Shown: positions 1-64,000 of the stretch, in pieces | Numbering within the stretch: the stretch's first letter is position 1 | Layout of the letters: every line of letters begins with the position of its first letter | Assembly: GCA_030390025.1 (NCBI GenBank) | Contig: CM059432.1 | Coordinates: forward strand, 82,276,001 to 82,340,000 | Length of the DNA stretch: 64,000 bases | Reading direction: 5' to 3' | Source of the DNA: Squalus acanthias | Lineage: Eukaryota | The notes under the pieces: generated by a model | Databases searched by the model: none | Told to the model about the DNA's origin: nothing | What the model saw: the letters and a program-made list of their open reading frames with translations, nothing else | Translations under genes and position numbers: made by a program

Positions 1-420
1 CATTTTATGAGCTTAAGAAAGGAATTCAGCTTTAAGAGCTGAATATTCACCTTTGGGACTTCTTTTTAATGTTAAATATTTTTTTAAAGGCTGAAAGGGC
101 TGAAAACTGCATTGTTTCACTGGATTTTAATTTATATTGCTTCAGAGTGCATGGCCCCTTTAATTCTCATGCCTCTTCATTGCCCACGATTCCAGAGGCT
201 GTGCGAGGCTCGAACGCCGCACCTGGACAGGAACTTCGGGTCGGATGCCTCCAGCACGCCGCCAGGACGGCGTTGCACAGCAGGTAAGCGCTGCACCAAC
301 GATCTCCGTGCCCCCCAGATGAACTTTGCTCCATTAACGTTGCGGCCATTTTCAGCGGCCGTTAACTCCAGTTGCCGGTGACACCGGCAAGTTCACTGGC
401 TAAAACGAATTTCTCCCCCC
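1..420. mobile_element. Terminal arm of a PIF/Harbinger-family element (cut by window start)
   Basis: Similar to 28210-28644 (gaatt(c/t)agctttaagagctgaa ... caccggcaa ... cgaatttct). Ends in gaatttctccccc, the same TIR as the MITEs at 53480 and 60622. Confidence 0.65.
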
Positions 421-469
421 GTAATTCCCCAATGATTTTCTCCCGGTTTGCTTGCAGCAGTGCCAAGTA

Positions 470-1270
470 GATTAATCTTTAATTCCTGGGGACTCCAAGA
501 CAATCCTGGCAGGTTGGCAACCCTATTAGCATGAAGGCCGATTTTACAAAATCTCAATGAGAGTGTGGAGTAGGGTTAACAACCCTCCAGGAGTGTCCTG
601 GAGTCTACAGGAATTGAAGATTCATCTCCAGGACACTCCTGTAGACTCCAGGACACTCCTGGAAGCATCCCAGGAGAAAAATCATATGGGTATTAAAAAA
701 AATTGTGTTTTTTTCATTTTCTTTGAACACTTTCATGTATTAGTTGTAAAAATATTGGAGATGGGGAAGAAAGGTTGTTTCACGAACAGTCAAGATGAAT
801 CTAATTGGTTAACAAACAGTCTGGTTTCCAATTGGTGTAGGGGGCGGTGAGCCTGGAGGATGGGCCAATGGCGGGAGTGTGGGGGGCAGTGAGCCTGGAG
901 GATGGACCAATGGCGGGAGTGTGGGGAGCAGTGAGCCTGGAGGATGGGCCAATGGCGGGAGTGTGGGGGGCAGTGAGCCTGGAGGATGGGCCAATGGCGG
1001 GAGTGTGGGGGGCAGTGAGCCTGGAGGATGGGCCAATGGCGGGAGTGTGGGGGGCGGTGAGCCTGGAGGATGGACCAATGGCGGGAGTGTGGGGGGCAGT
1101 GAGCCTGGAGGATGGGCCAATGGCGGGAGTGTGGGGGGCGGTGAGCCTGGAGGATGGGCCAATGGCGGGAGTGTGGGGGGCAGTGAGCCTGGAGGATGGA
1201 CCAATGGCGGGGTTGTTCGATCCGGGAGGTCATGTGATGAAATCTCCAGGAATACACCCAATCAGAGTTT
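470..1270. mobile_element. Non-autonomous DNA-transposon-like repeat ends (TAGGGTTG/AxCAACC family) in head-to-head arrangement
   Basis: The reverse complement of 485-526 (tagggttgccaacctgccaggattgtcttggagtc) resembles 571-612 (tagggttaacaaccctccaggagtgtcctggagtc). Confidence 0.45.
836..1212 (+). repeat. 42-bp G-rich minisatellite, about 9 copies
   Basis: Unit gtgagcctggaggatgg(g/a)ccaatggcgggagtgtggggggc(a/g). It explains the repetitive ORFs 790-1341, 809-1261, 847-1317 and 879-1370. Confidence 0.95.
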
Positions 1271-1956
1271 CCCAGTACGTGCGACTTGTCATATTGGGGA
1301 ATTGCAGAAAATCGTGAGATCTGGCGTCTCCTGGCAGGCAAGACTCCCCGTCAGTAACACACATTCATAAAATTGGTCCTCCGGATAAATACAGTTAGAT
1401 ACACCAAACCGAATGCCTATCAGTTGATATCATGGCATGGGCACAGAAAGAGGAAAAGTTGTGGTTAAAAGTCTTTGAAAGTGCCAGCTTTGATTACTTA
1501 GAACACTGGGTCCTCTTTTTTTGTTGTGTGCAAGAACCGTGACAAGAACTAGAATGAGCTGAATGGCCTTCCTCATCCCTTGTGAACCAGGTGGATCGCT
1601 ACAAAGAAAGACTTGTACTTGTATAGCACCTTATCACATCTCTCAGAAGTGTCTCTAAGTGTCAGCTGTGGCTCAGTTGGTAGCACTCTCACCTCTGAGT
1701 CAGAAGGTTGTGGATTCATAGTCCCTTGAGCACATAAATCTAGGCTGATACTCCAGTACTGACGTAGTGCCGCACTGTTGGAGGTGCTGTCTTTCGGATG
1801 AGACATTAAACCGAGGCCCTGTCTGCACTCTCCGGTGGACGTAAAAGATCCCATGGCACTATTTCGAAGAAGAGCAGGCAAGTTATCCCTGGTATAACAA
1901 CAGAAAACGCTGGAAAAACTCAGCAGGCCAGGCAACATCCGTGGAGAGAGAAAGAG

Positions 1957-1992
1957 AGTTAACGTTTCAGGTCGAAACCCTTCGTCGGAACT
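1957..1992 (-). ncRNA. Minimal type I hammerhead ribozyme motif in PLE tail (core variant CCGACGA)
   Basis: Minus strand AGUU-CCGACGA-AGGGUUUCGACCU-GAAACGUU-AACU. One core substitution relative to CUGANGA. Confidence 0.6.
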
Positions 1993-2263
1993 GAAAGAGC
2001 AAGAAATAAACAGATAAAAATGCAAGGGGGAGGCTGGGGGGAGGAATAAAAGAACAAAAGGGATGGTCTTTAGTGAGTAGAGACATTGAGAGATGCTCAA
2101 GGCAAGACAAGATGGTAATGGGACAGGTTGAGAAACAAAAGATAAGGTGTGAAATGCTGGCAGAATCAGAGACAGCTGCCGTGGGGGGAGAGAGAGAAAA
2201 AAAGGAAAAAGGCACGGACCAAAAGAGTGGATAAAATGTATACATATGTGGTAGGGGCCGGGG

Positions 2264-3634
2264 TTATGATCTGAAATTGTTGAACTCGATATTGAGTCCG
2301 GAAGGCTGTAAAGTGCCTAAACGGAAGATGAGGTGCTGTTCCTGGAGCTTACGCTGCGCTTCCGTGGAACAATGCGAGAGGCCGAGGACGGTGAGGTCTG
2401 AGTGAGCGTGGAGTGGTGAATTAAAATGATAAGCGACCGGAAGCTCGGGGTCACCCTTCCGGACTGAACGGAGGTGTTCCGCAAAGCGGTCACCCAATCT
2501 GCGTTTGGTCTCCCCAATGTAGAGGAGACCACATCGTGAGCAGCGAATACAGTATACTAGATTGCAAGAAGTACAAGTAAATCGCTGTTTCACCTGGAAG
2601 GGGTGTTTGGGGCCCTGGACAGTGGGAAGGGGGGATGTATAAGGGCAGGTGTTGCATCTCCTGCGCTTGCACGGGAAGGTGCCGGGTGAAGGGGAAGGGG
2701 TGCTGGGGGTGATAGAGGAGTGGACTAGGGTGTCTCGGAGGGAGCGGTCCCTACGGAATGCTGAAAGGGGAGGTGAGGGGAAGATACGTTTGGTGGTGGG
2801 ATCACGTTGGAGGTGGCGGAAATGGCGGAGGATGATCCGTTGAATATGGAGGCTGGTGGGGTGAAAGGTGAGGACAAGGGGAACTCTATCGTGGTTCCGG
2901 GAGGGAGGGGCCGGGGTGAGGGCAGAAGTGCGGGAGATGGAACGGACACGGTCGAGGGCCGTGTTGACCACGGTAGAGGGGAATCCTCGGTTGAGGAAAA
3001 AGGAAGACATGTCGGAAGCACTGGTATGGAAGGTGGCATCGTCGGAGCAGATGCGGCGGAGACGGAGAAACTGGGAGAAGGGAATAGAGTCCTTACAGGA
3101 GGCAGGGTGGGAGAAAGTGTAGTCCAGGTAGCTGTGGGAGTCAGTGGGCTTGTAGTGAATGTTGGTCAATAACCTATCCCCAGAGATGGAGACGGAGAAG
3201 TCGAGGAAGGGGAGGGAAGAGTTGGAGATGGACCATGTGAAGGTGAGGCAAGGGTGGAAATTGGAGGCAAAGTGAATGAAATTGTCTAGTTCAGGGCGAG
3301 AGCAGGAAACGGCACCGATACAGTCGTCAATGTACCGGAAAAAGAGGTGAGGGAGGGGACCCGAGTAGGACTGGAACAAAGAGTGTTCCACATATCCCAC
3401 GAAAAGGCAGGCATAGCTAGGACCCATGCGGGTACCCATAGCAACACCTTTGATTTGGAGGAAATGAGTGGAGTCAAAGGAGAAGTTGTTCAATGTGAGA
3501 ACAAGTTCAGCCAGGCGGAGGAGGGTGGCGGTGGATGGGGACTGGTTGGGCCTCTGTTCAAGGAAGAAGCGGAGCACCCTCAGGCCATCCTGGTGGGGGA
3601 TGGAGGTGTAGAGGGATTGTACGTCAATGGTGAA
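2264..3634 (-). CDS. PLE reverse transcriptase plus GIY-YIG endonuclease (N-terminally truncated, frame open)
   Basis: RT motifs FTIDVQSLYTSI, QIKGVAMGTRMGPSYA, RYIDD and FLD. Zn-linker CKRRRCNTC. GIY-YIG-type NLVYCIRCSRCGLLYIGETKRRLGDRFAEH ending in GLN. Confidence 0.9.
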   Translation of the reverse strand, partial: FTIDVQSLYTSIPHQDGLRVLRFFLEQRPNQSPSTATLLRLAELVLTLNNFSFDSTHFLQIKGVAMGTRMGPSYACLFVGYVEHSLFQSYSGPLPHLFFRYIDDCIGAVSCSRPELDNFIHFASNFHPCLTFTWSISNSSLPFLDFSVSISGDRLLTNIHYKPTDSHSYLDYTFSHPASCKDSIPFSQFLRLRRICSDDATFHTSASDMSSFFLNRGFPSTVVNTALDRVRSISRTSALTPAPPSRNHDRVPLVLTFHPTSLHIQRIILRHFRHLQRDPTTKRIFPSPPLSAFRRDRSLRDTLVHSSITPSTPSPSPGTFPCKRRRCNTCPYTSPLPTVQGPKHPFQVKQRFTCTSCNLVYCIRCSRCGLLYIGETKRRLGDRFAEHLRSVRKGDPELPVAYHFNSPLHAHSDLTVLGLSHCSTEAQRKLQEQHLIFRLGTLQPSGLNIEFNNFRS

Positions 3635-4028
3635 AAGTTATCCCTGGTGTTCTGGCCAATATTTATCCTTCAATCAACATCACTAAAAAACAGATTGCTG
3701 TTTGTGGAAGCTTGCTGTGTGCAAATTGGCACATTTCCTACATTACAACAGTGACTACACTTCAAAAAAGTACTTTGGGACTTCCGGTGGTCGTGAAAGT
3801 TGTTATATAAATGCAAGTCTTTCTTTCAAAGCGCTTTCTGTACAGTTAATTACTGTGAAGTAGTGGCTGTTACATAAGCAACCGCAGCAGTCATTACATT
3901 TGCAGTAAGATCCAACAAACAATGAGATGAATGGTCAGTTTATTTATTTTTGGTAGTGTTGTTGGTACATATCAGTTGCCAGGACAACTGGGATCTGAAA
4001 TTCCACAGGGATTCTACTGTTCACCCAA

Positions 4029-7000
4029 TGAATCATAGAATCATAGAATGGTTACAGCACAGAAGGAGACCATTCAGCCTGTTGAGCCTGTGCCAGCTCT
4101 CTGCAAGAGCACTTCAGCTAGTCCCACTCCCCTGCCCTTTCCCCATAGCCCTGCAAATTTTTTCCGTCAGGTACTTATCCAATTCCCTTTTGAAAGCCAT
4201 GATTAAATCTGCCTCCACCACCCTTTCAGGCAGTGCATTCCAGATCATAACCACTCGCTGTGTAAATTTTTTTTCCTCATGTCGTCTTTGGTTCTTCTGC
4301 CAATCACCTTGAATCTGTGTCCTCTGGTTCTCGACCCTTCCGCCAATGGGAACAGTTTCTCTCCATCTACTCTGTCTGAACCCCTCATGATTTTGAACAC
4401 CTCTATCAAATCTCCTCTCAACCTTCTCTACTCTAAGGATAACAACCCCAGCTTCTCCAGTCTATCCACATAACTGAAGTCCCTCATCCCGGGAATCATT
4501 CTCGTAAATCTTTTCTGCACTCTCTCTAAGGCCTTCACATCCTTCCTAAAGTGCAGTGCTCAGAATTGGACACAATACTTCAGTTGAGGTCGTACCAGTG
4601 TTTTATAAAGGTTCATTATAACTTCCTTGCATTTGTACTCGATGCCTCTATTGATGAAGCCCAGGATCCCGTAAGCTTTTTTAACCAGTTTCTCAACCTG
4701 CTCTGCCACCTTCAACGATTTGTGCACATATACCCCCAGGTCTCTCTGTTCCTGTACCCCCTTTAGAATTGTACCCTTTAGTTTATATTGCCTCTCCTCG
4801 TTCTTCCTACCAAAATGTATCACTTTGCACTTGTCTGCGTTAAATCTCATCTGCCATGCGTCCGCCCATTCCACCATCCTGTCTATGTCGTCTTGAAGTC
4901 TATCACTATCCTCCTCACTGTTCACTATACTTCCAAGTTTTGTGTCATCTTCAAATTTTGAAATTGTGCTCTGTACACCCATATCCAAGTCATTAATATA
5001 TATCAAGAAAAGCAGTGGTCCTAGTACCGACCTCTGGGGAACACCACTGTGTACCTTCCTCCAGTCTGAAAAGCAACCATTCACCACTACTGACTTAGTC
5101 AATTTCGTATTCATAGAGTCATAGAGTGAAACAGCACAGAAAGAGGCCCTTTGGCCCATCGTGTCCGCGCCGGCCATCAAGCCCTGTCTATTCTAATCCC
5201 ATTTTCCAGCACTTGGTCCGTAGCCTTGTATGCTATGGTGTTTCAAGTGCTCATCTGAATGCTTCTTGAATGTTGTGAGGGTTCCTGCCTCTACCATCCT
5301 TTCAGGCAGTGAGTTCCAGATTCCAACCACCCTCTGGGTGAAAAAGTTTTTCCTCAAATCCCCTCCAAACCTCCTGCCCCTTACCTTGAAACTATACCCC
5401 CTGGTTATTGACCCCTCTACTAAGGGGAAATGTTCATTTCTATCTACCCTATCTATGCCCCTCATAATTTTGTACATCTCAATCAGGTCCCCCCTCAGCC
5501 TTCTCTGCTCTAAGGAAAACAACCCCAGCCTATCCAGTCTCTCTTCATAGCTGAAGCGCTGCAGCCCAGGTAACATCCTGGTGAATCTCCTCTGCATCCT
5601 CTCCAATGCAATCACATCCTTCCTATAGTGTGGCGACCAGAACTGCACACAGTATTCCAGCTGTGGCCTAACTAGCGTTTTGTACAGCTCCATCATAACC
5701 TCCCTGCTCTTATATTCTATGCCTCGGCTAATGAAGGCAAGTATCCCATATGCCTTTTTAACCACCTTATCTACCTGTCCTGCTGCCTTCAGGGATCTAT
5801 GTACATGCACACCAAGGTCCCTCTGATCCTCTATCCTTCCTAGGGTCCTACCATTCATTGTGTATTCCCTTGCCTTGTTAATCCTCCCAAAATGCATTAC
5901 CTCACACTTTTCAGGGTTAAATTCCATTTGCCACTGTTCTGCCCATCTAACCAACCCGTCCATATCGTCCTGTAGCCTGAGGCTTCCCTCCTCGCTATTT
6001 ACCACCCCACCAATTTTCGTGTCATCTGCGAACTTACTGATCATACCACCTACATTCATATCTAAATCATTTATGTACACTACAAACAGCAAAGGACCCA
6101 GCACCGATCCCTGCGGTACACCACTGGACACAGGCTTCCAGTCACAGAAACAACCTTCGACCATCACCCTCTGCCTCCTGCCACTAAGCCAATTTTGGAT
6201 CCAATGTGCCAAATTGCCCTGGATCCCATGGGCTCTTACCTTCTTGACCAGTCTCCCATGCAGGACTTTGTCAAAAGCCTTACTGAAGTCCATGTAGACT
6301 ACATCAACTGCACTACCATCATCCACACACCTGGTCACCCCCTCGAAAAATTCAATCAAATTGGTCAGACCTGATCTCCCCGACAAAGCCATGCTGACTA
6401 TCCTTGATTAATCCTTGCCTCTCCAAGTGGAAACTAATTCTGTCCCTCAGAATTTTTTCCAATAATTTCCCTACCACTGATGTTAGGTTCACTGGCCTGC
6501 AATTCCCTGGTTTATCCCTACTACCCTTCTTGAATAATGTACTACATTAGCTGTTCTCCAGTCCTCTGGCACCTCCCCTGTGGCCAGAGAGGTTCTGAAA
6601 ATTTGTGTCAGAGCCCCTGCAATCTCCTCCCTTGCCTCACACAGCAGCCTGGGATACATCTCGTCTGGGCCTGGGGATTTATCCACTTTTAAGCCCGCTA
6701 AAACCGCTAGTACCTCCTCCCTCTCAATACTAATTTGTTCAAGTATATCACAATCCCCCTGCCTGATTTCTATGCCTACATCGTCCTTCTCCATAGTGAA
6801 CACAGATGCAAAATATTCATTTAAAACCTCACCTACATCTTCTGGCTCTACACACAGATTGCCACTTTGGTCCCTAATGGGCCCTACTCTTTCCCTGGTT
6901 ATCCTCTTGCCCTTAATATACTTATAAAACACCTTGGGATTTTCCTTTATTTTGCCCGCCAGTGTTTTTTCATGCCCCCTCTTCGCTCTCCTAATTTCTT

Positions 7001-10000
7001 TTTTAAGTACCCCCCTGCACTTTTTATACTCCTCTAGGGCTTCCACTGTTTTTAGTCCTTTGTAGCTGCCAAAAGCCTCCCTTTTTTTCTAATCCATTCT
7101 CGTATATCCCTTGACATCCAGGGTTCCCTGGGCTTGTTGGTCCCACTCTTGACTTTACGGGAACATGTTGGCGTTGTACTCTCTCTATTTCCTTTCTGAA
7201 AGACTCCCACTGCTCTGATGTGGATTTTCCTACAAGTAGCTGATCCCAGTCCACTTTGGCCAGATCCTGCCTTATCATATTAAAATCGGCCTTCCCCCAA
7301 TTTAAAACTTTATTTCCGGTCCATCTTTATCCTTTTCCCTGACTACCTTGAATCTCACCGAATTATGGTCACTGTCACCAAAATGCTCTCCTACTGACAC
7401 TTCTACCACTTGCCCGGCTACATTCCCTAGAATTAGGTCCAGTACTGCCCCCTCTCTTGTCGGGCTTTCTACATGCTGGCTCAAAAAGCTCTCCTGGATG
7501 CACTTTAAGAATTCCGCACCCTCTGAGCCTTGCACACTCTGACTATCCCAGTTAATATTGGGGAAGTTGAAATCCCCTCCTATTATTACCCTATTATTTC
7601 TACACTTCTCTGAGATTTGCCTACATATCTGTTCCTCTATCTCTCCCTGACTGCTTGGAGGCCTATAGTACACTCCCAGCAAAGTGCTTGCCCCCTTTTT
7701 GTTTTTAAGTTCTACCAATATGGCCTCATTAGAGGAACCTGCTAAGATATCATCCCTCCTTACAGCAGTAATTGACTCCTTGATTAATATTGCGACACCC
7801 CCTCCTCTTTTACACCCTCCTCTGTCTCGCCTGAAGATTCTATACCCCGGAATATTGAGCTGCCAGTCCTGCCCCTCCCTCAACCATGTCTCTGTGATAG
7901 CAACAATATCATACACCCATGTGTTTATCAACACCTTCAATTCATCTGCCTTACTCGCAAGACTCCTTGCATTGAAATAAATGCCATCCAGCCTTGCCAT
8001 ACTCCCTTGTGCCGTTACATATTTGCTCTGCCTTCCAGGCTGACTTGTTTTTTCCTCTATATTTGGCTGTGCATCACCCCCTACTATAGCTCCACTCCGT
8101 ATCCCATCCCCCTGCCAAGTTAGTTTAAACCCCCCCCAACAGTACTAGCAAACTTCCCCGCAAGGATGTTGGTCCCATTCCGGTTCAGGTGCAACCTGTC
8201 CGACTTGTACAGGTGCAACCTGTCCGACTTGTACAGGTCCCACCTTCCCCAGAAGCAGACCCAGTGATCCAGGAAACTAAAGCCCTCCCTCCTGCACCAA
8301 CTCTTTTTGCCACGCATTCATCTGCTCTATCCTCCTATTCCTATACTCACTAGCACGTGGCACTGGGAGTAATCCAGAGATTACAACCTTTGAGGTCCTG
8401 CTTTTTAATCTGCTACCTAGCTCCCTAAATTCTTGTTGCAGGACCTCATCCCTCTTTCTACCCATGTCGTTGGTACCAATGTGAACCACAACCTCTGACT
8501 GTTCGCCCTCCCCCTTCAGAAAGTCCTGCAGCCATTCAGTGACATCCTTGACCCTGGCACCAGGGAGGCAACATACCATCCTGGAGTCACGTCTGCGGCC
8601 ACAGAAACGTCTATCTGTTCCCCTTACGATAGAATCCCCTATCACTATTGCTCTCCCACTCTTTTTCCTCCCCTCCTGTGCAGCTGAGCCACTCGTAGTG
8701 CCACGGACTTGGCTCTTGCTGCATTCCCCTGAGAAACCATCTCCCCCATCAGTATCCAAAATGAAAATCTGTCGGAGAGGGAGATGGACCCAGGGGACTC
8801 CTGCACTACCTTCCTAGTTCTTTTACTCTGTCTGGCGGTCACCCATTCCCTGTCTGCCTGTGCACTCTTTACCTGCAGTGTGACCACCTTGTTAAACGTG
8901 CTAGCCACGAAGATCTCAGCTTCGCAGATGCTCCACAGTGACTCCAGCCGCAGCCCCAGCTCCGAAACGCGGATTTTGAGTAGCTGCAGCTGGAGACACT
9001 TCCTGCACATGTGTTCGCCCTGGACACCTAAAGTGTCCCTGACTTCCAAAATAGCACAGGAGGAGCACGCCACGCTGCTGAGCTGCCCTGCCAAGTCCTA
9101 CCCTTAATTTACTCCCTTTAAATTAAAGAATATTAAATACACTACGGACCTTACTTCCCTTTAAACACTACTTACTCTAAACTAGAGACCTTACTTTTAC
9201 TTTAATGACTGGAATGTAGAAATACTGTAGAAATACTCACCACTGGTTCTCTGTTCCCTCTTGTGCAGCTTTTTAGCTCCTGCTCTCCTGGAAGCTGACA
9301 AAGATGGAAAAAGAAAGGAACACCTCCCTCCCCGAACTCCCTAACTCACCAAACTTGCAGCTTAACACTCTGTTCCAATCTGCACTCCGTGACCATGCTG
9401 CCACTGTCCCTTTTATTCCGTGAGCTTCAACTTTGCTGGCAAGCCTATTATGTGGCACTTTATCAAACTCTTTTTTGAAGTCCATGTACACCACATCAAC
9501 CGCATTACCCTCATCAACCCTCTCTGTTAACTCATCAAAAAACTCAATCAAGTTAAACACGATTTGTCTTTAACAAATCCGTGCTGACTTTCCTTAATTA
9601 ATCCACACTTGTCCAAGTGACTGTTAATTTTGTCCCGGATTATCGTTTCTAAAAGCTTCTCCACTACTGAGGTTAAACTGACTGGCCTGTAGTTGCTGGG
9701 TTTATACTTACACCATTTTTTGAACAAGGGTGTACCATTTGCAATTCTCCAGTCCTCTGGCGCCACCCCCATATCTAAGGAGGATTGGAAGATTAGGGCC
9801 ACTACCTCCGCAATTTCCCCCTTTACTTCTCTCAGCATCCTTGGATGCATCCCTGGTGACTTAGCTACATTAAGTACAGCCAGGCTTTCTATTACTTCCT
9901 TTATCAATTTTTATCCCATCCAGTATCTCAACTACCTCCTCTTTCACTGTGGCTTTGGCAGCATCTTCTTCCTTGGTAAAGACAGATGCAAAGTACTCAT

Positions 10001-10810
10001 TTAGTACCTCAGCCATGCTCTCTGCCTCTATGCACAGGTCTCCTTTTTGGTCCCTTTACTATTTATATGCCTATAGAAGATTTTTGGATTCCCTTTTATG
10101 TTAGCTGCCAATCTATTCTCATACTTTCTCTTTGCCCCTCTTATTTCCTTTTTCACTTCCCCTGTGAACTTTCTATAATCAGCCTGGTTCCACTTGTATT
10201 TGCAACCTGACATCTGTCATACGCCCCCTTTTTCTGCTTCATCTTACTCTCTATCTCTTTCGTCATCCAGGGAGCTCTGACTTTGGTTACCCTACTTTTT
10301 CCCCCTCGTGGGAATGTACTTCGACTGTACCCGAACCATCTCCTCTTTAAAGGCAGCCCACTGTTCGATTACAGTTTTGCCTGCCAATCTTTGATTCCAA
10401 TTTACCCGGGCCGGATCTATTCTCAACCCACTGAAATTGGTCTTCCTCCAATTAAGTATTTTTACTCTAGATTGCTCCCTCTCCTTTTCCATAGCTAATC
10501 TAAACATTATGATACTATGATCACTGTTCCCTAAATGTTCCCCTCCTGACACTTGCTCCACCACATTCCCCAGAACCAGAAATGCCTCCTTTCTCATTGG
10601 GCCGGAGATGTACTGATCAAGAAAGTTCTCCTGAACACACTTCAGAAATTCTTCCCCCTCTCTGCCCTTTACACTATTACAATCCCAGTCAAAATTAAGA
10701 TAATTGAAGTCACCCATTATCACTACTCTATAGTTCTTGCACCTCTCTGTAATTTCCCTGCAAATTTGCTCCTCTATATCCTTCCCACTAGTTGGTGGTG
10801 TATAGAATGC
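4029..10810 (-). mobile_element. Decayed CR1 LINE (parts 4029-5110 and about 9393-10810), interrupted by a younger CR1
   Basis: (ATTCTATG)n tail at about 4029-4050. RT remnants GVPQRSVLGPLLFLIYINDL and VYMDFKKEFDKVPH, APE remnant MGDFNY...SDH. Sequence is collinear across the 5111-9392 insert. Confidence 0.85.
5111..9392 (-). mobile_element. Near full-length CR1 LINE with ORF1 (Zn-finger/coiled coil plus SGNH esterase) and ORF2 (APE plus RT), frameshifted
   Basis: ORF1 pieces CSSC...CRKC, IVIGDSIVRG...CLPGARVKDV...HIGTND and DRLHLN. ORF2 pieces YFNARSL, AITETWL, GDFN, SDH, YMDFSKAFDKV, GVPQGSVLGP and FADDTK. 3' tail actctatga. Confidence 0.92.
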
Positions 10811-11019
10811 TCTATTGTTTCTTAACTGTAACAGAACCCACTGGGAATCAGAATGAACGACAATTTATGTTGCTTCCCTGGGGGTTCCGCCATCTCTGGC
10901 CTGAGTTATGGTGGGAGATCAGAAGAATCACCACAGAATTTTCAGGGCACATAGCAAGCCAGATCAACAATTTGGCTCCAATTTGTTGCTTTAACAGATT
11001 CCATAAAACCCAATTTTAA

Positions 11020-11288
11020 AAAGAAAAAAGACTTGTATTTATATAGCACATTTCATGACCTCAGGACGTCTTTAAGAGCTTTACAGCCAATGAAGTACTT
11101 TTGAAGTGTAATCACTGTTGTAATGTAGGAAAAGCAGCAGCCAATTTGTGCACAGCAAGCTCCCACAAACAGCATTGTGATAATGGCCAGATAATCTGTT
11201 TTAGTGATATTGATAGTGATATTAAATATTGGCCAGGATACCGGGGCGAACTCCTCTGCTCTTCAAAATAGTGCCATGGGATCTTTTA
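11020..11288 (-). mobile_element. DeuSINE/SacSINE1-like, 5'-truncated
   Basis: Reverse complement of the core and tail seen at 35873-36320. Confidence 0.8.
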
Positions 11289-14200
11289 AGAGGAATGCAT
11301 CTTCTTGGTGAGTTTCCAGAAGTTGGTGGCTGGAAAAACAGCTCTAGATTATAAATGTAATATCAGTGTTTCCAACTGTACTCAGATTCAAAGTGGACAG
11401 CATGTTAATCATGACATGCATAAAACATGACTTAAAATGTTTCCTAAGTTTTCTGTTATTTAATTCAAAATGCTCCAATTAAACATGGAATAGTATTTCA
11501 CCACCAATATTATACCATGGGGTTTCCTTTGTTTTATTGACAACATATCAAGTATTTATTGTAAACAGGTTGTTAATGAACATGATGTTTACAGATGTTC
11601 CTGATAACAAAAGGAAGCGATTAAAGGCTTTACAATACTGTCATTATTACTGTCTTTGAAATAAATACATTATCAATAAACCAATTATTTAGAAAACTCA
11701 ATATTGACTAGAGTATATTCCAAAAACAAAAGGATTTAAAACAACCAGTCACTTCCCATTTATTTGTTTATCACAAGCATACCGCATATACATCCAGTAC
11801 AATTGATGCGATTGCTTTTAACATGGTATTGAAAAGCACAAGTCGACTCTTTCAATGTTCCCACCTGTGGAAGGAGGATGTTGCTGCTGGCGGTAGAGGT
11901 ATGTGGTTGGTTAAAAATGCCCACTCCAAAAATTGTATCAGAATTTAATTTACCTGCACTCAATGAACCTTTACTACTTTTATTCATCTTGTTTTTAATC
12001 CAGTGAGTAGCTGAGGCATATAGTGTGTGCTTGGTTAGCTGATTTTAGCCAGGACAGCGGTAAAGGTGCTACAATGCTTTGAGTGAGGGAGGCGAATAGC
12101 CCGCCAGGTTCCAGGTTCTGTTGCTATCCAGCGACCCCTGTTGGAAATGTTAAGTGTGCACATTGGGTCAGGACGGATTGGACTCAACTGAGGAGCCCTG
12201 CTGGTTGAGTAACGTGCCAACATTCCCTGTCAATACTCACACATGAATAATTGGGTGAGGTACCTGAGTGGAACAAGCACCCATTAAATCTCAACAAGGA
12301 GTCACCACCTTCAGGATAGCAGGGCAGGTATAACATCGGCAGAGCAAAATTGGCAAAAACAACCTCATTTATGTTTGTGGAACAAGATGCTATGGAATTG
12401 CTGGCACAGTTAATCCTAGGCATATAACGCAGGCCATGGCTGTAGGCGAAGGACTGCTCTCTATAAAATATTCTAACACATCTTTCTTACTCTCACCCCA
12501 TCTTCCTAAAAATCACAACCACAAAGAGATCCTAATTAAATTTAAGGGAGCCATTTAAAATACAGTATAAAGAAAGACTTGCATATTTGCATATAACTTG
12601 TAGTAATAGTCATCTGAAGTAATAATCACTTGCCTTCAGCAGCCACTTTTTCCTAGTCCCAAGTACCCAATCTTTCAGTTCAGAACCTGACCACGATAGT
12701 AGATTTGCACTTTATTTAGGAATTTATCATACTGTAAACCATCACTCATTCAACCTGGATAAATACACACTAGTGATCAAATGGATTTCTGAGAATTTCA
12801 GATCAGTGACGTTTTACTCTCCACACAGTAAAAATACAGTAGCATTAGAATTTGCTATTTAGTATAATTATGTCATTGTTTTTTGTTTATCTATTTCTTT
12901 GACTTTGAACTACAGTATTTATACAAAAGAGCTGCAGTTGAACATAACATGTAGAATATGCTGTCTGGAGAGAGTGTAATGTGAGATGTCCATGAGTACA
13001 CTGCCCTGAGTGACAGGCTGCACTATGGGTTGAAATACATACACACACACACACACACATCTCTACCCCCATATTCAATTTATCACATTCTTATTTAAAA
13101 TGTTTTTGCACTCAAAAGAACAGTTCAGATTTAGATCATTTAGATGTTGGGACACACAAGAAAGGAAAGAGAGGCGACTGGGACTTTGTAGAAGTGAGAG
13201 CGGAGAGAAACAGTAAAATGTGGGCAAGGTAAAAAAGAATTTTAAAAATATTTATAATAGAAGGGTCATCGGTATTGTAAGACGAGCTGGGAGTATAAGA
13301 GCTGCTACAATTAGCAGTAGGAAGTCTTGGCAATTGGTAAATACATTTTGAGCTCACTTGCTGTCTTTCACTGTACAATTTCAACTGAATTGCCTGCTAC
13401 AGGCCTCCCTAAACTACATCCAACTAACTTCTACAGTACCTACCTATGAGATCTAAAGTGTAGAAATGTGAAAAATATCTCCAACCTTTAGAAACCATAC
13501 CAGTGTGACAGTGTACAATTTAAATACTATTCTACAAGGTACATCAAAGAATTTGAGACAATTTGTATTGGATAAATTACAATCTGTGTAATACTGCACA
13601 AGACCTGTCCAGACAGCTTCCCGTCATAAAGGAAAGCAAACTTAAAAAGTGCATGCAGCTGAAACAGTAGTAAACATGCATGCAATATTGCGCTTCAATA
13701 TTCAAGTATTTCAAAGTTTTCCTGCATCAGTTATGTTGTTCTTATAACAAAAAAGTGAGTTGCAATTATAAAAAAAGAAGTTTGGAAATGTATTACATGT
13801 TCCAACCCAATTGTTTTCTCTGCTTTTAAGTGCAATAAGAGTTCTTATTAAATCCTATTCTATTTGCTCTGTATTCAAGTTAAAAATGATCAAGACATGT
13901 TGATAAGTAACAAAACACAGCAAAGTGGTTAAATCTATTTACCAGTGGACAGTACTTCAAGAGTGACTGTACTGTCCTGAATGAAATAGCTGCAAAGAGG
14001 AGACCAAAAGCAACTTGTATACCAGTTCTTGCAAACGTTGGCATTTGCTTTCAATCCCACTTATGAAAATCAATACATTTCACCTCAGCGTTTGCTTTTG
14101 ATACAGTTGAAAGATATATTGCTGTGCGCACTTTTGATCGGTACCTTGGATATATAACTCTCAGTAATAACTGACTAAAACCACAGTTGATCTTGATCTA

Positions 14201-14300
14201 AGTCTACAAATTGCTATGGCAATATTAGCCGACAAATGCTTAACATGCTCGGATGGCATTCTTCTGTTAGAGATGCTAAACAATTTAAGATAAACACAAT

Positions 14301-15077
14301 GGCCTGGAATTTGCGGTCAGCAGTGAAGCGAAGGCGTTCGCTGCTGGCTCCGAAGTACGCTCCGCACAAGGATCTCGCGATCCCTATGTCGAGGACTTCG
14401 GGTTTTCCGACCTTCAATTCAATTCAACGGGCTGTAGTGGGGATCCCCTTGTTCGAACTGCTGTGACGTCAACAGGCTAAGCAGCCAATCAAAAGGCAGA
14501 ATTCTCACAGACAGCGAACAAGGAAGTGAGTAAGCTCTTAAAATTCTAACTTTTTAAAATAGTTAGAGCAAAAGAAAGATTGGGGCTCTCACATAGGGAA
14601 ATGGCAAACCTGAAATAAAGATGGACAAACTTTTAAAAAAAATTAACTTTTTTTTAAGTTTCTTGAAAAATTTTATTTTTATTAAAATGGACAAATTTCA
14701 CACTGCACAAAATTAAAATGGGTTTTCAAGGGCCTTTACATTTGTTTAGCAGTCAATACACTGTTAAAACCCCAGTTACACCTAATCCCTTTAGGTCTAT
14801 CTTTTAGTGGGGAATGAAACAACGTAATTACTGCAGAAGAGCTGAAATTTTCGTCAATTTCAATGATTTGGCTGATTACACAGATTGCCGGCTCTGTGAG
14901 GGGGTGGGGGGGGGTCACAGTGCAGCCTGTTTTGGAGCTGTCAATGACTGACCACAACTTCGGCATTTCCGCATGTGTCTGCGCATGTGCCAAATCCCGA
15001 AGTTGCGGTCAGTTTCAAAGGCGGACTGATGGCGAACGCTGCCAGTTTGCTGTCATCCAGACCGCAAATTCTGGGCC
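14301..15077. mobile_element. Harbinger-type MITE (family B)
   Basis: TIRs ggcctggaatttgcggtc and gaccgcaaattctgggcc. Internal sequence matches 46952-47640 in the opposite orientation. Confidence 0.75.
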
Positions 15078-15527
15078 GTTAACACCTATGTTAAAATAGT
15101 GGACAACGGGATGTAATTTGCCCATATTAAGTGACATCTGCTAAAATAACCAATGATCATTTCTAGGTCTAGTAATTACCCATTTTTCACCCTGTTACTT
15201 GTAAAACATTAAAATATATTAGTGAATAAAATTCTGATCTCACATTTTTGTGTTTAAAGAAACACTTACTTCATGACAAAATTCATGGCAAATCTTTTTC
15301 TTGTTTGTTTACAAACACATGATGCTACAATGTGATTGTATTAAAATACATCACCGCATTACTCAAGCTGACAAAAAAATTGGCAAATACTTTAAAGAAA
15401 TCAAAAAATGTCATTTAATTTAGCTGGGAAAATACTTCAAACCAATTAATGATCACAGTGGAAATATTCTGGCGAGTTCATCACTGATGTGGCTATGTGG
15501 CCATCCAGTATTTATTCAAGACACATG

Positions 15528-16100
15528 GGGGAAGGAATTGGATCTTGTTGCACCCGTTTTACAGATGGGCACAGCACTGGCCAATTTTAGGGACCAACGT
15601 CTGACCCGGTATTGGGTTGAGCCATTTCAGGCTGCCTGTAAATGAGGGGCCCGACATCTATTTTAGGCTCTCTGTGGGAAATTGGACATCGCAGAGCAGA
15701 GTAGGAGTCAGGCCTCTCTGCTCCGGATTCTTCAGCGACTGCTGACAAATGGTGAGTTTTCAAAAACAGAATTTTAAAAACGTTCCTGTGGAGCTAGAGG
15801 GAGCAGGCATGCCTCCCTCACTCCACAGTATCTTGATTGGCAATTCCCCCATCCCATTGACGCTCCAACCCCCTCCCGGGACTAACCTTTTGGCTGCTGA
15901 CGATGAGGCAAGTGGCCCGAAATTCATCTTTTAAAAATGGGCGAGCTGCCTGTGGAGATGCGACAGATGCCGGCAGCTCACTCAAATAATGAAGCCTGAG
16001 GCCTAATTTTGCGCAGGCCTCGGGTCTCCAGGTTGGGGTGGCGCTATGTGCGTGGCATCCATTTCAGGCCTGAAAATGGGCCTAAAGCAATTTCCACCCC
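15528..16100. mobile_element. Harbinger-type MITE
   Basis: Imperfect TIRs ggggaaggaattg and caatttccacccc. 3-bp TSD ATG on both sides. Confidence 0.6.
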
Positions 16101-16534
16101 ATGGGCTCTGAAAATGCACAGGCTGTAATCCTGGCAGTTATGCTGGCATTGTTCCCACCAGTGACTTCTGGCACTGCCCCCTCCCCACCCCAACAGAGTT
16201 TTCAGGGCAGGGCTAGTTGTTGAGGGGGGGGGGGGGTGGCAGTGGGGGGCGGTACTGCACTTACATGGAGCTAGCGGGTGCTGTGTTTTTTACTTTAGGG
16301 AGCAAACTCTGCCCTACAGCAATGGCTGGGAACTCCAGTGCCTGGCCACTATTGGGATGAGCGTGATACGCAGGCCTGACTTGAGACTGAAGATCTCATG
16401 CATTACCTCCACAGCACCCTGTGTAAGGGGGCCTATCTTAAAAAAATTTTAAGCTCTATCTTTGGGGGGTCCAGGCTCTGTCTCTGACCTGGGCCTCCAC
16501 TTCCGGCCTTCTGGAGACACTGTAGAGACTCCGA

Positions 16535-18701
16535 GGGGGGGATTTTAATCCCCAATAATGGATGGGTTGGGGCCGGTGGGAAGGTAAAAAATGTAAAATT
16601 CTATCAACCGACCCCATCCCGCCCACTTCCAGTTTTAACAGAAGTGAATCGGGGAGCGGGCGACCAATCTGCTCTCAGGTGGCAGGTCGATTACTAAAAT
16701 CTTTTAAGGAGGCTGTGTGCCTCCATTTTAACTCAATTCTTATTACTAATGCATCGAGGCCAGGGTTCCCAGCAGGTAAAACGATACGAGAAGGGTTGGA
16801 TCCGTGAGGTAAGTGCCTTTAGTGCACTGCTTGTGGGCCAGGAGGAGCAGGAGTATGGCCGACCCACTCCCCCTACCACAATGTCCTAACCCTCCCATGA
16901 TATCCGTATTCCCCCCACAATATCTGATTCGCCCCAAACCCCCCGGCAATGTCAGACTTATCACTCCCCGGATGATTTCCAGCCTGACAGGAAAATTCTC
17001 CACCTCCCCCCGCGCCCCCCTCCCCCCCCCACTCTCTTCCCGGCTCCGAGTAAATATCGGGGCCCCAGTGTAGGGAGTTCTCGCTCCTTCTGACATGGCT
17101 GGCCTTGTTAGGGACAGGTGGAGGCTCTTCCCCTTACAGGGCCGACCGGGGTTTCCCGACAAATGTCAGGACCCAGTGTATTTTCCAAGCTGATTCGCCG
17201 AACTTGCAGCGAAAATCTACTGGATCAGCTGAGGGAATTCGGCTCCAGGGTTTCTATTTGTACATAACTAAGTCTCAGTGTCAGGCTGGCATCAATGAGA
17301 CGGATTGCACACATGGGTAAAGCAGAGTACATTAGCTACAGCTTAACAGTCTGCACCCATTTCCATTTAATTCTACAGCTGGCATCCTTCATTTTATTCC
17401 AAACAAAGAAACCAGCTGGTATCCCATAGATCACACAGTATCCACTGATATAAAACACAGAAAGATGCTCAAAATACACAGCAGGTCAGACAGCATCTGA
17501 ATGAGAAAGACAGGTTATTATTTCAGAACTGGTAAAAGCTCACAGTTGAAAAGTTTGTCTATCTTTCCTCTTTACAGATGCTGACAAATCTGCTATCTAT
17601 TTTCAATGTTCCTTGTTTTTATTTCTAGTTGGCAGCATTTACAGTTTTTTTCTTTTTATCTGCAGCACTAAATGTTCTTTTCCCAACCTTTTCTGAATAT
17701 TTCCAGCACTAGGTAGCATAGCAGTCAATGTTCCCCCTAATGTTTTTTGGGGGCTGCGTGGCACATTTAAATGTCTGCGCATGTGCGGGTTTTTGCACTG
17801 GGAAGCCGGCTGACCGGCTGCGCGGGACCTCGAGACGGCCATGCAGCTTAAAGGGATGTTGCTGCACTAATGCTAGGGGCTGGATTTTATCAATGGGGGC
17901 GCGTTGGGGGCGGGACTGCTGGTTGTCAGGTTTTAGTCCCGCCCCCAACGACGTCCGGCCAACCCACACTATTTTCCCTTGATTGACCTTGTTAAGCCCG
18001 CCCTTAGCAGGCCAATTAAGGGAAAGCCGGTGACAGAGGACGTCAGCGTATGACGTTTCATCTGTCAAAAATTTTTGACAGATGAATTGTCATCATTTGA
18101 CAGTTTTGAGAAGCTATCAAACACTGACATTCTGTTTTTTGGTGAGTCCTTGCACTGAAGACTCACCAAACCTCTTTCCTCAGCAGAAAGCAGATGGCTG
18201 TTGCATCGGAGAATGCAGCAGCCATTCTGTCATCTCTGCCGTTGAGATGAGGCACCTCCGGATCCCCAAGGGTTGAAGCCTGCAGGATGAAACAAAGGTA
18301 AGTAAACTTTTTCTAACACTTTGCACTCACCTCTCATACTTACCTCTCCACACTTGCACCCATCACTCACCTCCACAACGCACTTTTCGATCCCTCTCAC
18401 CCCCGCAGACCCAATGCTCGCCTCGCTGACCCTGGCGAGGTTCGCAGCCATCGGGAAGCCCTGCACTTGTGTGGGTAAAATGGGGATAAGCCTGTTAACT
18501 GCCTATTAACTACCTGTTAACAGGCAGTTAAATGGCTGTAATCCCCTTCCCACCTCGAGGAGACGGGTCCCTGCACGAGTCGTGGACCCGCCTCCCGGGA
18601 AGATGGCATGGAGGCGGGTTGGGAGCGGGGTTGATACCCGCTCCCAGTTTCTGCCATTTTCCCAGCAGACCCGCCTCTCCAGGGTTGGCAAAATTCCCCC
18701 C
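16535..18701. mobile_element. Cluster of GC-rich MITE-like elements (about 16535-17065 and 17877-18701) plus a short hAT-like MITE at 17726-17861
   Basis: GGGGxxxATTTT-type ends (ggggggattttaa, gggctggatttt, aaaattccccc). 17726-17861 matches 42264-42403. Confidence 0.5.
17452..17645. mobile_element. Decayed fold-back element derived from the PLE tail (related copies at about 18890-18975 and 23945-24075)
   Basis: Inverted arms such as atgctggaaatactcagcaggtcaggcagcatc and gatgctgcctgatcagctgagtatttccagcatt (23955-24056). They resemble the PLE end acgctggaaaaactcagcaggccaggcaacatc. Confidence 0.55.
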
Positions 18702-19747
18702 TTAGTGTTGGAGATGACAGGGTTTGACTCTCTGAGCATAGGTGCTGCTTCTCAGAACTGGGTTATTCCTGCCACCTCCTACTAGGCTACCAAAGGTGGG
18801 CATTGGTAAGATCTGGAATTTAAGCCTCCTGTCCACCCAATCCGTGGCAAAGACACAAGATCCAGGCACGTCAATGTTACAGATATCGGAATAAAAACAA
18901 AAGATGCTGCAAATATACAGCAGGCCTGTCAAAATCTGATCACTTTTTCTTCAAGTTTCCAGCAATTGCAATTTCCTTGTTTTACCTTTACAAGGCGTCA
19001 TAATTTACTGCTTTGTAAAATGTTTCTCAAGATTTTAAATAATTATGTTAAAAAATGGTCATTTGCACATAATTTATTAGGTCCAAGTCAGAGCCACTGG
19101 GGTAGATTTTCAACTTGCCACCTGAGTATTACACTGGCTGCTCCTTATAGAAACCACCATAGAGGTGACAAACGGGCAGGTTCTATACTGGGTGGCCCAT
19201 CTCAATGGCAGTTTTACGTCCCAAAACCAAGTTAAAAATCTACCCTCATTGGATCTTGTAACAGCTGATAGCTTGAACAAGCAGAGATTTCTAACACATC
19301 ATCTTGAACAGATAAGAATAGCATTTAGTTAAAAAATTATATGGAAGCTTGTCAAAACAAAATTTCTCACCTACATTGATGCTATTTTCATCTCCCTGCT
19401 TGTTCGCCAATTATCTCTGTTTCTTATTCCTCTAAATACAAACTTTAAATTGACTCAGACCATGAGTGCAAATGGTCACTCTATAAGATTAAAAATGATA
19501 CAAGGTATCTGAGAATTCTAATCTCGTTGAGGAATCCAGCCTTCTAGCATGCTGTGGTTGGTACTTTAATCGTTGTTTCTATTGGTCAGTGTATGCCACT
19601 TCTTTAAATTAAAAAGGCACAGGTTTTGTTGTTTACCTGGAGAAACTTCCAAAGGGCGCTTTTGTCAAAGAACTGAACTTCAAAACAGCCATCAGTATTT
19701 GTGTTTGACAATGAAATCCCTAAGACGGTATATATATATGAATTCAC

Positions 19748-20205
19748 CTAAATGTCACCTCTTGTATCATCCAGTGTGTTGTTGGCTGTGTATTTTACTG
19801 CCTCCTGGAGTGTCGCAGGAAATGTCTGTGCTACATGCTGGAGTGGTCCAGACCGCGTTAGGTATTCACTGTGTTCAGCCTTTGTTTGAAAGGTAGGACA
19901 TGATCGAGTCTGTGTATAGTTGTGCTGGGTCCCTGGGTTACTGATCAGCTCACTGACAGTGCTTATGGGTGAGGCTCTCCGTCTCCACCTTTGCAAGTGG
20001 TCTTCTTTATGTTTGATTGAGTACCAGGCTAGAAAGATAAAAATAAAGCCGACAAACTTGAGGCCTGCTGCCAGTCCAAAGTAGACAAATCTGAATGATG
20101 TAATATCGTATTCCCAACAGGAGCCAATAACGCCACATTCCTGTTGCCAAAGCATGCAGGTTGTGTCAATCACAGCCCCGAAGTAGATTGGAGTCGGAAT
20201 GTAAG
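19748..20205 (-). CDS. SLCO5A1: SLCO5A1 last coding exon (to TAG stop)
   Basis: AYIPTPIYFGAVIDTTCMLWQQECGVIGSCWEYDITSFRFVYFGLAAGLKFVGFIFIFLAWYSIK followed by a cytoplasmic tail with STVSE and TRSCP motifs that I recognise from SLCO5A1. Acceptor ttccttacag. Confidence 0.95.
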
Positions 20206-20479
20206 CTGTAAGGAAAATAAAAGCTTATATTTGCATCAAGAAACTCATGTATGTTGTGGAATTTTTTTAAAAATTTGCATAATGCATATATACTTAACTG
20301 ACATTAGAAAAATAGTTGATAACAGAATCACAAGGGAGCTTTCAATCTGTCCTGAGACATTTTGATGGATTTAATTAGACAATAATTATACAATAAAAGC
20401 ACTAAGATTGACCTAACTGTACGTGCACTGCAACAATTAGTATGTTATTCTGAAGGGCAGACTTTCATAAATAATCTGT

Positions 20480-21775
20480 GCATAAGAACATAAGAACATA
20501 AGAAATAGGAGCAGGAGTAGGCCAATCGGCCCCTCGAGCCTGCTCCGCCATTCAATAAGATCATGGCTGATCTGATCCTAACCGCCAATCTACTATCTAT
20601 CACAGAACCATCTCCTGCATCTAACAGAATTGCACACACAAAATAGGAGCAGAATCAGGCTACACAGTCCCTGGGCCCGCTCCACTACCCACAGGGCCAT
20701 GACCGATCCGAACCTAGACTCATGTCCAAATTCCTGCCCGCTCCCCGTAACCCTTAATGCCCTTTACTTCTAGGAAACTGTCTATTTCTGTTTTAAATTT
20801 AATTAATGTTGTAGCTTCTACAGCTTTTTGTGGCAGCATATTCCATGGACCTACCACCCTCTGAGTGAAGTAGTTCCTCCTCATCTCAGTTTTGAAAGAG
20901 CAGCCCCTTATTCTAAGACTATGTCCCCTAGTTCTCGTCTCACCCGTCATCGGGAACATCCTCCCCGCATCCACCCGATCCAACCCCTTCACAATCTTAT
21001 ATGTTTCAATAAGATCGCCTCTCATTCTTCTGAACTCCAATGAGTAGAGTCCCAATCTACCCAACCTCTCCTCATATGACCACCCCCTCATCCCCGGGAT
21101 TAACCGAGTGAACCTTTTTTGCACTGCCTCGAGAGCAAGGATGTCTTTCCTTAAGTAAGGACACCAAAACTGTATGCAGTATTCCAGGTGCGGTCTCACC
21201 AATACCTTGTACAACTGAAGCAATACCTCCCTATTTTTATATTCTATCCCCCTAGCAATGAAAGCCAACATTCCATTTGCCTTCTTAATCACTTGCTGCA
21301 CCTGCATACTATCCTTTTGAGTTTCGTGCACCAGGACCCCCAGATCCCTTTGCACTTCAGTACTCTCCAGTTTCTTGCCATTAAGATAATAAATTGCTCT
21401 AGGATTTTTCCTGCCAAAGTGCATCACCTCACACTTTCCAGTGTTGTATTCCATCTGCCAAATCTCTGCCCACTTACTTAGCCTGTCTATGTCCCCTTGC
21501 AGGTTTTTTATGTCCTCCTCACTCACTACTTTCCCTCCCATCTTAGTATCATCTGCAAATTTTGATATGTTACACTTGGTCCCTTCCTCCAAATCGTTAA
21601 TATAGATTGTAAAGAGTTGGGGACCCAGCACTGACCCCTGTGGAACACCACTAGTTACTGATTGCCAGTCTGAGAATGAACCATTTATCCCAACTCTTTG
21701 CTTTCTGTTAGATAGCCAATCCTCTATCCATGCCAGAATATTACCCCCAATCCCGTGATTTTTTACCTTAAGCAG
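20480..21775 (-). mobile_element. 5'-truncated CR1 LINE with intact RT C-terminal ORF
   Basis: ORF 20720-21823 with GVPQGSVLGP and FADDTK. (TTATGTTC)n tail at 20481-20503. Confidence 0.9.
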
Positions 21776-22865
21776 AAACCAGTAAACTGTAGCTTCACTA
21801 AACTGAAAGGGGCTGAATCGCACTGTTCAGTAATATGGCTGCTGACACTGCTGCTTTCAGTGTCTCAAGACAATTAATAACTTATTTTGTGGAATGCAGT
21901 ATAATCTTTTGCTGTGAAATAACTTAATGACATAATTGTAACTTACTCATTATAATTATAATGTAACTTAGTTTCAGAGGGGTGTCAGATCAGAAGTGGC
22001 CTCATGTGCACATTAGATGCATGTTTTTAAACTTTAAATACAGCCAGACAAAGATATAAAGCAATGTTTCAAAAAAAATGACTGGTACACATTTGTCTAT
22101 AGTCTGGGTGCTGGAACATTCAAAGCTTTGCTTTTTGTGTGTGCAATTTTTAATCTCAGATTAGGAGAAGCAAGTGTAAATTTAACTTTAGGGAGCTGGG
22201 AGCCACATCTAAAATCGTGCTGTAACAGTAATGGAATGTGTCATCAAAGCCTTATAAATAGCAGCAGCCCCAGAAAAACAACTGCTGACTGCTGTGCTCA
22301 AAACAATTCTTCTACAAATTATTCTATAAGAAAAATTACATTCATATAGTGCCTTTATTAAAACATCTCAAAACACTTCACTCAAAGAATTGCTTTTGAA
22401 GTGCAGTGCCTGTGCCAGCAAAGTCTAACAAATAGCAATGGGAAAAATCATTTTTGATGGTATTCGGTGAAGGGAGGAACGTTGGTCACACCCTGTCCTC
22501 TGTTCATCTTCAAATACTGTTGTGGTATCTTTAATACCCTCTTTGGTTTATGTTTCATGTGAAGGACAGCACCTCCCACAAATCAGCAGTCCCTCAGACT
22601 CCATTCACGTCCTGATTGGGGGCTGCAACCACAGTCTTCTGATCCAGAAGCAAGATTACTACCAAATGAGCCAAACTAATATTTATATATGGCTAATAAA
22701 ACCAGTTTAACAACTATCCAGACTTAACATAAAATATATAGCTCTGTTCATGCACCTGTTAACTAACATTGTGCAGAAGTTAAACTTGTACACATTCTTC
22801 AGGAGAAAATAATCAAGATCTGGGACGGGCCACAAGTGTTCTACTAATATTTTAAAAAATTATTA

Positions 22866-23752
22866 GGGGGCTAAATTCGGTTGATTTGCGCCTCCCTAAG
22901 AGGGCGCTAACGAGGCGCAAATCAACTAGCGCCTGGGCGCGGCGCCGCTAACGCCTCCCGCGAAATTCAGCGGGAGGTTAGCGGCGGCGCTAACTGTAAT
23001 ATTGGGTGGCGTCCCCCGACTTACCGGCGGACACTATGTCTGACAGGGTCAGGGGGGGCCTACCTGCGGCCGGGGCAGCGCTAGTTAAAGGGGAGGTGGC
23101 GGGCGGCCATTTTTGTTGCTGGCCGCCTGCCAACACCTGCCTCCGTTGCTGTCCCCGCCCCCCGTGAAGCCCCCCTGCGGGGTGCCGGCTGCTCTCCGTG
23201 AGCCCGGCACTCCTCTTGAGTGCCGGGCTCGTTTGCCGGCACTCTCGATCCCTAGTGGCCCAGCTGGGCGCCGGGACGCGCTGTGCCAGGCCCCTCCCCT
23301 TTAATAAGGGGAGGCAGGCCTGCAGTACTGCGGCACATAGTGCCGCGATATTGGCTCGCAGCGCCCAAGAGGGACACGGGGCGCTTCCAGTAGCGCCCCT
23401 CCTCCCTCTCGGGGCGCTACCTGGGAAAATCGGCCGCGGGGGCATATGGAGGGAGTTATGGGGGAGCCTGGGTGTAGCCCTGCACCTCTGTGCAGTGCTT
23501 GTCAGTGTTTGCAGCACCTCAATGCTGTAGAACACTGACAGCACAACTGTCAAAATCAATTTGCGCATGGTCCCTTTAAGGGACGTCATCTGACCCGCTT
23601 CCTTCAATTGGCCGGCAAACCCGCTGGGTGGGCTTAACAAGCCCAATCAACGTAAAATCATTCTACAGAGCGGGCTGGAGCCAGCAGCGGGGTTGGGACC
23701 CGCCACCGACGTCGCCCGCCACGGACCCGCCGAGGTAGGGGAAATCGCGGCC
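22866..23752. mobile_element. Harbinger-type MITE, about 887 bp, very GC-rich
   Basis: Starts gggggctaaattcgg and ends gaaatcgcggcc, TSD TTA on both sides. Left arm (ttgcgcctccc..aagagggcgctaa..ggcgcaaa..actagcgcc) is shared with the 53480 and 60622 copies. Confidence 0.75.
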
Positions 23753-24079
23753 TTAGTCAGCACCTCTTAAAGGAACACACACACACATCTTTCAGGTAAG
23801 TTTGCATTTAACCTTTTGAACTGGACTTTTTTTATTTTATTGAAGTAGTGGCTTGGTGCAATATATGTTAAAGGTTTTTTAAGTGTGCAGGGAGTGCTGC
23901 TGGACACTTGCAAGGTCTCAGATGGTAAAGGAAGGTCTCTGAGAAGACAGGAAATGCTGGAAATACTCAGCAGGTCAGGCAGCATCCATGGAGAGAGAAA
24001 CAGAGTTCATGTCTCAGGTCCAGATGCTGCCTGATCAGCTGAGTATTTCCAGCATTCTATGCTTTTATTTCAGACTTAC

Positions 24080-27000
24080 ACCGTCTGCAGAAGAGGAAGA
24101 TGCAGAAGTGGAGGAAGCAGAAGGAAGGATGCAATCCAGACAGCCCCTTCCTGGCCAGGATATCTGGGATGGAATCATCCGCCTTCAGAACCAGTGACCA
24201 CAACTCCAATTCGCCTTTCAACATTTGTCCCACACCTTATCCTCCCTCTGTTACTGACCATCACAACGTCCTCTTGGCCACAATGCTGAAATAAAAACCA
24301 ACACAAAGCAAACTTTCCAATCCAACTTCATACATCTATCCCTCCAATATGACATCAAGAAATCAACTCATCACTGTTTTGCATTCCCTTAGTGACTGTC
24401 TTGTGTGTGCCTTTGCCTATCCTAGTGATGTCATGCAGTGCTACCCCAGTAACTGCAGCATGGCTGGTGGAAGGCTGCTGACTTTCAGTGGGCTACACTT
24501 CAAATGGCCTTGTTGGTCGACCTTGAGAAGCTGGTTGCTGGGAGTGTGAAATCGAGTGACGGTGTTTCTTCTTCTTCTTCTCCTTCACTCTCTTCTCCAT
24601 TTTCTTGGTGACCCACTGGCTGGGCATGCTGCATTTTTTGGGTGTGTAAAATGAGGGAGGCACAAGGGTGGAGTTGTGGTGAGGGGAGGGCGGGAAAGCA
24701 AGAGGTGCATGCGAGAAGGAGGATAACGTATGAGGATACCCGCATCTTGTATCCTTTCAGCCCCGCCGCTGGCCAAGGGCTCAGCCATGGCCCCTGCCAA
24801 GAATGGTCTGCACCGTCTCCGCCAAGGGGGTGAGGTGAAGCTAGTAATGGGAGGTGTGCCTCGTGTTTGGCACAGATTGTTGGTAGGTGAGTAATTGGAC
24901 AGGGGGTTGGGGGTGATGGTGGAGATTGGTCGTGCATTGTGAAGTGTGTGAGGCTAGTGGTGCAGTTGGTAGGAGAAGGCTTTTGAAGATGCATTCACTG
25001 ACCTTGACCACTGGTCTGAGGTCATGAAGCTTCCTTGGGCATTGCTGGTAATGACAGCATCGGTGAAGTGGTCCCACATCGTTCTTTCTGGAGAGCCTCC
25101 TGGCCCTTGTTGGTAGAGGACATCTCTTACAGTGTTGGCCCCCTGCACAAAGCTGGAATGCTGCAACGAGACCCTGGGTGCCCCTTCCCCGGCTTGCTGA
25201 GCCATTTGTGTTAGTACTGATGAGCTAGTTGAACGTCTCAGAGACTCCCCTTGTGGAATAAACGAACGCCTCATGACTCTATGGCTCGCCCTAGCCCGGA
25301 ACCAGTACGCTACGGTCATCAGTGCGTACGCCCCAATACTGGAAGCCACCGACGAGATCAAAGAGGAATTCTACTCCAGCCTCGTACAATCCCTGTCCCA
25401 AGTCCCAACGGGCGACAAGCTGATCCTCCTTGACGACTTCAACGCCAAAGTTGGAAAGGACACAGCCATCTGGGGAGGTGTGATCGGCAGAGAGGGGGTA
25501 GGGAAAGCCAACTCCAACGGTACCTTCCTCCTGATGAAATGCTTAGAACATGGCCTTGTCATAACCAACACCTTGTTCTGTCAGAGAGACAAGTACAAGG
25601 CTTCATGGCAACACCCTCACTCCAAGCACTGGCATCTGTTGGACTACGTCATCGTTCGAGCGAGGGACCGCAAGGACGTCCGCATCACCCGCGCCATGAC
25701 AGGAGCTGACGACTGCTGGACAGACCACCGCCTAATCCGCTCTGTCATCTCCATCAATGTAGCCCCAAAACAGCGGTGGCAACAGAAGCAATGCCACAGG
25801 AAAATCAACGCTGGAGCACTCAAAGACCCTGCCAAAAAAGCCCTATTCAGCCTGCGCCTCACAACCAACCTGACGACTCCCAGGGATTCAGAGACAGAGT
25901 GTCCACAGCGCCTGGTCTGCACTCAAGGCCTCCATAATCAGCACCTGTGAAGAGACGCTCGGTCACTTGAGCAGGAAACACCAAGACTGGTTCGACGAGA
26001 ACGACCAGGAGATCCAGGAGCTAATAAACCGCAAGCGCAAGGCATTCCTGATCTGGAAACAGCAACAGAACTCGAGAGCAAGAAAGCAGCTCTACCGATG
26101 CCTGAAGGCCGAGGTCCAACAAAAAACTCGCGACCTAAAGAACAGATGGTGGGTGGAGAAAGCGCAGGAGATCCAGCAGCTAGCCGACAACCATGACGTG
26201 CGTGGATTCTTTAGCGCAGTCAAGACCATCTACAGCCCAAGCACCCAAGGTCCTACCCCACTGCGGGCCAAGAACGGAGAGGTACTCATCAAGGACAGGG
26301 AGGCAGTCAGTGCCCGCTGGAAGGAGCACTTCGAAGATCTCCTTAACCAAGACTCTGTCTTCGACGCGAGTGTCCTCAACTCCATCCCACAGCATGCTAC
26401 CCGCCACCACCTCAGCACAACCCCAGCCCGGCATGAGGTTGAAAAGGCCATCCGACAACTGAAGAACAACAAGGCCTCAGGAGCAGATGGAATCCCCGCT
26501 GAGGCGCTAAAACATGGCGGAGAAGCATTATTGGCGCGAATACATGAAATAATTTCTCTTATTTGGAAGGAGGAGAGCATGCCAGGGGGTCTCAGAGATG
26601 CCGTAATCGTGACCATCTTCAAGAAAGGTGACAAGTCCGATTGCGGTAATTACAGAGGAGTCTCCCTGCTGTCTGCCACAGGAAAAGTCATCACAAGAAT
26701 CCTCCTCAATTGTCTTCTCCCAGTGGCCGAAGAGCTCCTCCTAGCGTCGCAATGCGGATTCCGCCCACTAAGGGGCACAATGGACATTATCTTCACCGCG
26801 CGTCAACTACAAGAGAAATGCAGGGAGCAGCACCAACTGCTGTACATGGCCTTCTTTGACCTCACAAAGGCCTTCGTCACTGTCAACCGTGAGGGATAAT
26901 GGAGTGTCCTCCTCAAATTCGGCTGCCCTCAAAAGTTTGTCACCATCCTCTGCCTGCTTCACGACGACATGCAAGCTGTGATCCTGACCAACGGATCCAC

Positions 27001-28644
27001 CACGGACCCAATTCACGTACGGACCGGGGTCAAGCAAGGTTGTGTCATTGCACCAATGCTCTTCTCGATCTTCCTGGCTGCAATGCTCCATCTCACCCTC
27101 AGTAAGCTCCCTGCTGGAGTGGAGCTAATCTACAGAACAAACGGGAAACTGTTCAACCTCCGTCGCCTCCAGTCCAGATCCAAGGTCGTCCAATCCTCTG
27201 TCATTGAATTACAGTATGCAGACGACGCTTGCGTCTGCGCACACTCTGAGGCCGAAATCCAAAATATCGTCAACACCTTCACCGAAGCATACGAGAGCAT
27301 GGGCCTTACACTAAACATCCGTAAGACAAAGGTCCTCTACCAACCTGCCCCCGCCACACAGTACTGCTCCCCGATTATCAAAATCCATGACGAGGCCTTG
27401 GATAACGTGGAACCTACTGTCAACAAGGGCAGACGTCGATGACGAAGTCCAACACCGCCTTCAGTGTGCCAGTGCAGCCTTCGGTCGCCTGAGGAAGAGA
27501 GTGTTTGAAGACCAGGGCCTCAAACTCAGCACCAAGCTCATAGTCTACAGAGCAGTAGTGATACCCGCCCTCCTGTATGCTTCAGAGACATGGACCATGT
27601 ACAGCAGGCATCTCAAAGCACTGGAGAGGTACCACCAACGCTGCCTCCGCAAGATCCTGCAAATCCATTGGCAGGATAGGCGCACCAACATCAGTGTTCT
27701 CTCTCAGGCCAACATCCCCAGCATCGAAGCTTTAACCACGCTCGATCAGCTCCGATGGACGGGCCACATCGTTCGCATGCCCGATACGAGACTCCCAAAA
27801 CAAGCGCTCTACTCGGAGCTCCGACACGGCAAGAGAGCCCCAGGTGGGCAGAGGAAACACTTCAAGGACACCCTCAAAGCCTCCTTGAAAAAGTGCAACA
27901 CCCCACCGACACCTGGGAATCCCTGGCCCAAGACCGCACAAAGTGGAGGAGAAGCATCCGGGAAGGCGCCGAACACCTCGAGTCTCTTCGCCGGGAGCAA
28001 GCGGAAGCCAAGCGCAAACAGCGGAAGGAGTGCACGTCAACCCAAGCACCCTGCCCACCCGTCCCTTCAACCACCGTCTGCCCCACCTGTGACAGAGACT
28101 GTAGGTCCCGCATTGGACTCATCAGTCACCTGAGAACTCATTTTTAGTGTGGAAGCAAGTCATCCTCGGTTCCGAGGGACTGCCTAAGGAGAAGAAGATG
28201 CACTTTTCCCATTTTTTTAGATGCGGAAGGGAATTTAGCTTTAAGAGCTGAAGACTCCCATTTGGGAATTCTTTTCAATGGTTTTTTTTTCAGAATGCAG
28301 TCGAGCTGTAAAGGCTAAAAACTGCCTATTTTTACATGGTTTTCAGTCTTTTCATTTCAGAAGGCAATTCTCCTTTAAAACAGCGAAGTGCTTTCTGAAA
28401 TGACAGTCTTGCATTGAGAGAAGGCTGTTCTAGCTGCAATGACGCTACGGCCACGCTACATTGGGGCCTTCTGCTGGGACGAGCACCACCAGGACAGCGT
28501 TGCACTGAGGTTAGCGCTGGACTAATGTTAATTAGACCTCAGTGCCAATTTTTCGGTCCTGCCAGCGCCACCATTTTCGGCGGCCGTTAACACCCGCCCG
28601 CGGTGGCACCGGCAACTTTTGTGGCATTCACGAATTTCTAGGCC
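24080..28644. mobile_element. Internally deleted Harbinger remnant (24080-25225 and 28200-28644) interrupted by an RTE LINE
   Basis: Transposase C-terminal acidic tail on + (EEEDAEVEEAEGRMQSRQPL...IIRLQNQ) and Myb-like remnant on - (MAQQAGEGAPR...), both similar to the 55611-59652 element. Right end cgaatttctaggcc. Confidence 0.7.
25230..28198 (+). mobile_element. RTE-clade LINE, 5'-truncated, frameshifted
   Basis: APE (ISAYAP, DFNAKVG, LDYVIV, TDH), WFDEND linker, RT (FFDLTKAF, GVKQGCVIAP, LQYADD), C-terminal CPTCDRDCRSRIGLISHLRTH. Short 3' UTR with hairpin cctcggttccgagg and (GAA)n tail. Confidence 0.9.
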
Positions 28645-28655
28645 AAATAGTTTAA

Positions 28656-30172
28656 ATGATCAACCCGGCCAATTTCTGTCCCATCAGTCTACTCTCAATC
28701 ATCAGAAAAGTGATGGAAGGTGTCGTCGACAGTGGTATCAAGAGGCACTTACTCACCAATAACCTGCTCACTGATGCTCAGTTTGGGTTCTGCCAGGACC
28801 ACTCGGCTCCCGACCTCATTACAGCCTTGGTCCAAACATGGACAAAAGAGCTGAATTGCAGAGGTGAGGTGAGAGTGACTGCCCTTGACATCAAGGCAGC
28901 ATTTGACCGAGTGTGGCATCAAGGAGCCCTAGTAAAACTGAAGTCAATGGGAATGAGGGGAAAAAACACTCCACTGGCTGGAGTCATACCTAGCACAAAG
29001 GAAGATGGTTGTGGTTGTTGGAGGTTAATCATCACAGCCCCAGGACATCGCTGCAGAAGTTACTCAGGGCAGTGTCCTAGGCTCAACTATCGTCAGCAGC
29101 TTCATTAATTACCTTTATTGGACACTAAGAAAATCAAGGGATATGGGAATAGGGCGGGAAAATGGAGTTGAGGTAGAAGATCAGACATGATCTTACTGAA
29201 TGGCGGTGCAGGCTCGAGGGGCCTACTCCTGCTCCTATTTCTTACGTTTCCTTCATCATAAGGTCAGAAGTGGGGATGTTTGCTGATGACTGCACAGTGT
29301 TCAGTTCCATTCAGAATTCCTCAGATAATAAAGCAGTCCATGCCAGCATGCAGCAAGACCTGGACAACATCCAGGCTTGGCCTGATAAGTGGCAAGTCAC
29401 ATTCGTGCCACACAAGTGCCAGGCAATGACCACCTCCAACAAGAGAGAGTCTAACCACCTTCCCATGGCATTCAATGGCATTATCATTGTCGAATCCCCC
29501 ACCATCAACATCCTGAGGGTCACCATTGACCAGAAACTTAAATGGACCAGCTACATAAATACTGTGGCTACAAGAGCAGTTCAGAGGCTAGGTATTCTGC
29601 GGTGAGTGTCTCACCTCCTGACTCCCCAAAGCCTTTCCACCACCTACAAGGCACAAGTAAGGAATGTGATGGAATACTCTCCACTTGCCTGGATGAGAGC
29701 AGCTCCAACAACACTCAGGAAGCTTGACACCATCCAGGACAAAGCAGCCTGCTTGATCTGCACCCCATCCACCACATTAAACATTCACTCCCTCCACCAC
29801 CGGCGTACCGTGGCTGCTGTGTGTACCATCTACAAGATGCACTGCAGCAACTCAAGGCTTCTTCGACAGCACCTCCTAAACTCACGATCTCCAACACCTA
29901 TAAGGACAAGGGCAGCAGATGCATGGGAACACCAGCGCCTCCAATTTTCCCTCCAAGTTGCACACCACCCTGATTTGGTAGTATATCACCGTTCCTTCAT
30001 CACCGCTGGATCAAAATCCTGGAACTCCCTCCCGAACAGCACTGTGGGCGTAGCGTCACCACGCACACTGCAGCGATTCAAGAAGGCAGCTCACCACCAC
30101 CTTCTCAAGGGCAACTAGGGAAGGACAATAAATGCTGGCCTTGCCAGCTATGCCCACATCCCATGAATGAAT
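28656..30172 (+). mobile_element. CR1-superfamily LINE of a second lineage, 5'-truncated, with a short CR1 3' tail inserted at about 29115-29248
   Basis: RT motifs PISLLSII, QFGF, LDIKAAFDRVWH and MFADD. 3' end gggcaactagg...aataaatgctggccttgccagc...cccacatcccatgaatgaat. Confidence 0.85.
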
Positions 30173-30289
30173 TTTTAAAAATCCCTAATTTATGATGCAA
30201 TGCCATTTGTTTGACAGATGATGGCACTGTTGCAGTGCAGAAACACATGAATGATTTGTACCTTGTGGTTTCTACTCAGTTGCAGTTCA

Positions 30290-30592
30290 GATCATAGAAT
30301 CATAGAATGTTACAGCACAGAAGGAGGCCATTCAACCCATCGTGCCTGTGTCGGCTCTTTGAAGGAGCAATCCAATTAGTCCCACTCCTCTGCTGTTTCC
30401 CCATAGCCCAGCAATTTTTTCCATTTCAAGTATTTATCCAATTCCCATTTGAAAGTTGCTATTGAATCTGCTTCCACCACCCTATCAGGCAGTGCATTCC
30501 AAATCTAAACTTACTGCGTAAAAATGTTTTCCCTCATGTCGCCAATGGTGCTTTTACCAATTACCTTAAATCTGTGTCCTCTGGTTACTGAC
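30290..30592 (-). mobile_element. CR1 3' fragment
   Basis: (ATTCTATG)n tail, similar to 4029-4340. Confidence 0.75.
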
Positions 30593-31140
30593 CCACAGAA
30601 TCATAAAACCATAGAAAGTTACGGCACAGAGAGGCCATTCGGCCGAAAAAGAGCTACCCAGCCTAATCCCACTTTTCAGCTCTTGGTCCGTAACCTTGTA
30701 GGTTACGGCTCTTCAACTGCATATCCAAGAACTTTTTAAATACGATGAGTGTTTCTGCCTCTATCACCCTTTCAGGCAGAGTTCCAGACCCCCACCACCC
30801 TCTGGGTGAAAAAGGTTCTCCTCAACTCCCCTCTAATCCTTCTACCAATTACTTTAAATCTATGCTCCCTGGTTATTGACCTCTCTGCTAAGAGAAATAG
30901 GTCCTTCCGACCCACTCTATCTAGGCCCCTCATAATTTTATACACCTCAATTAAATCTCCCCTCAGCCTCCTCTGTTCCAAAGAAAACAACCCCAGCCTA
31001 TCTAATCTTTCCTTACAGCTAAGTTTTCCAGTCCTGGCAACATCTCGTAAATCTGCTCTGTACCCTCTCTAGTACAATCATATCTTTCCTGTAATATGGT
31101 GACCAGAACTGTACGCAGTACTCTAGCTGTGGCCTAACTA

Positions 31141-31391
31141 CAGTAAACTCTTGTTTAAACGGCACTTAATCATCCGGAATTCTTTAATAACCGGCAAAAT
31201 AGATAACCGGTAATCTTGCCGAATCCATCCATTTTTCATTTTTCCGAGTCCGAGTTTCCTGCGGTGGCCGAGTTAGTCACTGGTTTTTACTTTTTTTCTG
31301 TTAAAAATTGCCTACCTCTCTGTTATCTAGAATTTTTCATCAACCGGCACCATCCTGGTCCCGTAGGTGCCGGATACGAAAGAGTTTACTG
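31141..31391. mobile_element. Tc1/mariner (Tigger/pogo-like) MITE
   Basis: TIRs cagtaaactcttgtttaaacggcac and gtgccggatacgaaagagtttactg. TA duplicated, and removal restores the CR1 sequence ggcctaacTAgtgtttta. Confidence 0.85.
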
Positions 31392-31629
31392 TAGTGTTTT
31401 ATATAGTTCAAGCATAACCTCCCTGCTCTTATATTCTATGCCTCGGCTAATAAAGGAAAGTATCCCGTATGCCTTCTTAACCACCTTATCTACCTGTCCT
31501 GCTACCTTCAGGGATCTGTGGACATGCACTCCAAGGTCCCTCTGTTCCTCTACACTTTTCCGTATTCTACCATTTATTGTGTATTCCCTTGCCTTGTTAG
31601 CCCTCCCCAAATGCATTACCTCACACTTT

Positions 31630-32515
31630 ATTTTATTCGTTTATGGGATGTGGGCGTCGCTGGCAAGGCCAGCATTTATTGCCTATTCCTAATTGCCCTT
31701 GAGAAGGTGGTGGTGAGCCGCCTTCTTGAACCGCTGCAGTCTGTGTGGTGAAGGTACTCCCACAGTGCTGTTAGGTAGGGAGTTCCAGGATTTTGACCCA
31801 GTGACGATGAAGGATCGGCGATATACTTCTAAGTCAGGATGGTGTGTGACTTGGAGGGGAACTTGGAGGTGGTGGTGTTCCCATGCGCCTGCTGCCCTTG
31901 TCCTTCTAGGTGGAAGAGGTCGCGGGTTTCGGAGATGCTGCCGAAGAAGCCTTGAGTTGCTGCAGTGCATCTTGCAGATGGTACACACTGCAGCCACGGT
32001 ATGCCGGTGGTGGAGGGAGTGAATGTTTAATGTGGTGGATGGGGTGCCAATCAAGCGAGCTTCTTTGTCCTGGATGGTGTCGAGCTTCTTGAGTGTTGTT
32101 GGAGCTGCACTCATCCAGGCGAGTGGAGTGTATTCCATCACACTCCTTACTTGTGCCTTGTAGATGGTGGAAAGGCTTTGGGGAGTCAGGAGGTGAGACA
32201 CTCGCCGCAGAATACCTAGCCTCTGACCTGCTCTTGTTGCCACAGTATTTATGTAGCTGGTCCATTTAAGTTTCTGGTCAATGGTGACCCTCAGGATGTT
32301 GATGGTGGGGGATTCGGCGATGGTAATGCCATTGAATGTCAAGGGGAGGTGGTTAGACTCTCGCTTGTTGGAGATTGTCATTGCCTGGCATTTCTGTGGC
32401 GCAAATGTTACCTGCCACTTATCGGTCCAAGCCTGGATGTCGCCCAGGTCTTGTTGCATGTGGGCATGGACTGCTACATTATCTGAGGAATATTGAATGG
32501 CGCTGAACACTGTGC
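31630..32515 (-). mobile_element. 3' fragment of the second CR1-superfamily LINE (same family as 28656-30172)
   Basis: ORF 31689-32555 is highly similar to ORFs 29270-30118 and has the same 3' end. Confidence 0.88.
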
Positions 32516-33890
32516 ACTCTCCAGATTGAATTCCATTTGCCGCTTTTCTGCCCACCTGACCAGTCCATTGATATCTTCCTGCAGTCTACAGCTTTCTTCC
32601 TTACAATCAACCATACGGCCAATTTTTTGTATCATCTGCACACTTCTTAATCATGCCCTCTACATTGAAGTCTAAATCATTGATATATACCACAAATAGT
32701 AAGGAACCTAATAGTTAGCCCTGCGGAACCCCACTGGAAACAGCCTTCCAGTCACAAAATACCCGTCGACCATTACCCTTTGTTTCCTGTCACTGAGCCA
32801 ATTTTGGATCCAACTTGCCACTTTCCCTTGGATCTCATGGGCTTTTACTTTTCTGACCAGTGTGCCATGTGGGACATTGTCAAAAGCCTTGCTAAAATCC
32901 ATGTAGACTACATCAAACGCACTACCCTCATCGACCCTGAAGTTAGTCAGACACGACCTTCCCTTAACAAATCCATGCTGACTGTCCTTGATTAATCCAT
33001 GCCTTTCTAACTGACGATTAATATTGTCCCTCAGAATTTTTTCCAATAATTTTCCCACCACTGAGGTTAGGCTGACTGACCTGTAATTACTCGGTCTATC
33101 CCTTTCTCCCTTTTTAAACAACGGTACAACGTTAACAGTCCTCCAGTCCTCCGGCATCACACCTGTAGCCAGAGAGGATTGGAAAATGATGGGCAGAACC
33201 TCCGCAATTTCCTCCCTTGCTTCTCTTAACAGTCTGGGATACATTTCATCCAGGCTTGCTATTTATCTACTTTCAAAGATGCTAAACCACTGAATATTTC
33301 CTCTCTCACTGTGTTTATCTCATCAAATATTTCACTCCTCTTGCTTAACTATAATGTCTACATCGTCCCTCTCACTTGTGAAGACAGACGCAAAGTATTC
33401 ATTAAGAACCATGCCCACGTCTTCCGCCTCCACACACAGGTTACCTTTATGGTCCCTAATAGGCCCTACTCTTTCTTTAGTAATCTTCTTGCTCTTTGTG
33501 TATTTATAAAACTTCTTTGGGTTTGCCTTGATTTTACTTGCCAATATTTTTTTCATGCCCTCCCTTTGCTTTCCTAATTTCCTTCTTAATTTAGCAAAAG
33601 TGGACTGGAAACAGCTACTTGAAGATAAATCAGTGTCAGAGCAGTGGGAGTCATTCAAGGAGGAGATAATGAGGGTTCAGAACAAATATGTTCCCAGAAA
33701 GAAAAAGGGTGGGACTCCCAAATATACAGCCTCCTGGATGTCAAGGAGCATACAGGGTAGGATAAGACAAAAAAGGGAAGCTTATGTCAGATACCCTGCA
33801 CTTTTTATACTCCTCTAAGCTTTCTGCAGTATGTAGCTTCCCGTATCTGACATAAGCTTCCTTTGTATGGCCTAATCTCTACACTGTTCT

Positions 33891-34350
33891 AAAGAAAGAA
33901 AGACTTGCATTTATATAGTGCCTTTCACAATCTCAGGACGTCCCAAAGCGTTTTACAGCCAATGAAGTACTTTTGAAGTGTAGTCACTGTTGTAATGTAG
34001 GAAACACAGCAGCCAATTTGTGCACAGCAAGCTCCCACAAACAGCAATCTGATAATGACCAGATAAGCTGTTTTTAGTGATGTTGATTGAGGAATAAATA
34101 TTGGCCAGGACACCGGGGATAACTCCGCTGCTCTTCTTGAAATATTGCCATGGGATCTTTTACCTGAGAGAATAGACTTGGTTTAATGTCTCATCCGAAA
34201 AGTGGCACCTCTGACAGTGCAGCACTCCCTCAGTACTGTCCTGGAGTATCAGCCTAGATTTTTGTACTCAAGTCTCTGGAGTGGGACTTGAACCCACAGC
34301 TTTAACTGACTCCGAGGCGAGGGTGCTACCACCTGAGCCACGGCTGACAC
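33891..34350 (-). mobile_element. Full-length DeuSINE/SacSINE1-like
   Basis: Head gtgtcagccgtggctcaggtggtagc...gggttcaagtccc (A and B boxes), Deu-like core and (CTTT)n tail. Confidence 0.85.
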
Positions 34351-34718
34351 TAAGAATAACCCGAGTTTATCTAGTCTCTCCACGTAACTAATAAAGATAG
34401 TAAAACACAGAACTGTAAATAATTTCAGAAACAGACTTGCAAATCAAAATAATTAAACTCTGTTGGGCAGGTTTTTGACTTTACCACTGGGGCGTTAAGC
34501 ATCACCTGGCTGGAGTGCAGGGAGAGAAATCAAGCGCAGAATAAAGTCGCCTGATATTTCTTTCAGTCAACTTAATGGGTGCAAAATTTGGCAGCCTCCT
34601 TTAGGGATGTGCAATCCTCCCATCTGAATTTCACTCTCTGTGCCCTGCCCATGTGATAATTAATGTCCAGAAGGCAAAGTTGAAACCTACTAACAGATCC
34701 CATGGCACTATTTCAAAG

Positions 34719-34933
34719 GTCGCACAACACCAGGTTATAGTCCAACAGTTTTATTTGAAATCACAAGCTTTCGGAGCTATCGATTTGCTCCTTCCTCAGG
34801 TCACCTGAGGAAGGAGCAAATCGATAGCTCCGAAAGCTTGTGATTTCAAATAAAACTGTTGGACTATAACCTGGTGTTGTGCGACCTCTCAATTTTGTCC
34901 ACCCCAGTCCAACACCGGCATCTCCGCATCATG
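34719..34933 (+). mobile_element. Non-coding PLE-derived mini-element (second pLTR family) with a perfect inverted repeat
   Basis: 12-bp TSD actatttcaaag (34707-34718 and 34934-34945). Palindrome 34717-34887 centred on 34802, with a hammerhead motif and AATAAA in the arm. Confidence 0.8.
34801..34843 (+). ncRNA. Minimal type I hammerhead ribozyme motif
   Basis: UCAC-CUGAGGA-A-GGAGC(aaaucgaua)GCUCC-GAAAGCUU-GUGA. Stem I UCAC/GUGA, stem II 5 bp, palindromic AGCU in place of stem III, predicted CUU cleavage triplet. Confidence 0.75.
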
Positions 34934-35872
34934 ACTATTTCAAAGAGCAGGGGAGTTCTCCCCAGTGTCCTGGCCAATATTTATCCCTCAACCAACATCC
35001 CAAAACAGATTATCTGGCCATTATCACATTGTTGTTCATGGGAGCTTGCTGTGTGCAAATTGGCTGCTGTGTTTTCTACATTACAACAGTGACTACACTT
35101 CAAAAGTACTTCATTGGTTGTAAAGCGCATTGGGGCATCCTGAGGTTGTGAAAGGCACTAAATAAATATAAGTTCTTTATTTCTTCTTTACTCGTATGAA
35201 CTGACTAGAAACCTACCCTTATGGACTTAATAAACAAATGCATGCTCAAAATTTACGATTCTGTAAATGGACATAATTGCTGATGGCCATAAATTGAACA
35301 GGAAGAATTAATTCTACGTATGGAGCAATACTGAAAGTTTCAGCTAAACCTTTCTTTATTTCTGTTTTTCTATTTGAATATTTTTATCCCATCTGGCTAT
35401 GGACATGGGGGAGATGAATTTCCATTTTTGCAGGATTCTGTGGCTCTTCCAGAGAAGTTACAGTGGACGAGTTGAAACCCCCCCTCCCCCCCGCAGAAAG
35501 TTATCCTAAGGTAGTCCGAAAGTCTGATGGTACTGAGTCAGCATTCACAGTTGGAGGATGTGCCTATATAACAGTCACATATAAATGCAACTATTTCCTT
35601 TGTTTTATTTTATAGTTCAATGAGTATATGGTGACTTGGGCCTTCTCAGCCTTTGCCAATGCTGCTCTGTATTAATTAGAAGATCTGCTAGAATTGCCAG
35701 TGAATGACTCTTCCAACTTTCCTTCCCTCACAATGCAAAAGAAAAGCCTGGTTTCTGCTAGAAGCCTCGCCAAGATGATTGAGCATGCATGAAATTGTAG
35801 AAGCACCCATATGTTCGAAAACTCCATGTAACAATGCACTGTCCTTCAGTGAGCTCCCTCATGCTTCCTTAG

Positions 35873-36320
35873 GTGTTAGACATGGCTTGGTGGTAGCCTC
35901 TGAATCAGAAGGTTGTGTGTTCAAGTCCCACTGCAGAGGCTTGAGCGCAAAATTTAGGCTGACACTCCAGCGCAGTACCGAGGGAGCACTGCACTGTCAG
36001 AGGTGCCTTCTTTCAGATGAGATGTTAAACTGAGGTCCCGTCTGCTCTCTCAAGTGGACATAAAAGATCCCATGGCACTATTTCGAAGGAGAGCAGGAGA
36101 GTTCTCTCCGGTGTCCAGGCCAATATTTATCCCTCAACCAATAGCACTAGAATTGATTATCTGGTCATTATTACTTTGCTGTTTGTGGGATCTTGCTGTG
36201 CAAAATTGGCTGCCGCGTTTCCTACATTACAACAGTGACTACACTTCAAAGGTACTTTATTGGTTGTAAATCGCTTTGGGACATCCTGAGGTTGTGAAAG
36301 GCACTACAGAAATGCAAATC
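35873..36320 (+). mobile_element. DeuSINE/SacSINE1-like, near full length
   Basis: Decayed tRNA head, Deu-like core and L2-like tail. Confidence 0.85.
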
Positions 36321-36556
36321 TTCCAAATATTTCTGTCATTGCTCAGCACCATTCCACCCCCGAGTTTGAACTAAACAAAACTAATTAAGCCAAGAAAATA
36401 CTCATCAAGGGCATCACAGACCCATACCCTGCTCTTGTAGAACTTACACATATGATGTACCACCGTATCAGTTAAACTGCATTTAAAATATTTTTTAAAC
36501 ATATGTAACTTTACTAAGTATTCACTACTAGGCTATGTAAGAACCTAGTCACTTAC

Positions 36557-36621
36557 CAAGGGTTCGTAAGAGAACAAATTGCATACCCAGCGCAAAAGGT
36601 CTCTCCTGATCTTCTACAGAC
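36557..36621 (-). CDS. SLCO5A1: SLCO5A1 short coding exon, 65 bp (too short for the ORF track)
   Basis: Read directly from the minus strand: G TCT GTA GAA GAT CAG GAG AGA CCT TTT GCG CTG GGT ATG CAA TTT GTT CTC TTA CGA ACC CTT G = SVEDQERPFALGMQFVLLRTL. Acceptor ttttag, donor gtaagt, joins both neighbours in frame. Confidence 0.93.
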
Positions 36622-37415
36622 CTAAAACAGAAAAGTATTTAATTTAATTTGTTCAATTATGCCATGAAAAATCATACTAGCGTTGAGAGCACAAGGACAC
36701 TGTTTTGTACAGGCCGTCTCTAATCCTCAAATTGACCGCACAGCCCCACACTGAGGTGTTCATGCACAGCTACTGAAGGCTGTTTTAAAAAAAATCACAT
36801 ATTTCTCCTTTTTTTTGAAGTAATTCATTTCTCGCACCAATTTCCTTCGAATAAGGAGGGCAGGTGACCTGTTCCAAGGTCTCCATCATTCCTGCTTTAT
36901 AGCTGAGGACAGGGATGAGCAGGGAATATTTCCTCACTACTCGTTGGACAGTACTTCACCAATGCTTTAGTCCTTCCCTCTTTCCTCATCAAAGTAGAAG
37001 GGGGAACATAGTGTGCTGCTAAACCCCTGGACACGCTGAAAGTAAAGGCAGAGATGTTTAAGCAGACTACATTTTAGTAAGAATGTCACTTACTGAAAAC
37101 TAAATAACCCTGGGGCTGTTTGATACCTATTATACCCGATGTGTGAGCAAGATAACTCATTTCCTATTTATCTCCCTTCAGTGCCACCTGGGACAAAAAT
37201 GTATCCAAGCATTCATTTACAGCTGGGTGAGCGTGATCTAGTATCAGACAGCAACAATGTGGCTGGGAGTACAGAACCAGATTTAGCTGTGCCCAAGTGA
37301 CATACTAGAATAGAAATTGCAAAATCACATGCTCCGAGTAGCAATTATGACAATTATTGGCATCTGAGTTTAAAAAAGAAAATTAGTCGGCACAAAACAA
37401 GTAAAAGATTAGAAT

Positions 37416-38085
37416 GATAGCAAAATACTGCGGATGCTGGAAAATTGAAACAACAACAGAAAACGCTGGAAAAACTCAGCAGGCCAGGCAACATCCGTGG
37501 AGAGAGAAACAGAGTTAACATTTCAGGTCGAAACCCTTCGTCAGAACTGAGAAAAAAGCAGGAAATGAAACAGATAAAAAAGCAAGGGGGAGGCTTCACC
37601 ATCCTCGGCCTCGTGCATTGTTCCACGGAAGCTCAGCATAAGCTCGAGGAACAGCACCTCATCTTTCGTTTAGGCACTTTACAGCCTTCTGGACTCAATA
37701 TCCAGTTCAACAATTTCAGATCATAACCTCGGCCCCTACCACATATATATACATTTTATCCACCCTTTTGTTTCGTGCCTTTTTCCTTTTTCTTCTCTCT
37801 CTCCCCCTACGGCAGCTGTCTCTCATTCTGCCAGCATTTCACACTTCACCTTTTGTTTCTTAACCTGTCCCATTACCATCTCGTCTTGCCTTGAGCATCT
37901 CTTAATGTCTCTACTTACCATAGTTATTCCTCCCCCCAGCCTCCTCCTTGCTTTTTTATCTGTTTCATTTCCTGCTTTTTTCTCAGTTCTGAGGAAGGGT
38001 TTCGACCTGAAACGTTAACTCTGTTTCTCTCTCCACGGATGTTGCCTGGCCTGCTGAGTTTTTCCAGCGTTTTCTGTTGTTGTTT
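37416..38085 (+). mobile_element. Short PLE copy: inverted pLTR followed by ORF C-terminus and 3' tail
   Basis: 14-bp TSD taaaagattagaat (37402-37415 and 38086-38099). Encodes TILGLVHCSTEAQHKLEEQHLIFRLGTLQPSGLNIQFNNFRS as in ORF 2264-3577. About 37448-37595 is the inverse of about 37938-38085. Confidence 0.9.
37985..38020 (+). ncRNA. Minimal type I hammerhead ribozyme motif (inverse copy at 37513-37548 on -)
   Basis: AGUU-CUGAGGA-AGGGU(UUCG)ACCU-GAAACGUU-AACU. Intact CUGANGA and GAAA cores, stem I AGUU/AACU, palindromic ACGU, predicted GUU triplet. Confidence 0.75.
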
Positions 38086-38834
38086 TAAAAGATTAGAATA
38101 TTCATTCTCGGGATGAGGGTGTTGCTGGGAAGGCCACTCCTAGATGTCCTGTGTGGTGGTGGGCCTTCTGGTACAGCAGTTTGATACAGTTGAGTGGCTC
38201 GCTAGGCCACTTCAGTTAAGAGTCAACAACGTTGGTGTGGGGCTGGCTTCACATATAGGTTAGACCAGGTAAGGACGGCAGGTTTCCTTCCCTAAAGAAC
38301 ATTAGCGAACCAGTTGGATTTTTATGACAATCCGACAGCTTCATGGTCAATTTTTTTTACTGATAGCAGTTTTTCATTTCTAGATTTCCTAAACTAAATT
38401 CAAGTTGTCAATCTGCCATGGTGGGATTTGAACTCACATTCTCTGGATTACACATCGAGTAGCATAGCCAGTAAACTACCATAGGTGGCCAACTGGAAGA
38501 CTACACATCTGATTGCCAGTTGTTATAGGGAATAATAAATAGCGTAACTGTTGTTTAATAATAGAGGTGTTCAGGTGATATCAAGACCACAAGTGAGGTT
38601 TATGAATGTCATCATAACTAAAAGGCTAGACACAACTTGAAATGACATAATTCTCAGATGTTAAATATATTATGTACCAGATAACTTCTCCTTTCAGCAA
38701 CTGTGCTGTACCTGGAAGCTGTGTTAGATCAGGACCTCATGGACGTGTTGCATATCAGCTATTAGAGACAACTTTTGTAGCATGTGGCTGCTATGCTTTT
38801 GTTGGTGACTAAGCTGCTTTCTCCTCAACATGAG

Positions 38835-39586
38835 GGGCCAGAAATTCAGGTCTCCACGGGTGAGTACGCGCTGTGTACTCACCCGTAGACCCAGCGAAAG
38901 TGCCGGTTTCGCGCATGCACTGGAAACCGGAACTTCCATTCCCTTGAAGGAAGGGGTTCGGAGGTCAAACGCGTGCGCCGGAGAGACAGCGCGCACGCAG
39001 CAAACTTCCGTTTTTTTTACAGGTTTTGAAGTGAGGGTAAGTCCCTGGCAGCGGCGCGGGGAAAAAGCAGGCGCAAGGCCTGCTTTTAAAAAGGTAAGTG
39101 GTGAATTAAGTGAAATTTAAACATTTTTTCCACAGGTTTATCTTTTTTAAATCCTTTAAAGAAAGGTAAGTTTATTTTTAGCCCTGTTAAAAACTGTAAA
39201 TAATTTTTTCAAAAATTTAAATTTTTGTTTAAAATAGTTAATTTATGTAATTTATAGTTATTTTAAAAATGTGATTTTTTTTTAATTTATTTGAAGTTTT
39301 AGTTAGGTTTTGGGGGGTGATCTCTATTCATAGATTTGACAGGTCTTCCTGTCAAATCTATGAATGGAGATTCCCTGCTCCGATTGGCTCTCCATGGCCC
39401 ACGTGATCCCAGGGGACGCTTTGAACTAACTGCGCCCCTGGGCTACGCAAGCACTGCACACTGGCAGCTACAGGAGGCCCAGGACTGGAATCCCACGCGG
39501 GCCCACAGCACAACGGCAGGCGCGCTAGGTAAGTGAAGGTCGGGGGCTTGCACCCACGGGAAGCCTCCAACCCGAATTTCTGGCCC
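38835..39586. mobile_element. Harbinger-type MITE, 752 bp
   Basis: TIRs gggccagaaattcaggt and acccgaatttctggccc. TSD GAG on both sides. GC-rich arms with an AT-rich core. Confidence 0.8.
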
Positions 39587-39737
39587 GAGATTTCTGTGGT
39601 TTTGTTTCGTTATGTTATTTTTCTCCCAGTAAACTGTTTCATAGCTATATTGTGGGTTCCATGGTAAGCAGCTAAGAGTATAGAAGGCAGGCGTTTAAAG
39701 AGAAGAGTAAACAGAGATTGTGTAGTTATTCACATTT

Positions 39738-41922
39738 ACAGGGTAGTGCGTTTGATGTAGTCTACATGGATTTTAGCCAGGCTTTTGACAAGGTCCCACA
39801 TGGCAAACTGGTCAGAAAAGTAAAAGCCCATGGGATCCAAGGGAAAGTGGCAAGTGGATCCAAAATTGGCTCAGTGGCAGGAAGCAAAGGGAATTGGTCG
39901 ACGGGTAGTTTTGTGACTGGAAGGCTGATTTCAGTGGGGCCCCTCAACTGAACTTGTATCCTCTGGAGTTCAGAAGAATGAGGGGGGATCTTATAGAGAC
40001 ATTTAAAATCCTGACTGGTTTAGACAAATTAGATGCGGGCAGAATGTTCCCAATGTTAGGGAAAACTAGAACCAGGGGTCACAGTCTAAGGATTAAGGGG
40101 AAGCCATTTAAGACTGAGCTGAGGAGGAACTTCTTCACCCAGAGAGTGGTGAATCTATGGAATTCTCTTCCACAGAAGGTTGTTGAGGCCAGTTCGCTAA
40201 ATATATTCAAAAGGGAGTTAGATATAACACTCACAACTAGGGGTATCAAGGGGTATGGCGAGAAAGCAGGAATGGGGTACTGAGGTAGCATGTTCAGCCA
40301 TGAACGCATTGAATGGCGGTGCAGGCTCGAAGGACCGAATGGTCTACTCCTGTACCTATTTTCTATGTTTCTATGTTCCGCAGGGCTCAGTACTAGATCC
40401 CTTGCTTTTTGTGGTACATGAAACTCTTGTTTAACCGGCACCTAAATATCCGGAATTCTCTCTTAACCGGCAAAAATCATACTCCGAAAACTCCTCTCAA
40501 ATAACCGGCAATGTTGCCGAGTCCGAGTCTCCCGCGAACGCCGAGTACTCCGAAAACTCCTCTCAAATAACCGGCAATGTTGCCGAGTCCGAGTCCGAGT
40601 CTCCCGCGAACGCCGAGTTAGTCAGTGGGGGTAGTTCTCCAAAGTGCCACTACTCGGCCTCCTGGCGCTGTCGGAAGTCCGAACACTGCAGTAACAGGAG
40701 TCTGATTCTCCCGCGCTGCCGGGAGTCTCACTTACTGTTAAGTAATTAAAGAGTTATGGATTACCCTCAACTGGCAGTACTGTACTTAATCAAGCATCTT
40801 CCACCATCCATTTAACACAACATTCTGTAGGTGAGTAACCAAATACTGTATACTGCACATTTCTTGATTTTTTTATGTTAAAAATAGCCTCGGTAGATAT
40901 AACTCTCTGTTATCCGGAACTTTCGATCAACCGGCACCACGCCGGTCCCGTCGGTGCCGGATACCAAACAGTTTCCTGTATATATCAATGATTTAGACTT
41001 CAATGTAGGTGGCATGATTAAGAAGTGTGCAGATGATACAAAAGTTGGCCGTGTGGTTGATAGTGAAGAAGTACACTGTAGACTGCAGGAAGATATCAAT
41101 GGACTGGTCAGGTGGGCAGAAAAGTGGCAAATGGAATTCAATCCGGAGAAGTGTGAGGTAATACATTTGGGGAGGGCTAACAAGGCAAGGGAATACACAA
41201 TAAATGGTAGGATACTGAGAAATGTAAAGGAACAGAGAGACCTTGGAGTGCATGTCCACAGATCCCTGAAGGTAGCAGGACAGGTAATTAAGAAGGCATA
41301 CTTTCCTTTATTAGTCGAGGCACAGCAGGGAGGTTATGCTTGAACTGTATAAAACACTAGATAGGCCACAGCTATAGTACTGTGTACAGTTCTGGTCACC
41401 ACATTACAGGAAAGATGTGGTTGCACGAGAGAGGGTACAGAGGAGATTTAAGAGGATGTTGCCAGGACTGGAGAATTTTAGCTGTGAGGAAAGATTGGAT
41501 AGGCTGGGGTTGTTTTCTTTGGAGCAGAGGAGGCTGAGGGGAAACTTGATTGAGGTGTATAAAATTATGAGGGGCCTAGATAGAGTGGATTGGAAGGACC
41601 TATTTCCCTTAGCAGAGAGGTCAATAACCAGGGGGCATAGATTTAAAGTAATTGGTAGAAGGATTAGAGAGGAGTTGAGGAGAACATTTTTCACCCAGAG
41701 GGTAGTGGGGGTCTGGAACTCACTGCTTGAAAGGGTGGTAGAGGCAGAAACCCTCATCGCATTTAAAAAGTACTTGGATATGCAGTTGAAGTGCCGTAAC
41801 CTACAAGGTTATGGACCAAGAGCTGAAAAGTGGGATTAGGCTGGATAGCTCTTTTTTGGCTGGCACAGACATGATGGGCCAAATGGCCTCCTTCTGTGCC
41901 GTTAATTTCTATGATTCTATGA
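39738..41922 (+). mobile_element. 5'-truncated CR1 LINE hosting a CR1 3' fragment (about 39940-40376) and a Tigger-like MITE
   Basis: RT pieces VYMDFSQAFDKVPH, YINDL and CADDTK. ttctatgattctatga tail. Inner CR1 ends ctatgtttctatgtt. Confidence 0.88.
40417..40978. mobile_element. Tigger/pogo-like MITE with an internal tandem duplication of about 66 bp
   Basis: Ends catgaaactcttgtttaaccggcac and gtgccggataccaaacagtttcctg, TA TSD. Same family as 31141-31391. Duplicated block tactccgaaaactcctctc...cgaacgccgag at about 40480-40617. Confidence 0.82.
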
Positions 41923-42263
41923 TAAGTCGAAGTGCCTAACAAACAGAGGAGTAACCCAAGCGAGGGGGAATGGTTGTAGATATTGGAAGATGGAATGGGT
42001 ACGATTATGGGTATGTGTCATGATTCTTTTCCAAAACTATTGAATTGCTGTATTTATTGCTCTATAAATCTTATTTTAGGAACGTTTGGTGGGGAACCAA
42101 CATGGCTGCTGAAGGCGTTTAAAAATTACTTTTAAGGATATGATTATGTTTTGAATGTGGCCAGTGTTTTTGATTGATTACTTGTTCGTAAATGTAAAAT
42201 CTGAGCCAATCAGCATGCATTTTGTGCTATGGATGCATCTGACATGTCAGCCATACATACAGA

Positions 42264-42403
42264 CAATGTTCCCGCTAATTTTTGGGGGGATGCGCAGCCC
42301 ATTCAAATTTCGCACATGCACAGTTTTCCATTTAAAAGCCGCTGAGCGGCATGCACGGGACCTCCAGACCACTGCGCTGCCGTGCAGCTTAACGGGAATA
42401 TTG
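42264..42403. mobile_element. hAT-like MITE, 140 bp
   Basis: TIRs caatgttcccgctaa and ttaacgggaatattg. 8-bp TSD catacaga/catacaaa. Second copy at 17726-17861. Confidence 0.7.
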
Positions 42404-43229
42404 CATACAAACATAGGAAAATGGCAGGCAGGAAAAGACCAGCTGGTCACACCACGATCTTCATGGCCAAAGCACTTCTTTCCTACCACCCCCCCACCCC
42501 CCCCCAACTCCACACACACACCACCACCTCACACCTTCACACCTACCCTTGCAGCATGTAATCAGGCAAAAAAGGGCAATAAATACATTGTAAGATTCCT
42601 CTCCGACCCCCCTCAGGCAATGAAAACCAGTCCAGGAGATCACATGAACCAAGTATTACCTATACTTGGGAATGAATGGGTCAGACTCATGACATACATA
42701 AACAAAGTTCCCACAGCACTTCCGGTGAAGTTGCACTTGCGGAGCGGGAGCAACTTCGAGGAAATTCATGGACATAAATTCACAAAAGGAGCAATAGCCT
42801 GTAGATTATAGAAACCTTAGTGTTAGACAAGTATTAGGATTGGGAAATACTTGCCCCTGTGTAAATCCTAGGTAATTCTTTTAAAAAGAATTTCATGGTT
42901 AAGAATGAAATCTCAGTGACAGCAATCTTTAACAGGGCCCTGTATCATTCATTTCATTGCAGTGGTGGTGTTGAGTGACACACAGAAGTGGGATGTTCTT
43001 ACTTCCTTGCTTCATAACACTGCAGTCAGTAGCAAATGTTTGTAGATGAGATCGTCCTGAACAGAGTGACACACAGCTTGTTTATTCCATTTAAAATGAG
43101 GCCCGGAAAGTTTACTTTAGTTGTTTTCTAAATGGATGCTGCTTGCTTCATGTCACATAATGACATCATTAAATGAGCATCACATTATCAGCACCATAAA
43201 TTGAATTGACATGCCTGGTTGGCTCTTAC

Positions 43230-43471
43230 CTGAGTGTTACTATGATTACTGATGGCTGGGCGCAAGCTGTAATTAGTGTGACGATGAAGAGGAATATCAA
43301 AAAAGGGATCAGTGTGTTGCACGTCCGCTCACACTTGCCAGACACTGCATAGCCATTCTCGTTCAGATACGTTTTCACAATAACCAATCGGAGCTGATTT
43401 CTCTGTCCGACTGTAGGCGGGGTTATCACCTGCCGACTTTGAACACAGGCACAGTCAGTGTAGTTCCTCAT
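43230..43471 (-). CDS. SLCO5A1: SLCO5A1 coding exon, 242 bp
   Basis: MRNYTDCACVQSRQVITPPTVGQRNQLRLVIVKTYLNENGYAVSGKCERTCNTLIPFLIFLFIVTLITACAQPSVIIVTLR. Acceptor tttttacag, donor AG|gtaaga. Confidence 0.95.
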
Positions 43472-43732
43472 CTGTAAAAACATATTTGATACTCAGGAAG
43501 GAGCACTGCTTGAAATTAATTAAAGTCTACTTTCAGCCACTGCAAGAATTCTTGAGTCAGCTATTGCACAAGGCAGTGACACTCCTAATAAGGCTGCTTT
43601 ATAATATAATTCAACTCCTTTCCTACAAAACACATCCACGGCAGTAGGCCAATTTCTTAAGAAAATAATAGAAACTACTGACATTGTTTAGATGTAAAAA
43701 AAAAAGCTCCATTACCAGAGGAATATCCACTG

Positions 43733-43928
43733 TTGCACTACATCTGTTAATAGTTATTCTCCTTTACACTACACCAGTCAGTAGTTAACCTTCTTACACT
43801 ACGTCAGTAGTTACTCCCCTTTACACTACATCAGTTAGTAGTTATTCATTTTTACACTAGACCAGTCAGTAGTTATTCCCTTTACACTATACCAGTCAGT
43901 AGGTAGTCCCCTTTACACTGCATCATTG
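43733..43928 (+). repeat. Degenerate 31-bp tandem repeat, about 6 copies
   Basis: Unit tagttattcccctttacactacaccagtcag with variants. Confidence 0.85.
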
Positions 43929-44184
43929 AATAAGCTAAAGGCAATACTCTCACAGATCACCACCTGACAGGATCTCCAGATAAAAGAAAACCAATATTCA
44001 GTTACAGTTCAGAGAGCAATGTAAGAAAGGTTACTACAGCATAAAAGAGATGGGGTATGAGTATTAGGTCTATCAGCCAACCTTTGAACTGGCAACTGGC
44101 TTACTATACAACTTCTAGATCCAGGATCTAAAACTAGACATCTCTGCAGACTCGTGCTCAATTTCCAGGTATCCAATAGTTATA

Positions 44185-45580
44185 AGTACAGCGGAACAGG
44201 AGTAGGCCGTTCAGCCGTTCAAGCCTGTTCCACCATTCTATTAGATCATGGCTGATCTGTATCCTAACTCTATCCACCTACCTTGGCTCCATATCCCTTA
44301 ATACCCTTGTCTAGCAAAAATCTATCGATCTCAGATTTAAAATTATTAATTCAGCTAGCATCTACTGCTTTTTGTGGGAGATAGTTCCACACTTCTAGCA
44401 CCCTTTGCGTGGAGAAATGTTTCCTAACTTCTCTCCTGAATGGCCTGACTCTGATTTTAAGGTTATTTCCCCTAGTCTTAGACTCCGCCACCAGCAGAAA
44501 ACGTTTCTCTCTATCTACCCTATCAATTCCTTTCAAAATCCTAAAAACCTCAATCAAATCACCCCTTAACCTTCTATATTCTGTGGAATGCAAGCCTAGT
44601 TTATGTAATTTCTCCTCATGATCTAACCCTTGGAGCCCTGGTAACATTCTGGTGAATCTACGCTGCACTCCTTCCAAGGCCAATATATCCTTTCTAAGGT
44701 GTGGTGTCCAGAACTGCACACAGTACTCCAGATGTGGCCTAACCAGGCAAAACTCTCCCCCCGCCCTTTATATTCTAGCCCTCTAGTTATAAAGGCTAAG
44801 ATTCTATTAGCCATTTTGATTATTTTTTTGTTCCTGACTACTACATTTTAGTGATTTGTGTGAATCCCTAAATCTCTTTGGACCTCCACTGTTCCTAGCA
44901 TTTTACCATTTAAAAAATACCTGGATCTATCCTTTATTGATCCAAAATTGATGACCTCACACATACCTGTGTTGAGATCCATCTGCCAGAATTTTGCCTA
45001 CTCACTTAATCTATCCTTGTCTCTGTAATTTTATGCTCCCGTCTACACTACTTATTTTGCCACCAATCTTCGTGTCATCGGCAAACTTGGATATATGGCT
45101 CTCTATTGCATTATCTAAGTCATTAATACAATAGTTGAGGCCCCAGCAAAGACCCTTCTGGAACACCACCAGTCACTTCCTTCCAATTCAAGTACATACC
45201 CATTACCCCATCTCTCTGTCTTATACATCCTAACCAATCTCCTAACCAGATCAATAATTTGCCTTCAATTTCATGAGCTTTAATTTTAATTAACAATCTC
45301 TTATGTGGAACCTTATTGAATGCCTTCTGGGAGTCCATATTAAATATATCCATAGACATTCCCCTGTCTACTACTTTAGTTACTTCCTCAAAAAACTCTA
45401 TTAGATTCATCAGACATGACCTACCCTTTACAAATCCATGTTGGCTCTCTCTAATCAGCTCAAATTTCTCTAAGTGCTCAGTCACTCGTTCCTTAATTTA
45501 TAGATTTCAATAATTTCCCACAACAGATGTTAGATTAACAGGTCTCTAATTTCCTGGTTTCTCTCTCTCACCTTTCTTAA
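44185..45580 (-). mobile_element. Older 5'-truncated CR1 LINE
   Basis: Decayed RT pieces in ORFs 44351-44719 and 45123-45485. Confidence 0.85.
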
Positions 45581-45918
45581 GAAGTTAAATGGAGTCAAAG
45601 TTGGTGCTGCAACTATATTCTATTGTGTTGTCTTTACTTTTGTATTATAGAGGTTTATAGTGTCTCAACGTAAGTATTACACCAGTCTTTTATCATAGCA
45701 ATGTTTAGAAGTCAGTATCCATTGAATGGATGGCTTGAATTCTTGCTATAATTTTAATTTGACGGTTTAGTGATACTTTGTAGCTTTAATATTAATTTTT
45801 ATTTCCACTGACTTCAATGGAAATGAAAATCGGGGGAGATGTAAAACGGGCTGCCAATTCGCCATCGCCTGTTTTATACTATTGCTGTGTGGTAAAAGTT
45901 ATCAATTTTGCTACTCAC

Positions 45919-46078
45919 CCCTGTGCTTTCATTGAAGACGTTTGAGCAGCCAGCCAAGCAAGGACTGAAGTACGTGATCCCATCTGATCCACAGACAGGC
46001 TCATACTCATGGATTCTGCACCCACAGTTAACATTGCAGCCACCCGTTAGATTTCTGTGTGCCATTGTAAGTGAAGGG
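45919..46078 (-). CDS. SLCO5A1: SLCO5A1 coding exon (Kazal-like extracellular loop), 160 bp
   Basis: PSLTMAHRNLTGGCNVNCGCRIHEYEPVCGSDGITYFSPCLAGCSNVFNESTG with the Kazal cysteine pattern. Acceptor cctttcag, donor GGG|gtgagt. Confidence 0.95.
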
Positions 46079-46951
46079 CTGAAAGGAAAACAAAAAGAGC
46101 TGTTTCTGCCATCATTCCTTCTAAAAAAAATACTGAGCTTGCTCTCTCATTATACCTTTCAAATACAGCGATAGCAATCAAGAATTTTTTTTTTTTTGCT
46201 GACAGTAGAGCGGTTTAGGCAGACGTTAGTGACCTCCACGTGAATCTATGCCCAGGGTTGCTAAGTACCAGTTAAGTATTCTGGAGGTCATGTAAAGGAC
46301 AAAGTAATATTAAGGTAAGTATATTTCAATCATTTCATTTTTCATTTTTCCCTTTCTATGCCAATTGGTGTAAGCTTTCATTTTTGCTCTAGCACTATCA
46401 GTGGAGATTTAATAAAGGTTTTTAAAATTATGAACAGTTTTGATAGTGAATAAGTAAAGACTATTTCCTCTGGTTGGGGGAGTCAGTGCTGAGGGTTATT
46501 CAATTGAAAATAATCACTAACAATGAAGAGAGAGGTTAGGCAGTGGGTTATCAGAGTTTGAATGCTTTGCCACAGGAAGAGATTGAGGCAGAGACCATTG
46601 CATTTTTTGAAATGAAATTTGGATAAATATTTGAAGCTGAAGAAGATATATGGCTATATGGAGAGAGCAGGGCAGTGGGATTCATTTTGCATTAAACTTG
46701 TATGATTCTGTTTGATGCTTTTAGAAGAAGGGATGTCAAGCAAGTCAGACTGCGTGAAAGATGCTCTGTGCCCACCCACTAGCAACTGCAGACAGAGGTG
46801 ATCGGACTTTGCTTTGGCAGACAGTACATGCAGAGGCTCCCTTGACCAAAGGAAGCTGGAACACCCGACCTGATGACACCACTAGGATATCTGAATGAAT
46901 GCCTAACTATAATGTTGAATACTTCCTCATAAGCACTACTCCCAGAATCTC

Positions 46952-47640
46952 GAGCCAGAATTTGCGGTGAGTAATAACGGTGAACTAACAGCGTTCGCTG
47001 TTATTACCCCTTTGAAACTGACCGCAACTTCAAGATGTAGCACATGCAAATGTAAATGTGGAAATCCTGAAGCTGCGGTCAGTCATTCACTGCTCCAACA
47101 CTGGCTGCGCCGTGCCCCCACCCCCATAGCCAGCAATCAGTGTAATCAGGGAAATCAGTGAAACTGATGAAAACTTGGGCATTTCTGCGGTAATATCACT
47201 GTAAATACCCCATTAAATGTTAAGCCTGTTGGACTAAGTGTAACTGGGGTTTTAACAGCATATTGACTGCTAAACAAACGTTATGGCCCTGAAAAACTAA
47301 TTTTAATTTTGTGGAGTGTCAAATTTCTCCATTATGATAAAAATTACAATTTTTAAGAAACCTTTTAGAAAAAAAAATTGTTCATGAAATTTCAGGTTCT
47401 ACCTTATCCCCATGTGAGAGCCCCAATTTTTGTTTCGCTTTCTGTAACATTTTTAAAAAGTCCAGATAAAAGCAGCTTCTCATTTCCTGGTTTCCTGTCT
47501 GTGAGAACTCTGTAATGTGATTGGCTGCTTAGACAGCTTGTTGACATCACAGCAGCATCGCACTAGGGAATTCCCACTACAGAACACTTGAACGTTGAAA
47601 AAGGCAAACCGGGGCCAGTGGTGAATGCAAATTCCAGGCC
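46952..47640. mobile_element. Harbinger-type MITE (family B, inverse of 14301-15077)
   Basis: Ends gagccagaatttgcgg and gcaaattccaggcc, with the shared internal block tgtaactggggttttaacag...ttgactgctaaacaaa. Confidence 0.72.
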
Positions 47641-48185
47641 ATTATATTTTCAGTGCCAATGTAATGAACAAAGGAATGCTATGGTTATCACAAGCCAGCA
47701 TAGCCTGATTGGTTGCACATGTCAACATGCCACCAACCATTTCTGCAGACCTGGCAATGACCATGGGGAATGGTCAGTATCTGGGTCAGCCTAAACCACA
47801 TATAGCTACCAGACAGCATTGGTATGACATATTCAGTGTCAGTAATGGTCGATTGTGGCCTGAAACATGGCTCTACCTCTTGAGAAGCATGCTGCAATAT
47901 TAACCTATGAGAATGGTGCCGTGGAGTGGCACAAAGGAACACTGTCCTTGAAAACACCTCATGCGGCATCTCCTCCACTTCAGCAGCCATCACAGTGGTT
48001 TGCAGACTCATGCCTGCACCTTCAATTATTTCAATTTTCCCTTGCACATCAGTTTTGGCAAAGAATGGGTTGAGATGCCTTTTGAGCCAGATCTTCCTGA
48101 ATTTGTACCCTACTGTGACATTCTCCTTTTATTGTCCCAATTCCTTTAAGTTTCACTTACAGGTAATTTTCCACTCCCACCTTTA

Positions 48186-48513
48186 GGGGCCAATTTCAAC
48201 TGTGTCCCCCCCCCCCCCCGGCATAAACAGGAGGGCAGTGGTTTGAAAATGACGTTAGGTCATTTACTGCCCTGTTTATTCTGGTCTCTGACCACTACCA
48301 TGGGACCTTTAGATGGGCGGCTGGAGCACTCGCCTGTATTAGGCGGGAAGCCCATTTAATATGCAAAGCGGGGTCCAAATACTTAGGACCCCAATTGCAA
48401 TTTTGAGGTACAAATGGGCAGAACTTGCCTGATCCATGCAAATAAATTCCAGGACTAAAAATAGCTTAGATCTGCCTGACCACCTGCATTTTAACAAGTG
48501 TTAAAATGGCCCC
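48186..48513. mobile_element. Harbinger-type MITE, 328 bp
   Basis: TIRs ggggccaatttcaac and gttaaaatggcccc. TSD TTA. Confidence 0.7.
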
Positions 48514-49129
48514 TTAATGTGATCCCTACATTCATCGAATCTGCAACTGAAGCTGTGCTAATGAGCTGACCACAGAATATTGGGTGTAAGCGGTCCACCT
48601 ACATTTGAGTTGCTCTAAAACCCACCAATATCCATTCTGGCATAAATTATACCAAAAATGGAAAATATAATGAGGCCAGAGTTCTCTGTGGGTCATCAAA
48701 CCTAGCTGTTTATTTGCCCCATAATTGGGAGCAAGGTTTTGTTTATTTCTGCCCATATTTATAAAGAGATCAAGCCATTAAATAGATTCAGACATTTTTA
48801 TTTAATAGGAAGAGCGTCATTCAGAACACAGGGCCTCATTGTTTTAATAAGGGACTCAACATTTGCCAGAATTTGAAGTCTGTCATCAGCTGATCCCACT
48901 TTGCAGAATAATCTGCGTGATGATCATGTTTATCCTTGCTGCAATGAATGTGCAACAACCGTTGAATAAAACACAGGTGCAGCACTGTCAATTCTCTACA
49001 TCACACCATAGCTTTCTAATAAAAATAGCCCAAAAACTGTAGTTTAAATTTACTTTATAATTATAACAAAAACACTTTACATATTTCATGCTATATAACG
49101 AGTATTATGTGACCTGTTTTGGTCACACA

Positions 49130-49315
49130 GAGAGTGAAATTGGACTTTGGCAGTAGTGTGAACTGGGTGATAATGAATTGGCAGCTTGTTTTACAATGTG
49201 CCCAATTTGCTTTTCGTTTGAAGTCAATGGAAAAGAAAATCATGTGCGGTGTAAAATGGGCTGCCGATTCACTATCGCCCATGTTGGGCTACCGCCAAGG
49301 ACCAATTTCACCTTT
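49130..49315. mobile_element. Small MITE (related fragment at about 45807-45880)
   Basis: Inverted ends gtgaaattggactttggcagtag and ctaccgccaaggaccaatttcac, probable TSD ACA. Confidence 0.6.
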
Positions 49316-49370
49316 ACAGGGCTTTTACAATCACAAAAAAGGCCAAAACATAAAGTAAGATCATTCTTAC

Positions 49371-49569
49371 CCTGTGGTGTATGGTATATTAATGCCCCCA
49401 AGGTTAATGCTTTCACAGCCAACAATGAAGAGCGTAGAGAAGCACAACAAAGAAACCCCACTGCAGATCATAGCAAGCTTAGCTGATTCTCGTGCACCAA
49501 GCTTGAGCTTTTTAATAATGTAGCCCCCTAGGATAATGCCAACACCAGCACTGGGAACAATGATCACAC
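49371..49569 (-). CDS. SLCO5A1: SLCO5A1 internal coding exon, 199 bp
   Basis: VIIVPSAGVGIILGGYIIKKLKLGARESAKLAMICSGVSLLCFSTLFIVGCESINLGGINIPYTTG. Acceptor tttcag, donor GG|gtaaga, phases match both neighbours. Confidence 0.95.
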
Positions 49570-50807
49570 CTGAAATTAAATCAGAGCACTAGCTTACAAA
49601 TGATTCACTGAACAGAAAACCGCACTTCATACAGCAACTCTAAAACGCTAAGCGTGAGTGATTTGTGTTTGCTAGCACCATAGTTTACTGCATTTAATCC
49701 CAGACAATTTATACATAAAGTATGTATTTTTATGTGCACATTACGTGCCTACATTGCTTAAATGTTGGAATATAAAGGTCATAGGGTGGATGAGATCATT
49801 CAGTATTTTATTGATACTGTGCCCCTTAGTGTGATCCCTAGATTCATTGAATCTGCAACTGAAGCTATGCTAATGAGCCTTTTCCATTTTTGAATGAATT
49901 TCTGTCACATTTATGATAGACTTCAATTTTTCACACAATTCTTAAGTGGCAGCTCTAGAATTCCTCGGAACGTCATTTTGAAAATTTGAATAGCATTACC
50001 TATCTTCCAACTTTACTGTATGGTATCTGTGCAGGGGAATCAAGGGTAATGGGGATTGGGCAGGAAAGTGAAGTTGAGGTCGAAGGTCAGCCATGATCTT
50101 ATTGAATGGCGGAGCAGGCTCGAGGGGCCGTATGGCCTACTCCTGCTCCTAATTCTTATGTTCTTATGTGCCTAAACAACTGAAATAAAATCTGCTTCTG
50201 TGTGTACTCTCTGGGTCAGAGTGAGATCCGTCTTGTTTCAATTACAACAACTTGCATTTCTATAGTACTATTTTAATTGTTAAAATTTCCCACAGTGCTT
50301 CACAGATAGGGCTAAGGAAAATGGATACTGATTATGGAAGGAAGAGTTTAGGAGCTGTGACTGAAAGCTTGGTTTTTGAGTCAGCCTGTTCCGTTTGGGT
50401 TATCGGGTCAGCAGGGGCTGCACGGTATTGGTAGGAATGATTCTGTGGAGGCGAGGCAGCAAAACAGCCTAGATTTCCAGGGAGCGGACTTATTTTCCAA
50501 TTAAAATCAATTTATCTTGATTATTAAAAAATTCCAAATGCTGTAGCATATAGTTCTGACCACCGAGTTTGTCAGGAAATATGAATGCAGTCAAGCAGAG
50601 ATAACTAGGATGAGTGAACAAACAGGAAGGCAAAACACTCTATAAAGGGATCAAAAAAAACATTAAAAAGTGAGGAAAAGCACAAAATTGTAAACTAAAA
50701 ATTACATACAGAGGAAATAATTTAACTGGACGTTCTGAAGAAGTTCACAGATGAAGCACGAAACCATCCCATGACCAGATTGTATAATTATAGCATGACA
50801 AGTTTAC

Positions 50808-51135
50808 GAAAGAAAGAAAAGACTTGCATTTCTATAGCGCCTTTCACAACCTCAGGAGGTCCCAAAGCGCTTTACAACCAATTAAGTACATTTAAAATGT
50901 AGTCACTGTTGTAATATAGGAACCATGGCAGCCAATTTGCCCATAGCAAGGTTCCACAAATAGCAATGTGATAATGATTGGTTCAGGGATAAATATTGGC
51001 CAGGACACCAGGGTGAACTCCCCTCTTCGTCTTCAAAATATTACAATGGCATCTTTTACGTCCATCTGAGAAGACAGATGGAGCCTCAATTTAACGTGTC
51101 ATCCAAAAGACAGCACCTCCGACTATGCAGTAGAT
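50808..51135 (-). mobile_element. DeuSINE/SacSINE1-like, partial
   Basis: Tail gaaagaaagaaaagacttgcatttctatagcgcctttcac and Deu-like core on the minus strand. Confidence 0.8.
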
Positions 51136-53479
51136 TTTATGCTTAAGTTTACATAGGCAAAACTCGTCTTTAATGTGGACGTAGGTATTTATAACTGGAA
51201 TAGGTTGCACAAAAAGTATTACAAAATTGTAACAAGAAGTGTATGCAAATGGAATATTTTTAATACATTATATCCATATTACATAGATAGATATATAGGG
51301 AGTACCGTCAAACTTTGTTCTCATTTACAGCAAGGTATGAGGGACCTGGGTGACTGCATTAGGTCATTTGGTAACCTCACACCATGCCGCTGGCACCTGT
51401 AATTTACTGAAGGATGGCCTTCAGCTCCAAATACGAACACCCTCCCTTGATGCACCTCTTGCCGCAGGACTGTCAGCATCAAAGGGCGCAATGTTACCCA
51501 CATGTCTTACTGTGCTACTGTGAACAACTAGTCCACTTTTCTGTCACCACCACAACTTCCAGAGACTGCGGCCCTTGGAGAGGATATTGCCTTTCTGGAT
51601 ATTACACTTGCCAGCCAAGTGTGCTATTGGCCAAGCTCCATGGTAAGCCTTTTATGTGCAATTATTCAAATTAGGGGAGAGATTCCTGTTGCAAAATTTG
51701 GCACAGCCTGCTCCATACTACGACATGTGTGTCTCTACCACATGCTAGCACAATCCCATTTTTGCCTTTGGTATAAAACCATTGCTCATGTGCTTGCTCT
51801 TCCCCTCTCTGCGAATCTGTATTGTAAATAAATTGTAAGAAGATGACGGAGCATAAAGTAAGCCTGTGATGAAGGCAAACTATTGACAGTTCTGCACCAC
51901 TGGACAGCTCACCAGGAGACCCTGGTTCATATCCCATGACATTCGAACTCTGACTTCTTGTTTCAGTTAGTTACAGCTGAGTCATCCAGCAAAGGAACTC
52001 TAAGCAGAGGGTTCCTTCCCACAGTACTCAAGTGGGTTTAGAGATAGGCTGGATCAAAGAGAAGTAACCATGAAGTGATCTGTGAGTTGGACTGTTCCAC
52101 TCTCACAAGAAAGTCAGCTGAATATAGGGAATTGGAGGGGCTATAGGAGAAACATTACACAGAAAACAAATAAGGCATTGTAATTTATTTTAATGTACTG
52201 TATGTATAATTTTACTGTCTAAAACATATGCTCATTAGGCAGGCAAAACAAAGACATTAAATTGAATTATTGTTTCAGATCACAATTACCTCAGGTATAC
52301 TGAGATTCATTACTAAAACTTGGTTTCAGTATATGCTAATGTTGAGTTTGGATTATTGAGGCTGTCCCAGTTGGACTGAATGTTATCAGCGTTCATTTAA
52401 GTTGGAGCTGGATGTATTGCATCCCCTGAGATAGCCTGGGTTTACTCTGACACCTGGGAAACACACAGAATCATAGAAGCTTACAGCCATTCAGCCCATT
52501 ACGCCTGTTTTGGTTCTTTGAAAGACCTGTCCAATTTAGTCCCACATCCCAGCATTTTCACCATAACCATACAAATGTTCCACTGAATATTGAAGATGGA
52601 TTGCAGACAATTTTGCTGCTGATCCATTCTCCAGTTTACTGTATGAGTAACCTAGTAACAAGACTTGCCCAGCTCACTTTATTAACCTCACATATCACAG
52701 TGATTTTGGAGGCAGGCAAGTGCATATCCCTTCACAGGGAAAGACAGAAAAGTTGATTAAGCATTTGAGGATATCCGATATTGCACTGCCACTTGTGAGA
52801 GCTTGGTATCTATTAGACCATTTCCTCCTGTGCCACTTGCGTTATGTGATCAGCAAATTCCTATGTCATCCACCATTTTGCTGCACATACTTCTTGGTTC
52901 ATCTTTCAGTCTCTAGCCGAGAGATGGTCAGCACTGGTTGCCAGCTTCTAGCCAGAGCTCCACTTTCCTTGAAGCATGTCTGTGGTCCTGCTGAGTTAGG
53001 GTTTTACAACCAGGCAGCATAGATTTTGTATCAAGCAAAGATTTGTAATGTAAAAGCAAAAACATTTTATTTTTATATTTAAATATTCACATATGAATGA
53101 GAGCGTGAGAGGTGAGTCACAGTATGTTTCAGCCATCAATATATTCAGCCATCCTCCAAAAGTGATTTCCCATTTATTTTTCTGTTGGTGAGTTTTCCCA
53201 ATTGAATTTTCCTGTCACAGTTTATTTCTTCTGTTACCCTTGGCAACAACCCCTGGCAACTCTTATGTCTGTTGAGCTCTGCTATGTAGTTTCATATTGG
53301 GTGACAGGAAAATAGAATTCATTCTATTTGGCACGATTCATGAACTGCAACTAAGAATGGTGCAATGCCAGGAATGGAAACTTTGGCAATGCACCTGCCA
53401 AATATATTCCACTTGAGAATATATGCAGTGCATGGCCAACAAAATAATTATTTTTTATTAAACTTTCTTACCAGATCAA

Positions 53480-54372
53480 GGGGGAAAAATTCAGTTGGTT
53501 GCGTCTCCCGTTAGCGCCTTAAGAGGGCGCTAATGGGGCGCAAAGCATCTAGCGCCCAGGCGCGGCGAAGTTTGCGCCGTTCGCGAAATTAACTAGACAT
53601 TTTGCGGCGGCGCTAAACACTACCGCCACGATCTCCTGCGCCGGCAGATCATGACGTCACTCGAGTGCACAACGCCCCGGTATCGCCCCGGAGCGGATAT
53701 TGAGTGGCGCCCCCTGCCTTACCGCCTGACGCTAGCAACGACAGGTTGAGGGGAGCGTTCTGCAGTCATGAAGAGAAAGGGGGAGCGCTATTTAAAGGTG
53801 TCCGCTTCCTGCCTTTTATTGTTGGTGCCATTTTTGAACTACGCATTCTGAGCGAGAGAGAGAGAGACTTCTGGAGAGATTCAACGTTGTGTGAAGGAGT
53901 TTTGGGTACTGAGCAGCACTTTGCAGGTTCATTTTGATTTGCCATTCCTTGTATCGATTTAGAAGAGACTGTGGGGGCTGCACTCTGAGCTCTTTGCCTG
54001 GTACTCTCCATTGTTCTTTCCAGCACATTTGATGTGCAGGTCTCTCCAGGCCGAGATTCAAGGCTGCAATGAGCAGGATGTGGATGGAAAGCAAGATTAA
54101 CCATCCCCTTTAAGAACTGGCCCGTGACATTGTGTGTGTGTTCCATTGTTGACTGACATTACATGAGCTTCGCCAGCGCTCTGAGGTAACGCTTCGCTCC
54201 TCGGCATTTGCGCCTTAAGACAGGTGTGAAGCGCCTGATTTAGCGCTCCAATCACCTCCAGGGGCGATAAAAGTCAAGTTTGCAGTCGGTGGCGATAATT
54301 AGCGCCAGGTGCTAATCTTTGCGCCCGGCCGATAATTGCGCCCCAAATGGGGCGATACTGAATTTCTCCCCC
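53480..54372. mobile_element. Harbinger MITE family A, copy 1 (893 bp)
   Basis: TIRs gggggaaaaattcag and ctgaatttctccccc. TSD CAA. Collinear with 60622-61510. Confidence 0.88.
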
Positions 54373-54486
54373 CAAGTGTCTAAAATGGTCTTGGTGCTCT
54401 GTATAGATTTAAAAATAACATTTTTTTTTGCACCTTAGGATGGGAAACTACTGTACTCTGGGCTATGAGTCCACTTTCACATCCTA

Positions 54487-55222
54487 ACAACAACAACTTG
54501 CATTTATATAGCACCTTTAATGTAGTAAAACGTCCCATGGCACTTCACAGAGTGTAATCAGATAAAAATTGACACAGAGCCAAAGAAGGAGATATTAGGA
54601 GGGGTTCCTAAAAGCTTGCTCAGTGAGGTATGTTTTAAGGAGGAGAGCGAGGTGGAGAGACGGAGAGGTTTAGGGATGGATTCCAGAGTTTAGGGCCTAG
54701 ACAACTGAAGGCTCGACCGCCAATGGTGGGGCAAAGGGAGTGGGGGACGCACAAGAGGCCAGAGTTGATGGAATGCAGAGTTCTTGGAAAGTTGTAGGTC
54801 TGGAGGAGGTTACAGAGGTAGGGAAAGACATAGCCATGGAGAAATTTGAACATGAAGATAAGAACTTTAAAATTGAGGCTTTGGTGGACCGGGAGCCAAT
54901 GTAGATCAGCGAGAACAGGGGTGACGGGTGAGCGGGACTTGGTGCGGGTCACAATACAAGCAGCAGAGTTTTGGATGAGCTGAACCTTATGGAGGGTGGA
55001 TGTTGGGAGGCCAGCCAGAAGAGCATTGGAATAGTCGAGTCTGGAGGTAACAATAGCATGGATGAAGGTTTCAGCAGCAGATGGGCTGAGGCAGGGAGGA
55101 GATGGGCGATATTATGGAGGTGAAAATAGGCAATCTTAGTGATGGAAAGAATATGGGGTTGGAAGTTCAGCTCAAGGTCAAATAGGATATCGAGGTTACA
55201 AACAGTCTGGTTCAACCTGAGT
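54487..55222 (-). mobile_element. L2 LINE 3' fragment
   Basis: L2-type C-terminus TPVLADLHWLPVHQSLNFK...GGRAFSCLGPKLWN with (TTG)n tail. Confidence 0.85.
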
Positions 55223-55946
55223 TAGTGCCTGGAGAAGGTGGGTGGGTGGCGGGGGTGGGGGGGGGGTGGAATCTGTGGTAAATCTAACCACATGCTAATA
55301 TTAAACTAGAAAAATCCATGAAAATTATAGAGATGAGATTGGTGTTCTTGACCAAAGAAAGATGATAAGCAAATCATATTTACACTATGTGCATTATTGT
55401 GTTGCAGCACCTGACTAATGTATAGGAAAGACATTGAACACTACTGTACTAGTATATTGGTTATATCAAGATAGTGAATGATGAGTATGGTTTATGCAGT
55501 CACCAATAATGATTTCACCTATGCAAACTTCAACTAAAATTAATTTGAGCTGTAAGCATTTAGCGGAACACAGATTCTTAAAAAAAAAATTACATTGGAT
55601 AACATCACAATGGGCTAAAAATTCAACAGCACCACCCCCCTGAAATACGGGCACGGAGATCGCGATGCACGATTATCTCACGGCCGTTCAAAGTAATGCA
55701 GGCAGAATGCAAACTTGGTGCTGCCTGCTAATTTAAATGATAGTGGCATGTAGCCCAGTGCTAACCGCGCTGTTGAGTGGCTGCACGCTCAGCAAGGGGC
55801 CCAAGTTTGTGTGAGGCTAGCACCAATTAAAGCTAGCCTGCACTTCTTAAAGGCAGCCTGCACCTCTTAAAGGGGAGGTGCAGTTTGATGAGATCAGGTG
55901 CTTGAAGTCATTCCAGAAGGCAGTTTCAACTGAGAAACATTCAGCA

Positions 55947-57832
55947 ATAGCACAACAGGTCAGAGAGAGGGTCCCAAGATTCTCAGACGCAGCATTGGAG
56001 ACCTTAATACAGGAGATGAGAGGAGGAGAGAGGTCCTGTTTCCACAGGGGGCCAGGAGGCCCTCCAAACAGCGAAGGGAGTGGGAGCAGATAGCCACTTG
56101 GTCAATGCCAACAGTGTTGTCCCGAGAACCTGGATGCAGTGCTGGAAGAAGTTCAATGACCTCACATGAATGGTCAAGGTCAGTGAATGCATCTTCAAAT
56201 GCCATATCCCACAAACTGCACCACCAGCCTCACCCACTGCTCTACTCATCGCAGCCCCATCACTCACCTACCAACAATCTCTATCAATCATGACTCATAC
56301 CTCACATACATATGCTCCATCTCACCCGCACACATTTACCACTGCCGCAAGCTTCACACTCACATCTCTCAGTTTGCACACACTGCCAGCTTTTCAACCA
56401 TGACAGCCACATCAGTCAAACACATTGAACCACACTCACTGACACACTTCCCTCTCTCTTGCAGGACAAGGTGGCGCACAACCGTAGGCAGCGGCAGCTA
56501 ACCAGAAGGGGACAGGCATGCCTCCATATCCTGACCCCGCTTGAGCAGACGGTGCTCGGCATAGTTGGAGCGGCTGTGACTATGGCTGTGGCCAGCGGCG
56601 GCGCTGAAACCATTGAACATGACGGTATACTCATATCTCTTTCTCACATCCCACTTCCCTCTCATCCCACAATTTCTTCAGAGTTACAAGCTGCACATGG
56701 TGTAAACATGCACCTGTTGCTTTGCCTCCCACCGCCCCCACCCCCCCCCCCCCACCACAATCCTACCCTTGTGCCTTTCTCATTTCAGAGACCCAAGAAA
56801 TCCAACCTGGCCAGGCAATGGTGCAAGAGGAAGAGGAGAGTGATGATGAAGAAGAAAAAGCGTCACTGGATCTGACACTCGCAGTCACCAGCTCAGATAC
56901 TGATACTGTGCGGACTTTAGAGGGTAGTTTAGAGGCAGGATCTGCACGTGGTGAGTCACCGGGCACGAGTGGGCTGCAGCCAGGGCAGAGGCAAAGGGTA
57001 GTGCAGGTGCCAGCTCCCTGGAGGGTGAGGTCGCACACAAGTTCTGCTGCACAGGACTCAGATGAGGATTTTGATGGGGCGATCTACAAAGCTGATGGGT
57101 ATCCACAACTAAATGCTTGGTTTATTGGCAGGCCTGCCAGAAAGCCTGAATGCAACGTCAAGGAGCATGGAGGAGTCCAGCTCCAACCTTGCACAGGGCT
57201 TTGGGCAGAGCGTGGAGCCCATCCTTTCCAGCGTGGAAGGGGTGGGCAGATACATTAGTGCACTTGTGGGCCGCATGTAGCGCCTGATGGCCAAAGTCTC
57301 AGCTTCCACTGCAGCACAAGCAGAAGCCACCCAACATTTGAGTACTGCAATGGAAACTCAGACTGAAGTCATGCAAGCTCAGCTTGCTGCCACACAAGCA
57401 CAGACTGCTGCCATCATGGTTGCGGTTAGCAGTGTTGAAAGGGGCTTGCAGGATGTCACAGCAATCCAGCAATCTGTCCTCCAGCAGATTACTAGGATTG
57501 CTGAGGCCCTGGGGGAGTGGCAGTGGCTCCATGGAGGACGAACCTGCTGTCCTCTCTAAAGATGACAGCATTTGTCCTCCCATCTCTGCCACTCCCCCAG
57601 GGCCCTTGCTATTGCCCATCAGCTAGCCTAAACTGCTGCAGTTCGAAGCCGGGCCTACTAGACCCAGAGCTGCTCGAGGTCACCTGCAAGGCCATCTTCA
57701 GTCTCCCCCATTGGAAGTCAGCAGCCTTCCACCAGCCATGCTGCAGCCACTGGGGTAGCACTGCGTAGGAGCCCTAGGATAGGCAAAAGCACACGGAAAA
57801 CCAGCACTAAGGGAATGCACAAGGGTGATTAG
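55947..57832 (+). pseudogene. Harbinger Myb/SANT-like DNA-binding protein gene, intron-containing, disabled
   Basis: ERVPRFSDAALETLIQE...RTWMQCWKKFNDL, then donor gtcagt (56179) and acceptor ttgcag (56464). Next exon DKVAHNRRQRQLT...LTPLEQTVL, then acceptor tttcag (56788) and an acidic region. Stops and frameshifts are present. Confidence 0.78.
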
Positions 57833-58002
57833 TTGACTTTTCAATGAAATATTTTAATGGTTTGATTCATAAAATTGGTTTGGAATGTTTGTTTTGTGGT
57901 GGCGTTTCTTGTAGTATTGTGGCCAAGGGGACGCTGTGATGGTCAGTAACAGAGGGAAGGTAAGATGTGAGACTATTTGTGAATGGGGAATTGGGGTTGC
58001 GT

Positions 58003-59150
58003 TCACTGGTACCACAGTCGGATCAGTCGATCACGGACCGCCTGGACAGAATGTGGCTGTCTGAGTTGGCTCCTCCCTTTCTGCTCCTCCTCTTCCGCTT
58101 CCTCCTGCTTCTCCTCTTCCTCAGCTGGGTACCTTACGCCTGGTGGCAAGGGCTGTGCCCTCATGATGGCGAGGTTGTGGAGCATGCAGCAGACCACGAC
58201 AAAGCTTGAGACGCACTCTGGCAAGTACTGCAGGGCTCCTCCAGAGCGGTCCAGGCAGCAGAGGTGTCGTTTAAGCAGGCCAATGGTCTGCTCTACCAGA
58301 TTCCGTGTGACAGCATTGCTTTCATTGTATGCATGCTGCCCACGTGTGCGTGGGTTACGCAGCGGAGTCATGAGCCAGGTGGTCAGCGGATAGCCCTTGT
58401 CACCCAGTAACCACCCTCTGGTTTGTCGTGGTGGTTCAAATGCTGATGGTACAGCGGACTGTCACAGAATGAAGGCATCATGACTGCTGCCAGGATACCG
58501 AGCATTGACCTGCATGATGCGCTGAGTATGGTCACACACCAGCTGGACATTGAGGGAGTGGAATCTCTTCTGGTTGTGGTGCGTCTCCGAATTGAGATGC
58601 GGTGCCCACAAAGCGACATGTGTTCAGTCAGTGGCACCCTGCACCATGGGGAAGCCTGCTATCCTGGTGAAGCCACGTGTTCGCTCCGTCTCCTTTCTCT
58701 GGCAAGAGAGAATGAAATGTATTCAGCTCTCATTGTATACAGAGCCTCACTCACCTCCCTTATACAGGAGTGGACGGTGAACTGGGAGATGTTACAGATG
58801 TCGCCTGCTCCAGCCTGGAGGAGCCCGACGCGAAGAAGTTCAAGGCCACGGTCACCTTCACAGCCTCTGGCAATGCCGTCCTCGCCCTGGACTGAGGCGG
58901 CAGGTCTGTCTGCAGCAGGTGGCAGATTTCAGTGAGCACCTCCTTAGTAAAACACAGACATCACATGCACTGTTTGTCGCTGAGGTTGAGGTAGGAGAAT
59001 TGCTCCCTGAAGACCCTGGGTGGATATGGCCTCCTGCTGAAAGCCCTTCTCCCCCTCCTTCTTCTGCCTCTTCATGCAGCTTGTCCTGCTCTGTGTCGCC
59101 TCTGCTCATTCTCCCTGTCATGCTGCAGGCCAAGGGGGTTACAAACTACT
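58003..59150 (-). pseudogene. Harbinger (HARBI1-like) DDE transposase, disabled
   Basis: Motifs AGFPMVQGATD*TH, FHSLNVQLVCD, YPGSSHDAFIL, LLGDKGYPL, MTPLRNP and VEQTIGLLK...CCMLHNL. In-frame stops are present. Confidence 0.88.
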
Positions 59151-59724
59151 GCACCCGTGTCTGGGAGCAACTGGTCTGAGCAGACCCCTTGCAAGTCAGT
59201 ACCAAGTCCTTGAGCATGTGCCACGCTACTCCTTGTAGACTTTAGGCAACTTTAAAGAAATCTAGAAAGCACCAAACACTTCTACAATCAATCAAGAACT
59301 AACCTGTTAAGTAGGTGACGATCCCTTTAAATAGCGCTGGTGGGGGGCCTTCCTGCTGCTGAACGCATGTTTAGTTGTGGGAGGTTAAGAGAGGGCGTTA
59401 GTTCCAGCGTTGAGGTTAAAAATGGCAGCACTGGCATCAAATTAGCGGTAGACGTTGATTGAGGTCATGATCTGCCTACTCTGAATACTTCCGATGTACG
59501 CTCCCAGCGCCAACGCTAATGCTCTCACCAAAATGGCGTCCGGCGCGGCCTGCACCAGAAGTGTACACGCGCTGCTCAGACACCATTTTCAATCCAAAAC
59601 GGCACCTGTAGCGCCCAAACAACCGGCGCTACACAACTGAATTTTAAGCCCCTAATTTCAGTTTAAACTTTTACTGAAAAAAAATTATAATTGTGAAAGT
59701 TCATTTGATAAGGCTTTATTTGCA

Positions 59725-60475
59725 ACAACACCAAGAACAACCTGTATTAATATAGTGCTTTTAATGTAGTAAAACATCCCAAAGCGCTTCACAGGAGCAT
59801 TATAAAACAAAATTTGACACTGAGGCACATAAGGAGATATTAGGACAGATAGCTTGGTCAAAGAGGTAGGTTTTAAGGAGCGTCTTAAAGGAGGAAAGAG
59901 AGGTAGGAGAGGCAGAGGGGTTTAGGGAGGGAATTCCAGAGCTTAGGGCCTTGGCAGCTGAAGGCACGGCCACCAATGGTTGAGCGATTAAAATCAGGGA
60001 TGCTCAAGAGGCCAGAATTAGAGGAGCGCAGATATCTCGGGGGTTTGTAGGTCTGGAGAAGATTACAGAGATAAGGAGGGGCAAACCCATGGAGGGATTT
60101 GAAAACATGGATGAGAATTTTTAAATCGAGGCGTTGCTTAACTGGGAGCCAATGTAGGTCAGCGAGCAATGTAGGTGAACGGGACTTGGTGTGAGTTAGG
60201 ACACGGGCAGCAGAGTTTTGGATGACCTCAAGTTTATGTAGGGTAGAACGTGGGAGGTCAGCCAGGAGTGCATTGGAATAGTCAAGTCTAGAGGTAACAA
60301 AGGCATGGATGAGGGTTTCAGCAGCAGATGAGCTGAGGCAAGGGCGGAGTCGGGCGATGTTACGGAGGTGGAAATAGACAGTCTTAGTGATGGCGCTGAT
60401 ATGTGGTCGGAAGCTCATTTCAGGGTTAAATATAACACCAAGGTTGCGAACAGTCTGGTTCAGCCTCAGACAGAT
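59725..60475 (-). mobile_element. L2 LINE 3' fragment
   Basis: ORF 59885-60418 AETLIHAFVTSRLDYSNALL...QNSAARVL...LHWLPV...GGRAFS. Same family as 54487-55222. Confidence 0.88.
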
Positions 60476-60621
60476 GCCTTATTCAATCCTCTTACAACCT
60501 TTGGTAAAGCTATCAGACAAGGGTAATCAATGGGATCTTATGAAAAATTTGAAATCTTTGAAAAACTAGCAATTGTCTCCATTGTCTTTGGAAATTACTC
60601 CATTGAGATTCGACATACATT

Positions 60622-61510
60622 GGGGGAAAAATTCGATCGGTTTGCGCCTCCCGTTAGCGCCTTAAGAGGGAGCTAATGGGGCGCAAAGCAACTAGCGCCC
60701 GGGTGTGGCGATGTTTGCGCCGCTCGCGAAATTGACCAGACATTTTGCGGCAGCGCTAAAAACTACTGCCACGATCTCCTGCGCCCGCAGATCATGACGT
60801 CAGTCGATGTGCAACGTCCCGGTATCACCCCGACCAGATATTGAGTGGCGCCCCCTGCCTTACCGCCTGCCATTAGCAACGACAGGTTGAGGGGAGCGTT
60901 TTGCAGTCGGGAAGGGACTGGGGCAGCGCTATTTAAAGGTGACCGGTTCCTGCCTTTTTTTTTGGCGATATTTTTGCACCACGCATTCTGAGTGAGAGAG
61001 AGAGAGACTTCTGGAGATATTCAACGCTGTGTTGAGGAGTTTTGGGTACTGAGCAGCACTTTGAAGGTTCATTTTGATTTGATCTTCCTTGCATCGATTT
61101 AGAAGAGACTATGGGGGCTGCACTCTGACATCTTTCCCTGGGCCTCTCCATTGTTCTTTCCAGCAGATTTGATGTACAGGTCTCTCCAGGCCGAGATTCA
61201 AGGCTGCAATGAGCACGGTGTGGATGGAGAGCAAGATCGACCCTCCCCTTTAAGAACTGGCCGGCGCCAGTGTGTCTGTGTTCCATTGCTAACTGACATC
61301 ACATGAGCTTCGCCAGCGCTGAGGTAGCGCCTCGCTCCTTGGCATTAGCGCCTTAAGAGAGGTGTGTAGCGCCTGATTTAGCGCTCCAATCACCTCCAGG
61401 GGCGATAGAAGCCAAGTTTGCAGTCGGAGGCGATAATTAGCGCCAGGCGCTAAACTTTGCGCCCGGCTGATAATCGCGCCCCAAACGGGGCGACACTGAA
61501 TTTCTCCCCC
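60622..61510. mobile_element. Harbinger MITE family A, copy 2 (889 bp)
   Basis: TIRs gggggaaaaattc and gaatttctccccc. TSD ATT. Confidence 0.88.
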
Positions 61511-62506
61511 ATTGCATTTACCATCTGTTAGCACATTTACGAACATTTCTGGTAACATAATTTCTCTAGCTCCACTGCTGTGTCAGGAGGTAAATGCACT
61601 GCCCAGTATGAAACTGAATGGGCTGTTCATGGGTCTGCCATGGGTCTGCTATATTTGGCCGCAACGGCCCTGGACTGAGGCGGGAAAAAAATCAGCCAAT
61701 GTTCTTGCTCCTGATTGCTATCCAGTGAGTTCTACTGGAAAGTGCATATATGTGGATGTCAAGTGAAGACAGGTTCAGGCTCAGATGTGATGTTTACTTT
61801 GGTCAAATAGCTGACTGGTATTTACAGTCTATTTAGGCTTATCCATGAGGAACTGCCAATCAGCTAGCTCCCATGGAATCACACTCCTTCAGGATATTAG
61901 GAAAACTAGACAGGGGAAAATCTCATCACTTCCAGCGCAACCTTACGTTACCCTAAATGTTAAAATCTGTCACTCAAATGGCCCTTTTGGTGTAAATAGC
62001 ACAGTGAGTTCGAAAATGTATCATATCTGTTATTATGGACGAATCTGATCATAGCACCTTTAGAGGTAAACATTTCCCCCATAATATTTGATCTAATGTT
62101 CTAACAATAAAGATACCTACATAACATTTCAAAAATTATTTCCAAGATATTGGGGGAGATTTTCATTTTCTTTTGCCTGGGCACAGCGAATAGAGGAAAA
62201 TTTGTCAGGGTGGATCACATATCTTTAAGAGTGCCGCTTGACTTTCTGTCCATTTAAATCAATGGATGGAAAATTGGATAAGTTTCCTTATGGGTGTGCA
62301 AATCTCCACGCCTGATCAAATACACGCAGGCACAGGGACAGGACAATATGCCCCATTTGGTCACATGTGAGGTACGGGTTCATAATTCAACCTGATCCAT
62401 GAAGGGGTAAAATCATCACAAAGTTTGCACCTATTCTATGGCATAATGCATATTTCTGTTGCTAAAAATAACTTCACGACCCAAAAGGTTAATGTACACA
62501 TCTTAC

Positions 62507-62671
62507 CAGTGTAAATGCTTGCATTAGATGCTGGGATGCCAAACTGAGATTCAATGAACTTGGGAATGAAGGTAATAAAAGCGGTGACGATGGCACTTTC
62601 TGCTGTGTATGACAAGCTCACAAACAGGAATGTCATGTTGCTCAAGATCCTGACAGCTGCTTTGGGAATGT
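62507..62671 (-). CDS. SLCO5A1: SLCO5A1 (OATP5A1) internal coding exon, 165 bp
   Basis: Translates DIPKAAVRILSNMTFLFVSLSYTAESAIVTAFITFIPKFIESQFGIPASNASIYTG, an OATP transmembrane region. Acceptor tttttatag and donor G|gtaaga on the minus strand. Upstream exons are not seen in the window. Confidence 0.95.
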
Positions 62672-64000
62672 CTATAAAAATGACAAGAGAAACACTTTCA
62701 CCATGAATGAACCACAATGGAGAGGAGCACCTACAGACACGGAGAAACTCTACAGCTAATGTAAAGAGGCCCATTCGTACATTGTAAATGGCAATGTGTG
62801 TATTTGTTCTTAAAACAGGTGGAGCATGTAAGCTAGGCAATGTGTGTACTGTTCTCAAAACAGGTGGGACATTTGTACTTTAGCATACAGTTCTATGGAA
62901 TTCTTTTCGAAAGGATACCTCATTCAAACCAACTAAACCAACTAACAACAGACAGTACACACAGGAAACACATTAACTATACTTAGACAAGAGATGGGCT
63001 TAGTCAGATAACATGAGTAGGCAATCACAAGCGTGTTATGTTGGGCCTGCACATTGTCTAAATAATGGTTGTGTTTTCCATTAATATGAATATCAACAAA
63101 CATAACCAGTCATGTTTAGAGCTTAGAACAAGTCAAAAAATAGAACCAGAAATGAAGCAGACTTACCAAGGTTCAAGATAACTTAGCATCTTGTGACATC
63201 TCTGCACATCACTGTATAAAAAGTCATTAGTTCTGTATTATTACCATAGTTGTGTATCAACTGTTCTAATTGAACAATTTAGATCAACCGTTCAATGATG
63301 ATGTTGTGGTTGCTATGGCAACATTTGATGTTGGGCATGGATTTTAGCAGACCATAGATAAATGGAAAGCAGTTTCTGGAGATCAAACATTCAGTATATG
63401 CTATCACACCTATTTAAGTAATTGAAATAGTTCTACAAAAATCATTTGTGATGGGCTGAATATTGCAACCCATGATGTAAATTAACATGCTATTTTATGA
63501 CCAGATCACCTTTTACATTAAACAGAAAGGGTTTAATGTTTTAGGCAACTAGTCAACCAGCAGTGAAATATACTCCATTGGAGCATTATTGACAATACAA
63601 ATCAAATTCCTGGCATGGAGGACACTGTTTCCTTTAGACCTGGAACTCTTTCACAATGAAATGAAAAGAGAAATAACTCACTTTTACACATAACATTCAA
63701 AACTCTTTGAATAAAGATATTCTCTACATATCATGGGTGCGAAGGCAGTCTAACACACAGAAGTCAAAATAAATGTCTACCTTTTTAAGAGATCTCGTAC
63801 CTGCACTACAGTTCCCTTCTAGTGCTGCATACTTTGTGCCCCAAGTGGCTATCTGACTTTTCAACCAGCCTCCGTCACACAAGGATAAGTGAAATCTACC
63901 CACCCTGTTTAATCCAATCAGGGATAAACAATTGAATCTTGTTCACCAATAAGCTACTTTTTTATTGACACATTGGCCTCGATATTAACACCCCTAAGAC

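Follow-up and report, generated by a model that had tools for sequence, protein, structure and literature searches.

A perfect hammerhead-bearing palindrome in a Squalus acanthias intron as a probable doubly truncated PLE insertion

Here we asked what kind of event produced a perfect palindrome with a hammerhead ribozyme motif at its centre, which lies in an intron within a window of 64,000 nucleotides of Squalus acanthias DNA (GCA_030390025.1, contig CM059432.1; all positions are those of this window). The palindrome could represent a mobile element in its own right that is organised around the ribozyme, or the remnant of a more ordinary insertion. Our analyses indicate that it is most likely explained by the known anatomy of insertions of Penelope-like retroelements (PLEs). 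At a probability of roughly 0.85, we consider the insert to be a single PLE insertion in which both copies were cut short, that is, the ordinary leftover of a common repeat.

Table 1. Coordinates of the insert, its target site and neighbouring features
Feature	Positions	Strand	Basis or remark
Last intron of OATP/SLCO gene	20206..36556	-	OATP and Kazal exons, flanking exons
Host repeat (abundant, short interspersed), 5'-truncated and interrupted by the insert	34689..35175	+	Window copies
Left 12-bp target-site duplication	34707..34718	+	AT-rich; last 2 bp complete the left arm
Left arm, read as an inverted, 5'-truncated pLTR copy without tail	34717..34801	-	85/85 complementary to 34803-34887
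Head-to-head junction, centre C34802	34801..34803	.	T34801 assignable to either copy
Minimal type I hammerhead motif	34801..34843	+	Core CUGAGGA at 34805, predicted cut after U34839
Right arm, read as a direct, 5'-truncated pLTR copy	34803..34887	+	Arm complementarity, family abundance
AC-rich tail, 46 bp, one side only	34888..34933	+	Ends in ATG at 34931-34933
Right 12-bp target-site duplication	34934..34945	+	Matches left copy
Insertion of second PLE family	37402..38099	+	14-bp duplication, 29-bp tail, 151-bp arms, ORF C-terminus, hammerhead-like core

Anatomy of the insert and its target site

A sequence-only reading of this DNA had described perfect 85-bp arms, a 12-bp target-site duplication, a position inside a SINE and recent mobilisation, all of which our analyses upheld (Table 1). 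Each of the 85 arm positions is complementary to its partner around C34802, and the second-best perfect arm of the window, as determined by an inverted-repeat search with loops of 0–10 nt, is 18 bp long. The RNA fold of the palindrome has a predicted energy of -166.4 kcal/mol (z -25.6), a value equalled by 0 of 200 shuffles. The 12-mer ACTATTTCAAAG was found twice, with 12 of 12 positions identical, and a chance check detected a 12-mer shared at the spacing of the duplication at 19 of 20,000 random window positions. The two copies therefore define the insert as 34719–34933 (215 bp), the outermost 2 bp of the left arm belonging to the duplication as well. The duplicated site includes ATT at 34710–34712. 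External to the palindrome is the one-sided tail, which had been called unique; neither it nor the palindrome monomer has a second copy within the window, but contig cover revealed that the tail is common in the element's family.

The repeat split by the insert is one that we take to be a SINE on the basis of its copy pattern, and five further copies with 74–88% identity are present in the window. Six copies that retain the insertion site were chosen by context out of 27 loose motif matches, and their alignment showed five to be empty and one filled. No tRNA gene was found in the host repeat by ARAGORN.

These features bear on whether the palindrome is a fold-back chimera created during assembly. 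Perfect palindromes are a known library artefact, and no contig bridges the exact junction of the locus among 32 of 241,419 pieces. However, such an artefact is very improbable given the exact 12-bp duplication on both sides, the one-sided tail, the five empty sister sites and the presence of axis-crossing contigs in two separate samples. The lack of differences in 85 arm pairs and the perfect match of the duplication fit a young insertion, although zero differences in 85 pairs are by simple arithmetic still compatible with up to ~3.5% divergence, and arm-to-arm conversion could be an alternative cause of the arm identity.

Family abundance, junctions and parent element

Contigs of four sequencing runs, out of 24 runs with part of the locus, were aligned to 34780–35379; the counts for runs X1 and X6 are saturated and the figures for X5 come from 55% of that run. 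The summed contig depth of the monomer peaked at 5.9 million in X1 versus 13.1 for the unique flank, at 7.4 million in X5 versus 18.3, and reached 1.6 million versus 5.7 in a related species (organism B). Those depths are of the same order as that of the SINE, and although a sum of depths is not a copy number, the monomer excess over single copy is more than 13,000-fold after division by 31 for overlapping contigs. As a repeat, the pLTR monomer is very abundant both in two samples and in one related species.

Contigs of all four runs cover the tail well, and its length in the family is 42–46 bp. Other copies, among the contig ends and joints listed, have tail-less 3' ends at 34891/34892, and the outer end of the left arm falls 4–6 nt short of those ends. 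Tail-less copies were also observed joined to the same SINE position (joints 34891–34934 and 34892–34943) in both samples, at depths of 120–271. We do not claim a SINE hot spot, as rough arithmetic indicates that ten or twenty matches per base can be due to chance with repeats of such abundance.

At the locus itself, the contig in samples S1/S2 ends at 35148. The orthologous flank is covered in organism B, where cover is missing at 34780–34819, and the putative RNA run has no cover at 34780–34799 or on the unique flank; a gap in cover does not equate to absence in either case. The orthologous right flank of organism B (35133–35379) differs by 5 substitutions and 2 gaps over 245 bases.

The depth across the palindrome axis was 1,262 and 928 at 34796, and 2,309 and 1,886 at 34800. 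This represents 0.16–0.38% of the depth at 34817, in the hammerhead, and ~50–96 times the single-copy depth before correction for overlapping contigs. Junctions near stem I of the hammerhead do recur. Two variant axes were identified among the joints listed, each in one contig: the first has five letters added behind 34800 (~22 times single-copy depth), the second has five letters missing at 34796 (~8 times), and by our reading of the letters one of them appears to use a 3-nt TCA overlap. It had been suggested that the locus might belong to a retrozyme-like non-autonomous family, with recurrence of the fold-back point as a check. The exact point accounts for less than 0.4% of the family depth, with other axes and 3' ends among the joints listed. 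The low axis-crossing depth and the two other axes therefore argue, among those joints, against a mini-family with a fixed axis, and by the same rough measure a centre and both ends are not shared by most copies.

This has consequences for the possibility of a dedicated palindromic mini-element, a non-autonomous 215-bp unit that is copied in trans by PLE proteins and whose centre is fixed at stem I. The uncorrected axis depth, the recurrence of two nearby axes and the ability of pLTRs to drive mobilisation in trans (described in PMC3846280) are all in keeping with such an element. We nevertheless consider it improbable, based on the small proportion of the family depth at the core that the axis represents, the several bases that separate the axes, and the 85-bp hairpin, which would be a poor template and would conceal the pLTR.

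A non-LTR retrozyme, in which a hammerhead repeat yields circular RNA, is highly improbable. The size of the insert is near the published 150–450 bp, its GC content is 46%, its duplication is large, and retrozymes derive from PLE pLTRs (PMC7229834; bioRxiv 10.64898/2026.07.22.740005). However, the retrozymes described in those two sources are head-to-tail repeats with at least two hammerheads on the same strand, whereas no head-to-tail units that each have a hammerhead were found at the locus or within the window, the number of tandem arrays in 33000–38500 was 0, the two cores are in opposite orientation, and the motif is minimal rather than canonical with its fold blocked. With no tandem unit and an axis at ~0.2–0.4% of the family depth, the suggestion of a retrozyme-like family was not sustained.

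Searches for the parent ORF gave one match to a 30-aa in-frame peptide, which was spurious, and three candidates for a 40-aa frame, none of which was significant. The expected start or pLTR peptide was present in 0 of the 120 listed of 127 PLE proteins obtained with the RT of a second PLE family as query, and pattern scans of viral, metagenome and prokaryote collections returned 0 matches. A 4,818-aa horsehair worm repeat protein was rejected as the parent because its score was spread over 15 repeats. No paper with the sequence of the pLTR family was found among open literature listings. The ATG at the tail end is possibly the start of the parent ORF, and a single contig that continues beyond 34933 has 15 letters in frame with this ATG, six of which also match the SINE, so that the extension does no more than hint at an ORF start.

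As the parent ORF was not found, membership of the class of endonuclease-bearing PLEs rests on non-coding features. These are a pLTR with a minimal type I hammerhead motif, a neighbouring inverted copy on the 5' side that is itself 5'-truncated, two alternative 3' ends within the family alongside a one-sided tail, and the 12-bp target duplication at an AT-rich site with ATT and five empty sister sites. The layout, the motif and the inverted copy support the earlier proposal of a PLE pLTR origin, and the term "fold-back product" that accompanied it fits the inverted-copy layout. MITEs and fold-back DNA transposons have inverted repeats at both termini, and the insert does not fit that class, as 46 bp on one side extend beyond its inverted repeat.

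The window also contains the second PLE family, whose RT and GIY-YIG frame at 2264–3634 gave weak Pfam matches, below the cut-off, and whose RT retrieved 127 RT-bearing relatives at an E value of 1e-20 or less. In its insertion at 37402–38099, the inverted 151-bp copy carries the tail, the arms are 97% identical, and 342 unpaired bases lie between them, placing the junction away from a perfect fold-back. Hammerhead-like cores are present at 37989 (+) and 37544 (-), nowhere near that junction. Since an ORF-bearing family has an inverted copy, a tail and a duplication, the palindrome-type layout arises from a demonstrable PLE in the window.

Several other features of the window were recorded. 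A 5'-truncated member of the second PLE family at 1880–3648, with an open RT-GIY-YIG frame of 456 codons and a 14-bp duplication, sits in another copy of the SINE that hosts the palindrome, 22 bp from the SINE position into which the palindrome was inserted. Older hairpin-like remnants with no duplication found occur at 23947–24090 and 17471–17603, the first of which is related to the end of the second PLE family (87%), and a decayed 88-bp palindrome (72%) at 49134–49311 had no kinship to either PLE end in the searches run. A GC-rich tandem repeat at 800–1260 has open frames in six of six readings, and a frame at 58003–58461 (-) resembles what we presume to be a piece of a Harbinger-type transposase.

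Hammerhead motif and double-stranded RNA

On the plus strand, the motif comprises in order UCAC, CUGAGGA, an unpaired A, the 5-bp stem II, GAAA, AGCU, U34839 and GUGA. Stem I has four Watson-Crick pairs, or seven counting wobble pairs, some of which are supplied by junction bases. Stem II opens with G-C, the unpaired A being ahead of it, and the palindromic AGCU occupies the place of stem III. A descriptor built from the traits given for minimal PLE hammerheads in PMC4209133 had its sole window match at 34805 and 0 matches in 100 shuffles, supporting the presence of a minimal hammerhead as a sequence motif. The descriptor missed the cores of the second PLE family because it demanded C11.1. The check with Rfam hammerhead models that had been recommended gave no match, as those models were absent from the 16 and the 2 weak matches of two Rfam searches. 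Matches to miRNA families were rejected, all being far under their gathering scores and reflecting the hairpin.

RNA folding indicated that the behaviour of the motif depends on its context. In the isolated core, the predicted pair probabilities of the stems were mostly 0.97–0.99, with one of 0.82, in the monomer with tail they were 0.45–0.67, and in the full palindrome those of stems I and II were 0.0 on both strands. Imposing the ribozyme fold on the palindrome carried a penalty of 65.5 kcal/mol, and the sequence-only description of an element "built around a hammerhead" was therefore overstated. It had also placed the core on both strands. The conserved letters are indeed on both, but stem I of the minus strand, which is the strand transcribed with the host gene, is interrupted by a G-G mismatch following its first two pairs. 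Cofolding two cores, for which the program is a weak test, gave no dimer hammerhead fold. As the stems are at 0.0 in the palindrome and stem I of the minus strand is broken, the motif is inherited and is predicted to be silenced by the hairpin, which would apply to any read-through transcript.

The exons of the host gene are on the minus strand, near 43.3 kb, at 36557–36621 (65 nt) and, for the last exon, from 20205, so that the insert falls in the last intron, with the splice donor of the 65-nt exon ~1.6 kb away. We take SLCO5A1 as the identity of this gene as a lead only, from a third-ranked Atlas cluster name (0.91). Of the proposed hairpin in SLCO5A1 pre-mRNA, then, the long double-stranded RNA hairpin in an OATP/SLCO intron stands, whereas the gene name has the status of a lead. 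The 85-bp duplex has 48 adenosines on the minus strand and, by analogy with other self-folding repeats, could plausibly serve as an ADAR substrate. Stronger duplexes are predicted elsewhere in this transcript. Two SINE copies in inverted orientation (33903–34135 and 34943–35173, 89–90% identity), one on either side of the insert within the intron, would produce a duplex that exceeds the palindrome in length, at -359 kcal/mol, and the arms of the second PLE would form one at -277 kcal/mol. The counts of A-to-G and T-to-C places were equal in the putative RNA run and the DNA runs (6 and 9), and are uninformative for editing at the locus.

Insertion model and comparison with known systems

In a doubly truncated PLE insertion, a PLE protein would have made a staggered cut, ~12 nt wide, in the AT-rich SINE site. 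Of the two nicked strands, one would have primed cDNA synthesis at the tail end (34933, the outer start site) and the other at the inner start site (~34885–34887), which shares 2 nt of microhomology with the target. Each cDNA would have stopped near the 5' foot of the hammerhead (~34801–34803), followed by head-to-head joining, which was probably aided by the local inverted repeat TCA-CC-TGA at 34801–34808, and gap filling would have yielded the target duplication. Both copies stop inside the pLTR, and therefore no coding sequence is left and the whole insert is a hairpin. The hammerhead would be a passenger from the pLTR, its fold replaced by the 85-bp hairpin in read-through transcripts. In this scheme, we infer the PLE parent and the order of priming.

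Within the PLE reading, we lean slightly towards joining of two separately primed cDNAs. This is because the outer end of the left arm is 4–6 nt from the tail-less end and overlaps the target by 2 nt, favouring a second priming event. The one-base loop favours a hairpin-guided joint. A doubtful but possible route is snap-back self-priming, whereby the tail-primed cDNA folds at a small hairpin by the hammerhead core and copies itself, without a second priming. The one-base loop and perfect arms would also suit that route, as would, on our reading, the variant axis with the TCA overlap, and junction palindromes have been interpreted as self-priming in PMC3846280. However, an arm copied in this way would end so near the tail-less 3' end at a random stop only about 1 time in 10 by simple arithmetic, and the one-sided tail and unpaired bases between the arms of the second PLE family are not given by plain snap-back.

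A rather improbable extension is that junctions cluster at the 5' foot of stem I, which would be either a self-priming site or the point where a short template RNA from the pLTR has its 5' end, and that the resulting hairpins form a patterned, hammerhead-centred class of mini-elements, which would seed double-stranded RNA across introns in the thousands and might silence the parent via ADAR or Dicer. A precedent for a short template, by a promoter start or an intron end, has been described for D. virilis Penelope (PMC4209133).

As one among very many PLE stumps, the single locus matters little. Its value is as a clean, young signature of PLE insertion, comprising two 3' ends, a one-sided tail, a head-to-head joint and empty sister sites. 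In addition, junction positions could be counted across so abundant and young a shark family, which would bear on two-primer joining versus snap-back and on the origin of the inverted ends of PLEs. If its hairpins were widely edited or diced, they would add to the double-stranded RNA load of the host, an effect already described for repeats.

The layout of the palindrome is familiar from described PLEs. An inverted copy and a tail are given as standard PLE traits in PMC8557442 and PMC8969392, and direct and inverted pLTRs, a 31-bp tail at one end, duplications of 8–10 bp and junction palindromes were described in PMC3846280. The insert resembles these inverted-pLTR-plus-tail PLEs (Arkhipova et al. 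2013, PMC3846280; Craig et al. 2021, PMC8557442) in its head-to-head pLTRs, one-end tail, duplication, junction palindrome and a tail that possibly reaches the ORF start region. It differs from the elements described there in its 12-bp duplication (versus 8–10 bp), its family tail length of 42–46 bp (versus 30–40 bp) and in both copies ending inside the pLTR with no coding sequence.

Similarities also exist to PAc, a Poseidon PLE of Anolis carolinensis (Frangieh et al. 2024, PMC11167929), in the two nearby 3' ends that define an AC-rich tail, the AT-rich ATT target and the hammerhead motif in the pLTR. In the in vitro experiments of that report, the tail was defined by a pair of adjacent start sites of reverse transcription, cutting and extension of both strands took place at AT-rich sites with ATT, and hammerhead cleavage was dispensable. 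The ORF of PAc starts at stem II of the hammerhead, with RT starting 111–118 nt into it, whereas the sole candidate ATG of the palindrome is at the tail end. The tail of the palindrome can pair with the pLTR body by two overlapping options, 34857–34865 with 34906–34914 (9 bp) or 34873–34879 with 34910–34916 (7 bp), either of which puts the inner 3' end in a loop, an arrangement reminiscent of the AC-rich stem-loop where the RT of PAc starts.

The motif is comparable to the minimal hammerheads of metazoan PLEs (Cervera and De la Pena 2014, PMC4209133) in its short helix I, the unpaired base between 9 and 10.1, G10.1-C11.1 and the palindromic letters of stem III, with a helix II of 5 bp here versus 7–8 bp for Schistosoma. 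Those minimal hammerheads were poorly active even as dimers, and such motifs cleave poorly or require protein (PMC4209133; PMC11167929). Pairs of motifs on opposite strands were already described in PMC4209133, at a spacing of 100–700 bp, whereas the two cores of the palindrome nearly touch; no shark sequence was found in the text and supplementary material searched. Like the metazoan non-LTR retrozymes, the insert is short, non-coding, hammerhead-bearing and related to PLE pLTRs, but it consists of one head-to-head pair. Finally, the palindrome has counterparts among ADAR-substrate repeats, since heavy editing has been described for lizard Penelope and for a palindromic Harbinger of frog (Porath et al. 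2017, PMC5625713). It shares with the palindromic repeats described there its self-folding nature and a length of ~200 bp, the editing being documented for the repeats of that study.
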